Shown here in pieces: positions 1-64,000 of a stretch of 64,000 nucleotides of DNA (positions are counted from its first letter, which is position 1; the number at the start of each line of letters is the position of its first letter). This stretch comes from Clostridia bacterium (GTDB lineage: Bacteria; Bacillota; Clostridia; Christensenellales; CAG-1252). The stretch covers positions 15,627-79,626 of the forward strand of contig JAIKVL010000007.1 in NCBI GenBank assembly GCA_024685775.1, read 5' to 3'. The position numbers and the translations under genes are program-made. The notes below the pieces were generated by a model that searched no databases, was not told where the DNA came from, and worked only from the letters and a program-made list of their open reading frames with translations.

Positions 1-2
1 CT

Positions 3-2129
3 TCGGACAAAGCACCTCGAAGCATCGCCGATGCATTGGAGAATTTTTTTGAAATCAAAGGTGGAAAAATTCAAAATTTGACCGAAACACAAAGAACAAG
101 TCTCGCTCAAAAAAACATCATATTAGCTGCTACCGGGGAAAAGGATAGCCCTGATATTGTAATAGTTGATCGAGGCGAGGGACAAACGCCCCGGAAAATG
201 CCTGATACCATATTGAGCATTAACAAGTCAAACAAGCTTAAAGTTCCGTTTGTCCAAGGAAAGTTCAATATGGGAGGAACAGGTGCTCTTTCTTTCTGTG
301 GCAATGAGAATTTTCAATTGATAATCAGTAAACGCTGCCCTGACATCAAGGAAGATGATGATACTCATGATTTGTGGGGCTTCACAATTGTTCGGAGAGA
401 GAGACCATATGCAGGAACAGGACTTCGCAGTTCAAAATTCACATATTTAGTTGGGACCGATCAAAACGTATTGAGCTTTGCAAGTGACCCGTTACCGATT
501 ATTCCTACGTCAGAAGGCAAAATGGATGACATGGAATATGGTATGTTCTGTAAAATGTTTGAATACAATTTGCCGAGCAGAATGAAAACGAACATCAACA
601 TGGGTCTATATGCACGGCTTTCTATGCTATTGCCAAATCTGGCATATCCCGTTTATTTGGACGAATGCAGGGATTACAGGGCTCATACATTACATCGTAC
701 ACTGTCTGGTTTGAATGTGCGCTTAAGTGATCAGTTTGGCCAGGAAGATAGCAGTATTGAAGAAAAAGTGCCGGTTAGTTTTGCCATTAACGGTCAAAAA
801 GTGGATGCTGTGGTCTATGTTTTTAAATCCAAAACGAGGAGTGGAACCAAACTGGATATGTCCCAATATCGAGGGACAGAGGGTGTCCTCATAACTCAAA
901 ATGGGCAAACACACGGCAATTACGATAAAAAATTCTATAACAGAACTTCCGTTGGATTGAGCTATCTGTCTGAATACCTCCTCACAATTGTTGATTGCTC
1001 CGGCATTGATGAGGCCACCCGTGAAGAGCTATTTATGAATTCGCGCGACAGAACGCGTAGTAGTAGTTTTGCAAATAAGCTTGAGTCTGATTTGGAAGAA
1101 TTTTTGAAAGAGAACGAAACACTAAAGCAAATTCAGGCTAAACGTAGAGAAGAAGCGATTAGCGATAAACTTGACGATGAAAAGCCTTTAGAGGATGTCC
1201 TCTCCAGCGTGTTTAGAAGTAGTTCTGTCCTTTCAAAGCTGTTTATTTTGGGCGAAAAGTTAAAAAATCCAATCAATTTGGGACCTGCAGCCGAAGCAGA
1301 TGCTTTCGAGGGAAAGTATAATCCCACTTTTTTCACTATCATTCGCACAAAGAAAAACACAGAAGTCCCGTTTAAACGAGGGGCACAACTGGGTCGTAAA
1401 TGTAGGATACGCTTTAAGACTGACGCGTGTAACGATTTCTTTACTCGGGAGAAATATCCCGGAACTTTTTCTCTTTCCAGGGATGGCGGTCCTTGTGAAG
1501 ATCACTTTGTAAACCTTAGAGACGGTATTGCGGCTCTAAACTTTGAACTACCTGCCGACGCAAAAGAAGGCGATGAACACACCTACATTTTTACTGTAAC
1601 TGACACAAATAATGACAATCAATTTGAGGAATCATTCGTTATCACAGTTGTTCCTGCTCAAGAAACAACTGGCGGTGGCGGTTCCAGAACTCCTCCAGAT
1701 GATGGAGAGAAAGGTAAAAACACATTCACTCCTGCCGGGATCAGTCTGCCTAATGTAATAGAAGTTACCCGCGAAGAATGGGATAATCATAACTTTGACA
1801 GAGAATCGGCACTTGATATTGTACGAGCCGAAGACGATGTGTGGGATTTCTTTGTCAATATGGAGAATATTCATCTTGAGTCTGAGATAAAACCGATTGC
1901 AAAGAACGAAGCAAAGATGAAACTTCTAAAAGCGCGTTACAAGTACAGTATGGTCCTCATCGGGCTAAGCATCTTGGGATACGATAAGAACCATCCTAAA
2001 GACAAAGCCGAGCAGAAAGGTGAAGATGACATTCAACAAACCGTTCGACTTATGACAGCGATGGTTTCTCCGGTAATTCTCCCGATGATAGCTGTTATGG
2101 GCGATGATTTGGGTGAAATAATTGACTGA
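3..2129 (+). CDS. GHKL (HATPase_c/MORC/MutL-like) ATPase family protein, 5'-truncated by window edge
   Basis: Frame is open from base 3 (SDKAPRSIADALENFF...), so the ORF-track TTG start at 36 is probably internal. G1 box DRGEG at 168 and G2-like GKFNMGGTG at 258. The N-box would lie upstream of the window. AT-richer than host genes. Confidence 0.7.
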   Translation, partial: SDKAPRSIADALENFFEIKGGKIQNLTETQRTSLAQKNIILAATGEKDSPDIVIVDRGEGQTPRKMPDTILSINKSNKLKVPFVQGKFNMGGTGALSFCGNENFQLIISKRCPDIKEDDDTHDLWGFTIVRRERPYAGTGLRSSKFTYLVGTDQNVLSFASDPLPIIPTSEGKMDDMEYGMFCKMFEYNLPSRMKTNINMGLYARLSMLLPNLAYPVYLDECRDYRAHTLHRTLSGLNVRLSDQFGQEDSSIEEKVPVSFAINGQKVDAVVYVFKSKTRSGTKLDMSQYRGTEGVLITQNGQTHGNYDKKFYNRTSVGLSYLSEYLLTIVDCSGIDEATREELFMNSRDRTRSSSFANKLESDLEEFLKENETLKQIQAKRREEAISDKLDDEKPLEDVLSSVFRSSSVLSKLFILGEKLKNPINLGPAAEADAFEGKYNPTFFTIIRTKKNTEVPFKRGAQLGRKCRIRFKTDACNDFFTREKYPGTFSLSRDGGPCEDHFVNLRDGIAALNFELPADAKEGDEHTYIFTVTDTNNDNQFEESFVITVVPAQETTGGGGSRTPPDDGEKGKNTFTPAGISLPNVIEVTREEWDNHNFDRESALDIVRAEDDVWDFFVNMENIHLESEIKPIAKNEAKMKLLKARYKYSMVLIGLSILGYDKNHPKDKAEQKGEDDIQQTVRLMTAMVSPVILPMIAVMGDDLGEIID

Positions 2130-2214
2130 AGCTGTTAGATTCAAGTTGTATTGCTTAAAAAACGCGCCCTTTGAACCCCGAGTATTCATCGTATCAGATG
2201 CCGGGTTCAGTCAC

Positions 2215-2246
2215 AAAAGGATCGCAAGATGAGCGATCCTTTTTTT
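2215..2246 (+). terminator. Rho-independent terminator after GHKL gene
   Basis: AAAAGGATCGC-aagatga-GCGATCCTTTT followed by T-run. Confidence 0.8.
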
Positions 2247-2298
2247 GTATTTTAGCTTGTCTTGATGAAGGAAGATATAAGGAAAAGAATAAAGACAT

Positions 2299-2328
2299 AA
2301 AAAACACGGCGCTGAAAGGCCGTGTTTT
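2299..2328 (-). terminator. Rho-independent terminator of trkAH (bidirectional shape)
   Basis: AAAACACGGC-gctgaaag-GCCGTGTTTT, 40 bp past the trkH stop. Confidence 0.8.
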
Positions 2329-2369
2329 AAGAACTTTGAACAGTTGTCGATTCGATCGCGTCGGCTGCG

Positions 2370-3830
2370 TTACTTGCGATAGGTCGCCGGGCTGAACAAA
2401 ACGATCAACGGGAAGATCTCCAATCTGCCGAACAGCATTTCGAGCGAAAGGACGATTTTGGAGAAAGAAGAATATCCCCCGAAGTTTGCCGCAGGACCGA
2501 CGAGGTCGAAGCCGGGACCGATGTTGCTGATGCAGGAAAGAGACGCGGAGAAATTCGTCAGGAAGTTTCCGAAGCCTTCGATAGAGACGAGCAGGGTGCA
2601 GGCGATGAGGATCGCGACCCAGGTCACGAAGAATACGCGCACGCTGTTTATAATGCCGCTTTCGACGGGTGCGCCGTCGAGCTTGACCGTTATGATTTCG
2701 CGCGGATGCACCATTTTGCGAAGATCCGCCGCGGTGGATTTAACGAGGATCAAGATCCTTGACATTTTCATACCGCCCGCCGTGGAGCCCGCCATACCGC
2801 CCATCGTCATCAGGAAAAGCAGGATGACTTTCGAAAGGGTGGGCCAAGAATTATAGTCGATCGAAGAAAAGCCCGTCGTCGAAGACAAAGAGAGGACTTG
2901 GAAGGAAGAATGACGAAGCGCTTCGCCGAAGGAACGGATCGCCGTTTCCGCGGAAAGGTAGACGTTGACCGCGATCGCAAGCATACTGACGACGACGACC
3001 GAGACGTAGACGATCGCTTCCTCGCTCTTCAAGGCTTTTAGGACGTGACCGGTCAGGAGCAGGAAGTACAGATTGAAATTCAGAGAGAATAAGAACATAA
3101 ACGTCGAAACGACGATCTCGATGTAAAGGCTGTTGTACGAAGCGATGCTCGCGTTGCGGACGCTGAATCCGCCCGTTCCCGCGTTTGCGATCGCGGTCGT
3201 GATCGCGTCGAAGATCGGCATTTTCCCGATCGCGAGGAAAGCGAATTCGATCAAGGTCAGCGCGATATAGATCCCGTACAGGATGCGCGCGGTGTGCCCC
3301 ATCTTCGAGGTAAGTTTGCCGACGGAAGGTCCGGTCGCCTCGGCGCGGAAAACGTGCATCATTCCCGAATTGCTCTTCGGAAGGACGGCGAGAATGAAGA
3401 CGAGGACGCCCATTCCTCCGATCCAGTTCGTAAAGGAGCGCCAGAAAAGGACGCTGTGCGGCAGGCTTTCGATGTCGGAAAGGACGGACGCGCCCGTCGT
3501 CGTAAAGCCCGAGATCGTCTCGAACAGGGCGTCCACGTAGTTCGGGATCGCTTTGGTCAAGACGAAAGGCATCGCGCCGACGAGGGACATCGCGAGCCAA
3601 GAAAAGGCGACGATCGCGAAGCCTTCTTTCGCATAGATATTGTTTTCCACGCCTTCGGTCTTCAAGAGGAAAGAGGGAACGGACAAAAGGAGTAAAACGG
3701 CGATCGGGATCGCGAATCCGAGGAAGGTGGATTCGCCGTAGATCGCGGCTACAATCAAAGGAAAGAGAAGCATAACGGCTTCCGCGATCAAGATCTTTCC
3801 GAGAGTTTTAACGACCGTTTTCCAGTTCAT
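2370..3830 (-). CDS. trkH: TrkH-family potassium uptake membrane subunit
   Basis: Multi-TM protein with pore-loop motifs FETISGFTTTG, NAGTGGFS, SSTTGF, SNIGPG; adjacent to trkA. Confidence 0.95.
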   Translation of the reverse strand: MNWKTVVKTLGKILIAEAVMLLFPLIVAAIYGESTFLGFAIPIAVLLLLSVPSFLLKTEGVENNIYAKEGFAIVAFSWLAMSLVGAMPFVLTKAIPNYVDALFETISGFTTTGASVLSDIESLPHSVLFWRSFTNWIGGMGVLVFILAVLPKSNSGMMHVFRAEATGPSVGKLTSKMGHTARILYGIYIALTLIEFAFLAIGKMPIFDAITTAIANAGTGGFSVRNASIASYNSLYIEIVVSTFMFLFSLNFNLYFLLLTGHVLKALKSEEAIVYVSVVVVSMLAIAVNVYLSAETAIRSFGEALRHSSFQVLSLSSTTGFSSIDYNSWPTLSKVILLFLMTMGGMAGSTAGGMKMSRILILVKSTAADLRKMVHPREIITVKLDGAPVESGIINSVRVFFVTWVAILIACTLLVSIEGFGNFLTNFSASLSCISNIGPGFDLVGPAANFGGYSSFSKIVLSLEMLFGRLEIFPLIVLFSPATYRK

Positions 3831-3832
3831 AA

Positions 3833-5185
3833 TCAGCGTAAAATCTGTTTGAGTTCGGCGACTTGCTTTACGGCGGTGACGACGAGGACTTTATCTCCGA
3901 GAAGGAGAGCCGTGTCGCCCGAGGGGAGGATGAATTCGCCGCCGCGGACGATCCCGCAGAGAAGGACGTTCGCTTTGATCTTCAATTCTTTGATGGGAAC
4001 GCCGATCTTCGGGAAATCTTCGCCGACGGTAAATTCGATGGCTTCGGCTTTGTCGTGGATGCGATAGAGCGCGTTGATGCCCGCGCCGTCTTCGACTTGG
4101 TGCGCGCGCACGAATCGGACCAAGTGATCCGCGATGACTTCGCGCGGGGAAAGGACGGTGTCCAGCCCGAGCTTCATGACCATTTTCGCAAGCGGGGTAG
4201 ACGTGATCTTCGTGACGACTTTCGCGCCGCCGAGCGAGGTCGCGTAAAGGGAGACGACGGCGTTTTCTTCGTCCACGCCCGTCAAGGTGACGATGGCGTC
4301 CGCTTCGCGAATGCCTTCTTCATCAAGGACGGCGGTATCCGTCCCGTCCGCGCAAATGACGGTGGCGTGGGACAGCGCTTCGTCCAAATAGCGGCAACGG
4401 TCCTCGTTGATTTCGAGGATCTTGACTTTGACGCCGTTTTCGAGAAGTTCTTTCGCGAGATAGTAAGAGATATTTCCGCCGCCGACGATCATGACGGATT
4501 TCGCGCGTTGCTTGAAGATCTTCATCTTTTTCGAAAAATCGAGAAGTCCCGTTTCTTCCGCGGCGACGTGGACCAGATCGCCTTCTTCGATCACGAAGTC
4601 GCCTTTGGGGATCACGACTTTTCCCGCGCGGGAGACGACGGCGAATAAGAGCGCGCCGCCCGATTTTTTCGCCGCGTCCATAACGGTCAATCCCGCGATG
4701 GGGCTGTTCGGCGCGATGCGGAATTCCGTCAGCGCGACTTTTCCGGATTCAAAAGAATCCGTCGAAATGGCGGAAGGAAACTTTAAGATCTGGGCGATCT
4801 CCATCGCCGTCCTGTGTTCGGGGTTGAAGATCATATCGACGCCGAGCTCGGACGTCAAACTTTCGAGGGATTTTAAGTACTCGGGATCGCGCGCTCTCGC
4901 GACGACGTGTTTCGCGCCCATCTTTTTCGCGAGGACGGAAGAAAGGATATTGAGCTCGTCGCGCAAGGTGCAGGCGAAAAAGCAATCGGCTTTATCGACT
5001 TCCGCTTCTTCGAGAACGCTTCTGTCGAGACAGTTGCCGACGACGCCTTTCGCGTCCGACTTATTGACGAGGTCTTCGACCGTGGCAAAATCTTCGTCCA
5101 CTACCGTTACGTCGTGATTTTCTTTAATAAGGCGGGTCGCGAGCGCTCCGCCGATCTTTCCGATACCAACGATGACGACTTTCAT
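3833..5185 (-). CDS. trkA: TrkA potassium uptake RCK subunit
   Basis: Two Rossmann motifs (IVGIGKIG, IVGGGNIS), two RCK_N/RCK_C pairs, 450 aa. Confidence 0.95.
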   Translation of the reverse strand: MKVVIVGIGKIGGALATRLIKENHDVTVVDEDFATVEDLVNKSDAKGVVGNCLDRSVLEEAEVDKADCFFACTLRDELNILSSVLAKKMGAKHVVARARDPEYLKSLESLTSELGVDMIFNPEHRTAMEIAQILKFPSAISTDSFESGKVALTEFRIAPNSPIAGLTVMDAAKKSGGALLFAVVSRAGKVVIPKGDFVIEEGDLVHVAAEETGLLDFSKKMKIFKQRAKSVMIVGGGNISYYLAKELLENGVKVKILEINEDRCRYLDEALSHATVICADGTDTAVLDEEGIREADAIVTLTGVDEENAVVSLYATSLGGAKVVTKITSTPLAKMVMKLGLDTVLSPREVIADHLVRFVRAHQVEDGAGINALYRIHDKAEAIEFTVGEDFPKIGVPIKELKIKANVLLCGIVRGGEFILPSGDTALLLGDKVLVVTAVKQVAELKQILR

Positions 5186-5194
5186 AATAGTTGT

Positions 5195-5223
5195 ATTTTA
5201 CAACAATTCCTTTTTCCTGTCAA
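5195..5223 (-). promoter_or_regulatory. sigma-A promoter of trkAH, near-leaderless
   Basis: TTGACA-17-TAAAAT on the minus strand; ATG only 9 nt past the -10 box; no SD. Confidence 0.75.
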
Positions 5224-5334
5224 TTACAGCGAAGCAATGACTTGAACGGGCGGCGAAAACTCCGTCTTTTCGCCCGTCTTCCTTAATATACGCGCGCGCG
5301 TTCGAGCGCATAAAACAAAATTTTGAAAAATCGT

Positions 5335-5363
5335 TTGACAGTTCGTGGGAATCGTGGTACGAT
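5335..5363 (+). promoter_or_regulatory. sigma-A promoter of T-box leader
   Basis: TTGACA-17-TACGAT with extended TG. Confidence 0.85.
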
Positions 5364-5388
5364 ACACTTACAACAGAATAATCATTCA

Positions 5389-5680
5389 AAGGCTGTGACG
5401 AAGTCCGTCTTGATCGAAAACTTCTTTCAGAGATCCGGTGGTTGGTGCGAACCGGTAGAAACGATCGTAGATTATCCCTTCCGAGCCGAAACCCGAAAGC
5501 TTTGTCGTGCTCCACGTCGGCGGCAGTAAAAAGAGCGAGTAGGCGTTTCCGTGACGCTGCGTTAATGCTAAGGGATTGATAGATTCCGAAAAAGAGAGGC
5601 GAATTTCGGTTCGCAATTTGAGTGGTACCGCGGGATAACACCCGTCTCAAAGCAGATGTTTTGAGGCGGGTTTTTGTTTT
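5389..5680 (+). ncRNA. T-box riboswitch, predicted Ile (AUC) specifier
   Basis: GA/K-turn (GGCTGTGACGAAG...CTTCCGAGCC), AGAGA box 5429, apical GGTGCGA loop, specifier loop GATT-ATC-C (ATC 5474-5476), T-box AGTGGTACCGCG 5621-5632, terminator CCCGTCTCAAA...TTTTGAGGCGGG plus T-run 5641-5680. Confidence 0.92.
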
Positions 5681-5775
5681 TCCTCGAAACGGACGCGCTA
5701 TCAGCGGTGCCGCAGCGCATGGATCGCTTAATAAAACGGGAAACCGATGCGCAAAACCAAAAGGAGGAAAAAAGT

Positions 5776-8043
5776 ATGACTACCAACCAAAACCGAAGGC
5801 TTTCGGAGATCGCAGAGCGCATCAAGGAGCTTCGTGAGATTTTCGGTTATTCCGAAGAGGAAATGAGCGAAAAGACCGAAGTCACGATCGCCGAGTACTC
5901 GATGTACGAGCAGGGGCAGCTCGATTTCCCGTTTACCTTTCTTCACAAATGCGCCCTTGCGTTCGGGATCTCGATCACCGATCTTCTCGAAGGTCAAAGC
6001 GCCCACCTTTCGAGCTATACCGTAACGAGAAAAGGAATGGGAATGGAGACCGCGAAAGAGCCCGGCATCGACATCCAAAATCTCGCGCCGCTTTTCCGCA
6101 GCAAGATCGCCGAACCCTATTACGTCCGCTATGAGTACGACCCCTCTCTTCAAGAGCTTCCGATCCACCTGACGAAGCATTCCGGGCAGGAATTCGACTT
6201 CGTTATGAGCGGGAAACTCAAAGTGCAGGTCGGCGAGAACGTCGAGTACCTCGAAGAGGGCGACAGCATTTATTACAACAGTTCCACTCCGCACGGAATG
6301 ATCGCCGTCGGCGGAAAGGATTGCGTCTTCCTCGCGGTCGTTCTCCCCGGCAAGGATCAGGAAGAGACCGTGATCCGCGACACGCTGAACCCGAATAAGA
6401 CGGTGTCCGAGCCGGGCGTCGCTGCCGATTTCATCACCGTAAAAGAAGATGATCGCGGCTATCCGCTGTCGATCGATTTCCATAACGACGACGCGTTCAA
6501 TTTCGCGTTCGACGTCGTGGATAAGATCGCGGATAAGGATCCGAATAAACTCGCGATGCTTCACGTCAGCCGCGATAAAGTCGAGCGCCGCCTGACCTTC
6601 CGCGATATGAAGAGGGCGTCCAACCGTTGCGTGAATTACTTCAAATCGCTCGGGATCAAGAGGGGTGATCGCGTCCTTCTCGTCCTGAAACGCCACTATC
6701 AATTCTGGTTTGCGATCCTCGCGCTTCATAAGCTCGGCGCGATCGCGATCCCCGCGACCTGCCAGCTTTTGTCTCACGATTTCGAGTATCGCTTCCAGGC
6801 GGCGGGCGTTTCCGCGATCGTCTGCACGGCGGACGGAGCCGTCGCGGAGCAAGTCGAGATCGCCGAAAAGACTTCGCCGACCTTGAAGATCAAAATGCTC
6901 GTCGGCGGCAGCCGCCCCGGTTGGCATGATTTCGACGAAGAATATCCGCTGTTCAGCACGCATTACGCGAGACCCAAGGACGCGCCCTGCGGCAACGATC
7001 CGATGCTGATGTTCTTCACTTCGGGGACGACCGGATATCCGAAGATCGCGGAGCATTCCTATAAGTACCCGCTCGGTCACTATATGACGGCGAAGTATTG
7101 GCACGGCGTCAGCGAAGGGGGATTGCATTTTACGATCTCCGACACCGGCTGGGGGAAGGCTCTTTGGGGCAAACTGTACGGGCAATGGCTTGCGGAAAGC
7201 GCGGTCTTTACTTACGATTTCGACCGCTTCGACGCGAGCGACATCCTGCCGATGTTCGCGAAGTATCATATCACGACGTTCTGCGCGCCGCCGACGATGC
7301 TCCGCATGATGATCAAACAAGACCTCTCGAAGTACGATTTTTCCTCGCTCCGTCATATGACGACGGCGGGCGAAGCTTTGAACCCCGAGGTCTACTATCA
7401 ATTCGAAAAAGCGACGGGATTGCAGACGCACGAGGGCTTCGGTCAAACCGAGCTGACATTGATGATCGCGAACCTGATCGGCGCGCCGCATAAAGTCGGT
7501 TCGATGGGTCGCCCCGTCCCCGGTTACGACGTTACGATCCTTTCTCCCGACGGGACTCCCGTTCCGGACGGCGAGACGGGCGAGATCTGCGTAAAAGTTT
7601 CGGAAAAAGTGCCGCGCGGCTTGTTCCTCGGCTACTATCTGAACGAGGAAAAGACCAAAGAAGTCTTGCACGACGGCTACTATCACACGGGCGACACCGC
7701 TTGGCGCGACGAGGACGGTTTCTACTGGTACGTCGGCAGGGTGGACGACGTCATCAAATCGTCGGGCTACCGTATCGGGCCGTTTGAGATCGAGAGCGTC
7801 ATCATGGAGCTTCCCTACGTCGTCGAATGCGGCGTTTCCGCCGCGCCGGACGAGGTCAGAGGGCAGGTCGTCAAAGCGAGCATCGTCCTGACGAAAGGCA
7901 CCGAGCCGACCGATGAACTCAAAAAGGAAATTCAGGATTACGTTAAGAAGCACACCGCTCCTTATAAGTATCCGAGGATCGTCGTCTTCCGCGACGAACT
8001 TCCCAAAACGATCAGCGGGAAAATACAAAGAAATAAACTATAA
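5776..8043 (+). CDS. XRE-HTH + cupin + acyl-CoA synthetase (AMP-binding) fusion, copy 1
   Basis: SD AAGGAGG 5761, ATG 5776 (ORF-track start 5674 lies in the terminator). N-terminal HTH and cupin (HSGQEF, YYNSSTPHGM); ANL motifs FTSGTTGYPK, YHTGD, SSGYRIGPFEIE, PKTISGK. Confidence 0.9.
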   Translation: MTTNQNRRLSEIAERIKELREIFGYSEEEMSEKTEVTIAEYSMYEQGQLDFPFTFLHKCALAFGISITDLLEGQSAHLSSYTVTRKGMGMETAKEPGIDIQNLAPLFRSKIAEPYYVRYEYDPSLQELPIHLTKHSGQEFDFVMSGKLKVQVGENVEYLEEGDSIYYNSSTPHGMIAVGGKDCVFLAVVLPGKDQEETVIRDTLNPNKTVSEPGVAADFITVKEDDRGYPLSIDFHNDDAFNFAFDVVDKIADKDPNKLAMLHVSRDKVERRLTFRDMKRASNRCVNYFKSLGIKRGDRVLLVLKRHYQFWFAILALHKLGAIAIPATCQLLSHDFEYRFQAAGVSAIVCTADGAVAEQVEIAEKTSPTLKIKMLVGGSRPGWHDFDEEYPLFSTHYARPKDAPCGNDPMLMFFTSGTTGYPKIAEHSYKYPLGHYMTAKYWHGVSEGGLHFTISDTGWGKALWGKLYGQWLAESAVFTYDFDRFDASDILPMFAKYHITTFCAPPTMLRMMIKQDLSKYDFSSLRHMTTAGEALNPEVYYQFEKATGLQTHEGFGQTELTLMIANLIGAPHKVGSMGRPVPGYDVTILSPDGTPVPDGETGEICVKVSEKVPRGLFLGYYLNEEKTKEVLHDGYYHTGDTAWRDEDGFYWYVGRVDDVIKSSGYRIGPFEIESVIMELPYVVECGVSAAPDEVRGQVVKASIVLTKGTEPTDELKKEIQDYVKKHTAPYKYPRIVVFRDELPKTISGKIQRNKL

Positions 8044-8060
8044 TTTTCCGGAGAGGTAAA

Positions 8061-10349
8061 ATGGAAAAAACAGATTTGGACGGAAAGATCAAGGAGATGG
8101 CGGAAAGGATCCGCGAGCTGAGAGAGATCGAAGGGCTTTCGGTCTCCGATATGGCGGAGAAGACCGGCGTTTCCGAAGAAGAGTACGCGAAGTGCGAAAG
8201 AGGGGAAAGCGATTTGAACTTTACCTTCATCTATCGTTGCGCGAAAGCGTTCGGCGTCAACGTTACGGATATCATCGAGGGCTATTCTCCGATGCTGAAT
8301 TCCTACACCGTAACGCGCGTCGGATCGGGGCAAAAGATCGCTCAGGCGCACGGGATGACCTACTATAACCTTGCGTATGCTTTCCAAAACAGGATCGCCG
8401 AGCCGCTTTTCGTAAAAAGCGTTTACGATGCGGATAAAGCCGCGAAGGGAGAGATCGAGCTCACTTCTCACGCCGGGCAGGAATGCGACGTCGTGATCGA
8501 CGGCGCCCTGATGGTCCAAGTCGGCAGCCATACCGAGGTCCTCTACCCCGGCGACAGCATTTATTACGACAGCGGCACGCCGCACGGCATGATCGCGGTC
8601 GGCGGCAAGGACTGCACGTTTTACGCGATCGTCCTGAATCCGAGCGGTGAGCCCATTCCCGAGCTTACGCCCGTCAAAGCGATCGTGGACGAGAACGTCC
8701 AAAAGGGCGACGATAAGGATCGCGCCTATAAAAAGTTCATCGACGTCGTCGAGAACGAGCACGGAACGCCTACTTTCATTAAGTTTAAGAACACCGAAAA
8801 CTTCAATTTCGCGTTCGATATCGTGGACGAGGTCGCGAAGCGCGAACCCAACAAGATGTGTATGCTCCACGTCTCGAAGGATATGACCGAAAGGCGCTTC
8901 ACCTTCCTCGATATGAAAAAGGCGTCCAACCGTTGCGCGAACTATTTTAAGTCGCTCGGGATCAAGAAGGGAGATCGCGTCCTTCTCGTTATGAAGCGCC
9001 ACTATCAATTCTGGTTCGCGATGCTCGGACTCAATAAGCTCGGCGCGATCGCGATCCCGGGAACCAACCAGCTTTTGGAACACGATTTCGAGTATCGCTT
9101 CAATTCGGCGGAGATCGAAACCGTGATCTGCACCGCGGACGGTGATACCGCGCACCAAGTCGATCTCGCCGCGCCCCGTTGCCCCTCTCTCAAAAACAAA
9201 CTCATCGTAAACGGGACGAGGGAAGGTTGGCGCAATTTCGACGAGGAATATCCTCTGTACAGCACCCACTTCGAGCGCACGGAGTCTTCGCCGGGCGGCG
9301 ACGACACGATGCTGATGTTCTTTACGTCGGGAACGTCGGGATATCCGAAGATCGCGAGACATAACTACAAATATGCGCTCGGTCATTTCCATACCGCGAA
9401 ATATTGGCATAACGTCGATCCGGACGGCTTGCATTTTACGATCTCCGACACCGGTTGGGCAAAGGCGATGTGGGGCAAACTGTACGGGCAATGGCTTTGC
9501 GAAGCGGCGACCTTCGTTTACGACTTCGATCGCTTCGACGCGGCGACCATTCTTCCGATGTTCGCGAAGTATCATATCACGACGTTCTGCGCGCCGCCGA
9601 CGATGCTTCGCATGATGATCAAGCAGGATATTTCGAAATACGATTTTTCTTCCGTCCGTCATATGACGACGGCGGGCGAAGCGCTGAACCCCGAGGTCTA
9701 TCGCCAATTCGAGAAAGCGACGGGGCTTCAAATCCTCGAAGGTTTCGGCCAGTCCGAAAGCACGATGATCATCGGCAACCTCGTCGGCGCGCCGCATAAG
9801 ATCGGATCGATGGGTAAGCCCGCTCCGATCTACGACGTCGCTTTGATGGATTCCGAAGGAAAGATCGTCGGCGACGGCGAGACGGGCGAGATCGTCATCA
9901 GCCTGAAAAACGGTTCGCCGATCGGTCTCTTTACCGAGTACTACCGCGATCCCGAAAAGACCAAGGAAGCGCGCCACGACGGTTATTACCACACGGGCGA
10001 TCTCGCTTGGCGCGACGAAGACGGCTTCTACTGGTACGTCGGCAGAGCGGACGACGTCATCAAGTCGTCGGGTTACCGCATCGGACCGTTCGAGATCGAA
10101 AGCGTCATTATGGAGCTTCCCTACGTCTTGGAATGCGGCGTTTCCGCCGTTCCGGACGAGGTCAGAGGGCAGATCGTCAAAGCGAGCATCGTCCTGACGA
10201 AAGGGACCGAGCCGTCCGACGAACTCGTCAAGGAGATCCAAAATTACGTCAAGCAACATACCGCGCCGTATAAATATCCGAGGGTCGTCGTCTTCCGCGA
10301 CGAACTCCCGAAGACGACGAGCGGAAAGATCCAAAGAAACAAACTTTGA
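8061..10349 (+). CDS. XRE-HTH + cupin + acyl-CoA synthetase fusion, copy 2
   Basis: Same architecture and motifs as copy 1 (HAGQEC, FTSGTSGYPK, YHTGD, PKTTSGK); tandem paralog. Confidence 0.9.
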   Translation: MEKTDLDGKIKEMAERIRELREIEGLSVSDMAEKTGVSEEEYAKCERGESDLNFTFIYRCAKAFGVNVTDIIEGYSPMLNSYTVTRVGSGQKIAQAHGMTYYNLAYAFQNRIAEPLFVKSVYDADKAAKGEIELTSHAGQECDVVIDGALMVQVGSHTEVLYPGDSIYYDSGTPHGMIAVGGKDCTFYAIVLNPSGEPIPELTPVKAIVDENVQKGDDKDRAYKKFIDVVENEHGTPTFIKFKNTENFNFAFDIVDEVAKREPNKMCMLHVSKDMTERRFTFLDMKKASNRCANYFKSLGIKKGDRVLLVMKRHYQFWFAMLGLNKLGAIAIPGTNQLLEHDFEYRFNSAEIETVICTADGDTAHQVDLAAPRCPSLKNKLIVNGTREGWRNFDEEYPLYSTHFERTESSPGGDDTMLMFFTSGTSGYPKIARHNYKYALGHFHTAKYWHNVDPDGLHFTISDTGWAKAMWGKLYGQWLCEAATFVYDFDRFDAATILPMFAKYHITTFCAPPTMLRMMIKQDISKYDFSSVRHMTTAGEALNPEVYRQFEKATGLQILEGFGQSESTMIIGNLVGAPHKIGSMGKPAPIYDVALMDSEGKIVGDGETGEIVISLKNGSPIGLFTEYYRDPEKTKEARHDGYYHTGDLAWRDEDGFYWYVGRADDVIKSSGYRIGPFEIESVIMELPYVLECGVSAVPDEVRGQIVKASIVLTKGTEPSDELVKEIQNYVKQHTAPYKYPRVVVFRDELPKTTSGKIQRNKL

Positions 10350-10369
10350 TCTCTTCGTGCGCGCGTCGG

Positions 10370-10399
10370 TTGACAAGAAAACGTAATAAGTTTTATAAT
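10370..10399 (+). promoter_or_regulatory. internal sigma-A promoter upstream of P-loop/vor/ilvE genes
   Basis: TTGACA-18-TATAAT. Confidence 0.75.
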
Positions 10400-10440
10400 A
10401 ACAAAATACGCCGAAGGCGGTGAAAAAAAAGGGGAAAACA

Positions 10441-11115
10441 ATGGTCGAAAAGCGAATCACGATGATCTTGGGGCATTACGGAAGCGGAAAAACGAATATC
10501 GCCGTAAACCTCGCGCTCGCGCTGAAAAAGGCGGGGAAAAACGTCGCGATCGCCGACCTTGATATCGTCAACCCGTACTTCCGGACGAAGGACAGCCTTT
10601 CCGTCCTCGAAGAGGCGGGCATTCGCCTGATCTCCTCCGAGTACGCGAATACCAACCTCGACATTCCCGCTCTTCCGCAAGATATGTATGCGGTGACGGA
10701 CGATAAGAGTTTGACCTGCGTCCTCGATATCGGCGGCGATGATCGCGGCGCGCTCGTCCTCGGCAGGCTTCGCCCCGGCATCGTGGAAGAGGGAAATTAC
10801 GAGATGCTCCTCGTTATCAATAAATACCGTCCGCTGACCCAAGACGCGCCTTCGACCATCGAAGTCATGGCGGAGATCGAGGCGGCGGCGAATATGCGTT
10901 TTACGGGGATCATCAATAATTCCAACCTCGGCGCGGAGACCACTGCGGAAACCGTTTCGGATTCCCTCGAATATGCGCGCGAGATCTCGAAATTGACTTC
11001 GCTCCCGATCGTTATGACGACGGTGAAAGAAGAATTGATCAAAAAGCTGGAAGGAAAAGCGGAAAACCTCTTTCCGCTGACTTTACAGAAAAACTTTATA
11101 GAGAGTAAAATTTGA
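10441..11115 (+). CDS. P-loop NTPase (MinD/CobQ-like) of unknown function preceding the oxidoreductase genes
   Basis: Walker A GHYGSGKT, then DLDIVNPYFR and LDIGGDD; ATG 10441 preferred over GTG 10420. Confidence 0.8.
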   Translation: MVEKRITMILGHYGSGKTNIAVNLALALKKAGKNVAIADLDIVNPYFRTKDSLSVLEEAGIRLISSEYANTNLDIPALPQDMYAVTDDKSLTCVLDIGGDDRGALVLGRLRPGIVEEGNYEMLLVINKYRPLTQDAPSTIEVMAEIEAAANMRFTGIINNSNLGAETTAETVSDSLEYAREISKLTSLPIVMTTVKEELIKKLEGKAENLFPLTLQKNFIESKI

Positions 11116-11130
11116 AAAAGGAGATGGCTT

Positions 11131-11337
11131 ATGGCAAAACTGACTTTCAAAACCGACTACTGTAAGGGCTGCGGACTATGCGTGGACGTTTGCCCGAAAG
11201 ACGTTCTGCGTCTTGCTCCCGACAAGATTAACAAAAAAGGGCATCATCCCGTTGAAGCCGCGAAACCCGATCAATGCGTCGGATGCGGTTCCTGCGCGAT
11301 CATGTGCCCCGATTCTATTATAAAGGTGGAAAGGTGA
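11131..11337 (+). CDS. 2x[4Fe-4S] ferredoxin-like (delta) subunit of 2-oxoacid:ferredoxin oxidoreductase
   Basis: CKGCGLCVDVCP and CVGCGSCAIMCP. Confidence 0.92.
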   Translation: MAKLTFKTDYCKGCGLCVDVCPKDVLRLAPDKINKKGHHPVEAAKPDQCVGCGSCAIMCPDSIIKVER

Positions 11338-11341
11338 TAGT

Positions 11342-12409
11342 ATGGCAGATAAAGTTTTGATGAAAGGTAACGAAGCGATCGCCGAAGCGGCGATCAAAGC
11401 AGGTTGCAGACACTATTTCGGCTATCCCATCACGCCGCAGACCGAAGTCGCGGCTTATATGGCGAAGAGAATGCCGAAGATCGGCGGGACCTTCCTCCAA
11501 GCGGAGAGCGAGATCGCCGCGATCAATATGGTGTACGGCGTGGCGAGCGCGGGATTTCGCGCGATGACCTCTTCTTCCAGCCCGGGTATCTCCCTGAAAG
11601 GCGAGGGCATCAGTTACCTCGCGGGCGCGGATCTTCCGGCTCTCGTCGTTAACGTTCAGCGCGGCGGTCCGGGGCTCGGCGGTATCCAGCCCAGCCAATC
11701 CGATTATTTCCAAGCGACGCGCGGCGGCGGCCACGGCGACTATCATATGATCGTCCTCGCGCCTTCGTCCGTTCAGGAAATGGCGGAGCTTACCGTCAAA
11801 GGGTTCGAACTCGCGGATAAGTACAGAATGACCTCGATGATCCTTGCGGACGGAACGATGGGGCAGATGATGGAGCCCGTTGATCTGAATTTCACCGTCG
11901 CTCCCGCTCCCGAAAAACCGTGGGCGACGACGGGAACCAAGATGCAGCGCAAACACAATATCGTGAACTCCCTGTCCCTCGTCCCCGAAGAGCTTGAAAA
12001 GCTCAATATCGCGCGTTTCGAGCGTTACGACCTCGTCAAGAAGAACGAGACGATGTACGAAGAGTATATGATGGACGACGCGGATATCGCGATCGCCGCG
12101 TTCGGTATCGCCGCGAGAGTCTCGAAGAACGCCGTCAAAGAGGCGAGAAAGAGAGGGATCAAGGCGGGTCTTATTCGCCCGATCACTTTGTGGCCGTTCC
12201 CCGACGCACCTTTCAAGAAGGCGGCGGAGCACGTCAAAGAGATCATCTCGGTGGAACTTTCGATGGGACAAATGATCGAGGACGTTCGCCTCGCTTCGGA
12301 ATGCAAAGTCAAAGTTTCGCTGTGTAACCGCGTCGGAGGTATGATTCCTTCGCCCGAGCAGGTTTTGGACGCGATCGTTAAAGCAAGTAAGAACGGAGGT
12401 AAGGAATAA
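11342..12409 (+). CDS. vorB: 2-oxoacid:ferredoxin oxidoreductase alpha subunit (VorB-like, 3-methyl-2-oxobutanoate dehydrogenase)
   Basis: KGNEAIAEAAI, YFGYPITPQ, QAESE, TSSSSPG, QRGGPGLG motifs. Confidence 0.88.
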   Translation: MADKVLMKGNEAIAEAAIKAGCRHYFGYPITPQTEVAAYMAKRMPKIGGTFLQAESEIAAINMVYGVASAGFRAMTSSSSPGISLKGEGISYLAGADLPALVVNVQRGGPGLGGIQPSQSDYFQATRGGGHGDYHMIVLAPSSVQEMAELTVKGFELADKYRMTSMILADGTMGQMMEPVDLNFTVAPAPEKPWATTGTKMQRKHNIVNSLSLVPEELEKLNIARFERYDLVKKNETMYEEYMMDDADIAIAAFGIAARVSKNAVKEARKRGIKAGLIRPITLWPFPDAPFKKAAEHVKEIISVELSMGQMIEDVRLASECKVKVSLCNRVGGMIPSPEQVLDAIVKASKNGGKE

Positions 12410-13164
12410 TGATAGTTTACGATAAACCGCACGCGCTTTTGGACGTGCCTCTCCATTATTGCCCCGGCTGCACGCACGGTATTGTGCATAAACTGGTGGC
12501 GGAAGTTATAGACGAACTCGGCATCGAAGGCGAAACGATCGGTATCGCTCCCGTCGGTTGCTCGGTTATGGCGTACGATTATTTCGCCTGCGATATGATC
12601 GAAGCGGCGCACGGAAGAGCGCCCGCGGTCGCGACGGGCGTCAAGAGGGCGGATCCCTCCAAAGTCGTCTTTACCTACCAAGGCGACGGTGACCTCGCTT
12701 CCATCGGTATGGCGGAAACCGTGCACGCCGCGGCGAGAAACGAGAACATCACCGTTATCTTTATCAATAACGCGATCTACGGAATGACCGGTGGTCAAAT
12801 GGCGCCGACCTCCCTCGTCGGGCAGGTCACGCAGACATCTCCTTACGGCAGAGATCCCAAACTTTGCGGTTACCCGATCAAGGTTTGCGAGCTTCTTTCC
12901 GAGCTCGAAGGTCCGGAATATTTGGAGCGCGTCACCGTAAACAGCATTCCCCATATCCGCGCCGCGAAGAAGGCGATCAAGAAAGCTTTCCAAAACCAGA
13001 TCGAAGGGAAGGGCTTCTCTTTGATCGAAGTCGTCTCTTCCTGCCCGACGAACTGGGGTATGACGCCGCAAAACGCGTTGAAGTGGATCGAAGAAAAAAT
13101 GCTTCCGTACTATCCGCTCGGCGTGTATAAAGACAGAAGCGCAAGCGAGGAGGACAAGAAATAA
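12409..13164 (+). CDS. 2-oxoacid:ferredoxin oxidoreductase beta (TPP-binding) subunit
   Basis: YCPGCTHG, GCS, TPP motif GDGD...INN, GMTGGQMAPT, CP. Confidence 0.92.
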   Translation: MIVYDKPHALLDVPLHYCPGCTHGIVHKLVAEVIDELGIEGETIGIAPVGCSVMAYDYFACDMIEAAHGRAPAVATGVKRADPSKVVFTYQGDGDLASIGMAETVHAAARNENITVIFINNAIYGMTGGQMAPTSLVGQVTQTSPYGRDPKLCGYPIKVCELLSELEGPEYLERVTVNSIPHIRAAKKAIKKAFQNQIEGKGFSLIEVVSSCPTNWGMTPQNALKWIEEKMLPYYPLGVYKDRSASEEDKK

Positions 13165-13697
13165 TGAGCACGAGACAATTTCTTTTTTCCGGTTTCGGCG
13201 GACAAGGTATCCTTTTTGCGGGAAAATTCATCGCGTATAAAGGCTTGATCGAAGATAAAGAAGTCAGCTGGCTCCCGTCCTACGGCCCCGAAATGCGCGG
13301 CGGCACGGCGAGTTGCAGCGTCATCGTTTCGGATGAACCCGTCGGTTCCCCGATCGTCAACACGCCCGACGTCCTCGTCGCGATGAACCTTCCTTCTCTC
13401 GACCGTTTCGAGAGCAAGGTCGCGCCCGGCGGCATCATCTTTTTGGATTCGTCCCTGATCGAGCGCAAAGTCGAAAGGACGGACGTTACCGTCTTCGCTC
13501 TTCCCGCCACGCAAATGGCGTCCGATAACGGATTCCCGACTTTGGCGAATATGATCATCGTCGGCAAGATCCTCAAAGAGCTCGGGGAGTACAGCGACGA
13601 AAGTTTGAAAGCCGCGCTTGCGAAAGTCATCAGCGCGAAGCACGCCGATATGATGGAAGTGAACCGTAAGGCGATCGACCTCGGCGCGAACTATTAA
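13164..13697 (+). CDS. 2-oxoacid:ferredoxin oxidoreductase gamma subunit
   Basis: SGFGGQG, PSYGPEMRGG, NMIIVG. Confidence 0.92.
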   Translation: MSTRQFLFSGFGGQGILFAGKFIAYKGLIEDKEVSWLPSYGPEMRGGTASCSVIVSDEPVGSPIVNTPDVLVAMNLPSLDRFESKVAPGGIIFLDSSLIERKVERTDVTVFALPATQMASDNGFPTLANMIIVGKILKELGEYSDESLKAALAKVISAKHADMMEVNRKAIDLGANY

Positions 13698-13707
13698 GGA
13701 GAGAATT

Positions 13708-14772
13708 ATGGAAATCAAATACGTTAAAACGCAAAATCCCAAGGCGATGCCCCCGGAGGACACGCTCGGGTTCGGGAAATATTTTACCGATCATATGCTT
13801 ATGATGGATTGGTCTTCGGATCAAGGATGGCACGATCTCCGCATCGTCCCGTTCGCGAATCTTTCGATCCATCCCGCCTGCACCGCGCTTCATTACGGCT
13901 CGGAGATCTTCGAGGGCTTGAAGGCGTACAGGAGAGCGGACGGCGAAGTCCAACTCTTCCGTCCGATGGAGAATATCCGCAGAATGAATAACTCCGCCGA
14001 AAGGCTTTGCCTCCCCGAGATCCCCGAAGATCTCGCGCTCAAAGCGCTTCTCGCGTTCGTTTCTTCCGAAAAGGCTTGGACGCCGCATAAGAAGGGAACT
14101 TCTTTGTACCTCCGCCCCTTTATGTTCGGAAACGACGAGACCCTCGGCGTGCACGCCGTCCATCACGCGACCTTCGTGATCATCGCGTCTCCGGTCGGCA
14201 GCTACTACAAAGAGGGCATCAACCCCGTCAAGATCATGATCGAATCCGAAGACGTTCGCGCGGTGCGCGGCGGCACGGGCTACGCGAAGTGCGGCGGTAA
14301 CTACGCGGCTTCCAACCGCGCCGGAAAGAAAGCCGAAGATAAGGGCTATTCGCAGGTCCTTTGGCTGGACGGCGTCGAAAGGAAGTACATCGAGGAAGTC
14401 GGCGCGATGAACGTTATGTTCAAGATTGCGGGTAAGATCGTTACCCCGAAACTCACCGGCTCGATCCTTCCGGGTATCACGAGGAAGAGCTGTATCGAAG
14501 TCTTGAAGAAGGCGGGCTATACCGTCGAGGAAAGGCTTCTCTCCGTCGAAGAGCTCGGCAACGCGCTTAAAAACGGGACGCTCGAAGAGGCGTGGGGTTG
14601 CGGAACGGCAGCCGTCGTCTCCCCGATCGGCGAACTCTGCTATAAGGACGTGAAGTACACGATCAACGGCGGAAAGATCGGCGAAGTAACGCAGAAATTA
14701 TACGACACGTTGACCGGCATCCAATGGGGTGAGATCGAAGACACCTTCGGCTGGACGACCGTCGTAAAATAA
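13708..14772 (+). CDS. ilvE: branched-chain amino acid aminotransferase
   Basis: LHYGSEIFEGLKAY, LYLRP, PLP lysine in AKCGGNY, EEVGAMN, ILPGITR. Confidence 0.95.
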   Translation: MEIKYVKTQNPKAMPPEDTLGFGKYFTDHMLMMDWSSDQGWHDLRIVPFANLSIHPACTALHYGSEIFEGLKAYRRADGEVQLFRPMENIRRMNNSAERLCLPEIPEDLALKALLAFVSSEKAWTPHKKGTSLYLRPFMFGNDETLGVHAVHHATFVIIASPVGSYYKEGINPVKIMIESEDVRAVRGGTGYAKCGGNYAASNRAGKKAEDKGYSQVLWLDGVERKYIEEVGAMNVMFKIAGKIVTPKLTGSILPGITRKSCIEVLKKAGYTVEERLLSVEELGNALKNGTLEEAWGCGTAAVVSPIGELCYKDVKYTINGGKIGEVTQKLYDTLTGIQWGEIEDTFGWTTVVK

Positions 14773-14800
14773 GGAATAATCAAAAAAAAGGAGCAAAAGT

Positions 14801-16174
14801 ATGAATCAAGTGAAAATAACGGCAAGGCTTTGCGGAAATGAGAACGAACTGACGTTCAAAGAGAAATTCGAGATCGCGCGCTTGCTGGAAAAGCTATGCG
14901 TGGACGTTATCGAATTCCCCGCTCTATCGGGAAATAAAGAAGACGCCTTGCTAATTCGTACTTGCGCGTCCTTTATCAAAAACAGCGTTCTTTCCGTCCC
15001 CGTGCTCTCCGCGGCGCAGGCGGACGAAGCGGCTGCGTGCCTTTCGGGCGCGAATAACGCCGCATTGCGCGTCGAGCTCAGCGTCTCTCCCGTCGGGATG
15101 GAATATTTCCACCACAGAAAGGCGCCGAAGATGCTCGAACTCATCAAAGAACTCGTTTCTTACGCCGCGTCCAAGGCGAAGAAAGTGTATTTCTGCGCGC
15201 TCGACGCGACGCGCGCCGAAGAAGAATTCTTGAAGAGCGCGCTTCTCGCGGCGGAAGAAGCCGGCGCGAAAGCCGTCTATCTTTCGGACGACGCGGGCGA
15301 AATGCTCCCGGACGAGTTCGCGCTTTTTGCGGAAAAATTCGGAAAGGTCGTCGGCGTTCCGATCGGCGTCGCCGTCTCGAATAAGAGCGGATTTGCGCTT
15401 TCTTCCGCGGTGCTTGCGGTCAGAAAAGGCGTTAAAGCCGTCAAAACCGTGCTTTCGGGCGACGGGATCTCTCTTCAAGCGTTCGCGAACTGCATCAAAA
15501 ACAGCGGCGCGAGAAACGGGATCGCGCTCGGCGTTACCTATACCGAACTCAATCGTATTATCGCGCGCGTAAACGGCATTTCGGACGGCGGCGAGGGCTC
15601 GGCTCCCTCCAAAGCCGAACTCGGCGACGCGCCTTTCGTCAATTTGGACGAAAACGATAATAAGGAAGCCGTCACGGAAGCGGCGGCGAAACTCGGCTAC
15701 GATCTTTCAAACGAAGATCAGACGAAAGTGTACGAGGAATTCCTGCGCGTCGCGAATAAGAAAAAGAGAGTCGGCGCGAAAGAACTCGACGCGATCATCG
15801 CTTCGGCGGCGCTTCAAGTCCCCGCGACGTACAAGCTCGTCAGCTATGTGATCAATAACGGCAACATCATTCATTCTTCCGCGCAGATCGCCTTGCAAAA
15901 GGGCAATGAGACGCTCGCGGGCATCTCGATGGGTAACGGACCGATCGACGCGGCGTTCCTTTGCTTGGAAAGCATTTTGGGGACGCATTACGAGCTCGAC
16001 GATTTCGAGATCCAGTCGGTGACCGAAGGAAAAGAGGCGATGGGCTCCGCGCTCGTCAAACTCCGCAAAGACGGGAAACTCTATTCCGGCAAGGGTATTT
16101 CGACCGATATCATCGGGGCTTCGATTCGCGCCTATCTCAGCGCGGCGAATAAGATCGCATACGAGGAGGAATAA
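14801..16174 (+). CDS. LeuA (2-isopropylmalate synthase)-like protein with degenerate catalytic domain and intact C-terminal allosteric domain
   Basis: EKFEIARLLEKLCVDVIE matches the LeuA N-terminus but DTTLRDGxQ is absent; HxHND reads AVSNK; C-terminal GNGPIDAAF...GKGISTDIIGASIRAYLSA. Confidence 0.85.
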   Translation: MNQVKITARLCGNENELTFKEKFEIARLLEKLCVDVIEFPALSGNKEDALLIRTCASFIKNSVLSVPVLSAAQADEAAACLSGANNAALRVELSVSPVGMEYFHHRKAPKMLELIKELVSYAASKAKKVYFCALDATRAEEEFLKSALLAAEEAGAKAVYLSDDAGEMLPDEFALFAEKFGKVVGVPIGVAVSNKSGFALSSAVLAVRKGVKAVKTVLSGDGISLQAFANCIKNSGARNGIALGVTYTELNRIIARVNGISDGGEGSAPSKAELGDAPFVNLDENDNKEAVTEAAAKLGYDLSNEDQTKVYEEFLRVANKKKRVGAKELDAIIASAALQVPATYKLVSYVINNGNIIHSSAQIALQKGNETLAGISMGNGPIDAAFLCLESILGTHYELDDFEIQSVTEGKEAMGSALVKLRKDGKLYSGKGISTDIIGASIRAYLSAANKIAYEEE

Positions 16175-16176
16175 CG

Positions 16177-18705
16177 ATGAAACTTTCATTTTCCACGAAG
16201 GGTTGGCATCACTCCTCCTTCGATGATTTTTGCGACTACGCCTGCGATCTCGGATTCGACGGCGTGGAACTTCATAACATCCATAATAAACTTTTTACCG
16301 ATAAAGACGGCGCGTTTCACGATTACGCCGCGGCGGCGACGCTTCGCAAACTGTACGAGAAGAAATTGTCGCTTCCCTGCATCGACGCGATCTGTGACGT
16401 TGCGACGGTAAACGGAAGGGAAGAAGCGATCGAAGAGATCGGGAAATGCGCGGAGATCGCGCAGAATCTTCATATCCCCTACGTCCGCGTTCGCGCCGAA
16501 GCGCACGAGGATGAGGCGCAAGCGGACGAGCGCGTTCGCTCGTTGATCGCGGAAGTCCTTCCGATCGCCGAAAAAGCGGGCGTGACCATCGTTATGGAAA
16601 CCGCGGGATTGTACGTCAGCAGCGCGCGTCTTCGCGATCTTTTGCAAAGCTTTGCCTGTGATTCTTTCGCCGCGCTTTGGAATTTCTCCGCCGCTTACTT
16701 CGGTTCGGGCGAGGCTCCCGAAAAAGTCATCGAGAACCTCGGCGCCTACGTTAAGCACGTTCACTTGAACGACGCGAAAAAGACCCGAGACGGCGCGATC
16801 GAGTACTCTCTCCTCGGAGAGGGCGATCTCCCCGTCAAGGATATGATGGCGGCGCTTTCTTCCGTCAATTACGACGGATTTATTTCCCTCGTCTGGCATC
16901 CGGATTGGTGCGGCGAACTCAAAGACATCGAGATCATTTTCGCGCAATTCGTCGGCTTTATGAAGCAATTCGGCGACACGGCGAAAGGAGAGAAGTCTTT
17001 ATACTGGAATCGCAGACATACCGGTAAATTCGTCTGGAAGAAGGAAATCTTGATCGACGAGACTTTCCCCGCCGTCCTCGACAGAATGTGCGAAGAGTTC
17101 CCCGATCAGTACGCATTTAAGTACACGACCCTCGATTACACGAGGACCTACGTCGAGTTCCGCAGAGACGTGGACGAATTCGCCCGCACCTTGATCGCGC
17201 TCGGCGTCAAAGCCGGATCGCACGTCGCCGTTTGGGCGTCCAACGTCCCACAATGGTATATCGCGTTTTGGGCGACCGTTAAAATCGGCGCCGTCCTCGT
17301 GACGGTCAACACGGCGTACAAGATCGCCGAGGTCGAATACCTTTTGAAGCAGTCCGACACGCACACGTTGATCATGACCGAAGGTTCGAAAGATTGTCAT
17401 TACGGCAAGATCATCGCGCAGCTTTGCCCCGAGCTTTCGGAAAAGAAACCTTCCGATCCGTTGCACGCAAAGCGTCTTCCTTTCCTCAGAAACGTCATTA
17501 CCGTCGGCTATCGTCAGCCCGGTTGCTTAACTTGGAGTCAAGCGATCAAACTCTCCGAAAAGGTCAAGCAGGAAGAGGTCTTGCGTATGGCGGCGGCGGT
17601 CAATAAACACGACGTCTGCAATATGCAGTACACGTCCGGAACGACGGGCTTCCCGAAGGGCGTCATGCTGACGCACTACAATATCGTAAATAACGGCAAG
17701 TCGATCGGCGACCGTATGGATCTTTCGACGGCGGACAGAATGATGATCCAAGTCCCGATGTTCCATTGCTTCGGAATGGTCCTCGCGATGACCGCGACGA
17801 TGACGCACGGCGGCACGCTTTTGCCCCTGCCGTACTTCTCGCCGAAACCCGCGCTCGCTTGCATCAATAACGAGCATATCACTGCGTTCCACGGCGTCCC
17901 GACGATGTTTATCGCGCTTCTCGAACACCCCGATTTCCCGAAGACGGACTTCTCGTATATGAGGACGGGCATTATGGCGGGTTCGCCTTGCCCGATTTCC
18001 GCGATGCAACAGGTCGTCGAGAAAATGAATATGAAAGAGATCACGATCGTCTACGGGCAGACCGAGGCTTCCCCGGGTTGCACGATGAGTTCGACGGACG
18101 ATCCGATCGAGATCCGCGTCGGGACGGTCGGCAGACCGCTTCCCGAAATCGAGTGCCGCATCGTAAATCCCGAGACGGGCGAAGATTGCCCCGACGAAGT
18201 TACGGGCGAATTCTTGGCGCGCGGCTATAACATTATGAAGGGATACTATAAGATGCCGAAAGCGACCGCGCAGGCGATCGATAAGGACGGCTGGCTCCAC
18301 ACGGGCGACCTCGCTTGCAGGACGAAAGAAGGGAACTTCCGCATTACGGGCAGGCTCAAAGATATGATCATTCGCGGCGGCGAAAACATCTATCCGAAAG
18401 AGATCGAGGAATTCATTTACACCCATCCGAAGGTCTCGGACGTTCAAGTCATCGGCGTCCCGGACGAGTCCTACGGCGAAGAGATCATGGCGTGTATCAT
18501 CCTGAAAGAGGGTGAGACGATGACCGCGGACGAGATGAAAGCCTATATCGGCGCGAATATGGCGCGCCATAAGGTCCCGAAGTACGTCGATTTCGTTACG
18601 TCCTTCCCGATGAACGCCGCGGGCAAGATCTTGAAGTATAAAATGCGCGAGGACGCGATCGCGAAACTCGGGCTTCAAAAAGCGAACAGCATCGAAACGG
18701 CTTGA
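16177..18705 (+). CDS. xylose isomerase-like (AP_endonuc_2) TIM barrel fused to acyl-CoA synthetase
   Basis: N-terminal GFDGVEL...VMET...HVHLND...GEG; C-terminal YTSGTTGFPKG, HTGDL, GRLKDMIIRGGENIYP, AGKILK. Confidence 0.88.
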   Translation: MKLSFSTKGWHHSSFDDFCDYACDLGFDGVELHNIHNKLFTDKDGAFHDYAAAATLRKLYEKKLSLPCIDAICDVATVNGREEAIEEIGKCAEIAQNLHIPYVRVRAEAHEDEAQADERVRSLIAEVLPIAEKAGVTIVMETAGLYVSSARLRDLLQSFACDSFAALWNFSAAYFGSGEAPEKVIENLGAYVKHVHLNDAKKTRDGAIEYSLLGEGDLPVKDMMAALSSVNYDGFISLVWHPDWCGELKDIEIIFAQFVGFMKQFGDTAKGEKSLYWNRRHTGKFVWKKEILIDETFPAVLDRMCEEFPDQYAFKYTTLDYTRTYVEFRRDVDEFARTLIALGVKAGSHVAVWASNVPQWYIAFWATVKIGAVLVTVNTAYKIAEVEYLLKQSDTHTLIMTEGSKDCHYGKIIAQLCPELSEKKPSDPLHAKRLPFLRNVITVGYRQPGCLTWSQAIKLSEKVKQEEVLRMAAAVNKHDVCNMQYTSGTTGFPKGVMLTHYNIVNNGKSIGDRMDLSTADRMMIQVPMFHCFGMVLAMTATMTHGGTLLPLPYFSPKPALACINNEHITAFHGVPTMFIALLEHPDFPKTDFSYMRTGIMAGSPCPISAMQQVVEKMNMKEITIVYGQTEASPGCTMSSTDDPIEIRVGTVGRPLPEIECRIVNPETGEDCPDEVTGEFLARGYNIMKGYYKMPKATAQAIDKDGWLHTGDLACRTKEGNFRITGRLKDMIIRGGENIYPKEIEEFIYTHPKVSDVQVIGVPDESYGEEIMACIILKEGETMTADEMKAYIGANMARHKVPKYVDFVTSFPMNAAGKILKYKMREDAIAKLGLQKANSIETA

Positions 18706-18724
18706 TCGTTTAAAGGAAAATGCT

Positions 18725-18758
18725 TTGCCGCTCTCTTTTCGGAGTGCGGCAACTTTTT
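18725..18758 (+). terminator. probable terminator after the TIM-ACS gene
   Basis: TTGCCGC...GCGGCAA stem then CTTTTT. Confidence 0.6.
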
Positions 18759-18778
18759 AAGAAGGAAAACGTTAGACT

Positions 18779-20059
18779 ATGGGGATCATCATCCTTTCCG
18801 TTTGCACGGTCGCGCTGTTTATTCTCTCGGTGCTTTTGAAGCCCGAGATCAAAATCGGAAAAATCAAGTTCGATAGCTTTTTTCTGTTCCCGCTCGTCGG
18901 CGCGATTCTTTGTCTGTCGCTCGGATATCTCCCGCTTTCCGATCTTATGTCCGCGCTGTTTTCGAAAGGGGAGATGAACCCTTTGAAGATCCTCGTTTTG
19001 TTCTTCTCGATGACCGTTATGAGCCTGTATTTGGACGAAGCGGGGTTTTTCCGTTACCTCGCGGCGAAGAGCGCGGGGTCGTCCGGGAAGCTCGGGTTTT
19101 TCATCCGAATCTACGCGCTCGTCTCCATTCTGACGATCTTTACTTCGAACGACGTCGTGATCTTGACCTTTACTCCGTTTATTTGCGCCTACGCGAAACG
19201 GCTTCGAATTTCGCCGTTCCCGTATCTTATGATGGAATTCGTCGCGGCGAACACTTGGAGTATGCTTTTCATCGTCGGCAATCCGACGAATATTTATATC
19301 GCCGCCTCGCTCGGCACGGATTTTTTCCATTACTTGAAGATTATGTTTCTCCCCGCGATCGCCGCGGGCGGCGTTTCTTTTCTCGCGCTGTTGCTTTTGT
19401 TCAAAAACGAATTGAAGGAGCGCGCCGAACTCGCGCCGATCGAAGAGAAGATCGAACTCGATAAACCCCTCGTCGCGCTCTCTTTGTCCGCTCTCGGGTT
19501 ATGCGTTCTCGCGCTCGTCGTCAGCTCCTTCCTGCCAAACGTTCAAATGTGGTATATTTCGCTCGGATTCGCGCTGCTCTTGACGGTGGTCGTCGCCGTC
19601 GTCCGCCTCGCAAGAAAGGAAAAAGCGAAGTATTTGTTCGCCGCGTATAAAAGGCTTCCGTATGCGATCGCGCCTTTTCTCGTGTCGATGTTTATCCTCG
19701 TCCTTGCGCTGAAAGAGCAAGGAGTAACGGCTAGAATCGCTTCTTTGATCCCGAATGAAGGGGAGATCTTTTCCTACGGCGGCATCTCCTATCTCGCCGC
19801 GAACCTTTTGAATAACATCCCGATGAGCGTCCTTTTCGCGGAGATCTGCCCGACTGCGGGCGCGAAGTTCGCCGCGATCGTTTCTTCGAATCTCGGCGCG
19901 CTCCTAACCCCCGTCGGCGCGCTCGCCGGCATTATGTTTACCAAGATCACCGCGACATACGGCGAAGAGATCAAGGTTTATAAATTCGTCCTTTGCGGCG
20001 CGGCGGTCTCCGTTCCCGCGCTTGCGGCGTCGCTCGGCGCGCTTCTCGTGACGCTGTAA
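18779..20059 (+). CDS. ArsB/NhaD (ion transporter superfamily) anion permease
   Basis: About 11-12 hydrophobic segments; SNDVVIL, VGNPTNI, NNIP, NLGALLTPVGALAGI. Confidence 0.85.
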   Translation: MGIIILSVCTVALFILSVLLKPEIKIGKIKFDSFFLFPLVGAILCLSLGYLPLSDLMSALFSKGEMNPLKILVLFFSMTVMSLYLDEAGFFRYLAAKSAGSSGKLGFFIRIYALVSILTIFTSNDVVILTFTPFICAYAKRLRISPFPYLMMEFVAANTWSMLFIVGNPTNIYIAASLGTDFFHYLKIMFLPAIAAGGVSFLALLLLFKNELKERAELAPIEEKIELDKPLVALSLSALGLCVLALVVSSFLPNVQMWYISLGFALLLTVVVAVVRLARKEKAKYLFAAYKRLPYAIAPFLVSMFILVLALKEQGVTARIASLIPNEGEIFSYGGISYLAANLLNNIPMSVLFAEICPTAGAKFAAIVSSNLGALLTPVGALAGIMFTKITATYGEEIKVYKFVLCGAAVSVPALAASLGALLVTL

Positions 20060-20109
20060 TCGTCGACTATTACCATTATCTCCGACATCTTCCCAAACGA
20101 ACCGCTGTT

Positions 20110-20135
20110 TTTCCGACTTTGTCGGAAATTTTTTT
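20110..20135 (+). terminator. Rho-independent terminator
   Basis: TTTCCGAC-ttt-GTCGGAAA plus T7. Confidence 0.65.
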
Positions 20136-20171
20136 CTGTGAAATTTTTTGAAAAAATATGTAAAAAAAGGA

Positions 20172-20200
20172 TTGACAAGCAATACTATGCATTGTACAAT
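20172..20200 (+). promoter_or_regulatory. sigma-A promoter of ABC exporter
   Basis: TTGACA-17-TACAAT. Confidence 0.8.
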
Positions 20201-20261
20201 ATGACGCATAAGGCAGTATGACGAGGCCGCCGAAGTGCGACCTTGGAAGAAGGAAAGGAAA

Positions 20262-22625
20262 ATGTTTTGGAGAGTGCTGAAAAAAGACTTAAAACGTAAA
20301 AAGACGATGAACGTGATCTTGCTTCTGTTCGTGATCTTATCCGCGACGTTCGCTTCGGCGTCGCTGAATAATATCATGGCGGTAACGGGCGGAGTGGAAT
20401 CCTTTTTCGACGTCGCGAACGTTCCCGACTTGTATCTTTCGATCCCCGAATCGTCCGATATGGATCAAAGGGTAAAAGAGATCCCCGGCGTCCGCGAAGT
20501 TAAGGTCGAGCATTACGTTATGATCATGAGTTCCAAGCACTTCGCTTTGAACGGAAATGCGCTCGACAACTTCATCAATCCGGCGTTAATGCTGTCCGAC
20601 GCGGAAATGGGAATCAACTATTTCGATGAGAACGATCGCTTGATTCGCGAGGTGGGGAAGGGCGGCTTTTACGCCACCGCGCCTTTTACGCAAAACAGAA
20701 AAGCGGAAAAAGGCGAACGCTACGAAGTGACGCTCGGCGATAAAACGATCTCTCTGACCTACCTCGGCAGATTCAAAGGCGCGCTTTTCAGCAACGAGGA
20801 AACTTCCTCTCCTTATTTGATCGTAAACCACGAGGACTTCGCCGAGTTTGCGACCGCGGGCGGCGCGACTTTCGGCGAATTGATGGTAAAAAGCGCCTAC
20901 GTTTACACGAGCGATCCCGAAGCGGTCATGGAATTCGTCAAAGAGGACGAGAGAATTTCCTTTGCGACGAGAAAGGAAATGAAGAGTCTGTATCTTTACG
21001 ATATGCTCGCGGCGTATATCCTGATGGCGATCAGCATTCTTCTGATGCTAACGGCGTTTTTCGTCCTTCGCTTTACGATTGGGTTCACGATGAGCGAGGA
21101 ATTCCGCGAGATCGGCGTAATGAAAGCGGTCGGGATCAAAAACGGAAGCATTCGCGGGCTTTACTTGATCAAATATCTCGCGCTTGCCCTCGTCGGAACG
21201 ATCATCGGATATTTCCTGTCGCTTCCGCTCGGAAAGATGATGATGCGGACGGTTACGGAAAATATGGTGGCGGGCGGCGCGAACAGCCGCGCGATCGGGC
21301 TTGTCGGCGCGGGCGCGGTCGTCCTCGTAATCCTGCTGTTCTGCTATGCTTGCACGCGTAAAGTCAACAAACTCTCCCCGATCGACGCGGTCAGAAGCGG
21401 CGAAACGGGCGAGAAATTTCGCAAGAAACGTCACTTGCGTCTCGGGCGTTCGAAGCTTCCGGAAAGCTGTTTTATGGCGGTAAACGATATCGTTTGCGCG
21501 CCGAAGCGATTCTCGGTCATAACGATCATTTTCGTCCTCTGTATGCTGATGATGACCCTTTTGTCGAATTTCGCGGCTACGCTGAGAAGCGACAAGATCT
21601 ATCGCTTTTTCGGGGTCCCGGAAAGCGACGTCACGATCAGCGACGTGGAATATTTCCAAAGCATTTTTTCCGATCCGAGTTCTTACCGTGAAGTCCTCGC
21701 GGACACCGAAAAACTGCTGGAAGAAAAGGATCTTCGCGGAACCTGCACGATGAGCTTCGGCGCGGCGTACGAGACGACCTTTAACGGGAAAAAATCTTCG
21801 ATCCTCTATTGGGTGACGAAAGGCGAGACGAAGGATCCCTTCCGCTGCGATAAAGGAAGAGCTCCGGCGCGCGCGGACGAGATCGCGATGACTTCCTTTG
21901 CCCTAAAAGAGCTCGGCGCGTCGATCGGCGATAAAGTGACGGCGACTCTCGGAAATCGGGTCTTCGAATTTACGATCACGGGGACTTTCTCGACCTTCCA
22001 AGGCGCGGGCTACGCGGCGACGCTATGGCGCGATTTCGAGCTCACGAGCGATATGCAGGCGTATTCCTCATTCGGCGTCCAGATCCTGTTTGACGGCGAC
22101 CCGAGCCGAAAAACCGTCGAACGGAATATTCGCATTCTGCGCGAGGCGATCGGCAGCGATAAGGTCTGCACGACCGCGGATATGATCAAAACCATGACGG
22201 GCGTTTCCGACACCTTGAACCTCATAAAGAAAATGATGATGATCCTGACCGCGATCGTAGGCGGGATGATCGTCGTCTTAATGGAGCGTAGCTTTATATC
22301 CAAAGAAAAGAGCGAGATCGCGCTTTTGAAAGCGGTCGGGGGCGGAAACGGCAGTATCGTCCTCAGGCACACGCTGCGCTTCGTAATCGTCGCCCTCGTG
22401 GCGATCGCGCTGTCCCTCGCGGTTTTGATGCCGCTCGGCGATCTAATGATGGATGCGATCTGTTCGCTCATCGGCGACGTCTCGGGGCTTAAATGCGATT
22501 TCGTCCCGCTCGAAATCTTCGCGGTCTGTCCCGCGATCCTCCTCGGAGTTTCCGCGCTCGGGGCGTTCCTGACCGCGCTTTACACCAAAACGATCAAAGC
22601 ATCCGATACGGCGAGTATCGAATAG
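20262..22625 (+). CDS. FtsX/MacB-like ABC exporter permease (two repeats)
   Basis: EEFREIGVMKAVG and EKSEIALLKAVG FtsX motifs; SD AAGGAAAGGA; ATG 20262. Confidence 0.88.
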   Translation: MFWRVLKKDLKRKKTMNVILLLFVILSATFASASLNNIMAVTGGVESFFDVANVPDLYLSIPESSDMDQRVKEIPGVREVKVEHYVMIMSSKHFALNGNALDNFINPALMLSDAEMGINYFDENDRLIREVGKGGFYATAPFTQNRKAEKGERYEVTLGDKTISLTYLGRFKGALFSNEETSSPYLIVNHEDFAEFATAGGATFGELMVKSAYVYTSDPEAVMEFVKEDERISFATRKEMKSLYLYDMLAAYILMAISILLMLTAFFVLRFTIGFTMSEEFREIGVMKAVGIKNGSIRGLYLIKYLALALVGTIIGYFLSLPLGKMMMRTVTENMVAGGANSRAIGLVGAGAVVLVILLFCYACTRKVNKLSPIDAVRSGETGEKFRKKRHLRLGRSKLPESCFMAVNDIVCAPKRFSVITIIFVLCMLMMTLLSNFAATLRSDKIYRFFGVPESDVTISDVEYFQSIFSDPSSYREVLADTEKLLEEKDLRGTCTMSFGAAYETTFNGKKSSILYWVTKGETKDPFRCDKGRAPARADEIAMTSFALKELGASIGDKVTATLGNRVFEFTITGTFSTFQGAGYAATLWRDFELTSDMQAYSSFGVQILFDGDPSRKTVERNIRILREAIGSDKVCTTADMIKTMTGVSDTLNLIKKMMMILTAIVGGMIVVLMERSFISKEKSEIALLKAVGGGNGSIVLRHTLRFVIVALVAIALSLAVLMPLGDLMMDAICSLIGDVSGLKCDFVPLEIFAVCPAILLGVSALGAFLTALYTKTIKASDTASIE

Positions 22626-22636
22626 GAGAAAAGAAT

Positions 22637-23407
22637 ATGAATACCGTTTTACAATCCAAGGCACTTTGCAAATCTTACGTTTCCGATCATCACGCGCACG
22701 ACGTCCTGAAAAACGTCGACCTGACGATCCGAGAGGGCGAAATGGTCGCGATCATGGGGCCGTCAGGCTCGGGGAAAAGCACCTTGCTTTACTGCGTCTC
22801 GGGAATGGACAGACCTTCGTCGGGTTCGGTCGTCTTCAACGGACGCGAGATCGACAAACTCAAAGATAAGGAACTCGCGGTCGTTCGACTGGACGAAATG
22901 GGCTTTATTTTTCAGCAAATGTATATGATGAAAAATCTGTCCGTTCTCGATAATATCATCCTGCCCGCCGTTAAATCCAAAAAAGGAAAAGAAAGCCGCA
23001 AGGCGATCGAAGCGCGCGGCAAAGAATTGATGAAAAAACTCGGGATCGAGGACGTGTGGGATAAAGACATAAACGAAGTTTCCGGCGGTCAGCTCCAACG
23101 CGCGTGTATTTGTCGCAGTTTGATCAATAACCCGAAACTGATCTTCGCGGACGAACCGACGGGCGCTTTGAATCGCGCGAATTCGGACGAGGTGATGCGC
23201 GAACTGCTCGCGATCAACGCCGGCGGAACGACGATCCTTTTGGTTACGCACGATCCGAAGGTCGCCGCCAAGTGCGGTCGCGTCCTCTATATCGTGGACG
23301 GCGAGATCGTCGGCGAAATAGAGCCGGGTCGTTTCGAAGGGGGAGAGGAAGCGCTCCGCGAGCGCGAAAAATCCTTAAACGATTGGTTGATGGAGCGGGG
23401 CTGGTAA
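22637..23407 (+). CDS. ABC transporter ATP-binding subunit (LolD/MacB-like)
   Basis: GPSGSGKS, VSGGQLQR, IFADEPTG, VTHD; start MNTVLQ after SD AGGAG. Confidence 0.93.
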   Translation: MNTVLQSKALCKSYVSDHHAHDVLKNVDLTIREGEMVAIMGPSGSGKSTLLYCVSGMDRPSSGSVVFNGREIDKLKDKELAVVRLDEMGFIFQQMYMMKNLSVLDNIILPAVKSKKGKESRKAIEARGKELMKKLGIEDVWDKDINEVSGGQLQRACICRSLINNPKLIFADEPTGALNRANSDEVMRELLAINAGGTTILLVTHDPKVAAKCGRVLYIVDGEIVGEIEPGRFEGGEEALREREKSLNDWLMERGW

Positions 23408-23430
23408 AACCCGTTTTCGATAGGCGTTCG

Positions 23431-23473
23431 AAGAGAGGCGAGAGCGGAGTTTTCCCTTTGCGCCTCTCTTTTT
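23431..23473 (+). terminator. probable terminator after ABC ATPase
   Basis: AAGAGAGGCG...CGCCTCTCTT plus TTT. Confidence 0.6.
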
Positions 23474-23511
23474 GATAGACCTTTTTCGGGAAAGCGGTAT
23501 ATAATAAAAAT

Positions 23512-24858
23512 ATGATCGATTTGACAGCGGGAAAGCCCTATAAAGTTCTGTTGAGGTATATCTTGCCTCTCTTTTTGAGCATCGTCTTTCAGCAGGTCTA
23601 TAACATTGCGGACAGCGTCGTGGCGGGGCAATATATCGGCGAAGAAGCGCTCGCCGCGGTCGGCAACAGCTACGAAATCACTCTCGTCCTTTTGGCGTTC
23701 GCGTTCGGTTGCAATATGGGATCTTCGATCGTAACGGCGAAGAATTTCGGCGCGAAAAACTATACCGAAATGAAAAGCGCGATCCGAACTTCGCTTCTTT
23801 CGACCCTCGTCGTGACCCTCTCTTTGATGCTTGCGGGGTTTTTATCCGCGCGCCCGCTTCTCCTCGCTTTGAACACGCCCTCGGAGATCCTCGGCGACAG
23901 CCTCGCTTATCTTTATATCTACCTCGCGGGGCTTTTATTTCTCTTTTTCTATAACGTTTCGACGGGGATCTTCGCCGCGCTCGGCGATTCGATCACGCCT
24001 TTCATCTTCCTCGTCATCTCCTCGATTGCGAACGTCTTTATGGATATCCTGTTCGTCGCCGCGTTCAAAATGGGCGTTCGAGGGGTCGCATGGGCGACTT
24101 TTATCTGTCAAGGCGCAAGTTCGATCGCCGCGTTCTCCGTCCTTGTCTATCAGCTTCGCAAGGTGAAGACGCCCGAAAAACCGAAGTTTTTTTCCAAAGC
24201 GGCGCTCAAAGATTTCCTGCTCGTCGGGATTCCGAGCACGTTGCAGCAAAGTTTCGTCTCGGTCGGAAATATCGTCCTGCAAGGCTTGATCAATTCTTTC
24301 GGCACGCCGACGATCGCGGGTTACTCCGCGGCGGTCAAATTCAATAATTTCGCCGTTACGAGTATGCACCAAGTCGGAAACGGCGTCTCGAATTACACCG
24401 CGCAAAATCTCGCCGCGAAAAAACCGGAGCGAATAAAAAGCGGCTTCCGTTGGGGCTTTTTGATCGCGTCTTCGATCGGGCTTTTGTTCTTCTTCGGTTA
24501 TTTCTTTTTCAATCGGCAATTGATGCTTCTGTTCTTGAAGAAAAAGAGCGCGGAAGCGATCGGCGTCGGTCACGATTTCCTTTCGATCGTCTCCCCGTTT
24601 TACGCGATCATCGCGGTAAAGCTCGTCGCGGACGGCGTCCTGCGCGGCGCGGAAAAAATGGCGCGCTTTATGGTCAGCACCTTTACCGATCTCGCGCTCC
24701 GCGTCGGCTTGGCGTTCGCGCTTTCCTCGACCGCGCTCGGAGCCAAAGGCATCTGGTGGGCGTGGCCGATCGGATGGGGCGTCGCCCTCGTTATGTCCTA
24801 CGTTTTCTATCTTACGGTCGTTCACAAATCGTCGAAAAAAGGCGAATTGTCCGTTTAA
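23512..24858 (+). CDS. MATE family efflux transporter
   Basis: QQVYNIADSVVAGQYIG, ALGDSITP, LRGAEKM; 12 TM. Confidence 0.93.
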   Translation: MIDLTAGKPYKVLLRYILPLFLSIVFQQVYNIADSVVAGQYIGEEALAAVGNSYEITLVLLAFAFGCNMGSSIVTAKNFGAKNYTEMKSAIRTSLLSTLVVTLSLMLAGFLSARPLLLALNTPSEILGDSLAYLYIYLAGLLFLFFYNVSTGIFAALGDSITPFIFLVISSIANVFMDILFVAAFKMGVRGVAWATFICQGASSIAAFSVLVYQLRKVKTPEKPKFFSKAALKDFLLVGIPSTLQQSFVSVGNIVLQGLINSFGTPTIAGYSAAVKFNNFAVTSMHQVGNGVSNYTAQNLAAKKPERIKSGFRWGFLIASSIGLLFFFGYFFFNRQLMLLFLKKKSAEAIGVGHDFLSIVSPFYAIIAVKLVADGVLRGAEKMARFMVSTFTDLALRVGLAFALSSTALGAKGIWWAWPIGWGVALVMSYVFYLTVVHKSSKKGELSV

Positions 24859-24904
24859 TAAAAAGAATCAATAGTTGAAAACAATTAAAGAAATCGAATG
24901 TTTG

Positions 24905-25120
24905 TCAGATTGTTTCGGAAATGCCTAAAAAGTAGTCAGCCGAAACGCCGAACGCAAGAGACATTTTTTTCAATATGTCATATCCCGGTTTTGCTTTTCC
25001 TTTGAGCCATTCGCTGACTTGACTTTGTTTGACGCCGATTTTCAGCGCAAAAGCCGTTTGCGTCAACTCTTTTTGAAGAAGGAACTCTTCCAATATGTCT
25101 TTGAACTCCAATTCTTCCAT
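24905..25120 (-). CDS. XRE-family HTH transcriptional regulator
   Basis: LTQTAFALKIGVKQSQVSEWLKGKAKPGYDIL...VSADYFLG; AT-rich. Confidence 0.9.
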   Translation of the reverse strand: MEELEFKDILEEFLLQKELTQTAFALKIGVKQSQVSEWLKGKAKPGYDILKKMSLAFGVSADYFLGISETI

Positions 25121-25130
25121 ATCGTTATTG

Positions 25131-25182
25131 TATAGAAAAATCTATGGCAATGCTTGACATATAGAATATTCTATACTAATAT
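25131..25182. promoter_or_regulatory. divergent control region with two palindromic operators overlapping a promoter
   Basis: Perfect 16-bp palindrome TATAGAATATTCTATA 25160-25175 inside TTGACA(25154)-17-TAATAT; second copy TATAGAAAAATCTATG 25131-25146 (13/16). Confidence 0.75.
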
Positions 25183-25210
25183 ATAGCGGATCAAACGTGG
25201 AGAGGGCACA

Positions 25211-25708
25211 TTGAACGTTTTTCGAGTTTCGTTTATAGGACATAGAGAAGTGGAACGATTTTCGGATGTAGAAGAGCAAGTATCGAAACTTGTAGGAGAG
25301 CTGATCCGAACGAAAGAATTCGTCGAATTCTATATCGGCAGAAACGGAGAATTCGATCTGCAAGTCGCTTCAATCATTAAAAGAGAGCAACGGAACTATG
25401 GCTATGATAACAGTTCGTTGGTTTTGGTACTTCCGTATCCGATTTCCAATCTTGATGATATGGAATCGTACTATGATGAAGTTTGGTATCCTTCCGAATT
25501 ACAAAATGTTCATTATAAAGCGGCGATCGGAAAGAGAAACGAATGGTTTGTTAAGAATTCGGATGTACTTGTCGCTTATGTTGAAAAAGAAGAGGGAGGT
25601 GCATATCTTTGCGCGAAAAAGGCGTTGAAAGACGGCGTCGAGGTTAAGTGGATCGGGAAGGTTTCAGAATGCGACAAGTTGTTTTCGGAAACGATAAAGC
25701 AAATTTGA
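25211..25708 (+). CDS. SLOG-superfamily (YpsA/DUF1273-like) protein
   Basis: SFIGHR, FYIGRNGEFD, LVLPY, RNEWFVKNSDVLVAY...GGAY; TTG start with SD GGAGAGG. Confidence 0.75.
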   Translation: MNVFRVSFIGHREVERFSDVEEQVSKLVGELIRTKEFVEFYIGRNGEFDLQVASIIKREQRNYGYDNSSLVLVLPYPISNLDDMESYYDEVWYPSELQNVHYKAAIGKRNEWFVKNSDVLVAYVEKEEGGAYLCAKKALKDGVEVKWIGKVSECDKLFSETIKQI

Positions 25709-25745
25709 TAAAGGTGTCGAAACAAAAATGTATGATTGACAAAAG

Positions 25746-25776
25746 AAAAAACGGCGAACTGATTCGCCGTTTTTTT
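25746..25776. terminator. bidirectional terminator between SLOG gene and asd
   Basis: AAAAAACGGCGAA-ctga-TTCGCCGTTTTTT. Confidence 0.85.
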
Positions 25777-25798
25777 ATCGTTCGTTAAACGTTTTTGC

Positions 25799-26803
25799 TT
25801 ACTTGACCAGCCCTCTTTCGAGAAGGAGTTGCGCGATTTGGACGGCGTTGGTCGCCGCGCCTTTGCGGATGTTATCCGCGACGACGAAGAGGTTGCAACC
25901 GCTTTCGACGCTGAAATCGAGGCGGATACGCCCGATATAGACTTCGTCGTGATTTTCGGCGTAGATCGGCATCGGATATTTGCCGTTCTTATCGTCGTCC
26001 ACCAAAATGACGTTCGGGAAAGAGGCGAGCGCTTCTTTGATCCCTTCCAAGGTGCAGGGCTTTTCGAATTCGAGGTTGATGCTTTCGCTGTGACCGTGGA
26101 AGACGGGGACGCGAACCGTCGTCGCCGTGACGCGAAGGTCGGGTCTGCCGAGGATCTTCCTCGTCTCGTTGATCATCTTTTCCTCTTCCTTGGTGTAGCC
26201 GTTATCGAGGAAGACGTCGATCTGCGGAATGACGTTCGCGAAGATCGGGTAGGGGAACTTCTTGGGAGCGATGCCTTCCGCGCCGTCCTTCAAATCGTTG
26301 TAACCTTGGACGCCCGCGCCGCTGACCGCTTGATAGGTCGAATAGACGACGCGCTTGATTCTGTACTTATCGTCGAGGGGTTTCAAAGCGAGCATCGCTT
26401 GGATCGTGGAGCAGTTCGGGTTCGCGATGATGCCGTGATTCCAAGTAACGTCGTCCGGGTTGACCTCGGGGACGACGAGAGGAACGTCTTTATCCATTCT
26501 CCACTGGCTGCTGTTATCGACGACGATCGCGCCTTGCGCGGCGAAGATCGGAGCGAAGGTCTTGCTGACCGAACCGCCCGCGCTGAACAGGGCGATATCG
26601 ACGTCGACCTTTTTGACGTTCTCTTCCGTCAATTCGATGACGGTGTGATCCTTGCCCATAAAGTTGATGACTTTACCCGCGCTCTTCGCGCTTGCGAAAA
26701 GGTAGTAGTTTTCAACGGGGAGCTTGCGCTCGGTGAGCACTTCCAAAAATTTGTTACCGACCATACCGGTCGCGCCTACGACGGCAAGATTGATTTTTCT
26801 CAT
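25799..26803 (-). CDS. asd: aspartate-semialdehyde dehydrogenase
   Basis: VVGATGMVG, DNSS, ANPNCST catalytic Cys, YQAVSGAG, RVPVFHGHS, DNIRKGAATN; start MRKIN after SD GGAGG. Confidence 0.97.
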   Translation of the reverse strand: MRKINLAVVGATGMVGNKFLEVLTERKLPVENYYLFASAKSAGKVINFMGKDHTVIELTEENVKKVDVDIALFSAGGSVSKTFAPIFAAQGAIVVDNSSQWRMDKDVPLVVPEVNPDDVTWNHGIIANPNCSTIQAMLALKPLDDKYRIKRVVYSTYQAVSGAGVQGYNDLKDGAEGIAPKKFPYPIFANVIPQIDVFLDNGYTKEEEKMINETRKILGRPDLRVTATTVRVPVFHGHSESINLEFEKPCTLEGIKEALASFPNVILVDDDKNGKYPMPIYAENHDEVYIGRIRLDFSVESGCNLFVVADNIRKGAATNAVQIAQLLLERGLVK

Positions 26804-26940
26804 ATTTCCTCCGAAATTCGTAGCGTTTTCCGCGCTATTCTCAATAAATGCTATCAAAAAAACTTTTCTTTGTCAAAGAATTGACTTATATTTACTTTGA
26901 TATTTTGAAAAATTAGTGTAAAATAGCGATAGGAGTTACT

Positions 26941-28041
26941 ATGAGCAGAGTCGATTTGTTGATGAAATTATCCCTTGAAAAAGACCAGCGCACGAACAGC
27001 GGCGAGGTCAACCAACATTCCGTTCGCCACGCGACGAGCGTCTTTTCCGAAAACCTTCGCCGCATCTTTTTGACGAACTTGATCTACGTCCTCATCTTTG
27101 CGCTCCCGTTCTTGTTCCTTGCGTTTATCGCGCCCGCCCTCGTCAAAAATTGGGTTTTCGCCCGCGGGGATTACAACTTCGTCGGGCAGATCGGGATCGG
27201 CTATCCCGGCGTCGTCAACACGATGGCGGAAGGCTATAAAGTTCTGTTCGGTCATTATTTCAAGATCTACATTCCGATCCTTTCCGCTTCGATCGTTTTG
27301 ATGTTCGTCGGTCTTTCGGGATTGTTCCACTGCTTGCGCGGTTATATGTGGGGCGAGAACGTTCGCCCGGTCAAGAGCTTTTTCCGCGGCGTCAAAAAGC
27401 TTTGGAAGCCTTTCTTGATCACGGGCGTTTCCTTCGGCGCGTTTATGTGCGGCGTCCTGTACGGCGCGGTGTGGCATATCTCCCTTTTGAAGCAGGGCGC
27501 GGCGAACGGCGGGACGTGGGTCCTTTTTATCGGCGTCATTCTTCTTACTTGGCTTGCGGTCTCCGTCTTGGTCTATTTGCTTCCGATGTTCGCCTGCTAT
27601 CGCTATAAGTACGCGGACGCTTTGAAAAACAGCTTGATCATCGCCCTCGTAAATTGGCTGCCCTCGCTCTTTACCGCGGCGTTTACGATCGGCGTTTTCT
27701 GCCTTTCCCTTGCGAACGTCGCGTTTAATTACATCGTCCTCATTCTTTTGTTCCTGGTCGGATTCGGCTTCCTCGGCGGGATCTGGACGAGTTCGGCGCA
27801 AAAAGCCTTCGCGAACTTTATCGCTCCGCAATACGAGAGCGCGAATTCGGGCGGCAAACTCAGAGTCGAAGCGCGCCGCGGCGTAAACCCCTATAAGGCG
27901 AAGAAAGCCAAGGATAAGGCGAACGCGGACACCGCGATCGGAAAGGCGAGCCAAATGAGAGTGCAATCTTCCGAAGGCGCGGAAGCTCCCAAGAAAAAGA
28001 AAACCCAAACGAAGTACGTTTCGTACAAAAGGAAAAAATAA
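26941..28041 (+). CDS. integral membrane protein (YesL/DUF624-like) with basic C-terminal tail
   Basis: About 6 hydrophobic segments; VKSFFRGVKKLWK; SD AGGAG. Confidence 0.7.
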   Translation: MSRVDLLMKLSLEKDQRTNSGEVNQHSVRHATSVFSENLRRIFLTNLIYVLIFALPFLFLAFIAPALVKNWVFARGDYNFVGQIGIGYPGVVNTMAEGYKVLFGHYFKIYIPILSASIVLMFVGLSGLFHCLRGYMWGENVRPVKSFFRGVKKLWKPFLITGVSFGAFMCGVLYGAVWHISLLKQGAANGGTWVLFIGVILLTWLAVSVLVYLLPMFACYRYKYADALKNSLIIALVNWLPSLFTAAFTIGVFCLSLANVAFNYIVLILLFLVGFGFLGGIWTSSAQKAFANFIAPQYESANSGGKLRVEARRGVNPYKAKKAKDKANADTAIGKASQMRVQSSEGAEAPKKKKTQTKYVSYKRKK

Positions 28042-28043
28042 TC

Positions 28044-28928
28044 ATGGATTCGATCAATAAGGCGCTCGTTTTCGGCGGGCAGGTCAAGGTCGTCGCGTTC
28101 AAGACGACCGATCTTGTTAACACGGCGATCTCCCTTCACTCTTTGACGCCCCTTGCGGCGGAAGCGCTCGGCAAAGTTCTGACGATGGGCGCGTATCTTT
28201 CCAACGAACTCAAAGGCGAAAAAGAGAAACTCAGCGTCCATATCACCGATAAAGGACTTCTCGGTTCGATCATCGTCGCGGCGGACGCGGGCGGTTTCGT
28301 TCGCGGTTACGTCGAGCATAAAGACGCGTCTCTTCCCCCTCTCGGAAACGGAAAGCAGAATTTGTTCGAGGGGATCGGCAGCGACGGATTTATCACCGTC
28401 ATCAAAGATCTCGGGCTCAAAGATCCCTACGTCGGAAAGACCGAGCTCGTTCGCGGCAATCTCGAAGAGGATTTCGCTTGGTATTTTACCCGCTCCGAAG
28501 GCTCTCCGACCGCGCTTGCCTTGAACGTAACGATCGGCGCGGACGGGAAGTGCGAATCCGCGGGCGGCGTCCTCGTCCAACCGATGCCGAATTGCCCGGA
28601 GCATATCCTCGTCGTCGTCGAAGACATCGTCTCGCAGTTCGCGGATATCGGCGAAGTTCTGAAAGTCAAAGACCCCGCCGAAATTTTGAAAGACTATTTC
28701 GGGCATTTCGAGATCGAGTATTTCCCCTCGACCCATCCCGAGTATCGTTGCAAGTGCAGTCGGGAGCAAATGTCGAACGCTGTCATCGCGCTCGGAAGAG
28801 CGGACTCCGTCAACCTTTTGATGGAGCGCGGCGAGATCGAAGTCCTGTGTCATTTTTGCGGCACGAAGTACATATTCAACAAACAAGACGTAATCGATAT
28901 ATGGAGGCGCTATGATAATAAACTTTGA
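28044..28928 (+). CDS. hslO: Hsp33 redox-regulated chaperone
   Basis: LGKVLTMG, RSEG, AGGVLVQPMP, C-terminal CKCS...CHFC zinc centre. Confidence 0.93.
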   Translation: MDSINKALVFGGQVKVVAFKTTDLVNTAISLHSLTPLAAEALGKVLTMGAYLSNELKGEKEKLSVHITDKGLLGSIIVAADAGGFVRGYVEHKDASLPPLGNGKQNLFEGIGSDGFITVIKDLGLKDPYVGKTELVRGNLEEDFAWYFTRSEGSPTALALNVTIGADGKCESAGGVLVQPMPNCPEHILVVVEDIVSQFADIGEVLKVKDPAEILKDYFGHFEIEYFPSTHPEYRCKCSREQMSNAVIALGRADSVNLLMERGEIEVLCHFCGTKYIFNKQDVIDIWRRYDNKL

Positions 28929-30549
28929 CCAAACTCCCGAAAGCTATTTTCGTCTTTCCGAGAATGCGCTCGGAAAAGGGGAGTTGATCAAAGCTTTGCA
29001 GTATTGCGAAAAGGCGCTCGAAGGCAAGAGAACGGCGGAATATCGCCTGACGCTTGCCGAGATTTTTCTCAAAATGAGAAGAAACAGGGAGGCGATGGAC
29101 GCCGCGCTTTCCGTCCTTGCGCAGGGGTCGGAGCATAAAGCCGAAGTGTTTGACTTAATGGCGAAAGCGACGACCGCCGACGGAAAACTGTACGATTCCC
29201 TTTTTTACGTTATGGGCAAAGCCGAGCTCGAAGGCGACGACGACACGCTGGACGCGATGGACGAAGTCGTGGACGATTTGATGGGCTCGTTTTCCGAACC
29301 GAAAAATCGGTTGTTCCTCGTCGGGAAAGAAGAAAAGAAAAACTATGCGCGCGAGATGGATAAAGCGACGTTCTTCTTCTCCGCCGAGCAGTTCGAAAGA
29401 GCGAAAGAAACCGCTCTCGGGATCCCCGAAGGCTCCGATCTGTATGAAGACGCGCAGAATATCGTTTTGCGCTCCGAGACCCGTATGGGCGATCTCTCTT
29501 CCGCTTACGAGACCGCGAAAAAAGCGGTCGAACGCGATCCGAAGAACGGCTTCGCGTTGTACGTCCTCATCGAGCGTTGCGGCGACAAGAGCTTCGTTCC
29601 CAATCTCTTAAACGTCGGGACCGCGCCTCCCGATCTTTATTTCTCCATCGAGGCGGCGGATTTCGCGAAGGAAAGCGAGATCGCGACCGAGCTTGCCGAT
29701 CGCCTGCTCAAAAGCGTGCCGTATTCGCCCGAAGCTCATTTCGTGGCGGCGGGAGCGTATCTGAACGCAGGAGACAAGAAGCGTTCGCTCGACATTTTGA
29801 AGACGCTTTTTTCCTTTTATAAGAGATATCCCGCCTCGCTGATCCTCAAAAAATGGTCGCGCTTTTCCGAAGTCGAGCTGATGCTCGGGGGACCGCTCCC
29901 GGATCGAGTGATCGACGCTCTCTGTTCCTACGTCAAAAAATTCACGAAACGCGCCGATCTCTTTACGAACGAGTTTTTATCCGACAAAGATTTTCGCGCG
30001 TCCGTTCGTCTTTTGCTTGAAGACGGAGGGACGGACGCCGCGTACAGAGCATGCGCGATCCTCGGCGACAGCGACTCTCCGAAACTCAGGAAATTTTTAG
30101 AAGATCGCTTGATCAGCACCTTCGTGGATCAAAACGTCAAGCGCGAAATTCTCTCGAAACTTTTGCTGAAAAAGCATAAAGGGAAAATCTGTCTCGTGCC
30201 GAGCGCCGTCCTCGTCAAGCTCGATTGTCGTAAGCCCGCGCATTACGAAGAATATCCCGAGCCGTTGAAGGTCGCTTATGCGGAAGTTTTGTCTTTCATA
30301 ACCTGCGTTTTCGATTTCCGTTGCGTGAAAGAACTTTCCGCGTTGACGGAAGAACTCTTCGAGCGCGATCTCGCGACCGAAAAGGATCCCGCGGTCATTG
30401 CCGCCGCGCTCGCCCGCGTGATCGTCTCCGAAAACGAGATGCCCTTCGCGAAGCGTCCCGGAATGGCGGAAAACATCGTTCGCGACTTTTTCGAACTCGG
30501 CAAAACGCAATACGCCCGAATGCTTAGGCTCGTCTCGAAACTTGTTTGA
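28912..30549 (+). CDS. tetratricopeptide-repeat protein
   Basis: Repeated helical TPR-like patterns (ALQYCEKAL, AYETAKKAVERDPKN, PEAHFVAAGAY). Confidence 0.7.
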   Translation: MIINFDQTPESYFRLSENALGKGELIKALQYCEKALEGKRTAEYRLTLAEIFLKMRRNREAMDAALSVLAQGSEHKAEVFDLMAKATTADGKLYDSLFYVMGKAELEGDDDTLDAMDEVVDDLMGSFSEPKNRLFLVGKEEKKNYAREMDKATFFFSAEQFERAKETALGIPEGSDLYEDAQNIVLRSETRMGDLSSAYETAKKAVERDPKNGFALYVLIERCGDKSFVPNLLNVGTAPPDLYFSIEAADFAKESEIATELADRLLKSVPYSPEAHFVAAGAYLNAGDKKRSLDILKTLFSFYKRYPASLILKKWSRFSEVELMLGGPLPDRVIDALCSYVKKFTKRADLFTNEFLSDKDFRASVRLLLEDGGTDAAYRACAILGDSDSPKLRKFLEDRLISTFVDQNVKREILSKLLLKKHKGKICLVPSAVLVKLDCRKPAHYEEYPEPLKVAYAEVLSFITCVFDFRCVKELSALTEELFERDLATEKDPAVIAAALARVIVSENEMPFAKRPGMAENIVRDFFELGKTQYARMLRLVSKLV

Positions 30550-30711
30550 GATCGTTTGCGTTTGATTCCCCGTCGGCGGTTTTGTCGGGAAGAGCCGGCA
30601 AAGGATCGTTTTTTATAGAACAGCCCCCGCGTCGCGCCGTCGTCACGGGGATTTTTTTATGCGGGAAGAAAAACCCGTTTTGTCCGCTCCCTTTTTTGCA
30701 TATCATTTTTT

Positions 30712-31695
30712 ATGAAAAGTTTTTTTCGGGCGATGAAGACGGCGTGTCTGTTCGTCGGATCGGTCGTCGGGGCGGGATTCGCCACGGGACGGGAGATTGC
30801 ATTGTTTTTCGGCGGCGGTTCGGCTTGGAACGTCGGGATCGCGGCGGCGTTTATGGGCGCGGCGGCTTTTTTGTTTCTCGAAACGGGGGCAAAGGGATCG
30901 GCGATCGATCCGCGCGTTCGAACGGGTGCGGACGCCCTCGTCGCGGTCTCGTCTTTCGTCGTATACGCGGCGATGATCGCTTCCGCGGAAAGCGTCCTTT
31001 TCGGTCTTTTCGGGAAAAAGGGGCTTTCGCTTTTCGTCGCGTTTTTTTGCGCGATCCTTTCCCCGAAAGGCGTGGGGTGGGTCTCGCGATTGAATTTTCT
31101 TGCCGTTCCCGCGCTCGCTGTGATCGTGATCTTCGTCGGCGCGAAGACTCCGTTTTCGGCGCGTTTCGATTCGATCCGTCCTTTTTCCTCGGTGGCGTAC
31201 GGAGCGATGAATATGCTTTTTTCGGGCGCGCTTATGGCGGAAGAGGGGAGAAGTCTTTCGAAAAGAGAACGGTGCGTCGCGGCGGCTTTGTGCGGCGGCT
31301 TGATCTTCGCGCTGCTCCTTTTTATGTTTCGCGCCGCTTCTTTTTCTCCTCGGAGCGAGATGCCTTTTCTCGTCGCGGCGGAAAGGGCGGGGATCGGGGC
31401 GGTCGCGCCCGTCGCGCTCCTTCTTGCGATCGTAACGACGATGATCGGTTGCGATTATCTCGTAACGGGGAAATTGAATGAAACTCTCGGCGATCCCGTC
31501 CTTTCTTCCGCGCTCGTCCTGCTGTCGGGCTTTCTGCTGTCGCTCGTCGGGTTCGCTCCGATCGTTCGGACGGCGTATCCCGTCGTGTCGTATCTCGGGA
31601 TCGCGTTCACTTTCGCCGCCGCGGTCTTTCTCCCCGCCTTTCGGAGCGGTGGCTCTTTTCGCTTTCCGAAAAAGCAACTGAAAGGAAAGGGTTGA
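30712..31695 (+). CDS. YkvI-like membrane protein
   Basis: FVGSVVGAGFATGREIALFF N-terminal signature; multi-TM. Confidence 0.8.
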   Translation: MKSFFRAMKTACLFVGSVVGAGFATGREIALFFGGGSAWNVGIAAAFMGAAAFLFLETGAKGSAIDPRVRTGADALVAVSSFVVYAAMIASAESVLFGLFGKKGLSLFVAFFCAILSPKGVGWVSRLNFLAVPALAVIVIFVGAKTPFSARFDSIRPFSSVAYGAMNMLFSGALMAEEGRSLSKRERCVAAALCGGLIFALLLFMFRAASFSPRSEMPFLVAAERAGIGAVAPVALLLAIVTTMIGCDYLVTGKLNETLGDPVLSSALVLLSGFLLSLVGFAPIVRTAYPVVSYLGIAFTFAAAVFLPAFRSGGSFRFPKKQLKGKG

Positions 31696-31727
31696 GTTTT
31701 TCTCCGATAAGGTTTATAATACGAAAT

Positions 31728-32549
31728 ATGAAGTACGTCAAACTGACTTGGGATTACATAAAGGAGAAGCATTTCCGCATTCTCGCGCTTACGTGCGTCG
31801 TTCCCGCCGTCGCGCTTGCTCTTTTGAAAAGTTTTTCCACGACGGCGAGTTATTTCGTAAATTTCAGCCGCGAAACGAGCGATTCTTTCGCCCAAATTTT
31901 CAGGCTCAGCACCCGCTTCGGTTGGCAAAGCGTTTTGCGCGGCGTCGCGAGCATCGTGATCATCGCGCTCTTTTCCTCGTATCTGGTCGGCGTCGTCATC
32001 CGTCATATGCGGACGGGGCGGCCGGATCTTTCCCACGCGTTCACCCGCATAAACGAGAATTTTCTCGCCGTGATCCGTCTCGTCCTCTTAACGGGCGTGT
32101 TGATCCTTTTGTTCGGGCTTTTGAATTCGACGTTCGTCTTCCTTTGGAGCAAAGTCGCGAGAAACGTGATTTGGCTCGTCTTCCTTTTAAGTTTTCTGAC
32201 GATGGCGGGGCTGTTCTTCATCCTGATCGGCGCCTTTTCGTATACCGCGCTGTGGGTTCCCGCGATGGTCGTCACGGGGCAACCCGCGCTTCCTTCTCTC
32301 GCGACTTCGATCCGAGAGACCAAAGATCACGGTTTCGCGTCCTTTTTCGTGGGAGTTTTGCTCCCGTTGATCCCGGGATTCGCGATCGAATTCCTGACGA
32401 GTTTCGTCGGGAATCCCGTCTTGACCGTGATCGGTGATTTCGTATTTTATTTCGTGGTGCTTGCGTATTATCCCGTCTTTTCCGCCGTCGCGTATTACGA
32501 CGTAAACGGATTGGATCGTGAAGATCTGCTGCGCGCGAATCGGATGTAG
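31728..32549 (+). CDS. integral membrane protein, unknown function
   Basis: Multi-TM ORF in host codon style; ATG 31728 lies 7 nt after TTGAGT-17-TATAAT. Confidence 0.7.
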   Translation: MKYVKLTWDYIKEKHFRILALTCVVPAVALALLKSFSTTASYFVNFSRETSDSFAQIFRLSTRFGWQSVLRGVASIVIIALFSSYLVGVVIRHMRTGRPDLSHAFTRINENFLAVIRLVLLTGVLILLFGLLNSTFVFLWSKVARNVIWLVFLLSFLTMAGLFFILIGAFSYTALWVPAMVVTGQPALPSLATSIRETKDHGFASFFVGVLLPLIPGFAIEFLTSFVGNPVLTVIGDFVFYFVVLAYYPVFSAVAYYDVNGLDREDLLRANRM

Positions 32550-32557
32550 GAGGCTTT

Positions 32558-33460
32558 ATGGCGATCAAACACACGACCGGGATCTTTATCTCGAAATTCG
32601 GCTTGGTATATAAGATCATAGTTTATTTTTTGATCGTCGTCCTGATCGTCGGGGCGATCTCGTTTTCGGTCGCGCATCCCGCGCTCAAAAGTCTCTTTGA
32701 AAAGGTCGGCGACACGGGTTTCGTCCAACACGCGAAAAGCGGCATCGGAAAGCTTGTCCGCGGAAACAGCGATTTTTTAGTCGAATTTCAAGCCGCCTAC
32801 GATTCTTTCGAGGAACTTGCTTCGACTTTGAGAAACGAAAAAGCGGAGTGGGCGAAGTTGACCGTTACGTTCTTCGTCTCCTTTGCCGTCATAACCTATT
32901 TGCTTGCGTTGAGCTTCTTGCCGTTTTCGGATATTCTCCGAAATTTTATGAGCAGTAAATCGGAGTACGGTTTTATGAGCAACCTCGTCGCAAACGGCGG
33001 GCGCGCCGCGCTGTACGCGCTGTTCTACACGCTCGTCGTCTTTACTTCTCAGATCGCGATCACCGCGCTTTCCGTCTTCGTCTTTTTGAAACTCGTGCCG
33101 AAGATCGGCGTGCTCGCGCTGACCGTCGGCTATTTGATTTTGACCCTGCTTTCGGGCTTGAAATCGACGATCTTCTCGGGCTGGCTCCCCGCGACCGTGA
33201 CGGAAAACGTCTGCGTTTTCAAAGGCTTCGTCGTCGGGATCCGCGCGATCGGAAAGAAGTTTTTGCGTTCGTTCTGGACGTTCGTCTTTTTGAGTTGGAT
33301 CATGACCTATTTGATCCTTTCGTTCGGCATTCTGACGTTCGGCGTCGGGTTCATTATCGCGGTCCCGTCCCTTTTCATTATGTATCGGATCGTTGAGCTC
33401 GTCCTCTATTTCGACGTTTGCGGTTACCGCTATTACGTCGACGAGCAAACTGTCCGTTGA
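32558..33460 (+). CDS. integral membrane protein, unknown function
   Basis: Multi-TM ORF, SD AGGAGG. Confidence 0.7.
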   Translation: MAIKHTTGIFISKFGLVYKIIVYFLIVVLIVGAISFSVAHPALKSLFEKVGDTGFVQHAKSGIGKLVRGNSDFLVEFQAAYDSFEELASTLRNEKAEWAKLTVTFFVSFAVITYLLALSFLPFSDILRNFMSSKSEYGFMSNLVANGGRAALYALFYTLVVFTSQIAITALSVFVFLKLVPKIGVLALTVGYLILTLLSGLKSTIFSGWLPATVTENVCVFKGFVVGIRAIGKKFLRSFWTFVFLSWIMTYLILSFGILTFGVGFIIAVPSLFIMYRIVELVLYFDVCGYRYYVDEQTVR

Positions 33461-33484
33461 TCCGTCTTTCGGTCGAAAAGATTG

Positions 33485-33523
33485 AATCCCGCGTGATTCC
33501 TTCCGGGTGCGCGGGATTTTTTT
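33485..33523 (+). terminator. Rho-independent terminator
   Basis: AATCCCGCG...CGCGGGATT plus T-run. Confidence 0.7.
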
Positions 33524-33573
33524 ACGGGGAGCGACCCTGTTTTTTCCTTGCGGAAAAACGGCGGGCGCGCATA

Positions 33574-33603
33574 TTGACAAAATTTTCGCCAATATGTTAT
33601 TAT
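33574..33603 (+). promoter_or_regulatory. sigma-A promoter of amidase lipoprotein gene
   Basis: TTGACA-18-TATTAT with extended TG. Confidence 0.7.
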
Positions 33604-33662
33604 ATATAATTATAAAACGCACATCCCGCGCGAGGCGCCGATATTCGATCAAGGAGAATACC

Positions 33663-36600
33663 ATGAAAAAAGTTCGCTTTTTATTCGTACTGATTTTTCT
33701 GTTTTTTTGTACGGCGATTTTGATTTCTTGCGGCGGGATCACTTTTTTCAAGAACACAAATACGAAACCCGAAGAGAAAACCCTCGATTTTACGACGGTG
33801 TACGCGATGGCGGAAGACGCGGGCTACACGGGAACGATGGAAGAGCTCGTCGCTCTTTTCAAAGGAGACAGCGCGTATCAAATCGCGGTCGCGAACGGGT
33901 ACAGCGGCAGTGAGCTCGACTGGCTTGCTTCTCTTTCCGGCGCCGCGGGTAAGGACGGGAAGACTCCCGCGATCGGCGCGAATAAGCATTGGTACGTCGG
34001 CGGCGTGGATACCGGCATTTGCGCCGAAGGGAAAGACGGCGTCTCTCCGACAATCGAGATCAATGCGGACGGCTACTGGGTCATCAACGGAATCGCGACG
34101 AATAAAAGAGCGGTCGGGATCGCGGGCGAAGACGGAAAGGACGGCGTAACGCCGACGATCGAGATCAACGAAGAAGGCTATTGGGTCATTAACGGCGTCG
34201 TGTCGAACGTCAAAGCGGCGGGCGAAAAGGGCGCGGACGGCTTGATGCCCGAGATCACGATCAATGCGGAAGGTTACTGGGTCGTCAACGGCGTCGCCAC
34301 CGATAAAAAAGCGGTCGGGACCGCGACGGGCGAGACGATCGTCCCGACGATCGGCGACAATCATCATTGGTACATAGAAGGCGTGGACACCGGCGTCCTC
34401 GCGGAAGGCGTAAACGGATCGAACGGCGCGGATGGCGCAAACGGTAAGTCCGCTTACGAACTCGCCGTGGAGAACGGCTACGTCGGAACCGTCCAAGAAT
34501 GGCTTGCGTCTTTGGTCGGCGCGGCGGGCGAGAACGGAATCGACGGGACGAACGGTAAAGACGGAAAAGACGGAAAAGACGGCGTAACGCCGACGATCGA
34601 AATCAACGAGCAAGGTTACTGGGTCATTAACGGCGTGGTGACGAACGTCAAAGCCGCCGGCGTGGACGGTAAAGACGGCAAGGACGGTAAAGACGGCAAG
34701 GATGGAACGAACGGGATCAACGGTAGCGACGGCGCGAACGGAAAATCCGCGTATGAACTTGCCGTGGAGAACGGATACACGGGTACCGTTCAAGAATGGC
34801 TCGCGTCTTTGGTGGGTGAAGCGGGCGTAAACGGATCGAACGGCGCGAACGGTGCGGACGGAAAATCCGCGTATGAAATCGCGCGCGATCACGGGTACAC
34901 GGGTACCGAAGCGCAATGGCTTGCCTCTTTGGTCGGAGCAACGGGCGCGACGGGCGCGGCGGGGCAAAACGGAATTAACGGAAGTAACGGCGCGGATGGA
35001 AAGTCGGCGTATGAACTCGCCGTGGAAAACGGCTTTAACGGCTCGCTCTCCGAGTGGCTGGACAGCTTGATCGGCGCAGACGGCAAAGACGGACAGGACG
35101 GCAAAGACGGAACGAACGGAATAAACGGCAGCAACGGCGCGAACGGCAAATCCGCTTACGAACTCGCGGTCGAAAACGGCTTTAACGGGTCTCTTACCGA
35201 ATGGCTTGCGTCCTTGGTCGGTGCGACGGGCGCGGCGGGGCAGAACGGCAAAGACGGAAAGGATGGAAAAGACGGGGTCGACGGTACGAACGGAACCGAC
35301 GGCGCGGACGGGAAGTCCGCTTACGAAATCGCGTGCGATCACGGGTACACGGGAACCGTTCAGGAATGGCTTGCTTCCTTGGTCGGCGCGACGGGCGCCG
35401 CAGGGCAGAACGGACAAAACGGGACGAACGGCGCGAACGGAAAGTCCGCGTATGAACTCGCACTGGATCACGGCTATACCGGAACCGAAGCGCAATGGCT
35501 CGCTTCCTTGGTCGGAGCCGCGGGTCAAGACGGAAAAGACGGCAAGGACGGTAAGGACGGCGTAACGCCGACCGTCGAGATCAACGCGCAAGGCTATTGG
35601 GTCATCAACGGCATTCAGACGGCTGTCAAAGCGGTCGGAACGAACGGAACGAACGGGACGAACGGCGTGAACGGACAAGACGGGAAAGACGGAAAAGACG
35701 GCGTCTCGATCGTCAGCGTCGAATGGAATGAAAACAAAGAACTTTTGATCACCTTATCCAGCGGAACGGTTCTGAACATCGGGCAGATTCCCGCCGCGGA
35801 AGGCGACGTCCTCGATTATTATCCCTTGGATAACGGAACGTGGGGCGTAAAAGCGGGCAAAGGCTATTACCTTTCGAGCGTCGTGATCCCCGCGTCTTAC
35901 GAAGGCAAGGCGGTCACGAAGATTCTGCCTTCCGCTTTCGAAGGCGACCGCAATCTCGAAACGATTTCGATTCCTTCTTCGATCGTCGAGATCGGTGAAA
36001 AGGCGTTCTTCGGTTGCGAGAACCTCGCTTCTCTTTCGATCCCCGCGAGCGTAACGCGGATCGACGATTGGGCGTTCCGCGATTGCATGGGACTCGAATC
36101 CATCGAAGTGGCGGCGGGTAATTCGACCTTTGCGGTAAACGAAGGAAAACTTATCAACGGCTTGACGAATAAACTCGTCGCTTGCGTCGTCGGTTCGGTC
36201 TATTATTCGCTCGTGATCGATAATTACGTCGGCGTCGGCGAAGAAAAGACGGTTTCCGTCATTTCCGATTATCTGACTGCGAACGACTTTACCTATTCCG
36301 TTTCCGACGAAAGGATAATCTCTTTCCTCGGGAACTCGTATCAAGGATTGAAGGAAGGCACCGTGACGATCTACGTTACCTTCAACGGCGAGACCGAAAC
36401 CAAAGAGGTCACCGTCAAGGAAGTCCGTTATTTGTCCTTTGATTTGGACGGCGGCTCGGCGGTCGATCTCCCCGATAGAGTCTATGCGGGGACGACGGTC
36501 GATCTCCCCGTCGGCACGAAAGACGGCTATCAGTTCGCGGGTTGGTTCGTCTCGTCCTCTTTTGCGGGCGATCCCGTGACCACGCTTTCGGATCAAAATG

Positions 36601-38657
36601 CGAACGTTACTTCGTTGTACGCCCGCTTCGATAAGCTCTACACCGTTACTTTCCGCTATACGCGCGGCGGTAATCCCTATTTTGCGACCGTCGAATCGAC
36701 GTATATCGGCGGGTACACGCTTTTGCATCCGACCTATGATTCCGCCGTCGAATATTTCAGCGGCTGGTTCCTGGACGAAGATTTCGTGGACGAAGTAACG
36801 GAGATCCCCGAAGGTTTCGGCACGGATCTCGAACTTTACGGTGCGTTCGTCAGCGCGACTTCTCAGATCACTCTGACCTTCGTCGCGACGGGCGGGACGA
36901 TCTCGGGTGACAGCGTCGTCGAATGCCTGCCCGGCTATGATTCGTATCCGACCGCGACGCACCCGCACTTCGAATTCGGCGGCTGGTATCAAGACAGTAA
37001 CTGCACGATCCCCGCTTCGCCGCGCGCATTCAGGACGCAGACGCTTTACGCCTATTTCTACGAGGTAACGGCGGTCGATTCGATCTCGATCGATTTCCCC
37101 GAAGCGGAAGTCGTCCTCGGCGGAACGGCGACTCTTCCCTACACGCTGTATCCCTCTACGGTCACCGTCCGAGCCGTAACCTTCGAATCGAGTAATCCGA
37201 GCGTCTTGACCATCGACGAGAACGGCGTTATGACGGCGCACGCCGTCGGTTTCGCGACCGTTACCGTGACTTCGCTTTCGTCCTCCGGCGCGTCCGCGAG
37301 CCTTGAAATCGAAGTCTTTACCGAACCGAACACGATCTCCGCGGCGTACGACACCGATTCCTTCGTTATGGTCGGGAACACGATCACGCTCAGCGCGAAC
37401 GCGCACGTTCGCCGCGTCGACGATCCGACCCTGACTTGGACGAGTTTGGATCCCGCGATCGCGGCGGTTTCTTCGGACGGCGTCGTAACGGGCATTTCGG
37501 ACGGGTACGTCCTGATTCGTGTCAGCACGGAGGAAAAGCCGAGCTTACATTTCGACATCGGCGTAACGGTCTATGCGGCGGATAACCCGCTCCGCTCGAT
37601 CATCGAGTCTAACCACAGCGTCGTTGGAAGCGTAAAGAACCTCGGCATCGGAGCAGGCACTCCCGCGTATTACGTCGACTTGTACGAAAGCATCAACGGC
37701 GCACTTTTCAATAATACCTACGAGATCCTCCGCACCTACGAGACCAAGGCGAATAACAATACGCAAAACCACGGCGCGGCGAGATCCTCTACCGAATTCA
37801 TCACCGTCCACTATACGGGCAATATGGCGTCGAGCGCGGGTGCGAAGAACAATTCGAGCGCGCTTGCGAACTCCACGAGCGCGAGCATCCATTACGTCGT
37901 CGGTAACGATGGAATCTATCATAACCTGAACGACAGCAAGATCGCCTATCACGCAGGCGACGGATCGAGAACGGTTGCTTGGTCGGCTACGGGCGTGTAC
38001 GTTCAGGAAGGGGATCCCGAGTGTCCGGTTTGGGGCGTCTCCGGGACGAAGTTTACGATCAACGGCAGGACGACGACCGTTTCGCTTCCCTCCGACGTTC
38101 CTTCCGCGAAGAGGTCGGCGGCGTACTTCAACGATATGGGCTTTGGTTATAAGATCGTAAACGGGCAATACTATATGAACGCGACTTGGTGGTGTACCTC
38201 GCAAGTCTCGGCGGGTCGTATCGTTAACCACGGCGGTAACCGCAATTCGATCGGTATCGAGACCGCCGTCAATAAGGGCAGCGATCTCTGGCTGACTTGG
38301 CATTACACCGCGCAACTCGTCGCGAGACTGATGATTACCTACAATCTTCCGATCGAGCGCGTCGTCGGTCACCACTTCTTTACCGCGAAGGATTGCCCGC
38401 AACCGCTCCTTGAAAACGAGCTTGAACTTTGGTGGAGATTCATTGAGTGCGTCAAGACGGAATACGCGATCTTGACCGAGCTCGAAGGCGCAACCGTGTC
38501 GATGGCGCTCGTCGGCGAGTACGAGAACGTTACCGAGAACGGTCGCGTGACCGCGGGAACGAGTACGGACGAGTTTATTACCTACGACGTGACGGTGACG
38601 ACCGCGGGCGGCGTCTCCACGACGGTTCGACTGACTTCTCTTCTGAAAGCGGAATAA
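33663..38657 (+). CDS. 1664-aa lipoprotein: collagen-like stalk, BspA LRR, InlB-B repeats, Ig-like domains, C-terminal N-acetylmuramoyl-L-alanine amidase (Amidase_2)
   Basis: SD AAGGAG, lipobox LISC; G-X-Y and GKSAYELA repeats; LRR IGEKAFFGCENLASLSIP; FDLDGG...FAGW; Big_2 VTFESSNPSV; amidase ITVHYT, HAGD, SIGIE, GHH, KDCP. Confidence 0.88.
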   Translation: MKKVRFLFVLIFLFFCTAILISCGGITFFKNTNTKPEEKTLDFTTVYAMAEDAGYTGTMEELVALFKGDSAYQIAVANGYSGSELDWLASLSGAAGKDGKTPAIGANKHWYVGGVDTGICAEGKDGVSPTIEINADGYWVINGIATNKRAVGIAGEDGKDGVTPTIEINEEGYWVINGVVSNVKAAGEKGADGLMPEITINAEGYWVVNGVATDKKAVGTATGETIVPTIGDNHHWYIEGVDTGVLAEGVNGSNGADGANGKSAYELAVENGYVGTVQEWLASLVGAAGENGIDGTNGKDGKDGKDGVTPTIEINEQGYWVINGVVTNVKAAGVDGKDGKDGKDGKDGTNGINGSDGANGKSAYELAVENGYTGTVQEWLASLVGEAGVNGSNGANGADGKSAYEIARDHGYTGTEAQWLASLVGATGATGAAGQNGINGSNGADGKSAYELAVENGFNGSLSEWLDSLIGADGKDGQDGKDGTNGINGSNGANGKSAYELAVENGFNGSLTEWLASLVGATGAAGQNGKDGKDGKDGVDGTNGTDGADGKSAYEIACDHGYTGTVQEWLASLVGATGAAGQNGQNGTNGANGKSAYELALDHGYTGTEAQWLASLVGAAGQDGKDGKDGKDGVTPTVEINAQGYWVINGIQTAVKAVGTNGTNGTNGVNGQDGKDGKDGVSIVSVEWNENKELLITLSSGTVLNIGQIPAAEGDVLDYYPLDNGTWGVKAGKGYYLSSVVIPASYEGKAVTKILPSAFEGDRNLETISIPSSIVEIGEKAFFGCENLASLSIPASVTRIDDWAFRDCMGLESIEVAAGNSTFAVNEGKLINGLTNKLVACVVGSVYYSLVIDNYVGVGEEKTVSVISDYLTANDFTYSVSDERIISFLGNSYQGLKEGTVTIYVTFNGETETKEVTVKEVRYLSFDLDGGSAVDLPDRVYAGTTVDLPVGTKDGYQFAGWFVSSSFAGDPVTTLSDQNANVTSLYARFDKLYTVTFRYTRGGNPYFATVESTYIGGYTLLHPTYDSAVEYFSGWFLDEDFVDEVTEIPEGFGTDLELYGAFVSATSQITLTFVATGGTISGDSVVECLPGYDSYPTATHPHFEFGGWYQDSNCTIPASPRAFRTQTLYAYFYEVTAVDSISIDFPEAEVVLGGTATLPYTLYPSTVTVRAVTFESSNPSVLTIDENGVMTAHAVGFATVTVTSLSSSGASASLEIEVFTEPNTISAAYDTDSFVMVGNTITLSANAHVRRVDDPTLTWTSLDPAIAAVSSDGVVTGISDGYVLIRVSTEEKPSLHFDIGVTVYAADNPLRSIIESNHSVVGSVKNLGIGAGTPAYYVDLYESINGALFNNTYEILRTYETKANNNTQNHGAARSSTEFITVHYTGNMASSAGAKNNSSALANSTSASIHYVVGNDGIYHNLNDSKIAYHAGDGSRTVAWSATGVYVQEGDPECPVWGVSGTKFTINGRTTTVSLPSDVPSAKRSAAYFNDMGFGYKIVNGQYYMNATWWCTSQVSAGRIVNHGGNRNSIGIETAVNKGSDLWLTWHYTAQLVARLMITYNLPIERVVGHHFFTAKDCPQPLLENELELWWRFIECVKTEYAILTELEGATVSMALVGEYENVTENGRVTAGTSTDEFITYDVTVTTAGGVSTTVRLTSLLKAE
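33790..35720 (+). repeat. coding repeats: 8 G(K/D)SAY...WL.SL.G units and 7 P.I..N..W...G..T units interleaved with Gly-X-Y triplets
   Basis: Counted in the translation; imperfect DNA repeats in frame. Confidence 0.9.
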
Positions 38658-38738
38658 CCCTCGGAAACGCGCGGCGATCCGCCGCGCGCTACGATTTGAT
38701 TTTTTACTTTCGATATGCATCTCGGAAAGGAGAAACCT

Positions 38739-39497
38739 ATGAAAAGACGGATAACGATCTTTTTGATTGTCGCGACGGTTTTCGCTCTTGCGAGCGGGTT
38801 GTTTTCCTGCGACAAGAATAAAAGCGAACTCTCGGATCCCGAATTTCAAGCTCCTTCGCTCGTCGCGACCTACGGGCAGACGCTTTCCGACCTCGATCTT
38901 CCTGAAGGTTTCGTTTGGCAGGATCTCGAATCGACTTCGGTCGGAGAGATCGGAGAGCATACCTTCCTCGCTTCCTATCATCCGAAAGATCTCGCGAAGT
39001 ATAAGATCGTGAGCGGCGTCCGAATCCTCGTGACGGTCGAAAAACGCCCGACGGACGTAGAGCCGCCGGATCCGATCCTCGCCGTCTACGGCGATACCCT
39101 TCAAGATCTTGCGCTCCCCGAGGGCTTTTCTTGGCAAGAAGATCCGAGCACTTCGGTCGGAAGCGTCGGGGATGCCGTCTTTTACGCGACCTATACTCCC
39201 GAAGATCCCGCGCATAACGAGATCGTTCGCGATTTGGCGGTCACGGTTCTCGTGGGAAAAGCGACTTACGACCTGTCGGGCGTCGTCTTCGACAGTAAAG
39301 CGGTCGTCTACACGGGCGAACCGATCTTCCTCTCGATCCGCGGGACGCTTCCCGAAGGCGTGACGGTTTCTTATGAAAACAACGGGCAAACGGAAGTCGG
39401 CGCGTACGTCGTTAAAGCGGTTTTTAAGGGGGACGAGGCGAACTATAATGCGATCGAGGATTTGACGGCGAATTTGGTCATCACGCGCGGAGAATAA
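38739..39497 (+). CDS. lipoprotein with two Ig-like repeats and an MBG domain
   Basis: Lipobox LFSC; twice YGxTLxDLxLPEGFxWQ...SVG; YTGEPI...LPEGVTVSYENNGQTEVGAY...ANY. Confidence 0.8.
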   Translation: MKRRITIFLIVATVFALASGLFSCDKNKSELSDPEFQAPSLVATYGQTLSDLDLPEGFVWQDLESTSVGEIGEHTFLASYHPKDLAKYKIVSGVRILVTVEKRPTDVEPPDPILAVYGDTLQDLALPEGFSWQEDPSTSVGSVGDAVFYATYTPEDPAHNEIVRDLAVTVLVGKATYDLSGVVFDSKAVVYTGEPIFLSIRGTLPEGVTVSYENNGQTEVGAYVVKAVFKGDEANYNAIEDLTANLVITRGE

Positions 39498-39556
39498 GAG
39501 GAAAGAGCGGTTTATCTTCCGTCGAGTTCCGCGTCGCTTCGCCGAATCACGAGAAT

Positions 39557-39598
39557 AAAAAAGGGTTTTACCGAAAGAAAGGTAAAGCCCTTTTTTTT
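39557..39598. terminator. bidirectional terminator between convergent surface-protein genes
   Basis: AAAAAAGGGTTTTACC-gaaagaaa-GGTAAAGCCCTTTTTT. Confidence 0.85.
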
Positions 39599-39707
39599 GT
39601 ATTCGTTCATCGCGCGGATCTCCGCAAGCCCGTTTTCGCGCTTCGTTTACGCGATCCGAAGATCGGATGCGCGGCGCTAGCGAAGCGGGGCAGGTCGCAT
39701 CCTCGCT

Positions 39708-42700
39708 TTATTTGACGATGAGGATGATGAAGCGATGCCCCGTCGCGCTTCCGTAGGTCAGCGTCTCGCGGATGAAGTAGACCCTGCCGCTGTAACCCGC
39801 GCTATTCAGCGAGGAAGAGACTTTGCTCGAAGCGGTGTCCAAAGAGGCGCAATAGGATGATTCGATAAAGAAATCGAAGGTGAACGTCACCGTGGACGCG
39901 CTTTGAATTTGCGGCAAAACGACCGCGATCAGGTCGCCGAATTCGGCGTCGCTCGAAATTACGAGGTCGTTGGAAGAGGACGCGGGCGCCGTCCCGTAAT
40001 GGACGAACGAGAAGGGATTGGATTGCGTGATCGCCGCGCAACTCGATTCCGCATAGTTATCGGCGGTATAGCCGAGAGGATCGGTCTTCGTCGCGTCGCT
40101 GATCAGGAAGCTTTCGAGGTTCAGGATCTCGCAATTAGAAGAATCGGTCGGGATCACCGATTCGAGGTTTGCGTGCGTCGTGTCCAAAACGAACCATTTC
40201 TTAACGCCGCTTCCGTCGTCAATCCAAACGCGGTTCCAAGCGTGTTCGTCTCCGATGACGCGGATGCATTTGATGTCTTCGAGACCCGCGAGGATCGAAA
40301 CGGCTTTTGCGATGCCGTCGCAGATCGCTTTCTTATAGATAAAGACGCCTTCGACAGACCACGCCGTGCAATGCGCCCATTCGAAAGAAGCTTGATCCGA
40401 AGCGTCGGAAGCCCCGTAATCGTAGCCGACTTCCTCGACCATCCATTGCAGGATCGCATACAACTTTTGAACGTCGGTCATTTGATCGGTTATGATCGAG
40501 CGATTGATCTCTTTCGCGATATTCAGCATCGCTTCCGCGGCGGATCCCGAAACGGGGATGGGTTTATAGCCGTGGGAGAAGGCGTAAAAGAGTTGATCCG
40601 AGGTCGTTACCGAGACCGTGTTCGAACGGGATAGATAGGGGAAATCGTTAAACGAGCCGCTTCTCGCCGCTCCGACGGGGGCGATCCTCAAAAAGTCTTG
40701 TTGCGGGTAAATACGGGAATCGTAATCGTCGGGAGTTATGGTGTTTACTTTGCTGAACGAGAAGTCGGCGTTGTCGGCGCAGTTTACGCGGAAATAGCGG
40801 ATCGTCGAGCCCGAAGTCATCGTGTAAAAATTCGGTACCCACGTCTGCGCGGTCATAAGCGCCATTGCGGATTCCAAGATCGATGAATAGTTCGAAGTCG
40901 TCGCGCCGGGATAGGAGAAGTATTTGTTCGTCGTGATCATATTGAAGACCATATAATCGAGGAACATCGCGAGTTCTTTTATAGATCCGATCTCGATCAA
41001 GGTCGAGGAATTGTTGCCGCGCGAAGAGAATTCCGTGGTGTAATCCAAGAGTTCGTCTCGCTGGCAGGCTTTGCAGGTATAGGCTTCGTAGACGTGGCTT
41101 CCGAGCGCGCCGCCCGCCGAAGAGGAGAACGCGTCGCTGCAACGGGAACAAGCGTAATTATCCTGCGCATATTCGATGCAGGTCGCGGGAGTCGTGCTCG
41201 TCAAGACGTAATCGTGACCGAGCGCGGGAGTCGCCGCATAGGTCGAATAATCGCAGAGCGAGCAGGTCTGATAAGCGGCGTAGCCCGGAGACGTGCAAGT
41301 GGCGGGTTGCGCGCTATGCGAGACCAGCTGATGCGGGGAGGTCGGGCAGGAGGAGATGGCGAGATCTCCCGTCTGGTTACTTCCGTTGTTGCTGAAAATA
41401 ATCTGCGTCGCTCTCTTGTCCACGTCGATGAAATACCACCCCGTGTGGGTCGAGTCCGCGGTCATCGCCGTTCCCGGCCAGCCGCCGAGATAAGGCGTGT
41501 TTCCGTCTCCCCAAGCATAGGCGTAAACCGAGCCCCATCCGTTTTCGTTATGATAATAGACCGTATTGGTCGTGGATTCCGCGGGGTAATCCGCCGTCCA
41601 AACTCCGTCCTTATAATAGGGCGAGGAGAAGGAGATCGTCAGATCGTCCGTTTGCTGGCTTTGGTTTGAACCGTTCGAGAAGATGATCTTTTCGGCTTTG
41701 GTGTTGACCGAGACGGAGAACCAATTTTCGTGCTCGCCGACCGCGGTCATCGCCGTTCCCGCCCAGTCGCCGAGATATTTGGTCTCGTTTCCCGAAGTCC
41801 CGCTCCAAGCATAGGCTTTGACCGAATTCCAACCGTTCGAGTTATAGTAGTAGATCGTCTCGAAAGTGTCGACGCCCGCGGGCGCGCTCATCGAAGCAAC
41901 GCTGAGTATGCGAGAGCTTCCGATCGACGACGGGGTAAACGCCGCGGACTCTTGCAGGACGGTCGAGACGTTCGTCTCGTCGCAGCGCAGGAGCTTGAAG
42001 GACGAGACCGTCTTCGAGAGATTGCGGACGCTATCCCAGTTTATGGTATACGTGCGACCGTCCGTCTCCGTCTTGACGAAAGCACCCGCATCCGTCGTTA
42101 CGGACGAAGAATCGGTATAGTCGATCGCAAGCCTAAGGACCGAGCCGCTTTCCGTATAGCCGCCCCAAAGGATCTTGAAGGTCAGCGCGTAATACGGAGT
42201 GCGTTCGTTCGCGGAGATCTCCGTAAGATCGCTTTCCGACAAGGTCAGTTTATGCGTAAAGCCCAAGGGCAGGCTCGACGTCTTGTTGAACATATACGTT
42301 CCCGCGGCGTTCATTCGGACGATGACGACCGAGGAGACCGCTTTTTGAGCGTCCGTCGAGTAGGTGTAGGTGTTCGCCTTGGTGCGGGTCATTGCCGCGC
42401 CGGGGTAGGGGGCGTTCGTCGAATTATCCGAATAGGTGACGAAGATATTCGCGCGGCAGTTATCCGCTTCGAACCAAGTCACCGCCGAGGTGTCGAGCGT
42501 CAAAGCTCCCGTCCAAGCGTCCATCGAGGGGATCGAGATGGTGCGCGTCGTGCCGATGCTGTCGCGGTCGGTAGACTCGTTCCAGACGATATCGTTATTC
42601 GCAGGGTCGCAGCGCAGAAGTTTGAACTTGGAAACGGTCTTGTTCGGGTCAAGGGTCGCGTTCCAATCGATCGTGTAGGTCTCGCTGTCCGTTTCGGTCT

Positions 42701-45700
42701 TTACGAGCGCGGAAGCGGGTGTCGTAACTTCCGTTCCGTCGGTATACAGAATGTTGACGCGCGGGACGGCGCCGTTATCGGCAAAATTCGCCCAAGTGAT
42801 CTTGAAGGTCAAAGCATAGTAGGGCGTGCGTTTCGTCGAAGCGATGTCGGAGAGCGCGCTTGAAGCAAGGGCGATCGTGTGATTCGCGGGGATATTCGCC
42901 GCCGCGATCGCCGCCGTCTGGTTATACATATAGGTGCCCGCGTTATTCATACGGACGATCTGCACGGAAGAGATCGTCTTCGTCAGATCCGTTTGGACGG
43001 TATAGACGTTCGCCGCGGCGCGGGTCATCGCCGCGCCGGGGTAGGGAGCGTTCGTCGATTCGTCCGAATAAGTAATAACGATATGCGCGCGGCAATCATT
43101 GTCTTCGAACCAAGTCACCGCGGACGTGTTGACGGTCAGCAATCCTTCCCAAGGATAATCTTCCGTCCAAGCGCCGTTTTTATAGTAAGGAGTCGAGAAA
43201 TCAAGGGTCAGATCGTTCGTCTTGTTATTCTGATTCGAACCGTTCGAGAAGATGACGTTTACGGCTTTGGTGTTGACCGAGACGGAGAACCATTTCTCGT
43301 GTCCGCTGACTGCGGTCATCGCCGTTCCGGGGAAGGCTTCGAGGTAATTTACCGTGTTTGCGCCCGATCCGCTCCAAGCGTAGGCTTTGACGGAAGGCCA
43401 ATTGTTTTCGTTATAGTAGTAGATCGTCTCGAAGGTGTCGGGAACGACGGTCGAGGTCATCGAAGAAACGGCGATGACGCGCGACGCGCCGATATCGCTC
43501 GGCGTAAAGGAGTCGGATTCGTGGAGGACCGTGTCGGGAGCGGACGAACTGCAACGGAGAAGTTTGAAGGAAGAGATCGTCTTATTCGCGTCGATCGCAT
43601 TATTCCAGTGGATCGTGTAGACGTTCGCGTCGGCTTCGGTCTTTACGAGGGATCCCGCGGCGGTCGTTACGGACGAGCTGTCTCCGTAAAGGATCTGCAC
43701 GCGGAGGACCGAGCCGCTTTGGACGTACTCGCTCCAAGTGACGTTGAAGGTCAAGGCGCAAGACGGAGTGCGTTCGTTCGTGGGGATCTCCGTAAGGTCG
43801 GTTTCCGCGAGGACGTATTTATGAGAGAATCGATAAGGCAGGTTCGAGGTCTTATTATAGAGATAGGTTCCCGCGTTGTTCGTGCGGATGAACGCGATCG
43901 AGGAGACCGCCTTCGCGGGATCCGTCGAGTAGGAGTATGTATTTGCGGAAGATCTCGTCATCGCTTCGCCTGGGTAAGCGGCGTTCGTCGTGTTGTCCGA
44001 ATAGGTGACGAAGATATGTGCGCGGCAGTTATCCGTCTCGAACCAAGACACGGAGGAAGTATTCAGCGTTAGGGCGCCCGTCCAAGCGCTCATCGAAGAG
44101 ACGGTAGTTATGCGCGACTCGGGAAGATTGCGTTCGGACGATTCGTTCCAAACGATATCGTTGTTCGTCGGGTCGCAGCGCAGGAGCTTTACTTTGGAGA
44201 CCGTCTTGTTCGGATCGACGATCGCGTCAAAGTTCATCGTGTAGGTCTCGCTGCTCGTTTCGGTCTTGGAGAGAGCGGAAGCGGGCGTCGTGAGCTCCGT
44301 TCCGTCGGTGTATTGAATATTGACGCGTGGGACGGCGCCGTCTGCGGAGAACGTCTGATCCCAAGTTACCTTGAAGGTCAAAGCATAGTAGGGCGTGCGG
44401 TTCGACGTCGAAATGTTGGAGAGCGCGTTCGAAGCGAGCGTGATCGTGTGATCCGCGGGGATGTTCGCCGCCGCGATCGCCGTCTGGTTGTACATATAGG
44501 TGCCCGCGTTGTTCATTCGGACGATCTGCACGGAAGAGATCGTCTTGGTTTCGTCCGTGAGATAGGTGTAAACGCCCGCGGAGACTCTCGTCATCGCCGC
44601 GCCGGGGTAGGGAGCGTTCGTCGATTCGTCCGAATAGGTGACGGTGATAAAGGCGCGGCAGTCGTCGTCTTCAAACCAGGTGATTTGGGAAGTATTTACC
44701 GTGAGCGTTCCGTCCCACGGGAAGTCCGCCGTCCAAACGCCGTACTTATAGTAAGGCGTGGCGAAATCGAGGGTCAGATCGCTCGTCTTGTCGGTTTGAT
44801 CCGAGCCGTTCGAGAAGATAATGCTTTCGGCTTTGGTGTTGACCGAAGCGGAGAACCAACCGCTATGCCCGCTGACGGCGGTCATCGCCGTTCCGGGGAA
44901 GGCTTCGAGGTAATCTACCGTGCTTGCGTCCGATCCGCTCCAAGCGTAGGCTTTGACGGTCGACCAACCGTTCGAGTTATAATAGTAAATCGTCTCGAAC
45001 GTGTCGGGGATGACGGGTTCCGCCATCGAATCGACGGTAATGCGGCGCGAGGACGTGATATTCGCCGTCGTAAAGGATGAAGATTCTTGCAAGACGGTAT
45101 CGGGATCCGTCGCGTCGCAGCGCAGAAGTTTGAAGGACGAGATCGTCTTGTTCGCGTCGATCGCGTTATTCCAATGGATCGTGTAAGTATTCGAGTCGGC
45201 TTCGGTCTTTACGAGCGCGTTTGCGGCGGTCGTCACGGAAGTTTCGTCCGAATAGAAGATTCTGACTCGGAGGACGGAACCGCTCTCGGAGTACTCGCTC
45301 CAAGTGACGTTAAAGGTCAAGGCGTAATAGGGCGTGCGGTTGCTTGCCGCCATATCGTTGAATTTGCTTGATGTCAGGCTCAACGTGTGCGTTTCGGGGA
45401 TCGAGGTGATGTTGCCCGTCTTGTGGTACATATAGGTGCCCGCATTGTTCATTTGAACGACGACGACTTTGGAAATCGTCTTCGCGGTGTCGGTTTGGAC
45501 GGTGTAAACGCCCGCCGCCGTCCTTGTCATCGCGACCCCGGGGTAGAGGGCGTTCGTCGAATCGTCCGAATAGGTGACGGTGATAAAGGCGCGGCAGTCG
45601 TCGTCTTCGAACCAAGTGATCTTGGTAAGGTCGACGGTAAAGACGCCGTCCCACGGGAGATCCGCCGTCCAAACGCCGTTCTTATGGTAAGGCGTCGTGA

Positions 45701-47981
45701 AATCGAGGGTCAGGTCGCTCGTCTTGTCGGTTTGATCCGAGCCGTTCGAGAAGATAACGTTTTCGGCTTTGGTATTGACCGAAATGCTCCACCATCCGTC
45801 GTGTCCGCTGACGGCGGTCATCGTCGTTCCGGGGAAGGCTTCGAGGTAATCTACCGTGTTTGCGCCCGATCCGCTCCAAGCGTAGGCTTTGACGGACGAC
45901 CAGCCGTTCGAGTTATAGTAGTAGATCGTCTCGAAAGTGTCGGGCGCGATGGGCGCGGACATCGAAGAGACGGTGAGAATGCGAGACGCGCCGATATTGC
46001 TCGTCGTAAAGGATTGGGATTCGTGGAGCACCGTGTCGGGATCTGTCGAATCGCAGCGCAGGAGCTTAAAGGACGAGATCGTCTTGTTCGCGTCGATCGC
46101 GTTATTCCAATGGATCGTGTAGGTGTTGCTGCTCGTTTCGGTCTTTGCGAAAGCACCCGCCGCCGTCGTTACGGAAGTTTCGTCGGAGTAAAGGATCTTC
46201 GCGCGGAGGACCGAGCCGCTCTGGGCGTACTCGCTCCAAGTGACGTTGAATGTCAAAGCGTAAGACGGGGTGCGTTCGTTCGCCGCGATCTCCGCAAGAT
46301 CGGTTTCCGCGAAAGTGAATTTATGCGAGAAACGGTAAGGCAGACTCTCGGTCTTGTTGTAAAGATAGGTACCTGCGTTGTTCGTGCGGATAAACACGAT
46401 CGAGGAGACTGCTTTCGAGGAATCCGTCGAATAGGTGTAGTTGTTCGCGGAAGATCTCGTCATCGCGACTCCGGGGTAGGCGGCGTTCGTCGAATTATCC
46501 GAATAGGTGACGAAGATATTCGCGCGGCAGTTATCCGTCTCGAACCAAGACACGGAGGAAGTATTCAGCGTTAGGGCGCCCGTCCAAGCGCTCATCGAAG
46601 AGACGGTAGTTATGCGCGACTCGGGAAGATTGCGCTCGGACGATTCGTTCCAAACGATATCGTTGTTCGTCGGATCACAGCGCAAGAGTTTGATCTTGGA
46701 GACCGTCTTGTTCGGATCGACGATCGCGTCAAAGTTCATCGTGTAGGTCTCGCTGTCCGCCTCGGTCTTAACGAGAGCGGAAGCCGCCGTCGTGAGTTCC
46801 GTTCCGTCCGCATAGAGAACGGTCGCGCGCGGAACTGCGCCGTCCGCCGCGAAGTCCGCCCAGGTTACCTTGAAGGTCAAAGCGTAGTAGGGCGTGCGAT
46901 TGGAAACGGAGATCGTGCTGAACGCGCTTTCCGCGAGGGAGAGTTTGTGGCTGAACACGGCGGGCAAATTGCCGGTCTTGTTATACATATAGGTGCCCGC
47001 GCCGTTCATTCGGATGATGACGATCGAGGAGACCGCCTTCGCGGGATTCATCGAATAGGTGTAAGTATTCGCCTTGGTGCGCGTCATCGCCTCGCCGGGG
47101 TAGGCGGCGTTCGTCGTGCTGTCCGAATAGGTGACGAAGATGTTCGCGCGGCAGTTATCCGTCTCGAACCAAGAGACCGCGGAAGTGTCGAGCGTCAAGG
47201 CTCCCGACCAATCGTTCATCGTAGAGATCGTGGTATAGCGCGAGTTGGCGAGAGAGGTGCGATCCGGAGATTCGTTCCAGATGATATCGGGATTCGCGGG
47301 GTCGCAGCGGAGCAGGCGGAAGGACTTCATCGTCTTATTCGGATCGATGATGGCGTTCCAATTCATCGTGTAGGTGTTCGAATCGGTTTCCGTCTTGACG
47401 AGCTCCGAAGTCGAGGTCGTGTACTCCGAATTGTCGGTGTAAAGGATATTGACGCGAGGGACCGCGTTTCCTTCGCTGAAATTCGCCCAAGTAATTTTAA
47501 ACGTGTACGCGTAGTAGGGCGTGCGGCTGTTTACTCCGATGTTCGTGAGGTTGCCCGCCGCGAGCGCGATCGTGTGATCCGCGGGGATGTTCGCCGCGGC
47601 GATCGTCGCTTTGTTATACATATAGGTGCCCGCGTTATTCATTCGGACGATCTGCACGGAAGAAATCGTCTTATCGGGATCCGTCTGCGTGGTGTATGTG
47701 TTCGCGGCGGAGCGCGTCATCGCGACTCCGGGGTAGGGCGCGTTCGTCGATTCGTCCGAATAGGTGACGGTGATAAAGGCGCGGCAATCGCTATCTTCGA
47801 ACCAAGTAACGGCGGAAGTGTCGAGAGCGAGTGTTCCGTCCCACTTTTCAACGGCGGAGATCGAAACGGAAATCGGCGACGGCGCGGTCGAGAAGACGGC
47901 GTACGCTGCGCCGATCAGCGCGCAGCAAATTAAAAGCGCGGCAAGAAATAATACGGATTTGGTTAAAGTTCTGTTTCCCAT
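39708..47981 (-). CDS. 2757-aa secreted repeat protein: 8 novel A-B module pairs, 5 CBM26-like starch-binding modules, Cys-rich ATC repeats, C-terminal transglutaminase-like domain
   Basis: SD AAAGGAG, signal peptide ending AAYA; C modules YYN.NGW..V.AYAW...PG..M...W....IFSNG...T.DL; TGase ICDGIA, HAWNRV, VLDTT. Confidence 0.88.
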   Translation of the reverse strand: MGNRTLTKSVLFLAALLICCALIGAAYAVFSTAPSPISVSISAVEKWDGTLALDTSAVTWFEDSDCRAFITVTYSDESTNAPYPGVAMTRSAANTYTTQTDPDKTISSVQIVRMNNAGTYMYNKATIAAANIPADHTIALAAGNLTNIGVNSRTPYYAYTFKITWANFSEGNAVPRVNILYTDNSEYTTSTSELVKTETDSNTYTMNWNAIIDPNKTMKSFRLLRCDPANPDIIWNESPDRTSLANSRYTTISTMNDWSGALTLDTSAVSWFETDNCRANIFVTYSDSTTNAAYPGEAMTRTKANTYTYSMNPAKAVSSIVIIRMNGAGTYMYNKTGNLPAVFSHKLSLAESAFSTISVSNRTPYYALTFKVTWADFAADGAVPRATVLYADGTELTTAASALVKTEADSETYTMNFDAIVDPNKTVSKIKLLRCDPTNNDIVWNESSERNLPESRITTVSSMSAWTGALTLNTSSVSWFETDNCRANIFVTYSDNSTNAAYPGVAMTRSSANNYTYSTDSSKAVSSIVFIRTNNAGTYLYNKTESLPYRFSHKFTFAETDLAEIAANERTPSYALTFNVTWSEYAQSGSVLRAKILYSDETSVTTAAGAFAKTETSSNTYTIHWNNAIDANKTISSFKLLRCDSTDPDTVLHESQSFTTSNIGASRILTVSSMSAPIAPDTFETIYYYNSNGWSSVKAYAWSGSGANTVDYLEAFPGTTMTAVSGHDGWWSISVNTKAENVIFSNGSDQTDKTSDLTLDFTTPYHKNGVWTADLPWDGVFTVDLTKITWFEDDDCRAFITVTYSDDSTNALYPGVAMTRTAAGVYTVQTDTAKTISKVVVVQMNNAGTYMYHKTGNITSIPETHTLSLTSSKFNDMAASNRTPYYALTFNVTWSEYSESGSVLRVRIFYSDETSVTTAANALVKTEADSNTYTIHWNNAIDANKTISSFKLLRCDATDPDTVLQESSSFTTANITSSRRITVDSMAEPVIPDTFETIYYYNSNGWSTVKAYAWSGSDASTVDYLEAFPGTAMTAVSGHSGWFSASVNTKAESIIFSNGSDQTDKTSDLTLDFATPYYKYGVWTADFPWDGTLTVNTSQITWFEDDDCRAFITVTYSDESTNAPYPGAAMTRVSAGVYTYLTDETKTISSVQIVRMNNAGTYMYNQTAIAAANIPADHTITLASNALSNISTSNRTPYYALTFKVTWDQTFSADGAVPRVNIQYTDGTELTTPASALSKTETSSETYTMNFDAIVDPNKTVSKVKLLRCDPTNNDIVWNESSERNLPESRITTVSSMSAWTGALTLNTSSVSWFETDNCRAHIFVTYSDNTTNAAYPGEAMTRSSANTYSYSTDPAKAVSSIAFIRTNNAGTYLYNKTSNLPYRFSHKYVLAETDLTEIPTNERTPSCALTFNVTWSEYVQSGSVLRVQILYGDSSSVTTAAGSLVKTEADANVYTIHWNNAIDANKTISSFKLLRCSSSAPDTVLHESDSFTPSDIGASRVIAVSSMTSTVVPDTFETIYYYNENNWPSVKAYAWSGSGANTVNYLEAFPGTAMTAVSGHEKWFSVSVNTKAVNVIFSNGSNQNNKTNDLTLDFSTPYYKNGAWTEDYPWEGLLTVNTSAVTWFEDNDCRAHIVITYSDESTNAPYPGAAMTRAAANVYTVQTDLTKTISSVQIVRMNNAGTYMYNQTAAIAAANIPANHTIALASSALSDIASTKRTPYYALTFKITWANFADNGAVPRVNILYTDGTEVTTPASALVKTETDSETYTIDWNATLDPNKTVSKFKLLRCDPANNDIVWNESTDRDSIGTTRTISIPSMDAWTGALTLDTSAVTWFEADNCRANIFVTYSDNSTNAPYPGAAMTRTKANTYTYSTDAQKAVSSVVIVRMNAAGTYMFNKTSSLPLGFTHKLTLSESDLTEISANERTPYYALTFKILWGGYTESGSVLRLAIDYTDSSSVTTDAGAFVKTETDGRTYTINWDSVRNLSKTVSSFKLLRCDETNVSTVLQESAAFTPSSIGSSRILSVASMSAPAGVDTFETIYYYNSNGWNSVKAYAWSGTSGNETKYLGDWAGTAMTAVGEHENWFSVSVNTKAEKIIFSNGSNQSQQTDDLTISFSSPYYKDGVWTADYPAESTTNTVYYHNENGWGSVYAYAWGDGNTPYLGGWPGTAMTADSTHTGWYFIDVDKRATQIIFSNNGSNQTGDLAISSCPTSPHQLVSHSAQPATCTSPGYAAYQTCSLCDYSTYAATPALGHDYVLTSTTPATCIEYAQDNYACSRCSDAFSSSAGGALGSHVYEAYTCKACQRDELLDYTTEFSSRGNNSSTLIEIGSIKELAMFLDYMVFNMITTNKYFSYPGATTSNYSSILESAMALMTAQTWVPNFYTMTSGSTIRYFRVNCADNADFSFSKVNTITPDDYDSRIYPQQDFLRIAPVGAARSGSFNDFPYLSRSNTVSVTTSDQLFYAFSHGYKPIPVSGSAAEAMLNIAKEINRSIITDQMTDVQKLYAILQWMVEEVGYDYGASDASDQASFEWAHCTAWSVEGVFIYKKAICDGIAKAVSILAGLEDIKCIRVIGDEHAWNRVWIDDGSGVKKWFVLDTTHANLESVIPTDSSNCEILNLESFLISDATKTDPLGYTADNYAESSCAAITQSNPFSFVHYGTAPASSSNDLVISSDAEFGDLIAVVLPQIQSASTVTFTFDFFIESSYCASLDTASSKVSSSLNSAGYSGRVYFIRETLTYGSATGHRFIILIVK
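41340..47843 (-). repeat. coding tandem array (AB)3-C-(AB)-C-(AB)2-C-(AB)2-C-C
   Basis: Module boundaries read from the translation; includes a 152-bp repeat with one mismatch at 44020-44171 and 46522-46673. Confidence 0.9.
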
Positions 47982-48291
47982 GGGGCTCCTTTCTTCGGGG
48001 TTGATTCGACTCTCTTACGGTTGATTTTCGATCGGATCTTGTGTGACCGATACGCATGCGGCGAAGCAAGGAGAAGGAAAACCCTTCGGTCTGCGAAAAA
48101 TCGCCGCCGTCCGCGGAAAAACGCGGAGCTTATATTATTTTACAACTTATACTGTATAAATTGCAATAGTAAGGCGAAAATGCATATATTTTATTCATTT
48201 TGTATAAAACGGCTGAATAATCGTTCCGCTTTGCGCGGCTCGTCGCAAAACGGGATGAGTGGCGAAAGGCTTTTCGGGAGCGGGGAAGAAT

Positions 48292-48323
48292 AAAAAAACG
48301 CGGGACTTTTCATCCCGCGCTTT
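48292..48323 (-). terminator. terminator of diguanylate cyclase gene
   Basis: Minus strand CGCGGGA-tgaaaag-TCCCGCG plus T7. Confidence 0.8.
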
Positions 48324-48329
48324 ATGCGA

Positions 48330-49712
48330 TCAATTCTTTTTCGAATCCTTGTCTTTTTCGTGCGTCTGCCGTTTTTGCTCGTACATCCGCTTATCGGCGA
48401 CGCGCATCAGCTTCTTGAAGCTGTTTTCGTCCGATTCGGTCGCGTAAGCGTAGCCGACGGAAACGCTGATATGCTCGCGCTCGATCGCGAAATTGAAATG
48501 GTCCACGCGCGTCTTGATCTCTTCTTCGGAGCAATCGCGAAGGATCGCCGCGAATTCGTCGCCGCCGATGCGGTAGCAGTTGCCCGCGTTTCCTTTGCTG
48601 AAACACTCGCAAATGCAGGAGCCGGTGGTTTGGATGAGCTTATCGCCCGCGAGGTGACCTTGCGTGTCGTTTACGCGTTTCAAATAGTTTACGTCGAAAA
48701 GGATGACCGCCATCGGTCCGCCGCTTTCGTTTCTTTCGAGAAGGTTACATTCCAAGCTGTAACGGTTGGGCATCCCGGTCAACGCGTCGGTTTCGGCGGC
48801 GGAGCGCAGGATGGTTTCGAGTTTATTTCTGCGGAACAAAAGTTCGTTATACGCGCCCGCCATTAAGCGAAGCTCGCGGATCCCGCCTTGTTTTTTGAGG
48901 TTTTGGTCGGAAGCGATCAAGTTGCTGTATCTGCGGAGCGGCATAATGAGCCAATGGAAGAAGAAGATGAACGTAACGACCGAGATCGCGATGATCGCGA
49001 TGATGACCGACCAAAGGGCGACGCGCAGTTTTTGGATGCGCTCTTCGCTCTCGACGGCGGATTTTGTGAATTCGTCCTGAATGGTCTTATTGCAATTCGT
49101 TGCGTTTTGGTTCAATAAAACCTTGGCGGAGCTGTAATTCGTATCGAGAATCAGCTGTTTCGCCGTCTCGATGCGTTGCGCGGGCGTCATCGCCTCTTCC
49201 TCTTCGGTCAGGGGGACGGAGGGGATCGCGGTCAGCGCGGGGATCGGGGGGAGCGCGTAGACGGAGCGCATCAAAGATAAAGCGTGGATTTGAAGGTCGA
49301 TCAGCTCCTGCGCTTTTGCCGCCGCGTCGTTTAGAAAAGTCTGAACGGCGGAACTGACGTTATGCTGTTTGAATTGTTCGACGAAATAGGGGCCTCTGTG
49401 TTCCTCAATGGTAAGTTCGCCGCTGTATGCGATCAAATATCCGAAATTCAAGGTTCCGTCTTCGCTAACCGGCATCGAGATAAAAGCGGTCATCGTTTCG
49501 GAGAGTTTGCTCGCGCCCGCCTGCAATTCCGTGACTTGGTTTTGGTACGCGATCGATTGATTCATCGAATCGGTCAGTCGGTTCGTGGCGTGGTTAACGT
49601 CGTAAACGAGGGCGACGATCGTGCCGTACAAAATCGTGAGGATGACGATAAGAGGAACGACGAACGAGTTCGCTGCGAAACCATCGGGTTTGGTTGTTCT
49701 CTTGTCTTTCAT
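48330..49712 (-). CDS. membrane-bound diguanylate cyclase (GGDEF)
   Basis: Two TM segments flanking an extracellular domain; ETDALTGMPNR, FDVNYLKRVNDTQGHLAGD, YRIGGDEF. Confidence 0.93.
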   Translation of the reverse strand: MKDKRTTKPDGFAANSFVVPLIVILTILYGTIVALVYDVNHATNRLTDSMNQSIAYQNQVTELQAGASKLSETMTAFISMPVSEDGTLNFGYLIAYSGELTIEEHRGPYFVEQFKQHNVSSAVQTFLNDAAAKAQELIDLQIHALSLMRSVYALPPIPALTAIPSVPLTEEEEAMTPAQRIETAKQLILDTNYSSAKVLLNQNATNCNKTIQDEFTKSAVESEERIQKLRVALWSVIIAIIAISVVTFIFFFHWLIMPLRRYSNLIASDQNLKKQGGIRELRLMAGAYNELLFRRNKLETILRSAAETDALTGMPNRYSLECNLLERNESGGPMAVILFDVNYLKRVNDTQGHLAGDKLIQTTGSCICECFSKGNAGNCYRIGGDEFAAILRDCSEEEIKTRVDHFNFAIEREHISVSVGYAYATESDENSFKKLMRVADKRMYEQKRQTHEKDKDSKKN

Positions 49713-49751
49713 AATACTTCCTTTGAAACAAATTTGCAGCTATAAATATAT

Positions 49752-49780
49752 TTTATACCACACTCGGGCGCATATGTCAA
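49752..49780 (-). promoter_or_regulatory. sigma-A promoter of diguanylate cyclase
   Basis: TTGACA-17-TATAAA with extended TG, minus strand. Confidence 0.8.
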
Positions 49781-50117
49781 GTTTTTCGTTTTTTTTCGAC
49801 GCGGATCGGCGCCGGTTCGTGTAACGGAATCGTTACGTTTTGATTGAGAAATTCGATTTTCTCTTATTTTTCCGAAAATCCTTCCTTGGTGTGGATCCGC
49901 TTCGCGCTCGGAAGAGAATCGTTACTCGGCGAGCGGGAATATCTCCGAAAATTTTTTTTTCGGATCGTCGTTTTTTTATAAAAACGGGATAGTGCGCGGG
50001 CGTGCGGGTGAAAATATATTCAAAGAAATGAACTGCTCGGTTGACGGGTCGAGCGCAAATGTTGTAATATAAATGCGTACGTCAGAAAAATATAAAAAAA
50101 GAAAAGTGGAGTTGCTT

Positions 50118-51320
50118 GTGAGAATAGCTGTGGTTGGAATGGGATACGTCGGGATGTCGAATGCGGTTTTGCTCTCGCAGAAAAACGACGTGATTTGCGT
50201 CGACGTCTCGAAGGAAAGGATCGATATGATCAACGGCAAAAAGTCGCCGATCGTCGATCGCGAGATCTCGGATTATTTGGAGAATGAGAAGCTGTCCTTG
50301 AAGGGGACGATGGATAAAAACGAAGCGTATAAAGACGCGGAGTTTATCATTATCTCGACGCCGACGGATTATGACACGGAAAAAAAATATTTTAACACCT
50401 CTTCGGTCGAGTCCGTTATTCAGGACATTTTGAACGTGAATCAAAAAGCGACCATCGTCGTCAAGTCGACGATCCCCGTCGGACACACGGAGTATTTGAG
50501 AGAAAAATTCAATACGTCGAACATTTTGTTTTCCCCCGAGTTTTTGAGGGAAGGAAAAGCTTTGTACGATAACTTATATCCTTCGAGGATCATCGTCGGT
50601 TGCGATATGAAAGATCCGGCGGCAAGGGAGAAAGCGAAGACGTTTGCGAATTTGCTTTTGAGCTGCACGATCAAAAAAGACGCGCCCGTTTTGATCACGA
50701 ACACGACGGAAGCGGAAGCGGTCAAGCTTTTCGCAAACACCTATTTGGCGCTTCGGGTCGCCTTTTTCAACGAACTCGACACGTTCGCGGAAGAGAAAGG
50801 ACTCAGCGCGAAGGACATCGTTTCCGGCGTTTGCTTGGATCCGAGGATCGGCATGCAGTACAACAATCCTTCTTTCGGTTACGGCGGGTATTGCCTCCCG
50901 AAGGACACGAAACAGCTTCTCGCAAACTATGACGGGATCCCGCAGAGTTTGATCCAAGCGGTCGTGCAAGCCAATCGGACGAGGAAAGATTATATCGCCG
51001 ACAGGGTGATCTCTCTCGCAATCGCGACGGGAAAAAAAGACCCGATCATCGGCATTTACCGCCTGACAATGAAAATGGATTCCGACAATTACAGAAAAAG
51101 TTCGATTCAAGGCATCATCCGCAGGATCAAGGAGCACGGGTTCACCGTCGTGATCTACGAGCCGACGTATAAGGGCGATGAGTTTTTCGGAGATAAGATC
51201 GTCTCCGATTTGGAAGAGTTTAAGAAGTCTGCGGATATTATCGTCGCGAACCGATTCGGAGACGAGCTTGCGGACGTCGAACAAAAAGTCTTTACGAGAG
51301 ATCTTTTTTTGAAGAACTGA
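50118..51320 (+). CDS. ugd: UDP-glucose 6-dehydrogenase
   Basis: GTG start after GGAG; VVGMGYVG, VKSTIP, FSPEFLREG, EAEAVKLFAN, GYGGYCLPKD. Confidence 0.95.
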   Translation: MRIAVVGMGYVGMSNAVLLSQKNDVICVDVSKERIDMINGKKSPIVDREISDYLENEKLSLKGTMDKNEAYKDAEFIIISTPTDYDTEKKYFNTSSVESVIQDILNVNQKATIVVKSTIPVGHTEYLREKFNTSNILFSPEFLREGKALYDNLYPSRIIVGCDMKDPAAREKAKTFANLLLSCTIKKDAPVLITNTTEAEAVKLFANTYLALRVAFFNELDTFAEEKGLSAKDIVSGVCLDPRIGMQYNNPSFGYGGYCLPKDTKQLLANYDGIPQSLIQAVVQANRTRKDYIADRVISLAIATGKKDPIIGIYRLTMKMDSDNYRKSSIQGIIRRIKEHGFTVVIYEPTYKGDEFFGDKIVSDLEEFKKSADIIVANRFGDELADVEQKVFTRDLFLKN

Positions 51321-51338
51321 TTCAAAGGAAGTGGTTTT

Positions 51339-54300
51339 ATGAAGATCGATTTTGAAAATGAACCTTTGGTTTCGGTTCTCGTATTCGGGAAAAAATCACA
51401 GAAACTGAACGACAACGAGAGGTCTGTTTTAAATAACCAGACGTATAAAAACCTGCAAACCGTTATCGTTCCCGACGAAGGCAAAACGATAGAAGGAATT
51501 ATTGAAGCGCTTTCCCTTGTGAAAGGTGAATACGTTTGTTTTTGGGATATCAATAATTTGCTTTCCAAAGATTTCATTCGCGCGTTGGTCGTCGCTGCGA
51601 ACGATTCCGGCGCGGACTTCGTTCTTTCCGACGTCAGTAGAGTAGAAGACGAAAAATATATGGAGTATAACCTCGATCCGTTGCGCCGAGCGGATCTCTC
51701 TAAAAAAGGGAATGAAATCATCAATTTTTTTGTGGAGTACTGGTTTCGCTTTTGGGGCGTGTACGACGTTTGGAATAAACTGATTCGGTCCTCGCTTATC
51801 GCTCCGATTTCGGATTGTCTGAATACGTATTCGACTTATAAGAATAACGACGAGGGTTTTCAGACGATTTCCAGATACGTTTTGTCCTTTTCCATTTGGA
51901 ATTCGGCAACCTATCTTATAAACGAGCATAACGTCTACGCCTATTGCCGTAGGGCGCCTCGGATGACTTCCGCGCCGCTTAAAACGATCAGGCAATTCAA
52001 AAAGTTGTATGAGATTCTTTTCTGCGCGCTGAGAATGAACGACGTGGATGATCGGGGGTTAAGGATATACTTGGGGCGTTTCGTCGCTTCGGAATTTTCT
52101 CTTGATTTGAGGAATAATGCGATCTATAACGAGTTGAAGTATTTTTCTGCGGAGCCGACCTGTCTTCAAAAATCCGATCAATATTTTTACAGCGCGGAAA
52201 CCAAGATTCCGAATATTTTTCACGTTGAGGAACGTTTGAAATTGGCGATCGCCGACCCGAAGACCAAAGTCGTCAGTTTCGATATGTTCGACACGTTGGT
52301 TTATCGTCCGCTGTTTTATACGATCGACGTTTTCAGTTTGTTGAATAAAGATTTTAACGATAGGATCAAATCCACTTCCGTCGTTGACTTCGCCTATTTG
52401 AGACAGACTGCGGAGAAAGTCGCGCGAGAGAATGCGAGAAAGAAAAAAATCGAAGAAATAACGATCTACGATATTTATAGGACGCTCCACAGACTTTACG
52501 GGATCGAAGAAGAGGTTTGTACTTATATGCTGAATCGCGAGTTGGAAACGGAACTTTCCGTTTGCAAGGCGAAGCCGAGCATGAAGAAAATCTTCGATTT
52601 GGCGAATTATTATAAGAAAACGATCCTTATTTCCACGGATATGTATCTTCCCGCAGAAACGATCCATAAGATCCTTGCGGCGAACGGGTACGAGAATTAC
52701 AGACTGTATCTTTCCTCCGAGCTGAAAAAGACCAAAGGCAGCGGCGCGATGTTCAAGAAAATCATTGAAGATTTCAAAGCGGAAAATTGCTTGCCTTCGG
52801 AGATTATCCATATCGGGGATAATTATTCTTCCGACTTTAAAAACGCGCAGGAAAAAGGACTGGTCGCATTTCATATCAATAGTTCCGTGAACGTCTTTAA
52901 GGGGGGAAATCTTACTTGTTACGGCGGCGAGAGCTATAAGAATTTGTACACAAAGAATACGTTCTTTGCGAAAAATCAATGGCAGATCGACCATTACTTG
53001 GGTTTGAGAATGTTCTGCGGGTTGGTCGCCAATAAATGCTTCGATTATCCCGCAATCTCTATGAACGGCGATTCCGATTTTGATGCGAATCCTAATTACG
53101 TCGGATACTATTGTCTCGGCGGTCTGCTCTTGGGCTTAACGAGATGGCTTTTGGATGAGACGAAGAACAAGGGCGTTTCGACGATCCATTTCGTCGCCCG
53201 AGACGGATGGCTTCTCAAACGCTTCTACGATATATATACCGCAAATATGCCCGACGCGCCGAAATCGAATTATCTTTATATTTCGAGAAAGTCGCTTTTT
53301 ACGTTGGACATAAACGGAGTAGACGACTTGTTAGCGGTGTTGAATAATAAGTTGTCCGCAAACGCAAGTTCGCCGAGAAAGATTCTCGACCTTTTGAAAC
53401 CGATCATTAAGAAAGATCAGTTCAAGCGCTTGCAACTCGAAGTAATGCGCGATTACGATTACGAAGCGCCTTTCGAGAAGAATATCAATTACACGTATTT
53501 CATCACGGCTTTTATTCGCAAGAACAAAAACTGCTTTGATTTCGTAACGGATAAGGAACGCGCGCGTGCATATTTCGGTGAGATCATTAAAGAGGGAGAC
53601 GTCCTCTTTGACGCAGGTTACACCGGGCGAAGCGAATCGACGATTTCTTCTCTTCTCGGGTTTCCCGTCAATGCGTTTTATCTTCATTCGAACGGAGACG
53701 TCTTGGATCAGAGAGAACAGCGCTTCGGTTTCGAGACGAAATGTTTCTATCCTTGGCGCCCGAATAATACGGGAATTATTCGCGAACACGTCTTGATGGA
53801 ATATGCTCCTTCGGTAATAGGCTACGATTTTGACGCCGAAGGAAATAAAGTCGTTTTCGGTGAATTCCAAGAGGACGTTTGCGTGAAATGGTTTACCGAG
53901 AGATTGCAGTCCGCCGCGTTGGATTTTTGCCGGGACTTTTTGGATGCTTTCGGAAACTATTTGGATCGTTTTTACGTCAGCAATTATACGCTGTCGATGC
54001 CGATGGAATACTTCCTCCATATGGCGAAGCCGTTTGATCGGAAAATCTTCGAAGCGCTGTCTTTCGAGGATGATATCGGCGTGGGCGGGACGACCAATGC
54101 GACGGATTTTTGGCAAAGCAAAATATCCGAGTTGAACGCCAATCTTATGTCTGCAAAGAAGGGCGCGGCTCCCTCGTCTTCGGATAAACAGAAGGGGACG
54201 TTTGAACTCGTCGACAATAACGTTTTGAAACGGATTACGGACGGGTTGAAACTTCCGCCGCAACCGCTTGTTAAAGTAAAGGAAAAGAGAAAGAATAAGA

Positions 54301-56390
54301 TTTTGCTTTATTCGAATGAGCTGAGCTGGTCGGGCGCGCCGAGAAGCCTTCTCAGGATTTGCAAAGTTCTTCTTCGTTACGGTTATGACGTGGAAGTATG
54401 GTCTTTATATGACGGCGACCTTAGGAAAGAATACGAGAAATTAAAAGTTCCCGTTAAGATTTGCGATTACAATAACGCGGATTATGCCTATGCTTTTGAT
54501 ACTTTCGATTTGTGTATCGTAAACGCTGCCGTTTCCTATAAGTTCTATTACATCATTCAACAGTATCTTCCCACGGTTTGGTATATTCGCGAAGCGACGA
54601 ATTTGCAGGATCTTTGTATCGGAAATAAGGGAATGGCGGAAGTTTTGCAAAGTTCGTTGGATATGGTGTGTGTCAGCGAATACGCAAAGTCCTACATTGT
54701 GAAATCCTACAACGAGAACGTGCAAGTCGTGCCGAACTGCGTCGAAGATAAAGCGAATCTCGATTACGTCAAGCCTAAAACGAAAGAAGTCGTTTTCCTG
54801 ACGTTGGGCACGATCGAACCGCGCAAAGGGTACGACATCATTATTGAAGCGATGGAGACCCTCCCCGAAGAGTATAAAGGATCGGTCAAGTTTGTGTTCG
54901 CAGGGCGCGTCTTGGATTTTTGCAAGGACTGGGCTCTGAACGTTATCGAAAGATCAAAGGAATTGCCGAATGTCGAATATTTGGGTGAGGTCACGGAGGA
55001 AGAAAAACTCCACGAACTCTATCGAAATAGCGACGTGGTCGTCGTCGCTTCGAGAGATGAATCCTGTTCGTTGGTGGCTCTTGAAGGCACGATGCACGGT
55101 AAACCCTTGATCGTTACGGAGAATACCGGCGCGAAGTATATGGTGACCGACGAAAACGGTTATATTATTAAGACGGCGGATGCGCAGGCGCTTCAAGAGA
55201 GTATGCTCTCTTTCGTAAGCAAATCCGAGAGCGAATTGACTTCGATGGGAAAAGCGTCTCGCGAGAGATACGAGCAACTCGCCAATATGGAAGTCTACGA
55301 CAAGAATATTCTCGCAATGGTCGAGAATAAGATCAAAGTCGAACATAAGACTCTTGAAAAGCCGCAAACCGATAAACCGATCATTCCGATCATTCTTGCG
55401 ACGAATTCCGGATATGCGCCGTATGCGGGCGTTACGATTCAATCCGTTTTGGAAAACGGTAGCAAAGATTACTTCTATGATTTTTATATCTTTTATACGG
55501 AACTCGGCGAAGAAACACTCAGAAAACTGAACGTCGTTAACGATAATTATCGCATTACGACTTTTAACATTTCTTCGTATCTGAATAACGATATGCATTT
55601 GAAGACTTGCGCGCATTACACGACGGAGACCTACTATCGTTTCTTCTGCCCGAAGATCCTTCCGTTCTATGATAAGGTTATCTACTTGGATTGTGATTTG
55701 ATCGTTTTGGATGATATCAGCAAAATGTTCGAAATCGATCTCGGCGGGAAGGCGATCGGCGCTGTTCATAATTATATGAATCAATTCGTCGTTGGGTACG
55801 TCAAGAAAATGAATTTGGATCCGGAAGCCTACTTCAATGCGGGCGTCTTGGTTATTGATACCAAGAAATTTGCCGAGAATAAGGTCAGAGAGCGCGCGTT
55901 CCGCACTTTGGCGCAACACCCCGAGTTTATTATGCTGGATCAGGACGCGTTGAATATCGTTTGTAAAGACGACGTCGTCTTTATTCCGAACCGTTGGAAC
56001 GTCCAATGGCATCATTTCGAGGCGAAATGTGACGTCGTAATCGATAAACAGCGTTGCTTGGATGCTTATGCGGCGCCTGCCATTTTGCATTTTACAGGGA
56101 AAAACAAGCCTTGGAATGATGCGAAAATCCCCAAAGCCTTCCTGTTCTGGGAGATCGCGCAAAAGACGGACTTCTTGTTTGAGATTCTGAAAAAGATGCA
56201 GACCAACGTCTATGTTTTAAATGGCGGCGATAAAGGAAGAGTGTCGCAAGGGTCGAGCGCGGGAAATAAGACGAAAAAAGGTTTTCGTTATTACGTTCGC
56301 AGATTCAATAAACTTGCGAAAACGTACGGTCTTTTCTTCGCGATCAAGAAGACGATTTTATTCTTAAAAAAGAGGAGAAACCGGGAATGA
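51339..56390 (+). CDS. 1683-aa multidomain glycan synthase: degenerate GT2 - HAD phosphatase - phosphoribosyltransferase-like - GT4 - GT8
   Basis: SFDMFDTL 52281 and HIGDN 52809 (HAD); FVARDG 53190 and LFDAGYTGRS 53610 (PRT-like); EPRKG and EX7E ESCSLVALE 55059 (GT4); YYRF, LDCD, FNAGV, DQDALN, HFTGKNKPW (GT8). Confidence 0.85.
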   Translation: MKIDFENEPLVSVLVFGKKSQKLNDNERSVLNNQTYKNLQTVIVPDEGKTIEGIIEALSLVKGEYVCFWDINNLLSKDFIRALVVAANDSGADFVLSDVSRVEDEKYMEYNLDPLRRADLSKKGNEIINFFVEYWFRFWGVYDVWNKLIRSSLIAPISDCLNTYSTYKNNDEGFQTISRYVLSFSIWNSATYLINEHNVYAYCRRAPRMTSAPLKTIRQFKKLYEILFCALRMNDVDDRGLRIYLGRFVASEFSLDLRNNAIYNELKYFSAEPTCLQKSDQYFYSAETKIPNIFHVEERLKLAIADPKTKVVSFDMFDTLVYRPLFYTIDVFSLLNKDFNDRIKSTSVVDFAYLRQTAEKVARENARKKKIEEITIYDIYRTLHRLYGIEEEVCTYMLNRELETELSVCKAKPSMKKIFDLANYYKKTILISTDMYLPAETIHKILAANGYENYRLYLSSELKKTKGSGAMFKKIIEDFKAENCLPSEIIHIGDNYSSDFKNAQEKGLVAFHINSSVNVFKGGNLTCYGGESYKNLYTKNTFFAKNQWQIDHYLGLRMFCGLVANKCFDYPAISMNGDSDFDANPNYVGYYCLGGLLLGLTRWLLDETKNKGVSTIHFVARDGWLLKRFYDIYTANMPDAPKSNYLYISRKSLFTLDINGVDDLLAVLNNKLSANASSPRKILDLLKPIIKKDQFKRLQLEVMRDYDYEAPFEKNINYTYFITAFIRKNKNCFDFVTDKERARAYFGEIIKEGDVLFDAGYTGRSESTISSLLGFPVNAFYLHSNGDVLDQREQRFGFETKCFYPWRPNNTGIIREHVLMEYAPSVIGYDFDAEGNKVVFGEFQEDVCVKWFTERLQSAALDFCRDFLDAFGNYLDRFYVSNYTLSMPMEYFLHMAKPFDRKIFEALSFEDDIGVGGTTNATDFWQSKISELNANLMSAKKGAAPSSSDKQKGTFELVDNNVLKRITDGLKLPPQPLVKVKEKRKNKILLYSNELSWSGAPRSLLRICKVLLRYGYDVEVWSLYDGDLRKEYEKLKVPVKICDYNNADYAYAFDTFDLCIVNAAVSYKFYYIIQQYLPTVWYIREATNLQDLCIGNKGMAEVLQSSLDMVCVSEYAKSYIVKSYNENVQVVPNCVEDKANLDYVKPKTKEVVFLTLGTIEPRKGYDIIIEAMETLPEEYKGSVKFVFAGRVLDFCKDWALNVIERSKELPNVEYLGEVTEEEKLHELYRNSDVVVVASRDESCSLVALEGTMHGKPLIVTENTGAKYMVTDENGYIIKTADAQALQESMLSFVSKSESELTSMGKASRERYEQLANMEVYDKNILAMVENKIKVEHKTLEKPQTDKPIIPIILATNSGYAPYAGVTIQSVLENGSKDYFYDFYIFYTELGEETLRKLNVVNDNYRITTFNISSYLNNDMHLKTCAHYTTETYYRFFCPKILPFYDKVIYLDCDLIVLDDISKMFEIDLGGKAIGAVHNYMNQFVVGYVKKMNLDPEAYFNAGVLVIDTKKFAENKVRERAFRTLAQHPEFIMLDQDALNIVCKDDVVFIPNRWNVQWHHFEAKCDVVIDKQRCLDAYAAPAILHFTGKNKPWNDAKIPKAFLFWEIAQKTDFLFEILKKMQTNVYVLNGGDKGRVSQGSSAGNKTKKGFRYYVRRFNKLAKTYGLFFAIKKTILFLKKRRNRE

Positions 56391-57745
56391 ATCAGTTCTT
56401 CTGCGATAAGATGAATAACATTCAGATCACCGATTGGGTCAAAAAGGAACTTGGCGCAAATCGTTTTAAGATGTTTGATCATAATGTGAGTTATTTGAAT
56501 GATTCGGGATTGACCGTTGATGTTGAACACATTTCGAACTTTCCGCAAGGTCGCTTTAAACTCAATTTCAAGGGGAAATCTTTTGATGTTTTTTTTAATT
56601 TTAAACCTCAAAAACCACTTTACGTTTTTTTGAACGGTTGGTTGATGGATACTTATCCCGAGTTTAAGCGTTGGTATTGGTATACGTTTATCGAAGGCAG
56701 CGTATTGAATATCGCCGATCCGATGCTTAGGGATTACAATGATCTTCGTTTGGGATGGTACTATGGTTCAAAGTCTTTTGATTACAGGCGTTGTATCGCC
56801 GAGATGGTGACGCTGATTGCAACGCAACTGAAAATAAAAAAGAAAGATATCATTTTATACGGTTCGTCGGGCGGCGGTGCCGCTTGTTTTGAGATCGCTT
56901 CTTTGATCCCGGGGTCGACCTGCGTCGCAATCAATGCACAGTTGTATTTGGAATCGTTTTCTTATTATGATCGGTTTAAGTCCATTACGCAACTGGATCC
57001 TCTTCACGATCCTTTGAAAAGGAATAATATTGAGCATTGGATAAAGCTCAATAATAAAACCCGTTACATTTTGGTGGAAAACGTTTTATCGGAGAATGAC
57101 CGAGACAACATAATGCGGCTGAGCCAATCGTTAAACTTCCCAATTCGATATGGCATATCAAAAGAGAAGAATATCATCGTGTGGTGTTATTCAGCGGAAG
57201 CGGATGACCCGCATAATGCGCAGGAAGACTGCTATGTGCATTTTCAAATAATGCAATTGCTCAATCTGTTCGACAAGCCCGGCGATTTTGACTCGTATAA
57301 ATCGCTGTATATGCTTTTCTCGGAAATGTGGTATAACAAATGGAAAGACTTGCTGCTTTCCAACGAACAAAATGAATCGATTATTGATTTGAATTCAAAT
57401 CAAACCGAACCCGTTTACGAAAAAAAGCAATTTATTTTGGTAGCGACGGATTCGAGTTATAATGCGTTCGTTTTTCCGAATTCGTTAGAGGAATCCACGC
57501 GTTATTTGATTCGTATTCAGGGTGCGAAATTGAGCGGAGCGGAAAACTATGTCATTGCAATTAAAGACCGAAGAAAGAATGACCTTATTTGGTCGTGCGA
57601 GTTGAAAGACGGGGATTCCGTTACCGAGTTTATCACCGGATCGCGGGTGAAGTGTCTTGAATTAAAGATATACGCAGGGGTTCCTTGGAAGACGAATAAC
57701 GTTGGACTTTCGATCGAAAATTTGTCGATCGAAAAGTTCGTTTAA
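56387..57745 (+). CDS. alpha/beta-hydrolase-fold protein of polysaccharide locus with C-terminal beta-rich domain
   Basis: Nucleophile elbow ILYGSSGGGAA, AINAQ, later H; start overlaps the upstream stop (ATGA); AT-rich. Confidence 0.65.
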   Translation: MNQFFCDKMNNIQITDWVKKELGANRFKMFDHNVSYLNDSGLTVDVEHISNFPQGRFKLNFKGKSFDVFFNFKPQKPLYVFLNGWLMDTYPEFKRWYWYTFIEGSVLNIADPMLRDYNDLRLGWYYGSKSFDYRRCIAEMVTLIATQLKIKKKDIILYGSSGGGAACFEIASLIPGSTCVAINAQLYLESFSYYDRFKSITQLDPLHDPLKRNNIEHWIKLNNKTRYILVENVLSENDRDNIMRLSQSLNFPIRYGISKEKNIIVWCYSAEADDPHNAQEDCYVHFQIMQLLNLFDKPGDFDSYKSLYMLFSEMWYNKWKDLLLSNEQNESIIDLNSNQTEPVYEKKQFILVATDSSYNAFVFPNSLEESTRYLIRIQGAKLSGAENYVIAIKDRRKNDLIWSCELKDGDSVTEFITGSRVKCLELKIYAGVPWKTNNVGLSIENLSIEKFV

Positions 57746-57842
57746 TCAATTATCTCAAATTCTCTTTGTAGACAAAATAAAAAAGTCCTCGGTTTTATAA
57801 ATCAATCGGAGTAAGTGTGATTTGAAAACGAGGACTTGTTTT

Positions 57843-58589
57843 TTAAAGCATTTCTTTTAATTGTTGGGCAAGATTTCTATAATAATCATCCGTATAGTGA
57901 ACGGGGAATAATCCCAATTTGTGATTGGCATTTCCGATGGGCTCGTCTTTCGATAAAAGCACTTTTGCTTTCGGTAATGCTTTTATAAAAAGATTTGTAA
58001 CCTTGTGAGTAAGTTCGCGATCCTTTGTATATTCGTCCAAATGATCGAACGTCTTGAATACATTGTTTTCGTCAACGTATTGCTGTGCATATAAAAAATC
58101 ATTGATAATGATATTTTCTTCGTCGTATTTTCCCCGAATAATTGCGATGAAGCGTTGGACTAAATTTTCCCATTCTTCATCGGATATGGTTTGCGGAGAT
58201 TTTATGGTATAATCAATGATTTTTTGACTCTTAAGAGCGTTAAGGGTCGGTTTCGTTGTTAAACTGTTACAAATGCAATACTTTTCTAAACCATTAATGC
58301 ACAAAATGTTTGATCTGCAATCGTAAGTATCGATCATTAAGTATTTGGCTTTGAAGTTTTCTTGAAAATATGGTACGGCTTGCTTGTAAAAATTCAATTT
58401 TGCCATTCTGCGAGTAAAATTGGACGTTGCCAGTATTTGATCGTCTTCGATAGGCCAAGGCTCTCCGAAGAGAGTTTGGATTGGATTCTGCAAAATATGA
58501 TAACCGACCTTGAAATCGGTTGTAAAGTTGAAGATTTCTCTTGATACGCAGGCACCCCAAATATCTATAACCGGCTTATTCTCATTCAT
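57843..58589 (-). CDS. DUF6270-like (SGNH-like) protein
   Basis: IDIWGACVSREIF N-terminal motif, YLMID, HKLGLFPVHYTDDYY C-terminal motif; AT-rich. Confidence 0.65.
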   Translation of the reverse strand: MNENKPVIDIWGACVSREIFNFTTDFKVGYHILQNPIQTLFGEPWPIEDDQILATSNFTRRMAKLNFYKQAVPYFQENFKAKYLMIDTYDCRSNILCINGLEKYCICNSLTTKPTLNALKSQKIIDYTIKSPQTISDEEWENLVQRFIAIIRGKYDEENIIINDFLYAQQYVDENNVFKTFDHLDEYTKDRELTHKVTNLFIKALPKAKVLLSKDEPIGNANHKLGLFPVHYTDDYYRNLAQQLKEML

Positions 58590-58849
58590 AACTTTATCCT
58601 CTCTCTTAGTGTAACACTAACAATTATATAATAGTATTTATAACCCAAACCGTCAAGGAGAAAATTGCTCTCGACGGATATGTGTGAGAGGAGCAAAGCG
58701 CCGAAAGAATCGTACGAGCCTCTTTTAGAAGGAATTACCGTTGTTGATTTTGTTATACTATAAAAATTGAAATTGCTATTGACCTCATAAGAATTTCGAT
58801 GATAAACTATAAATAATATTGATTCCTGCTTTTTTAAGTAGAAAATCAA

Positions 58850-58924
58850 AATGCCGACTTGTCCTGTAAAACTATCAACGTGGAGCTTTCGATCGAAAAA
58901 TTGACGATCGAGAAATATGTATAA
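58850..58924 (+). pseudogene. relic 3' end of a homologue of the 452-aa hydrolase gene
   Basis: 58877-58924 encodes NVELSIEKLTIEKYV* versus NVGLSIENLSIEKFV* at 57698-57745; 38/48 nt identical, same stop position. Confidence 0.75.
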
Positions 58925-58925
58925 A

Positions 58926-59939
58926 ATGTCAGAAGTATCCGTTTCCGTAATCGTACCTTTCTATGATAATTCCGAGTTTTTGAAGCCGTGCTTGAAGAGC
59001 ATTCAACGGCAGACTTTGAAAAATTTGGAAGTCATTTTGGTGAGCGACGGCGCTGATCCCAAACTTTTGGGGTCGGTTCGATCCTTTTTGTCGGATGATC
59101 GTTTCGTCTTGTTGGAAGAGTCTCACAAAGGAGTCTCTGCCGCGCGGAATTTAGGTATCGAGCGCGCGCACGGGAAATATATTGCTTTTATGGATTCGGA
59201 CGATTTTTATCCGAATAAACGGACGTTGCAGCGGCTTTTCGAGACTGCCGAAAGAGAGAATGCTCGGATTTGCGGTGGTTCGCTTGCCGAATGCAGGGAC
59301 GGTTTGTTGGTGCAATCGTTCGGAGAAGATTCGTTCGGGTTCCTTTTCCGCGAAGAAGGTTGGCGCGATTATTCCGATTATCAATTCGATTTGGGGTTCT
59401 ATCGCTTTATCTATGATCGAAACCTGTTGATCGATAACGCGATCGTTTTTCCGCCCTATATCCGCTATCAAGATCCTCTCTTTTTTATAAAAGCGATGCG
59501 CGAAGCTAAGTCGTTTTACGCCGTTCCCGACGTTACCTATTGCTATCGAGTCGGGCATCAATCGAGACTTTACGAATGGAGCGAAGATAAGTGGTCCGAT
59601 TATTGCAAAGCGATTTTGCAAGAAATGAATCTTGCGAAAGAATTTGGTTATGACGGATTGCTTGAAGTCGCTTGGAAGAGATGCCTTTTCGCTGCGTCAA
59701 TTTTGTCTATGACTCCGTTTTCGAGCCGATATTCGGAATCGTTGAATGCTGCGCTTGTTGAAAAAAAAGACGGCTTCACCGAGAAAGATTTGTTGGTGGA
59801 AGAGCGACGCGTGCTCGGTCGGGAATTGAAGAAAGCGCAGGATGAGATCGACTCGATTCGAAGTTCTCGGACGTACAGATTAGGGCGTCTTCTTACTTTT
59901 TTACCTCGTTTGTTAAAGGAAAAAAAACATCGGGAATAA
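58926..59939 (+). CDS. GT2 glycosyltransferase
   Basis: VSVIVPFYD, CLKSIQRQTL, GVSAARNLG, YIAFMDSDD, YQD; C-terminal coiled coil SSRTYRLG; alternative ATG 58917. Confidence 0.92.
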   Translation: MSEVSVSVIVPFYDNSEFLKPCLKSIQRQTLKNLEVILVSDGADPKLLGSVRSFLSDDRFVLLEESHKGVSAARNLGIERAHGKYIAFMDSDDFYPNKRTLQRLFETAERENARICGGSLAECRDGLLVQSFGEDSFGFLFREEGWRDYSDYQFDLGFYRFIYDRNLLIDNAIVFPPYIRYQDPLFFIKAMREAKSFYAVPDVTYCYRVGHQSRLYEWSEDKWSDYCKAILQEMNLAKEFGYDGLLEVAWKRCLFAASILSMTPFSSRYSESLNAALVEKKDGFTEKDLLVEERRVLGRELKKAQDEIDSIRSSRTYRLGRLLTFLPRLLKEKKHRE

Positions 59940-59984
59940 TTCGGATGCTTTTAGAAAAAGGCTTGTCATAATCTCGGGTCGGAA

Positions 59985-60299
59985 ATGCAAATGACGGATT
60001 TTCAGAGGCGGGTTTTGGAATTTCTTTTGACCGTTCCGAAAGGGGAGGTCGTGACGTATGGGCAGATCGCCCGCGCGCTCGGGAAGCCGAAGGCGGCAAG
60101 GGCGGTCGGGAACGCGCTGCATCGGAATCCGGACGGCGAAAAGTACCCCTGTTATAAGGTCGTTCGCGCGGACGGATCGCTTTCTCCCGCCTATGCTTTC
60201 GGCGGGGTCGCCGCGCAGCGAGAACGCCTTCTTTCGGAAGGGATCGCCGTTCAAGGCGATCGGGTGGATCTTTCGAAAACCCCGCGCCGTCTCTCTTGA
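59985..60299 (+). CDS. MGMT/Ogt DNA-binding-domain-only protein
   Basis: VPKGEVVTYGQIA, ARAVGNAL, PCYKVV, QRERLLSEG. Confidence 0.88.
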   Translation: MQMTDFQRRVLEFLLTVPKGEVVTYGQIARALGKPKAARAVGNALHRNPDGEKYPCYKVVRADGSLSPAYAFGGVAAQRERLLSEGIAVQGDRVDLSKTPRRLS

Positions 60300-60473
60300 A
60301 AACGCCCCTCGTTTCTCCGCACGGTTCGTTTTTTCTTGCGGCGGGGCGCTTCGACGAAAAGGAAGAATTTACGGCGAAAGAACCGCTTTCCCCGTTCGCT
60401 CGAAGAAGGAATGCGGGTCGGAAAAATTTTCGGGAAATATCTTGAAAATCCGATTTTTTTGCCTTCCAAAAAC

Positions 60474-60502
60474 TTGACAGGATTTTTTTATTTTATTAAA
60501 AT
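60474..60502 (+). promoter_or_regulatory. sigma-A promoter of rplM-rpsI
   Basis: TTGACA-17-TAAAAT. Confidence 0.85.
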
Positions 60503-60527
60503 AATATAGCTTATGCGTGGAAAAGGC

Positions 60528-60575
60528 AAAATTAGCCCCTTTGACCCGCCCTCGCGGAGTAAATATTATCGGAGG
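60528..60575 (+). ncRNA. possible L13 ribosomal protein leader
   Basis: 80-nt leader containing ATTAGCCCC, as in Firmicute rplM leaders; structure not verified. Confidence 0.35.
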
Positions 60576-60582
60576 AAAATCC

Positions 60583-61011
60583 ATGAAGACTTTTATGGCA
60601 AAGCCTGAAACGGTGGAAAGAAAGTGGTACGTCGTGGACGCGACCAATATGGTTCTCGGTCGTCTTGCGTCGAACGTCGCTGCGGTTCTCCGCGGCAAGA
60701 ATAAGCCCATCTTTACCCCGAACGTCGACACAGGCGATTACGTTATCATCATCAACGCGGATAAAGTCCGCTTGACCGGCAAAAAGCTCGAACAAAAGTA
60801 CTACCGTTATCACACCGGCTATATCGGCGGTTTGAAGGAGATCCAATACAAAGAATTGATGGCGAAGAAACCCGTCCTTGCGGTCGAACTCGCGATCAAA
60901 GGTATGCTCCCGAAAAACTCGATCGGCAGACAGATGTTCAGAAAGCTCAAAGTGTATAGCGGCGGCGAGCATCCCCATGCGGCGCAACAGCCTGCCGAAC
61001 TCAAATTCTAA
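60583..61011 (+). CDS. rplM: 50S ribosomal protein L13
   Basis: RKWYVVDA...LGRLAS...[21 protein letters not shown]; SD GGAGG. Confidence 0.99.
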
Positions 61012-61024
61012 GTGAGGTGAAAGT

Positions 61025-61444
61025 ATGGCAACGAAGAAAGCGTTAAAGAAAAAATTGCAATATTGGGGAACCGGCCGCAGAAAGAAGGCGATCGCTCGCG
61101 TTCGCTTGATCCCCCAAGGCAGCGGCAACATCGTCATCAATAAGCGCACGATCGACGAGTACTTCGGCGGTCTCGAAGTTATGAAGCTCGTCGTCCGTCA
61201 ACCCCTTGAACTGACGTCCACGCTCGAAAAGTTCGACGTCGCGGTCAACGTCCTCGGCGGCGGCCCCAGCGGTCAAGCCGGTGCGATCCGCCACGGCATC
61301 GCTCGCGCGCTCGTCATCGCGGACCCCGAACTCAAATCCCAAATCAAGTCCGCGGGCTTCCTGACCCGTGACCCGAGAATGAAGGAGAGAAAGAAGTACG
61401 GTCTTAAAAAGGCTCGTAAGGCTCCGCAATTCAGCAAGCGTTAA
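61025..61444 (+). CDS. rpsI: 30S ribosomal protein S9
   Basis: [45 protein letters not shown]. Confidence 0.99.
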
Positions 61445-61459
61445 TCGTTTTACGCAATC

Positions 61460-61494
61460 AAAAATTCCCGAAGTCATCCTTCGGGAATTTTTTT
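61460..61494. terminator. bidirectional terminator after rpsI
   Basis: AAAAATTCCCGAAG-tcatc-CTTCGGGAATTTTT. Confidence 0.9.
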
Positions 61495-61513
61495 ATCCGA
61501 ATTTTGTTTGCGG

Positions 61514-62419
61514 TCACTCCTCGCAGAGAATGTTTTGGATCTTGCCGCCGTCGAAGGTGAAGTCGTAGGTGATAGAGACGGTGCGGTCGGGGAGCCTTTT
61601 TTGGACGGCGATCGCGGTTTCGGACGAGGTAAAGAGGGGGTCGCGGATTTTGTCGAACGCGCCGAAATATCGCTTGATCTCTTCGGCGTTCGCGATCTCT
61701 GGGGAGAGGTAAGAGAGAATATCCTCTTCGTCGCCTGCAAGGGCGGCTTCGAGAAGCAGCCGACCCGCGTTCCTCTCGCCGAAAACGGGGGACGCGCCGC
61801 GCTCGAACGTGCGCTCCGTTAACGCGAAGGACGCGCCTTGCCAAAAGTAGCGCGAAATTCGGGTGCGATCCCGCGCGTCGAAAAGCCTCTCCTTGATCGT
61901 GACGTCGTTCCCTTTGGTCTCGATCTCGCCCGCGCCTTCGAGAAGGAGCTTCGCTCCCTCGCGGGTCAATGCGAACAGCGCGATATAATCACCGATCTCG
62001 GTTTTCGCCCGAAGGTCGAGGATCGCCGCGCTTTGCCCCGAGAGGATCTCGGCGCGCGCGTTCGTCAGATCGCGGCTTGGAAAAAACTCCGTTCGCGCGC
62101 TGCTTTCGATCGCGATCGATCCGTTCGCTCCCTCTCGGATCTCCACGCGGATGGGTTGCCCGTAGGTCGAAAGCTCGATGACTTTCGGAGATGCGATCCT
62201 TCGGACGGGCGGTCGGATCTCGACTCCTTTTTTCCAATAGATCGCCCGAAACGCCCCTTTTTCGAATCGGATTTCGCCGCCGATTTCCTCGATCGGGGCG
62301 CATCCCGCGCCGCTTCGCGCGATATAGGAAAGCAACTTTTTCTCGTTTTCGATCTTGAATCCCCGCCGAACGGGAAACCCGTCGATAAAAAACTGCCCGT
62401 CGAAAACCAGAACTTCCAT
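61514..62419 (-). CDS. hypothetical protein
   Basis: 301-aa ORF in host codon style with SD-like AAAGGCGG; ends at the shared terminator; C-terminus looks like a small alpha/beta (NTF2-like) domain. Confidence 0.7.
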   Translation of the reverse strand: MEVLVFDGQFFIDGFPVRRGFKIENEKKLLSYIARSGAGCAPIEEIGGEIRFEKGAFRAIYWKKGVEIRPPVRRIASPKVIELSTYGQPIRVEIREGANGSIAIESSARTEFFPSRDLTNARAEILSGQSAAILDLRAKTEIGDYIALFALTREGAKLLLEGAGEIETKGNDVTIKERLFDARDRTRISRYFWQGASFALTERTFERGASPVFGERNAGRLLLEAALAGDEEDILSYLSPEIANAEEIKRYFGAFDKIRDPLFTSSETAIAVQKRLPDRTVSITYDFTFDGGKIQNILCEE

Positions 62420-62498
62420 ACGATTACCGCCTTTCTTTTTTTTCTATAATGTATTCTTTTTTATTTCAAAATAGTCGCGCGCGGAGTATAATAAGACT

Positions 62499-63884
62499 AT
62501 GTTGCGCTTCAAAAAGTTCGAAAAAGAAGACATAAAGAAGGTCAAGCCTTTTATGGGCGGGAGTTCGCCCATTTGCATGAAAGCGGTCGGCGTGGAATAT
62601 ATGTGGTCGGATTATCTCTCGACCGAGGTCGCCTATTACGAGGGCGGAGTCGTCCTGAAAGAGAGCCTTTTCGGAGCGGAACGCTTTTCCCTGCCGCGCG
62701 GCGAGCACCGAGAAGAGGGCGTCCGATTGATCGAAGAATACATCCGCGAAACGGGCGGGGATCTCTGCTTCCATTCGGTGGACGACGAAGAACTTTCCTA
62801 CCTCTTTTCCCGCTATCCCGCGGTCGAGATCCAAAGCCACCGCGACTATGCGGACTATCTCTATAACGCCGCCGATCTCGCCGAGTACAAAGGCAAAAAG
62901 TATCACGGGCAAAAGAATCATTTCAATAAATTCACGCGCGAATATCCGGACTACGAATTTACCCCTTTCGGCGAAAAGGACTTGCCCGACGTGTTCGCCT
63001 TTTTGAAAAAGCACGAAGCACTCGCGCCGAGAAGCGAGGGGGAGAGGATCGAATATCGCTGCTGCGAGCGGTTGCTTTCCGCGTTTCGCGAGCTTGATCT
63101 TCTGACGGGGATGATCCGCGTCAAAGGGGAGATCGCCGCAATCAGCGTGGGAGAGATCCTCGGCGAGACTTTGATCATTCATATCGAAAAAGCGCTCCCC
63201 GATTACGAGGGCATCTATCCGACGATCTGCTCTTTGTTCGCGCGTCGGTACGCGTCGGGGCTGAAATACGTGAACCGAGAAGACGATTCGGGCGATCCGG
63301 GGCTTCGGACGAGCAAGACGCAATATCATCCGATCGCGCTTTTGGATAAAAGGCAGGCGTTCTGCCGCTTTTCCCGCGCGTTTTCTCTCCCCGCGATCTT
63401 TACGAATCGCCTCGCGATCGATTCGTTCGCTTCTTCCGATATGCCGTTTTACGCCGCGCTTGCGACGGACGACGAACGCAACCGCTATTGGGGTTACGAT
63501 TACAAAGCGGATCTCGACGGCAACGAACCGACGCCCGCCTATTTCGAAAAGATCCTGCTCTCCGACGAAGGGCGGGGCGTTTGCTATTCTTTCAAGATCG
63601 CGCTTCTCTCGGGAGAGCCGATCGGGGAAGCCGTCGTCTATAACTTTCGTGCGGACGGTTCCGCCGAGCTCGGGCTTCGCATCGCCGCGGCGTACGCGGG
63701 AAAGGGCTACGGGCGCGAAGCGTTTAAGGCAGTCGCTGACGAGGCTTTGAAAATTCTTCCCGCTCTTCACGCGCGCTGTTTCAAAGAGAATAAGCAAAGC
63801 GAAAAAATGATCCTTGCCGCAGGGTTTCGCTCCGTTCGAAAGGATGAGAAAATGCGGTACTTCCGCTTGCTTCGCAAGCAGTGA
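62499..63884 (+). CDS. DUF2156 (aminoacyl-tRNA-dependent transferase-like) domain fused to RimJ/RimL-type GNAT
   Basis: DYLYNAADLAEYKGKKY..QKNHFNKF, IHIEKA, YVNREDDSGDPGLRTSKTQYHP; C-terminal ELGLRI...GKGYGREA...N..S.KMI..AGF. Confidence 0.85.
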   Translation: MLRFKKFEKEDIKKVKPFMGGSSPICMKAVGVEYMWSDYLSTEVAYYEGGVVLKESLFGAERFSLPRGEHREEGVRLIEEYIRETGGDLCFHSVDDEELSYLFSRYPAVEIQSHRDYADYLYNAADLAEYKGKKYHGQKNHFNKFTREYPDYEFTPFGEKDLPDVFAFLKKHEALAPRSEGERIEYRCCERLLSAFRELDLLTGMIRVKGEIAAISVGEILGETLIIHIEKALPDYEGIYPTICSLFARRYASGLKYVNREDDSGDPGLRTSKTQYHPIALLDKRQAFCRFSRAFSLPAIFTNRLAIDSFASSDMPFYAALATDDERNRYWGYDYKADLDGNEPTPAYFEKILLSDEGRGVCYSFKIALLSGEPIGEAVVYNFRADGSAELGLRIAAAYAGKGYGREAFKAVADEALKILPALHARCFKENKQSEKMILAAGFRSVRKDEKMRYFRLLRKQ

Positions 63885-63915
63885 ATTGCGGCGGTTGCCG
63901 CGGGAAACGAAAACG

Positions 63916-63944
63916 AAAAAAGCGCGGGGATCCGCGCTTTTTTT
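63916..63944 (+). terminator. Rho-independent terminator
   Basis: AAAAAAGCGCGG-gat-CCGCGCTTTTTTTT. Confidence 0.9.
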
Positions 63945-64000
63945 ATAAGTTTTTTTTCGAGACACGCGCGAGCGTTACGCGATGGTGATCCCTTTCAAGA

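Follow-up and report, generated by a model that had tools for sequence, protein, structure and literature searches.

The 64,000-nucleotide stretch of DNA analysed here (the window) holds a gene for a 1664-aa lipoprotein in which a collagen-type, phage-fibre-like stalk is combined with a C-terminal amidase of predicted XlyA/PlyL type. Our results suggest that this protein is an accessory, horizontally acquired surface enzyme, mounted on a fibre stalk and acting on peptidoglycan beyond the sacculus of the producer, a reading that we hold with about even confidence. The host of the gene is an uncultured rumen/gut Christensenellaceae bacterium with a 1.7-Mb genome.

Gene organization and genomic context

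A single open frame spans 33507..38657 on the forward strand, and its likely start, ATG 33663, defines the ORF 33663-38657. The gene, the domains of its product and the flanking elements are arranged as follows.

33574..33603, + strand: promoter-like site, TTGACA-18-TATTAT with TG extension, 11/12 (consensus match only)
33652..33656, + strand: ribosome-binding site AGGAG, 6 nt 5' of ATG 33663 (sequence read)
33663..33731, + strand: signal peptide and lipobox L-I-S-C23, predicted lipidated Cys at 33729-33731 (sequence; Lgt in genome)
33792..35708, + strand: stalk, aa 44-682, with 13 Gly-X-Y runs, 8+1 helix-turn-helix units and 7 hairpin units
35805..36242, + strand: BspA-type leucine-rich repeats (LRR_5), approximately aa 715-860 (Pfam, best stretch 751-817)
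36270..37052, + strand: beta-sandwich spacer and three Flg_new/InlB-B-like repeats, approximately aa 870-1130 (profiles and sequence)
37071..37562, + strand: two Big_2 Ig-like domains, aa 1137-1300 (Pfam), the start of the cassette common to the Bacilli homologues
37590..38654, + strand: amidase module, aa 1310-1664, with N-terminal extension, Amidase_2 core and C-terminal beta domain
37971..38228, + strand: 86-aa beta-rich, family-specific amidase insert, aa 1437-1522, between 'HAGDGS' and 'NHGGNRNSIGIE'
38715..39497, + strand: downstream lipoprotein gene, 260 aa, same orientation (ORF call, synteny)
39557..39596, + strand: strong terminator-like hairpin, 16 pairs and a T-run, at the end of the two-gene unit

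As far as consensus and hairpin matches indicate, transcription starts at a sigma-70-like promoter of the gene's own and ends at a terminator common to the downstream lipoprotein gene. The 260-aa product of that downstream gene has a syntenic counterpart in a genome of the same genus, a longer lipoprotein (at least 965 aa) with MBG_3 repeats; a role as an immunity protein, which was considered, is without support, the orthologue being an MBG_3-repeat surface protein. The stalked amidase gene is itself kept with synteny in a second species. Genes for Hsp33, a TPR protein, membrane proteins, a giant CBM26 protein and GGDEF surround it, and no phage genes were found in the neighbourhood scanned; judged from this setting, the gene is chromosomal and not part of a prophage. 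At the RNA level, positions 37034-38068 are matched at 98-100% by contigs from four metatranscriptome runs, which include sheep and bovine gut, although these contigs are few and short and DNA carry-over is possible.

Domain layout and the stalk

An earlier note on this DNA had proposed a lipid anchor, a fibre-type stalk, spacers and an active-looking distal amidase, and this layout is borne out by profiles and by the protein sequence. Pfam matches above the cut-off comprise Collagen, LRR_5 (751-817), Flg_new, Big_2 (twice) and Amidase_2 (1377-1581). The lipobox that had been reported is present: the N-terminus, MKKVRFLFVLIFLFFCTAILISC23, fits the pattern [LVI][ASTVI][GAS]C, Lgt is encoded by the host genome (PF01790 match of 196.8 bits), and a lipobox is also found in the orthologues and in most members of the amidase family. 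The LRR, InlB-B and Ig spacers named in the same note correspond to LRR_5, to three Flg_new (InlB-B-like) units, which read as ..GW(F/Y)...LY(A/G)(R/A/Y)F, and to the two Big_2 domains.

Within aa 44-682 the stalk contains 88 Gly-X-Y triplets (264 residues) distributed over 13 runs of 3-11 triplets, none of which contains proline; K/A occupy the X position and Asp/Asn the Y position. Eight canonical helical units, 'SAY(E/Q)(I/L)A..(N/H)G(Y/F).G(T/S)...WL.SL.G', were counted together with one degenerate first copy, and seven hairpin units, five of the 'PTIEIN..GYWVING' type and two 'HWY.GGVDTG' variants, which agrees with the eight and seven units described before. The former description of about 680 aa of Gly-X-Y holds for the presence of an interrupted Gly-X-Y stalk, whereas its length and content have to be corrected to a stalk of ~640 aa that is 41% Gly-X-Y. 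The Collagen profile scores 68 bits on the stalk against a cut-off of 27.2, phage tail-fibre PHROGs match it with E-values down to 1e-120, and a 73%-identical orthologue keeps the Gly-X-Y pattern (75 triplets) despite length changes. No solved structure was found for the helical or hairpin units, for which only collagen low-complexity matches were obtained; in the low-confidence single-chain AlphaFold model of the stalk base (5 sequences, pLDDT 50) the secondary-structure pattern alone is usable, with two helices in each helical unit and three short strands in each hairpin unit.

Phage tail fibres are trimers, and we know of no indication that a Pro-free Gly-X-Y composition with Lys at X and Asp/Asn at Y favours triple helices. 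Prophage collagen-like proteins that lack hydroxyproline have been shown by experiment to form stable trimers (PMC3368898). By analogy with such fibres the stalk is most likely a thin, segmented rod of three chains; as a triple helix, its Gly-X-Y residues would by themselves reach about 75 nm.

On the evidence of its homologues, the stalk is a general lipoprotein spacer in the host's bacterial family. Its base module (aa 44-125) recurs, at 51-72% identity across differing heads, in further lipoproteins of the family that have a stalk, and in related genomes a lipobox with the same stalk carries trypsin-like protease, BMP-type binding protein, LRR or Flg_new heads, while stalk homologues elsewhere bear cohesin, CBM26 and LRR heads. 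No other ORF with such stalk repeats was found in the host's 1.7-Mb genome. The pairing of Collagen with Amidase_2 does not occur among the best 120 stalk homologues or the best 120 amidase homologues, except in P0005 and P0014, which have a short stalk of 7 triplets.

The amidase module

Amidase_2 (PF01510) matches aa 1377-1581 with 55.7 bits against a cut-off of 26. The zinc ligands His1383 (37809), His1570 (38370) and Cys1578 (38394), together with Glu1533 (38259), are in frame; these four residues and Lys1576 are invariant in 20 homologues and align to XlyA and PlyL, and the assignment of these four positions in the earlier note is confirmed. That note had missed the conserved 86-aa beta-rich insert (aa 1437-1522) and a C-terminal beta domain of ~55 aa. 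The AlphaFold model of the amidase (pLDDT 81.5, pTM 0.86) has the T7-lysozyme/PGRP-type alpha/beta fold, and Foldseek aligns it with TM 0.87 to XlyA (3rdr/3hmb; normalised to XlyA, probability 1.00) and with TM 0.77-0.79 to PlyL/PlyG. Phage endolysins are the best matches in the viral library, endolysin PHROGs also match, and the structural neighbours include the Amidase_2 autolysins AmiA/AmiE of staphylococcal Atl and LytA. The module is accordingly best described as a predicted zinc N-acetylmuramoyl-L-alanine amidase of the XlyA/PlyL type.

Distribution and origin of the amidase family

The family to which the amidase belongs comprises 640 lipoproteins of 900-2860 aa, in which the amidase is always C-terminal, and which are named 'N-acetylmuramoyl-L-alanine amidase' or 'InlB B-repeat-containing protein' in the databases. 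The holders are mostly gut Bacilli, represented by RF39-, ML615J-28-, RFN20- and Acholeplasmatales-like MAGs. No published description of collagen-stalked or gut-Bacilli lipoprotein amidases was found in the literature searched, which also covered Christensenellaceae collagen-like proteins, lysis by Anaeroplasma bactoclasticum and amidase scavenging in peptidoglycan-deficient bacteria.

In the host's bacterial family the module was found in 3 of the 28 genomes (2 of the 14 high-quality ones), and it is therefore accessory and not core; genomes of the same genus that are 91% and 95% complete do not have it, and the conservation across close relatives that characterizes a housekeeping autolysin is not seen. 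In the tree the three copies from Christensenellaceae fall into a single clade (100/97) nested in the Bacilli radiation, and their nearest sister consists of two copies from PBP-less genomes (94/93). This nesting of the Christensenellaceae copies within gut Bacilli indicates that the Big_2-amidase cassette was horizontally acquired by Christensenellaceae.

The producer has a set of wall genes: two PBPs, four genes with Mur-ligase domains, MurB, GlmS and a SEDS polymerase (FtsW/RodA). The presence of MurB and GlmS led us to reject a MurNAc/amino-sugar auxotrophy like that of Tannerella, and obligate scavenging is unsupported, as the producer has wall-synthesis genes of its own. Besides the stalked protein, its sole Amidase_2, the producer has one other amidase, a CwlD-like Amidase_3 of 243 aa with a membrane anchor.

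Among the other holders, three MAGs of 1.8-2.0 Mb and of unstated completeness (G062, G069 and G072; as a set, Tb.RUG.122, RGIG3506 and T1900044957) yielded no PBP transpeptidase and no FtsW/RodA, and their Mur_ligase_M matches are weak. They carry two, three and four intact lipoprotein amidase copies, respectively, nine in total, all with the catalytic motifs. Since no wall synthesis was detected in these genomes, their amidases would be able to act only on foreign peptidoglycan. The idea that all holders of the family are wall-less was rejected, as 19 of the 23 genomes tested have 4-9 Mur_ligase_M matches; G064, a 0.7-Mb fragment, is uninformative on wall genes. Most family holders are walled by gene content, with 5-9 Mur-ligase matches, and possession of the family is no mark of a wall-less cell. 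An independent genome-based study predicts that these Bacilli orders have lost the wall and need to scavenge muropeptides, the enzyme being unnamed (PMC10868615), and because the family occurs in apparently peptidoglycan-less genomes, it is a candidate for meeting that need.

Proposed function and alternative explanations

The protein can be regarded as two mobile parts that were joined, the stalk (aa 24-682) and all domains that follow it. The lipidated N-terminal Cys would hold the chain in the cytoplasmic membrane, and the phage-tail-fibre-type repeats of three chains would assemble into a thin segmented rod, from which LRR, Flg_new and Big_2 domains may extend as adhesin-type arms that end in the zinc amidase with its 86-aa insert and C-terminal beta domain. 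The Big_2-amidase cassette would have come by horizontal transfer from the lipoprotein-amidase family of gut Bacilli. The enzyme probably acts on peptidoglycan outside the producer's own wall, where it would strip stem peptides from the glycan strands. Candidate targets are the walls of neighbouring cells that are attached, or debris of bacterial walls present in rumen or gut, and as a consequence neighbours may be weakened or lysed, peptides may be released for uptake, or both.

The rumen mollicute Anaeroplasma bactoclasticum has long been known for its bacteriolytic activity. A more specific and more tentative proposal is that of a contact 'grazing' device, in which a three-chain fibre of ~100 nm would let the LRR/Ig arms grip neighbours, so that their peptidoglycan could be stripped or lysed to feed a small-genome auxotroph. 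According to this proposal, the amidase family would have its origin in gut Bacilli with a reduced or missing wall, as a bacteriolytic or muropeptide-harvesting apparatus, and it would then have passed to Christensenellaceae and been mounted on their own collagen-type lipoprotein stalk.

An ordinary autolysin would turn over the outer layers of the producer's own wall or separate daughter cells, and the stalk and spacers would only have to span the wall. The producer genome is walled, the catalytic residues are intact, AmiA/AmiE of Atl and LytA are among the structural neighbours, and as the sole Amidase_2 beside a small CwlD-like Amidase_3 the protein could have a role in own-wall turnover. 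However, a core separation enzyme is expected to be conserved, and the module is missing from 25 of the 28 family genomes, including the two nearly complete ones of the same genus; its natural absence in sister species suggests that cells separate normally without the gene. Besides, the module appears to have come from another class, members of its family occur in genomes without detectable wall synthesis, and a stalk with arms of roughly 100 nm, as estimated here, would reach far beyond what spanning the wall requires, which makes an autolysin a somewhat improbable explanation. The claim of the earlier note that the enzyme is not a normal autolysin is favoured by the patchy distribution, the horizontal origin and the PBP-less holders, but none of these proves it.

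The other two alternatives concern the stalk. On the one hand, the chain may be a flexible, mostly monomeric tether of low complexity that keeps an adhesin-enzyme on a leash, a structural claim that fits either function. Proline is missing from all 88 triplets, Lys occupies X and Asp/Asn occupy Y, and the runs are just 3-11 triplets long, all of which points in that direction, as do the low confidence of the single-chain stalk model and the domains behind the stalk (LRR, Flg_new and Big_2), which are typical of monomeric adhesins. Nevertheless, Gly occupies strictly every third residue in 13 separate runs, a pattern kept in the 73%-identical orthologue, and the repeats match families of tail fibres, which are trimeric; stable trimers are also formed by related collagen-like proteins of prophages (PMC3368898), and we consider a monomeric tether unlikely. 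On the other hand, matches of the stalk to tail-fibre PHROGs and of the amidase to endolysin PHROGs, and a fold shared with prophage endolysins, might suggest the remnant of a prophage tail fibre or tail-associated lysin and not a cellular surface protein. This is very improbable considering the canonical lipoprotein signal peptide, the absence of phage genes from the neighbourhood scanned, the sigma-70-like promoter and terminator that the gene appears to have, the synteny kept in a second species, and the relatives in which the same stalk is put on heads of housekeeping type (protease, solute-binding protein).

Relation to known systems

The catalytic module is closest to XlyA of the Bacillus subtilis PBSX prophage and to PlyL/PlyG of Bacillus anthracis prophage/phage (PDB 3rdr/3hmb, 1yb0, 2l47), with which it shares the core fold (TM 0.87 and 0.78), sequence similarity (E 5e-13) and the His/His/Cys zinc site with Glu and Lys. 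Those are, however, ~160-aa catalytic domains of cytoplasmic endolysins that are released by holin and aimed by a wall-binding domain, whereas the stalked amidase has the 86-aa insert, extensions at both termini, no known wall-binding domain and a predicted position at the tip of a 1300-aa lipid-anchored stalk. The gut Bacilli lipoprotein amidases resemble it in the lipobox, in the C-terminal amidase and in a colinear Big_2-Big_2-amidase-insert-C-domain cassette (42-55% identity from about aa 1096), but they have only Flg_new and Ig-like spacers, and a collagen domain is listed in none of the 120 best matches.

Scl1/Scl2 of Streptococcus pyogenes and BclA of Bacillus anthracis likewise lift a globular head off a Gram-positive surface on a collagen-type stalk. 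They differ in having one continuous Gly-X-Y region, a binding head and an anchor that is LPXTG (Scl) or the exosporium (BclA), in place of an N-terminal lipid anchor, 13 short Pro-free runs and an enzyme head; the SclB adhesin model NF038329 (NCBIfam) gives 107 bits against a cut-off of 325, and with no C-terminal LPXTG the protein falls outside that group. AmiD of Escherichia coli is an outer-membrane lipoprotein of the Amidase_2 type that serves the turnover of the cell's own muropeptides; it shares the Pfam family, the zinc-amidase type and the lipid anchor with the stalked enzyme but is small, periplasmic and without a stalk. EPclA/EPclB, side-tail-fibre proteins of E. coli O157:H7 prophages, contain short collagen segments flanked by trimerisation modules and form stable trimers (PMC3368898). 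The stalk shares with them the short collagen segments between non-collagen modules of phage-fibre type, but they are virion parts without lipid anchor or enzyme, and their flanks (PfN, PCoil, PfC) are different.

To our knowledge, the known bacterial collagen-like proteins bear binding heads, and the preferred reading, if true, would provide a case of a bacterial stalk of collagen type that has an enzyme as its head. It would also mean that in this clade a lipid-anchored, phage-fibre-like stalk sets the distance from the membrane of proteases, binding proteins, adhesins and hydrolases. The amidase family, with hundreds of gut-metagenome proteins, is a candidate route to muropeptides or to the lysis of neighbours for wall-reduced gut bacteria, and the amidase module taken by itself, conserved insert included, is a candidate lytic enzyme whose substrate range may be unusual.

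Gene, anchor and neighbourhood

In the window translation the frame is open at 33507-38657 on the + strand, and ATG 33663 is the likely start, so that ORF 33663-38657 gives a product of 1664 residues. The N-terminus, MKKVRFLFVLIFLFFCTAILISC-GG, contains the lipobox read in the earlier note, canonical in form and with Cys23 as its cysteine; the genome also encodes Lgt. Pfam matches above cut-off are Collagen, LRR_5 (751-817), Flg_new, two Big_2 domains (1137-1300) and Amidase_2 (1377-1581). The surrounding features are as follows.

33574-33603, + strand: candidate promoter, near-consensus TTGACA-18-TATTAT, about 60 nt upstream of ATG 33663
33652-33656, + strand: AGGAG ribosome-binding-type site, 6 nt before ATG 33663
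38715-39497: lipoprotein gene of 260 aa, starting 57 nt downstream of the ORF
39557-39596: strong terminator-like hairpin, 3' of the 260-aa lipoprotein gene
beyond the 260-aa lipoprotein gene: convergent gene of 2757 aa, CBM26/transglutaminase

Since the terminator is placed after the 260-aa lipoprotein gene, this gene and the stalked amidase gene are probably a single unit. Synteny of the pair is kept in a genome of the same genus, where the product of the second gene has five MBG_3 repeats and a length of at least 965 aa (locus L014, 4148-7060); the 260-aa lipoprotein looks like a shortened version of that protein. Upstream lie Hsp33, a TPR protein and three membrane proteins; the neighbouring genes are cellular, with no sign of prophage among them. 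Short contigs that match 37034-38068 at 98-100% identity come from four metatranscriptome runs, some of them of sheep or bovine gut, which is weak evidence that the stalked amidase gene is transcribed.

The stalk and its other heads

Residues 44-682 include 13 Gly-X-Y runs, each 3-11 triplets long and together making 88 triplets or 264 residues, and two types of interrupting unit sit between the runs. The first, of 23 residues (SAYELAVENGYTGTVQEWLASLVG), has 8 canonical copies and one degenerate first copy; the second, of 24 residues (PTIEINEEGYWVINGVVTNVKAAG), has 7 copies, two being HWYVGGVDTG-type variants. The seven hairpin and eight helical units counted in the earlier note are retained, with the degenerate helical copy added, and the note's roughly 680 aa of triplets is corrected to a stalk of about 640 aa, of which 41% is Gly-X-Y. 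The helical and hairpin labels agree with a single-chain model of low confidence (pLDDT 50), which gives two helices per SAYELAVENGYTGTVQEWLASLVG unit and three short strands per PTIEINEEGYWVINGVVTNVKAAG unit and proves little more; a Protein Data Bank search gave no structure for either unit. The triplets are proline-free, X being mainly Lys or Ala and Y mainly Asp or Asn.

Such repeats occur in no other ORF of the producer's genome (1.7 Mb, 97% complete). They are strongly similar to phage tail-fibre families (phrog_25979 at 2.8e-120, and several annotated 'tail fiber protein'), and phage tail fibres are among the 1366 stalk homologues in a large protein database, as are surface proteins of Clostridia whose heads are LRR_5/Flg_new, cohesin or CBM26; Amidase_2 is listed in none of the best 120 of the 1366. 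The stalk is a reusable spacer: elsewhere in the family and order, the combination of lipobox, helical units, triplets and hairpins is joined to quite different heads (loci from genomes G001, G007, G008, G010, G017, G018, G020, G031 and G039).

L005, L006: stalked lipoproteins, BMP-type solute-binding head
L007-L010: stalked lipoproteins, trypsin-like protease head with a C-terminal beta domain
L011: stalked lipoprotein, Flg_new array head
L012, L013: stalked lipoproteins, BspA-type LRR heads

Together these nine loci look like one family, the 'stalked lipoproteins' of Christensenellales-like genomes. The base module, next to the membrane, has 51-72% identity between proteins with different heads.

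The amidase head

Over its C-terminal 355 residues the protein aligns in two blocks to the prophage endolysins XlyA, PlyL and PlyG; the 86 residues between the blocks (1437-1522) are extra. The codons named in the earlier note as zinc ligands and Glu are in frame and encode His1383, Glu1533, His1570 and Cys1578, which, together with Lys1576, are invariant in an alignment of 20 family members; many insert positions are also invariant there (W131, T134-G135, D142-P143, N158-G159 and W200-W201, module numbering). The AlphaFold model of the module (pLDDT 81.5, pTM 0.86) has an XlyA-type core, outside which lie the insert, rich in beta structure, and a small beta domain at the C-terminus, and Foldseek matches it to 3rdr and 3hmb (probability 1.00, TM 0.87), then to staphylococcal AmiA/AmiE, AmpD and LytA. 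The head looks like an active enzyme rather than a binding domain that has decayed.

In the insert region (residues 1511/1521 of the ORF, about nt 38193-38225), two cysteines that could pair as a disulfide (..TWWC.. and ..GRIC..) are present in most family members. The copy in the window has only the first, with GRIV in place of GRIC, and the same-genus orthologue has neither.

Origin of the fusion

An orthologue of the whole protein, 73-82% identical with domain order kept and 75 triplets, is present in a MAG labelled Christensenella sp. UBA1252, and in another genus of the family there is a shorter form, about 775 aa long, that consists of lipobox, 23 triplets, a single hairpin unit, LRR, a single Ig domain and the amidase. 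Residues ~1096-1664, comprising both Big_2 domains and the amidase module, are colinear with the C-termini of hundreds of lipoproteins at 42-55% identity. These are 900-2860 aa long, nearly all with a lipobox, and Flg_new and Ig-like domains make up their spacers. Uncultured gut Bacilli are the source of most (records titled Bacilli, Mollicutes, Acholeplasmatales, Erysipelotrichaceae, 'Staphylococcus sp. CAG:324' or 'Coprobacillus sp. CAG:698') and Clostridia of some. None of the best 120 cassette homologues has a collagen domain; in two of them, P0005 and P0014, a short stalk is present that contains two helical units and three hairpins.

The maximum-likelihood tree, built from 81 modules, places the three Christensenellaceae copies in a single clade (100/97) inside the Bacilli radiation, and the module is present in 3 of the 28 species genomes of the producer's family (2 of the 14 high-quality ones). 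The simplest history would be one horizontal acquisition followed by fusion to the local stalk. The protein is a new fusion of a widespread stalk and a lipoprotein-amidase family with no description in the papers searched, not a new category. Two further modules, L026 and L065, lie on contigs binned as Prevotella sp. and Bacteroidales and are almost identical to modules of Bacilli MAGs (branch lengths 0.034 and 0.009 for L024 versus L026); their placement is probably mis-binning or very recent transfer.

Own wall or foreign peptidoglycan

In the proposed mechanism, Sec export and lipidation would anchor the N-terminus in the membrane, and the conserved base module and repeated non-collagen units would seed a rod of three chains. 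Without hydroxyproline, related collagen-like proteins of prophages still form stable trimers (PMC3368898). The lack of proline in the triplets would be the weak point of such a rod. With a rise of 0.286 nm for each residue, the triplets (264 residues) would by themselves span about 75 nm, more than any known Gram-positive wall. Past the rod, three arms (LRR, Flg_new, Big_2) would each end in an amidase, which could strip stem peptides off the glycan strands of neighbours' walls or wall debris, with killing, feeding or attachment as candidate benefits.

The stalked amidase may instead be autolytic and act on the producer's own wall, because the producer is walled (two PBPs, four Mur-ligase-domain genes, MurB, GlmS and FtsW/RodA) and its only other amidase is a CwlD-like Amidase_3 of 243 aa. 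A housekeeping role, however, does not fit well with the absence of the gene from sister species, with its origin outside the family according to the tree, or with intact family copies in three gut Bacilli/Bacillota MAGs, G062, G069 and G072 (assemblies of 1.8-2.0 Mb), which have no transpeptidase (PBP) or SEDS (FtsW/RodA) family match and only weak Mur_ligase_M matches. Since these matches are lacking or weak, the enzyme in cells like these, as far as gene content tells, can meet only foreign peptidoglycan. The three MAGs hold 2, 3 and 4 intact lipoprotein amidase copies, with lipoboxes and catalytic motifs (L016, L021, L025, L027, L083, L031, L075, L077 and L081), and two copies from them make up the sister group closest to the window's clade (branch 94/93, below the starred threshold). 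An independent study (PMC10868615) infers loss of the wall for part of these orders and, for others, that muropeptides must be scavenged. The earlier note's observation stands with minor corrections and its interpretation in part: the architecture is as described, and the reading that the amidase acts in trans is favoured but unproven.

That the amidase family is specific to wall-less cells is ruled out by the full Mur-ligase set in most holders.

The producer's genome (contig C30, 6243-6500) and its relatives also contain giant open frames, 6,000-10,000 aa long, whose repeats resemble LRR_5, a heavy investment in surface proteins by these small genomes.

Follow-up and report, generated by a model that had tools for sequence, protein, structure and literature searches.

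The window analyzed here, 64,000 nucleotides from the genome of an uncultured Christensenellales bacterium of the ruminant or herbivore gut, encodes on its minus strand (39708-47981) a giant protein of 2757 amino acids, which is best explained, with slightly more than even confidence on our part, as an exported starch-granule-targeted cysteine hydrolase or transamidase that would act on protein. The proposed protein has a fibre-like body of twenty-one β-sandwich modules, followed by a short Cys-rich stalk and then by a cysteine enzyme; its CBM26 array would concentrate the enzyme on starch granules, where protein amide bonds would be attacked. Hydrolysis of granule-surface or matrix proteins would be the most likely reaction, and transamidation or cross-linking a less likely one. 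The protein coat or matrix around the granules is regarded as a limit on starch digestion, both in grain-fed ruminants and for resistant starch generally. If the proposal is true, an enzyme that is directed to starch and modifies protein would join amylases and passive binding proteins as a novel type of accessory factor in the colonization of starch, and it would offer a first way into the function of a large family of stalked surface proteins with a transglutaminase fold. The Christensenellales are a gut order of health interest for which few surface proteins have been characterized.

The gene and the export of its product

The ORF is open over its full length, and both the 2757 amino acid protein and the domain anatomy described in the first-pass annotation were upheld. 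An assembly chimera was considered and rejected because P0002, a protein from an independent assembly, has the same architecture with its parts in the same order and a C-terminal part that is 98% identical. Collapsed repeats were also rejected, the DNA identity between repeat units being 60-86%; since the protein motifs are conserved in spite of this low identity, the repeat array must be old and maintained. The copy number of the repeat units differs between strains. In bovine metatranscriptomes (n=3), transcript contigs match the gene at 95-99% identity, to which DNA carry-over may contribute.

The upstream region (47982..48330, minus strand), read directly from the sequence, holds the terminator of the preceding GGDEF gene (48330-49712) and then an AT-rich, promoter-like stretch, and a Shine-Dalgarno site (AAAGGAG) is located ~6 nt ahead of the ATG. 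At the other end, a hairpin with flanking A- and T-runs (39557..39599, assigned to neither strand) sits between convergent genes and is likely a bidirectional terminator. The gene, which has a promoter region, a Shine-Dalgarno site and a terminator to itself, appears to be monocistronic.

The first 28 residues (47898..47981, minus strand) form a signal peptide that begins with MGNRTLTK and continues with a hydrophobic core and an AYA/VF junction after residue 28. Residues 4-35 are the sole hydrophobic segment of the giant protein and contain the only Kyte-Doolittle window above 1.6, in agreement with the signal peptide that had been claimed earlier; the protein is probably exported and Sec-cleaved, and secretion is what these features predict. 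A lipoprotein reading was rejected, as no lipobox was found with the pattern [LVI][ASTVI][GAS]C at the signal-peptide end, where LLICC has I or C at position -1 to either Cys.

The protein had also been described as having no glycoside hydrolase (GH) domain and no LPXTG, SLH or dockerin anchor, and domain and motif scans bear this out: profile scans found no GH domain, GH13 included, the Pfam scan found neither dockerin nor cohesin, and LPXTG, a C-terminal hydrophobic segment and SLH are all absent from the protein. The whole genome, which is 97% complete, likewise contains no sortase, SLH or dockerin, so the lack of a classical anchor is normal for this host. The surface proteins of this host carry an N-terminal tether, either a lipobox or a transmembrane helix, as do most relatives of the C-terminal module, and this makes covalent anchoring a less plausible purpose of the transglutaminase-fold domain.

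Starch-binding modules and their degenerate relatives

The Pfam CBM26 model (PF16738) matches the giant protein in five stretches (E 1.7e-78, 259 bits against a cut-off of 28.1), the best of which spans model positions 1-68 of 70, and each module reaches 53-64 bits in a scan of the genome. All five CBM26-like modules noticed at first are supported by Pfam, with limits that agree to within a few codons. They are located on the minus strand as module 1 (aa 681-774; 45660..45941), module 2 (aa 993-1086; 44724..45005), module 3 (aa 1515-1608; 43158..43439), module 4 (aa 2038-2135; 41577..41870) and, in tandem with the latter, module 5 (aa 2136-2211; 41349..41576). According to the Sas6 paper, the binding platform combines a strand-2 motif, YxY or YxW, with the Trp of a WPG motif, and this Trp is essential in LaCBM26 (W32) and in Sas6 (W63). 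Module 5 has the fully canonical YxY and WPG platform (YAYAW...GWPG) and module 4 keeps the Trp (YAW...DWAG), while modules 1-3 combine YxW with FPG (YAW...AFPG). Because Phe replaces the Trp that is essential in LaCBM26 (Trp32), the affinity of modules 1-3 may be low. As a set, the five canonical modules are predicted to bind α-glucan or starch granules multivalently.

Tandem CBM26 modules accompany a GH13 catalytic domain in the Lactobacillus amylovorus α-amylase and in Eubacterium rectale Amy13K, the latter of which carries a sortase anchor. Repeated CBM26 modules are common to these amylases and to the protein proposed here, as multivalent binding of granular starch would be, but in the giant protein a transglutaminase-fold cysteine enzyme takes the place of the GH13 domain, and no sortase is present in the genome. 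Another comparison is with Sas6 and Sas20, non-catalytic starch-binding proteins of the Ruminococcus bromii amylosome, which also belong to a gut Firmicute and which, like the giant protein, are exported, contain no GH domain and have CBM26-type modules for holding starch granules. Sas6 and Sas20, however, are small, contain CBM74 or dockerin and join a cohesin scaffold, whereas the giant protein has five CBM26 and sixteen degenerate modules, no dockerin and a C-terminal cysteine enzyme.

These degenerate modules form eight A-B units of ~210 amino acids each, which make up ~60% of the giant protein and were missed by the first-pass annotation. Units 1-3 (aa 45-680; 45942..47849) were defined by unit alignment, an AlphaFold2 (AF2) model and hhalign links to CBM26, and unit 4 (aa 775-992; 45006..45659), units 5-6 (aa 1087-1514; 43440..44723) and units 7-8 (aa 1609-2037; 41871..43157) by unit alignment, all on the minus strand. 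Each unit is modeled as two β-sandwiches (pLDDT 83.7), and the Pfam scan gave no match to either the A or the B modules. With clean profile sets, in which no bridge module was shared between profiles, the hhalign probability was 99.7% for A against the bridge modules, 91.5% for the bridge modules against CBM26 and 97.1% for B against the bridge modules, but only 19% for A against canonical CBM26 directly; a bridge module scores 27.3 bits with the Pfam CBM26 model. In 8/8 A modules the YxW platform is replaced by TxT. From these comparisons the A and B modules appear to be distantly derived from CBM26, by homology that is transitive through the bridge modules, and to have lost two of the three platform aromatics, i.e., most of the aromatics that would stack on sugar. 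Since there is no Pfam match, the homology is only transitive and most of the platform is lost, both kinds of module should be annotated apart from CBM26. The sixteen modules are most likely rigid spacers, and the A-B units would illustrate the decay of CBM26 into spacer domains, which matters for annotation counts of starch-binding modules.

A single-sequence search of the PDB with the A-B units returned no matches, and a fold search with their model returned only weak, low-TM matches (the tandem CBM41 of SpuA, pilins and antibodies), which say no more than that the unit is a pair of β-sandwiches. A pilin-like isopeptide reading was dropped, as the appropriate strands lack a conserved Lys/Asn/Glu set. 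When sought in other large proteins, A-B units were found in P0002 only, and among 401 genomes of the order just 4 contain the unit.

The C-terminal transglutaminase-fold module

The array is followed by 2.5 copies of a Cys-rich repeat, H..PATC..G....C..C (aa 2212-2309; 41055..41348, minus strand), which had been noticed before. Such repeats are common to hundreds of large Clostridia surface proteins, and most homologue matches of the giant protein cover this part alone; they appear to be a stalk element.

The last 448 residues (aa 2310-2757; 39711..41054, minus strand), defined by profile, AF2 model and Foldseek, comprise an N-terminal α/β subdomain, a papain-like core and a C-terminal α/β subdomain (pLDDT 87.5, pTM 0.89). 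Transglut_core (PF01841) scores 22.6 bits here, 0.4 under the Pfam cut-off of 23, and homologues of the module reach 37-92 bits, with precomputed PF01841 matches on relatives. A single-sequence PDB search with the module gave no matches; the family profile matches PDB 9crn with E 3.9e-17, and Foldseek on the model gave a probability of 1.00 to 9crn and 4xz7 and of 0.99 to 3isr. The transglutaminase homology is secured by the profile match to 9crn, by Foldseek and by the relatives above the Pfam cut-off.

The Cys-His-Asp triad is found at exactly the codons that had been proposed for it, Cys2554 (TGC, 40320-40322), His2580 (CAC, 40242-40244) and Asp2600 (GAC, 40182-40184), and these residues align with the AMC/H/D of 4xz7 and with 9crn. 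Among 81 aligned sequences, with relatives drawn from 80 genome loci, the Cys is retained in all 81, the His in 79 and the Asp in 80, and a further set of residues (E, G, D, K, W and T) is invariant in a family-specific way. The module is apparently an active transglutaminase-fold (papain-like, clan CA) cysteine enzyme. One alternative is that it is a pseudo-enzyme or a binding domain and that the giant protein holds granules as Sas6 and Sas20 do. Multivalent CBM26 arrays alone suffice for adhesion in the Sas6/Sas20 literature, and the absence of GH and a Transglut_core score just below the cut-off would fit such a non-catalytic adhesin. Yet the near invariance of the triad and of six surrounding residues among the relatives from 80 loci is unexpected in a pseudo-enzyme and makes this alternative improbable.

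Best among solved relatives is Streptococcus pyogenes TglA (9crn; Foldseek E 1e-07, TM 0.50 on the target), for which the match covers a helical lead-in and the core at 11% identity. TglA differs in being a 379-residue, single-module protein, and a literature search found no paper on its function. A more remote match is S. suis SsTGase/IgdE (4xz7; MEROPS C113), with a profile E of 1e-05 over ~100 residues and 15% identity by Foldseek. Like the giant protein, it is an extracellular Firmicute protein with a transglutaminase-core fold, an AxC motif (AIC in the giant protein) and an aligned triad, but it targets host IgG, lacks CBMs and has flanking subdomains of another kind. PMC5612097 gives Cys-302 as the catalytic residue of 4xz7, and PMC5066943 places the AxC motif of the S. 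suis IgdE protease (MEROPS C113) at residues 300-302; from the common Cys-302 and AxC motif we infer that both are the same protein. The former is cited as a published active transglutaminase (Yu et al., 2015) in PMC10318531 and PMC13656463, while IgdE is a specific endopeptidase according to PMC5066943.

With the nearest characterized relative, that of S. suis, reported as both, nothing in the sequence appears to separate a hydrolase from a transamidase, and the two functions suggested by the first-pass annotation, a starch-targeted protease and a cross-linking adhesin, are both compatible with the evidence. As an adhesin, the starch-bound protein would be fixed by Gln-Lys isopeptide bonds to the envelope or matrix, or would stick granule proteins and cells together in a biofilm on starch. 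Fold and triad both match those of transglutaminases, the activity published for 4xz7 is of this kind, and the giant protein has lost the lipobox of most of the family and would benefit from being retained in some other way. We nevertheless regard the cross-linking adhesin as unlikely: the family is already tethered at the N-terminal, which means that anchoring is not what the module evolved for; the enzyme of S. suis, if it is indeed the same protein as 4xz7, is a specific endopeptidase in PMC5066943; and Gln makes up only 1.2% of the array.

Family of the module and origin of the gene

A large and wholly uncharacterized family, with ~1,576 cluster representatives at 50% identity and found mostly in Christensenellales gut genomes, shares this C-terminal module as its constant end. 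A lipobox is present at 58 of 75 N-termini of family members and a transmembrane helix at the remainder, and the stalks are usually non-starch (Flg_new or Cys repeats). Christensenellales MAG lipoproteins annotated as "Transglutaminase domain-containing" or "InlB B-repeat-containing" (P0003, P0013, P0123 and others) have the same 450 amino acid cassette, 31-54% identical and preceded by the same Cys-rich repeats. They differ from the giant protein in their lipobox or transmembrane N-termini and their Flg_new or Cys-repeat stalks, and among those examined none has CBM26 or A-B units. Because the cassette is widespread on non-starch stalks, it is the starch array that is new here, as an addition to an enzyme family that already existed. 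Apart from this species and one close strain, no source of a fusion between CBM26 and a transglutaminase fold was found, and no paper pairing the two was found in a literature search.

Since most family members are without CBM, the native substrate of the enzyme probably has no special tie to starch, and the envelope of the cell itself could be what is attacked. The module might then be an amidase, endopeptidase or maturation protease acting on wall peptides or surface proteins of the cell or its competitors, while the starch array merely positions the cell or the enzyme at the granule. The spread of the cassette on CBM-less, membrane-tethered stalks suggests such a general cell-surface task, and isopeptide bonds of pseudomurein are cleaved by PeiW and PeiP, which are related clan-CA enzymes (PMC10318531). 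However, the giant protein has no wall-binding domain, its module, at ~2,300 residues from the N-terminus, is probably released from the cell once the signal is cleaved, and no wall-synthesis or secretion gene is a conserved neighbor, so we find an envelope-directed enzyme unlikely. Across the 80 loci of the module no neighbor is conserved, no neighbor family occurs in more than 12 loci, and no conserved neighbor gene points to the substrate. The neighbors (MacB-like ABC/FtsX, hexapeptide acetyltransferase, GH3, sigma factor and aminotransferase) were set aside as unrelated housekeeping genes, and these families lie far from the paralogues in the host genome. If the module is inactive, or acts on its own envelope only, the giant protein would be just a large starch adhesin.

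A further-reaching form of the starch-granule-targeted enzyme, which we put forward only tentatively, is that the giant protein is the first CBM-targeted transglutaminase-fold enzyme, that it strips the protein coat of the granule or endosperm or covalently fixes itself and its cell to this coat, and that its gene was built recently and in one lineage. As part of the main proposal, the gene would have originated in the lineage of the host, where modules from the organism's own starch locus were joined to the cassette that forms the constant C-terminal end of a widespread, membrane-tethered transglutaminase-fold family. The starch locus of the host genome (C38) encodes a lipoprotein with ten CBM26 modules, GH13 enzymes and a maltodextrin ABC transporter; its proteins carry lipoboxes, and the GH13 genes are located elsewhere in the genome than the giant-protein gene. 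A-like modules occur only at this locus, as does a lone protein of 257 amino acids that consists of a signal peptide, near-identical to that of the giant protein, and one A-B unit.

Architecture and transcription of the giant protein

The 2757-aa giant protein is encoded on the minus strand (window 39708-47981) and its reading frame, as proposed by the first-pass annotation, is uninterrupted over 2757 codons. It is best read as a predicted multivalent starch-binding fibre with a probably active transglutaminase-fold cysteine enzyme, and it was built by a lineage-specific fusion. Its parts are of known kinds; the novelty lies in how they are combined and in the spacers, which are degenerate derivatives of CBM26. 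Apart from the N-terminal signal peptide (AYA/VF, aa 1-28), the protein has no hydrophobic segment. The signal peptide is followed by eight A-B units, which are ~210-aa pairs of degenerate CBM26-like modules (aa 45-255, 256-463, 464-680, 775-992, 1087-1297, 1298-1514, 1609-1820, and 1821-2037), with five CBM26 modules among and after them (aa 681-774, 993-1086, 1515-1608, 2038-2135, and 2136-2211). Cys-rich 'PATC...CxxC' repeats in 2.5 copies (aa 2212-2309) then lead to the C-terminal module (aa 2310-2757).

The signal peptide and the Cys-rich repeats had both been recognized in the first reading, and its five CBM26-like modules were recovered by Pfam CBM26 (E 1.7e-78) as five stretches with limits within a few codons. 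Its catalytic triad was placed exactly (Cys2554, 40320-40322; His2580, 40242-40244; Asp2600, 40182-40184), and domain and motif searches of the protein agreed with it in finding no GH domain, LPXTG, SLH, or dockerin. The observation is confirmed, and its interpretation is partly supported. The ~45-aa repeat itself ('H...PATC..G....CxxC...ALGH', window 41055-41348) has no Pfam model, yet very large Clostridia surface proteins contain it by the hundreds, and their enzymatic heads vary (many loci, matching proteins P0004-P0120); it is a candidate new stalk domain, possibly metal-binding.

The gene is real, probably expressed, and a separate transcription unit. In the window sequence the upstream GGDEF gene ends with a hairpin and a T-run, AT-rich DNA and a Shine-Dalgarno site (AAAGGAG) lie ahead of the ATG of the giant-protein gene, and between this gene and the convergent one there is a hairpin with A- and T-runs on its flanks (39557-39599). 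The convergent neighbor (33507-38657, plus strand) encodes a 1716-aa stalked surface enzyme that shares the design logic of the giant protein, with collagen triple-helix repeats, LRR_5, Flg_new, Big_2, and a C-terminal Amidase_2. An assembly chimera is ruled out because P0002, a 3280-aa protein from an independent assembly, has the same order of parts and a 98% identical C-terminal part. DNA identity among the repeat copies of the giant protein is only 60-86%.

Bovine, sheep, and other gut metagenomes contain near-identical DNA. Three bovine metatranscriptomes yielded short contigs that align to the gene with 95-99% identity, which is suggestive of its transcription, with DNA carry-over as the usual caveat. 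In one gut metagenome DNA run, a contig joining across window 46303-46928 leaves out 624 nt, exactly the length of one A-B unit, and another contig of that run, joining across 43824-47611, skips 3786 nt. Since P0002 also holds ~2.5 unit blocks more than the giant protein, these skips point to a copy number of A-B units that differs between strains; another possible source of the skips is that short contigs can be ambiguous in repetitive DNA.

A-B units and the starch-utilization locus

The A-B units have no match in Pfam, NCBIfam, or PDB sequences. Their AlphaFold model shows two beta-sandwiches (pLDDT 83.7), and a fold search with it gave weak and generic matches. A genome scan found A-like modules elsewhere solely on contig C38, where positions 9084-36444 form a complete Gram-positive starch-utilization locus. 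This locus encodes a GH13 (955 aa), a GH13+CBM48 enzyme, a maltodextrin ABC transporter, MalK, and lipoproteins of 1847 aa (ten CBM26 and one A-like module), 1102 aa (four A-like modules and a CBM26), and 865 aa, the last two with CBM26-like bridge modules. It also encodes a lone 257-aa protein that consists of one A-B unit behind almost the same signal peptide as in the giant protein.

By sequence, the bridge modules connect A and B with the CBM26 family. When non-overlapping profiles were compared, A matched the bridge modules with 99.7% probability, B matched them with 97.1%, and the bridge modules matched canonical CBM26 with 91.5%, while A against canonical CBM26 directly reached only 19%. 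The bridge modules retain the CBM26 platform (YxW plus [W/Y/F]PG), and one of them is matched by the Pfam CBM26 model itself (27.3 bits). In all eight A modules of the giant protein the YxW has become TxT, with the Tyr of YPG as the sole remnant. Because of these profile links and the loss of the platform, we infer that A and B descend from CBM26, have decayed, and today function chiefly as spacers. Among the CBM26 modules, module 5 has a complete YxY...WPG platform, module 4 retains the platform Trp, and modules 1-3 have Phe in its place; this Trp is essential in LaCBM26 and is equivalent to W63 of Sas6.

The C-terminal enzyme and its family

Transglut_core scores 22.6 bits on the C-terminal module, against a Pfam cut-off of 23, and its relatives exceed this cut-off (37-92 bits). 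Sequence comparison shows that the family of the module is large: phmmer, run exhaustively, returned 1,576 cluster representatives at E <= 1e-3 (817 at E <= 1e-10), and nearly all of the matches form the C-terminal end of a protein of 500-4000 aa. The structure, predicted from a 20-sequence alignment, is confident (pLDDT 87.5, pTM 0.89). The family profile matches S. pyogenes TglA (PDB 9crn; E 3.9e-17) and S. suis 4xz7 (E 1e-05), in both cases with aligned triads and with agreement from Foldseek. Across the aligned sequences from 80 genome loci the triad is almost invariant (Cys 81/81, His 79/81, Asp 80/81), as are the family-specific E235, G236, D246, K250, W273, and T293 (module numbering), and this conservation argues for an active enzyme. 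Almost all of these loci come from uncultured Christensenella, Christensenellaceae, Catabacter, Christensenellales, and unclassified 'Clostridia' gut MAGs, and their gene neighborhoods are not conserved.

Complete family members have a lipobox signal (58/75) or, in the remainder, a TM helix at the N-terminus; a typical member thus consists of a membrane tether, a stalk made of Flg_new and/or Cys repeats, and an enzyme at the far end. The source genome has a close paralogue of this typical design on contig C18 (8692-12831; E 3e-141 to the module), with 1379 aa, a lipobox, and 13 Cys-rich repeats, and a distant one on contig C7 (21737-24091), a 784-aa lipoprotein with a Pro-rich linker. CBM26 is absent from all family members examined, and just 4 of the 401 genomes examined from the order have the A-B unit, so that joining starch-locus modules to this cassette was a lineage-specific event.

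On the reaction type, the nearest characterized relative points two ways. The published description of 4xz7 is that of a transglutaminase (Yu et al. 2015, cited in PMC10318531 and PMC13656463) with Cys-302 as catalytic residue (PMC5612097), and that of S. suis IgdE is that of a highly specific IgG endopeptidase, founder of MEROPS C113, with an AxC motif at residues 300-302 (PMC5066943). As Cys-302 coincides with this motif, we infer that both names refer to one protein. PF01841 covers MEROPS C110, C111, and C113, and the AxC motif of the giant protein is AIC. We found in the literature neither a published function for TglA nor a pairing of CBM26 with transglutaminase. Hydrolysis is weakly favored over cross-linking, because proteolysis is the better-documented activity of the relative and the module is not needed for anchoring in the family.

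Export and other features of the genome

The first-pass annotation had also recognized no LPXTG, SLH, or dockerin anchor. Sortase, SLH, and dockerin are indeed absent, but this is not peculiar to the giant protein: the search covered the whole 97%-complete genome and found none, so that the absence of classical anchors is the rule in this organism. What is unusual is that the lipobox present in the relatives and in the C38 proteins is missing in the giant protein and the lone A-B protein, which have an AxA site at an identical position. From these signals, cleavage and release of the giant protein seem reasonably likely, while another option is that its signal stays uncleaved and may act as the anchor.

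In the same window (51339-56390, plus strand) a UDP-glucose dehydrogenase gene is followed by that of a 1683-aa multi-domain glycosyltransferase (HAD + GT4 + GT8), in a stretch with a GC content of about 44-46% vs 55%, suggesting a surface-polysaccharide island. Giant ORFs are unusually many in this 1.7-Mb genome (6322, 5729, 3418, 2757, 2723, 2674, 2628 aa, and more).

Follow-up and report, generated by a model that had tools for sequence, protein, structure and literature searches.

Locus and gene content

The window, i.e., the whole 64,000-nucleotide stretch that was analysed, belongs to an uncultured member of the ruminant-gut Clostridia. An ORF at 51339..56390 of the forward strand, in which internal stops are absent, encodes a multi-module glycan synthase of 1683 aa. 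The modules are arranged as a dead GT2-like domain, a pair of HAD phosphatase and glycan phosphoribosyltransferase (gPRT), a GT4, and a GT8. The same full-length architecture was found in relatives with 37-98% identity, i.e., P0002-P0009 and L007 (Ca. Borkfalkia faecavium). An artefact of assembly or gene fusion was ruled out because this architecture, at 1600-1750 aa, recurs in independent ENA, Logan, and NCBI assemblies. No match in Pfam or NCBIfam was found for residues 1-300 and 520-960.

The motifs listed in an earlier note on the bare sequence were all located, i.e., DMFDT at 315 (listed as DxxDT), GDN at 493, FVARDG at 618, SR at 649, LFDAGYTGRS at 756, and DIN at 70-72, the position of the GT2 DxD. 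Motif conservation was scored across 45 relatives. The motifs are considered to be beyond chance because they are invariant or at least 90% conserved in these relatives and lie inside statistically significant alignments to solved structures.

Directly upstream of the synthase, the UDP-glucose 6-dehydrogenase Ugd was predicted at 50073..51320 of the forward strand (NCBIfam PRK15057, E 1e-165), and an AGGAAG ribosome-binding site precedes the synthase start. Downstream, a 452-aa protein with no assigned family (56387..57745, forward strand) starts within the synthase stop (ATGA). This protein is 42% identical to a 463-aa neighbour of the synthase in the related locus L001 and showed a weak XcbB/CpsF match, and neither a Pfam family nor a PDB sequence match was detected. 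It is followed by a DUF6270 protein of 248 aa on the reverse strand (57843..58589; PF19786, E 6e-22) and a stand-alone GT2 with an intact Pfam match on the forward strand (58917..59939; PF00535, E 2e-26). Ugd beside the synthase and the GT2 neighbour were also found in L001 and L003, and 569-aa DUF6270 proteins adjoin the synthase in L001, L002, and L003.

The gene order in L001 is Ugd, DUF6270, synthase, 463-aa protein, GT2, NTP-transferase, ABC2 permease, ABC ATPase, DUF4422, GT4, Bac_transf, and Glf. In the window's own genome, the same gene set was placed on contig C2, and Glf on contig C17. The hallmarks of an ABC-transporter-dependent pathway are thus present, i.e., an ABC-2 permease with its ATPase and a priming phosphoglycosyltransferase (in the L001 locus and on C2), and a synthase with an amphipathic tail and no transmembrane segment. 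Because the transporter and priming genes of this genome lie on another contig, their co-function with the synthase is suggested from the relatives.

The predicted ribofuranosyltransferase core

The HAD-family phosphoribosyl phosphatase domain (PRP/CrpP-like; residues 305-520, 52251..52898, forward strand) was assigned by homology to Bcs3, the capsule polymerase of Haemophilus influenzae type b, and to the PDB entry 7SHG. The Pfam HAD model matched residues 310-499 with 25.9 bits, slightly below its gathering score of 26.4. By phmmer, the domain was aligned to residues 385-589 of Bcs3 and 36-251 of 7SHG. D315, in an invariant SFDxFDT block, pairs with the FDIFDT of both enzymes, and motifs II-IV are also invariant, i.e., S433/D434, K466, G493-D494, and D499. 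The full set of invariant residues comprised S313, F314, D315, F317, D318, T319, D434, K466, G493, D494, and D499, and the domain was modelled with pLDDT >93. A HAD phosphatase with an invariant nucleophile Asp is therefore placed directly N-terminal to the transferase domain, as in bipartite ribofuranosyltransferases.

The gPRT (CriT-like) domain follows at residues 530-940 (52926..54158, forward strand). Three parts make it up: a bundle of helices, a catalytic core of the alpha/beta type, and an insert at 654-749 that is also helical. When residues 300-970 were searched against PDB as a single sequence by phmmer, Bcs3 (E 2e-14) and 7SHG, named "Ribofuranosyl transferase" (E 8e-14), were found. 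Both matches consisted of two stretches, one covering the HAD domain and the other the beginning of the transferase domain, and with a family profile the match to CrpP-CriT of Bcs3 improved to E 9e-45. In the sequence alignment, residues 575-653 were placed on Bcs3 636-714. The homology thus extends beyond the HAD domain and reaches the FVARDG and SRK blocks, which bears out the earlier reading of the two domains as a CrpP/CriT-like pair.

The fold agrees with this assignment. An AlphaFold model of residues 1-970 (pLDDT 85.1, pTM 0.88) matched Bcs3 at 3e-23 and 7SHG at 5e-19 over 640 columns in Foldseek, whereas HAD-only matches were at about 1e-6. The middle domain was also modelled alone (pLDDT 87.8), and only Bcs3 and 7SHG chains passed E <= 0.001 against PDB, with E of 4e-10 to 2e-8 over 360-416 columns and a moderate TMq of 0.48-0.57; the best match after them was at E 0.03. 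A classical type I nucleotide PRTase was ruled out, since no PRTase was found at E <= 0.001 in Foldseek. The domain had been expected to show a PRT fold. This expectation stands for the gPRT/CriT fold and fails for the classical type I PRT fold, and what it shares with PRTases goes no further than the PRPP-loop logic described for CriT.

The PRPP-binding and catalytic residues of Bcs3 are S678/R679/D680, S707/R708, E818 with the loop 821-825, and E874 (PMC10299916). In the synthase, R621/D622 align directly to R679/D680 of loop 1 and S649/R650 to S707/R708 of loop 2, and all four are invariant or at least 90% conserved. Loop 1 reads A620-R-D instead of the S-R-D of Bcs3 (S678), and Ala is typical of this Firmicutes clade. 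The conserved residues of the domain further include F618, G623, D758, G760, Y761, and E816. In the model, D758-A-G760-Y-T-G sits after strand 755-758 and before helix 764-773, and E816 lies within helix 813-819; conservation of D758, G760, and E816 is complete or at least 90%. By topology and conservation, D758 and E816 would be the counterparts of E818 and E874 of Bcs3, respectively. This mapping stays topological because a profile of residues 735-925 gave only chance matches in PDB (E >= 0.05) and missed both Bcs3 and 7SHG.

It may be asked whether the gPRT-fold domain uses another donor, or is an inactive scaffold, so that the glycan holds no ribose. The Ala at the place of Bcs3 S678 and the low identity to the solved enzymes, 15-18% in structural alignment, would fit such a reading. 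However, R621, D622, S649, R650, D758, and G760 are strongly conserved across hundreds of relatives, and the adjoining HAD phosphatase keeps all catalytic motifs invariant, which only makes sense when a 5-phosphorylated product is formed. Another donor or an inactive domain is therefore regarded as extremely improbable. The characterised bipartite Ribf transferases all make beta-Ribf from PRPP (PMC11127046). The ribofuranosyltransferase core proposed at first is supported by both sequence homology and the fold match.

Flanking glycosyltransferase domains and C-terminal tail

Residues 1-295 (51339..52223, forward strand) were assigned as a GT2-derived GT-A pseudo-glycosyltransferase by Foldseek and BLASTP. 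The fold matched the GT2 enzymes CgT (5hea, TMt 0.62), TarP, TarS, and RmlT, and the sequence was aligned to the intact GT2 domain of the relative P0010 at BLASTP E 3e-16, whereas no Pfam GT2 match was detected. The GT2 signatures are replaced, i.e., PxYN by FGKK, E40 by Q, DSDD by DINN, and ED by SR, and a stretch of about 25 residues with the NxG...AR loop is deleted. The lost signatures (PxYN, E40, the second and third Asp of DSDD, and ED) are conserved in 36-43 of the 45 homologous GT2 domains. The DxD is missing in 9/9 clade members, although the fold is kept throughout the clade. The domain thus retains the fold and homology of GT2 and lacks both the DxD metal site and the catalytic-base ED that mark an active one. 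It had been described as a degenerate GT2 from its DIN, and this description can be widened, because every GT2 catalytic motif is gone throughout the clade. Judged from sequence, the domain is catalytically dead.

A domain of this kind might still act through a non-canonical, metal-independent site, and then four sugars would be added per cycle. The DxD motif is absent from some GT-A enzymes. In the synthase, the fold is retained, residues 1-200 are confidently modelled, and D46, D70, and D78 are still present. Nevertheless, all four signatures and the loop region are lost together, the Pfam match is absent, and the replacement residues vary within the clade, which argues against a new active site. 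An active GT-A domain is accordingly very unlikely. Most likely, the dead domain has a structural role, holds the acceptor, or confers processivity.

A low-complexity linker (residues 941-985, 54159..54293, forward strand) connects the first three modules to the following GT domains. Its pLDDT falls below 50 at residues 942-958, and its length and sequence vary within the clade.

The GT4 domain, a retaining GT-B fold enzyme, was assigned to residues 986-1335 (54294..55343, forward strand) by Pfam and the EX7E motif. The C-terminal half was matched by PF00534 at residues 1146-1309 (E 2e-25), the N-terminal half lies at 987-1069, and matches of PF13692 and PF16994 were also found. All clade members keep the EX7E motif (E1241...E1249). 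The GT8 domain, a retaining GT-A fold enzyme, was assigned to residues 1348-1620 (55380..56198, forward strand) by PF01501, which covered residues 1351-1594 with profile positions 2-251 of 253 (E 9e-49). In PDB, the best match was the GT8 domain of WbbM (E 7e-27), and LgtC was also found (E 6e-17). D1451-x-D1453, D1534-Q-D1536, and H1584 are invariant. The two domains had been recognised as GT4 and GT8 from the letters, and the catalytic motifs of both are intact and invariant.

The ORF ends with a basic amphipathic tail (residues 1637-1683; 56247..56390 with the stop codon, forward strand), also seen in the earlier note. Its 47 residues contain 15 K/R and 1 D/E, and its helical hydrophobic moment of 0.71 is the joint highest in the protein (mean 0.24, SD 0.13). 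Most clade members carry a basic tail. Because no 19-residue window exceeds a Kyte-Doolittle value of 1.14, the synthase is predicted to have no transmembrane segment, and the tail is a probable peripheral membrane anchor.

Proposed function and comparison with known polymerases

From homology, fold, active-site conservation, and gene neighbourhood, it is quite probable that the synthase is a multi-module glycosyltransferase that resides in the cytoplasm, is attached peripherally to the membrane, and serves an ABC-transporter-dependent surface glycan pathway by the following Ribf cycle. The gPRT domain (about 530-940) would transfer ribofuranose-5-phosphate from PRPP to the non-reducing end of a lipid-linked glycan in a beta-Ribf-5-P linkage, and the 5-phosphate would then be removed by the HAD domain (about 305-520), in which D315 would act as the nucleophile. 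Two alpha-linked sugars would be added from UDP-sugars by the retaining GT4 and GT8 modules, and one of these sugars may be GlcA, given the conserved Ugd gene next to the synthase. Since these additions would regenerate the acceptor of the gPRT, the chain would grow as a roughly trisaccharide repeat, while the basic amphipathic C-terminus would keep the enzyme at the membrane. Genes elsewhere in the genome would provide for priming, an adaptor that contains Galf, and export; they encode a Bac_transf-GT4 fusion, DUF4422, a GlfT2-like enzyme, Glf, and the ABC-2 transporter. The donors, step order, linkages, and polymerising rather than single-addition activity are inferred, and the domain content and neighbourhood point to a polymerase whose product would hold Ribf plus two further sugars.

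The five modules may instead add a single Ribf-Hex-Hex unit, as an adaptor, terminal cap, or side branch, to a polymer made elsewhere, e.g., by Galf machinery. The GlfT2-like enzyme and DUF4422 galactofuranosyltransferases encoded in the genome and its relatives could make such a main chain, separable Ribf and Galf blocks occur in one glycan in the Salmonella T1 antigen (PMC11294581), and nothing in the synthase sequence signals processivity. On the other hand, all GTs of a repeat unit in one chain with a C-terminal membrane helix is the usual format of ABC-dependent polymerases (PMC11231755, PMC10299916), and no other gene of the locus comes near the synthase in size and conservation. Addition of a single unit is hence considered unlikely, and growth of the chain by repeated cycles is preferred.

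Bcs3 (CroT-CrpP-CriT-SH3b; PDB 8A0C, 8A0M, 9H50) is among the closest known systems. Both proteins are single chains with a HAD domain followed by a PRPP-dependent transferase, and they share the fold, the loop 1 and loop 2 motifs, the C-terminal amphipathic anchor, and the ABC-transporter-dependent pathway. Bcs3 alone has a TagF-like ribitol-phosphate transferase and an SH3b polymer-binding domain and makes a phosphodiester-linked polymer, whereas the synthase has a dead GT-A upstream and GT4 and GT8 downstream, so that a purely glycosidic polymer is expected. In structural alignment, the two proteins are about 14-18% identical. Orthology to Bcs3 was ruled out, since the CroT and SH3b Pfam domains are absent and the PDB alignment is confined to CrpP-CriT.

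In the HS:2 capsule system of Campylobacter jejuni, the characterised enzyme Cj1432 is a fusion of GT, PRP, and gPRT, and Rib and GlcA occur in the repeat of that capsule (PMC12096443). As compared by description, its layout (GT-PRP-gPRT-helical bundle, 1031 aa) corresponds to residues 1-970 of the synthase and to relatives of about 1020 aa. However, its N-terminal domain is an active GlcA transferase, whereas that of the synthase has lost the catalytic motifs, and it has no C-terminal GT4 and GT8. The stand-alone Ribf transferases, i.e., Thermobacillus composti 7SHG, Klebsiella O4 ORF5 and O7 ORF7, and Salmonella STM0726, are PRP-gPRT enzymes that use PRPP, form beta-Ribf, and dephosphorylate after transfer, as proposed for the synthase. 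These proteins of about 650 aa work in trans with separate GTs, whereas the partners in the synthase are fused in cis. WbbM, the Klebsiella O2a galactan I polymerase (PDB 6U4B), is also multi-module and ABC-transporter-dependent but has no Ribf module, and the partner locus of this organism likewise codes for its DUF4422 partner domain. In Nocardioides luteus, the module trio was found as a separate GT8 and a PRP-gPRT-GT4 fusion, and a literature search for a connection between ribofuranose and the cell-wall polymers of Nocardioides returned no paper.

STM0725 of the Salmonella T1 system has a GT-A fold and no assignable activity, yet the PRP-gPRT enzyme requires it to polymerise Ribf efficiently (PMC11294581). 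Likened by description, it offers a precedent, in function, for pairing the Ribf module with a GT-A protein that does not catalyse, although it is a separate protein with DxD kept, whereas the GT-A of the synthase is fused and has lost it. We tentatively suggest, as a possibility rather than an expectation, that the dead GT-A is an obligate helper of the gPRT in the manner of STM0725, keeping the acceptor in place or making the enzyme processive, and that the protein is the first single-chain polymerase of a wall glycopolymer with a beta-Ribf trisaccharide repeat in Gram-positive gut anaerobes. If the helper reading is true, the synthase would be a natural case for why Ribf polymerisation requires a GT-A partner. 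With the dead domain kept as a fold, the unexplained requirement for a non-catalytic GT-A such as STM0725 can be approached from sequence.

The domain combination had been called unrecognised. No description of the five-module combination was found in the literature searched, outside of which lies the fusion survey of Kelly et al. 2022; the part of the claim that does not hold is its distance from described polymerases, because multi-module polymerases built on this module are known. With such fusions described (Bcs3, PMC10299916; Cj1432, PMC12096443) and a large module family, the synthase is a new arrangement and not a new enzyme type. PRPP-dependent ribofuranosyltransferases were recognised in 2022-2023, and the characterised examples in the literature covered are from Gram-negative pathogens. 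The locus extends the Ribf module to a larger assembly line in uncultured ruminant-gut Clostridia and predicts a ribofuranose-containing surface glycan. A single-chain three-sugar polymerase taking Ribf from cheap PRPP would, like Bcs3, serve chemo-enzymatic glycan synthesis.

A model of the gPRT domain is absent from Pfam and NCBIfam, and a curated one would alter the annotation of many glycan loci. At E <= 1e-30, 893 related protein clusters were found, which are unnamed or carry names such as "HAD hydrolase", "glycosyltransferase", or "rhamnan synthesis F".

Ribofuranosyltransferase module

The synthase ORF (51339..56390, + strand, 1683 codons) was exactly as described, contained no internal stop, and included every motif quoted in the earlier note: DIN at residues 70-72, DMFDT at 315, GDN at 493, FVARDG at 618, SR at 649, and LFDAGYTGRS at 756. 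In Pfam, a GT8 domain (residues 1351-1594, E 9e-49) and two halves of GT4 (987-1069 and 1146-1309, E 2e-25) were recognized. The HAD match (310-499) scored 25.9 bits, just below the threshold of 26.4. Residues 1-300 and 520-960 had no match in Pfam and none was added by NCBIfam; neither database holds a model of the glycan phosphoribosyltransferase (gPRT) domain.

By phmmer search of residues 300-970 against PDB, the Haemophilus influenzae type b capsule polymerase Bcs3 (E 2e-14) and the Thermobacillus composti structure 7SHG, deposited as 'Ribofuranosyl transferase' (E 8e-14), were matched, each in two stretches, i.e., the HAD domain and the beginning of the following domain. In the second stretch, FVARDG...SRK of the synthase corresponded to FISRDG...SRK of Bcs3 and FLSREG...SRK of 7SHG. 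With a profile built from 46 relatives, the Bcs3 match improved to E 9e-45 and covered the HAD nucleophile through loop 2 without a break.

The AlphaFold2 model of residues 1-970 was confident (pLDDT 85.1, pTM 0.88). Foldseek placed Bcs3 at the top (3e-23), followed by 7SHG (5e-19, 640 aligned columns), and HAD-only structures were found at about 1e-6. Because differing domain orientation depresses the global TM-scores of multi-domain models, as was also seen between the Salmonella T1 enzyme STM0726 and 7SHG (PMC11294581), residues 530-965 were modelled separately (pLDDT 87.8). Across the whole PDB, only Bcs3 and 7SHG chains matched this model at E <= 0.001, with E-values of 4e-10 to 2e-8 over 360-416 aligned columns and TMq of 0.48-0.57. 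The best match after them was at E 0.03 with a probability of 0.09, and no nucleotide PRTase was among the matches. Since only these chains passed the cutoff, the middle domain has the PRT fold that the earlier note expected, if the term is taken as the gPRT/CriT fold. The reading of the HAD and middle domains as a ribofuranosyltransferase pair was right by homology and fold, and the middle of the synthase is a ribofuranosyltransferase (Ribf) module of the PRP-gPRT family, with predicted activity.

The active site of Bcs3 comprises loop 1 (S678/R679/D680), loop 2 (S707/R708), loop 3 (E818, backbone 821-825, and T825), where the 5-phosphate is bound, and, as putative base, E874; the substitutions D680A and E818A lowered activity (PMC10299916). 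By direct alignment, R679/D680 correspond to R621/D622 of the synthase and S707/R708 to S649/R650. No residue-level alignment was obtained for the second half of the gPRT domain, so we infer from topology and conservation that D758, followed by A-G760-Y-T-G, is the counterpart of E818 and 821-825, and E816 that of E874. The secondary structure of the model matched the CriT-CAT topology: a strand (615-619) before RDG, a strand (642-646) before SR, a helical insert (654-749) as HB-2 counterpart, a strand (755-758) closing on D758 before the Gly-rich loop and a helix (764-773), and, past the fifth strand, a helix (813-819) holding E816. F618, D622, G760, E816, and D900 were invariant in the 46 sequences, and R621, G623, S649, R650, F757, D758, and Y761 were at least 90% conserved. 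In a wider set including stand-alone and RgpF-fused relatives, F618, R621, R650, D758, and G760 were still invariant. This conservation supports the putative PRPP site. The sole departure was A620 in place of Bcs3 S678, and Ala is usual in the synthase clade. All HAD motifs were present and invariant, i.e., nucleophile D315 in SFDxFDT, which is motif I as this family writes it and was noted earlier as DxxDT, S433/D434, K466, and G493-D494 with D499. The module thus agreed with the PRP-gPRT family in fold, in the HAD motifs, and in loops 1 and 2, with putative counterparts of loop 3 and the base.

Flanking transferase domains

The N-terminal domain showed a GT-A fold in Foldseek (CgT 5hea, TMt 0.62; TarP, TarS, and RmlT) and its homologue in the relatives of about 1020 aa is an intact GT2 domain (BLASTP E 3e-16 to relative P0010, whose own GT2 domain matched PF00535 at E 2e-39). 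All catalytic signatures were gone: PxYN of the relatives reads FGKK, E40 (43/45 relatives) is Q, DSDD is DINN, ED (36-40/45) is SR, and the roughly 25 residues carrying the NxG...AR loop were deleted. DxD was absent throughout the clade of five-module relatives, with varying replacements (WDINN, WCIDS, WNIEN, WSVKD, LHGFN, and LSKSG). The domain is a pseudo-glycosyltransferase retained as a fold, and the pTM of 0.88 for the model of residues 1-970 points to defined packing against the Ribf module. A functional precedent is found in Salmonella T1, where the PRP-gPRT enzyme STM0726 needs STM0725, a GT-A protein without assignable catalytic role, to polymerise Ribf efficiently (PMC11294581).

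In the GT4 module, the EX7E pair E1241/E1249 was retained. In the GT8 module, D1451-x-D1453, D1534-Q-D1536, and H1584 were invariant in nine full-length relatives, and the nearest solved relatives were LgtC and the corresponding domain of WbbM, a galactan polymerase from Klebsiella (E 7e-27). GT4 and GT8 are both retaining families, therefore alpha-linked hexoses are expected. The C-terminal 47 residues contained 15 K/R and one D/E; the helical hydrophobic moment of this tail (0.71) was the joint top value within the protein, and no window in the hydropathy scan came near transmembrane level.

Gene neighbourhood and predicted glycan pathway

A Ugd gene lies 18 nt upstream of the synthase, whose start is preceded by an AGGAAG ribosome-binding site and whose stop is overlapped by the next start (ATGA). 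Ugd, a DUF6270 protein, the synthase, an unknown protein of about 460 aa, and a GT2 were conserved as neighbours in relatives. In one such locus (L001), NTP-transferase, ABC-2 permease and ATPase, DUF4422, GT4, Bac_transf priming enzyme, and Glf follow. The window's own genome (1.7 Mb, 38 contigs, 97% complete) encodes their homologues on contig C2 (33498-41646), i.e., a GlfT2-like protein (619 aa), a GalU-like NTP-transferase, ABC ATPase and ABC-2 permease, a Bac_transf-GT4 fusion (585 aa, two genes in L001), and DUF4422, with Glf on contig C17 (99259-100386). Such a gene set is typical of glycan pathways that depend on an ABC transporter, and the pathway would proceed from a lipid-linked primer through an adaptor, probably containing Galf, to cytoplasmic polymerisation and export.

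The 452-aa protein at 56387-57745 (+) is translationally coupled to the synthase and kept beside it in relatives (the 463-aa L001 neighbour is 42% identical). It had no match in Pfam or PDB; its sole family match was weak (XcbB/CpsF capsule protein, E 5e-5), and a GSSGGG stretch is similar to the nucleophile elbow of alpha/beta-hydrolases. The protein may be an enzyme that modifies the polymer. The DUF6270 protein (57843-58589, -; 248 aa) is encoded opposite to the synthase and covers only residues 318-565, at 29% identity, of the 569-aa form that shares the synthase orientation in three relative loci (L001, L002, and L003), consistent with local cassette rearrangement. The region 48000-60000 is a 12-kb low-GC island (0.40-0.46 G+C against about 0.52-0.57 in the flanks and 55% in the genome), with a gene for a GGDEF diguanylate cyclase (48330-49712, -) at one border and rplM (about 60517) at the other. 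The composition and borders suggest that the glycan locus was gained horizontally or by cassette exchange.

Known systems and distribution

Lacking both CroT and SH3b domains, the synthase is not a Bcs3 orthologue. It resembles Bcs3 and the Campylobacter jejuni capsule fusion Cj1432 in joining the Ribf module, on a single polypeptide, to the remaining transferases of its predicted repeat. The literature searched covers stand-alone Ribf enzymes, Bcs3, and Cj1432 (PMC10299916, PMC11231755, PMC11294581, PMC12096443, PMC11127046) and does not describe this module combination, although the survey in the founding paper could list similar fusions. The earlier reading was right, although both this type of enzyme and its incorporation into polymerases by fusion are already established by Bcs3 and Cj1432. 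What is new is how the modules are combined, their occurrence in a presumed Gram-positive gut bacterium, and the conservation of a dead GT-A domain.

HMMER search of residues 300-970 against 1.84 billion representatives gave 893 clusters at E <= 1e-30. The architectures were the stand-alone module (about 650 aa), GT2-module (about 1020 aa, the commonest), module-GT4 (about 1370 aa), RgpF-module ('rhamnan synthesis F', PF05045; e.g., Megasphaera; P0160-P0169, P0175, P0177, and P0188), GT2-module-pyruvyltransferase (P0010, GT2-HAD-gPRT-PS_pyruv_trans), and, in a few clusters only (P0002-P0009), the five-module form. RgpF- and pyruvyl-fused relatives are named 'HAD-IA family hydrolase', 'FMN phosphatase YigB', or 'glycosyltransferase' in their sources. 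Among named genomes, Ca. Borkfalkia faecavium, for example, carries the full form (50% identity). In Nocardioides species, the same trio is split otherwise, a stand-alone GT8 gene lying directly upstream of a PRP-gPRT-GT4 fusion (1411 aa, 27% identity) with the RD, SR, and D-x-G-x-S-G motifs retained.

A PRP-gPRT-GT4 match to residues 298-1333 (31% identity) in an archaeal MAG, Candidatus Methanomicula labiotermitis (WQZU01000022.1, 10001-16567; locus L014), could be horizontal transfer or a binning error. The contig of locus L006 (CASFTO010000066.1; 5 kb), which was placed in an 'uncultured Alphaproteobacteria' bin, carries a copy of residues 239-1683 (52% identity) and is probably mis-binned, because the full architecture is otherwise confined to Clostridia. 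A Gram-positive anaerobe is a plausible, not proven, host, because its named Hsp33 relatives are about 38% identical at most and all Clostridia. No RNA runs carrying the gene were recovered, and the gene was found in gut metagenomes (bovine, sheep, goat, and others).
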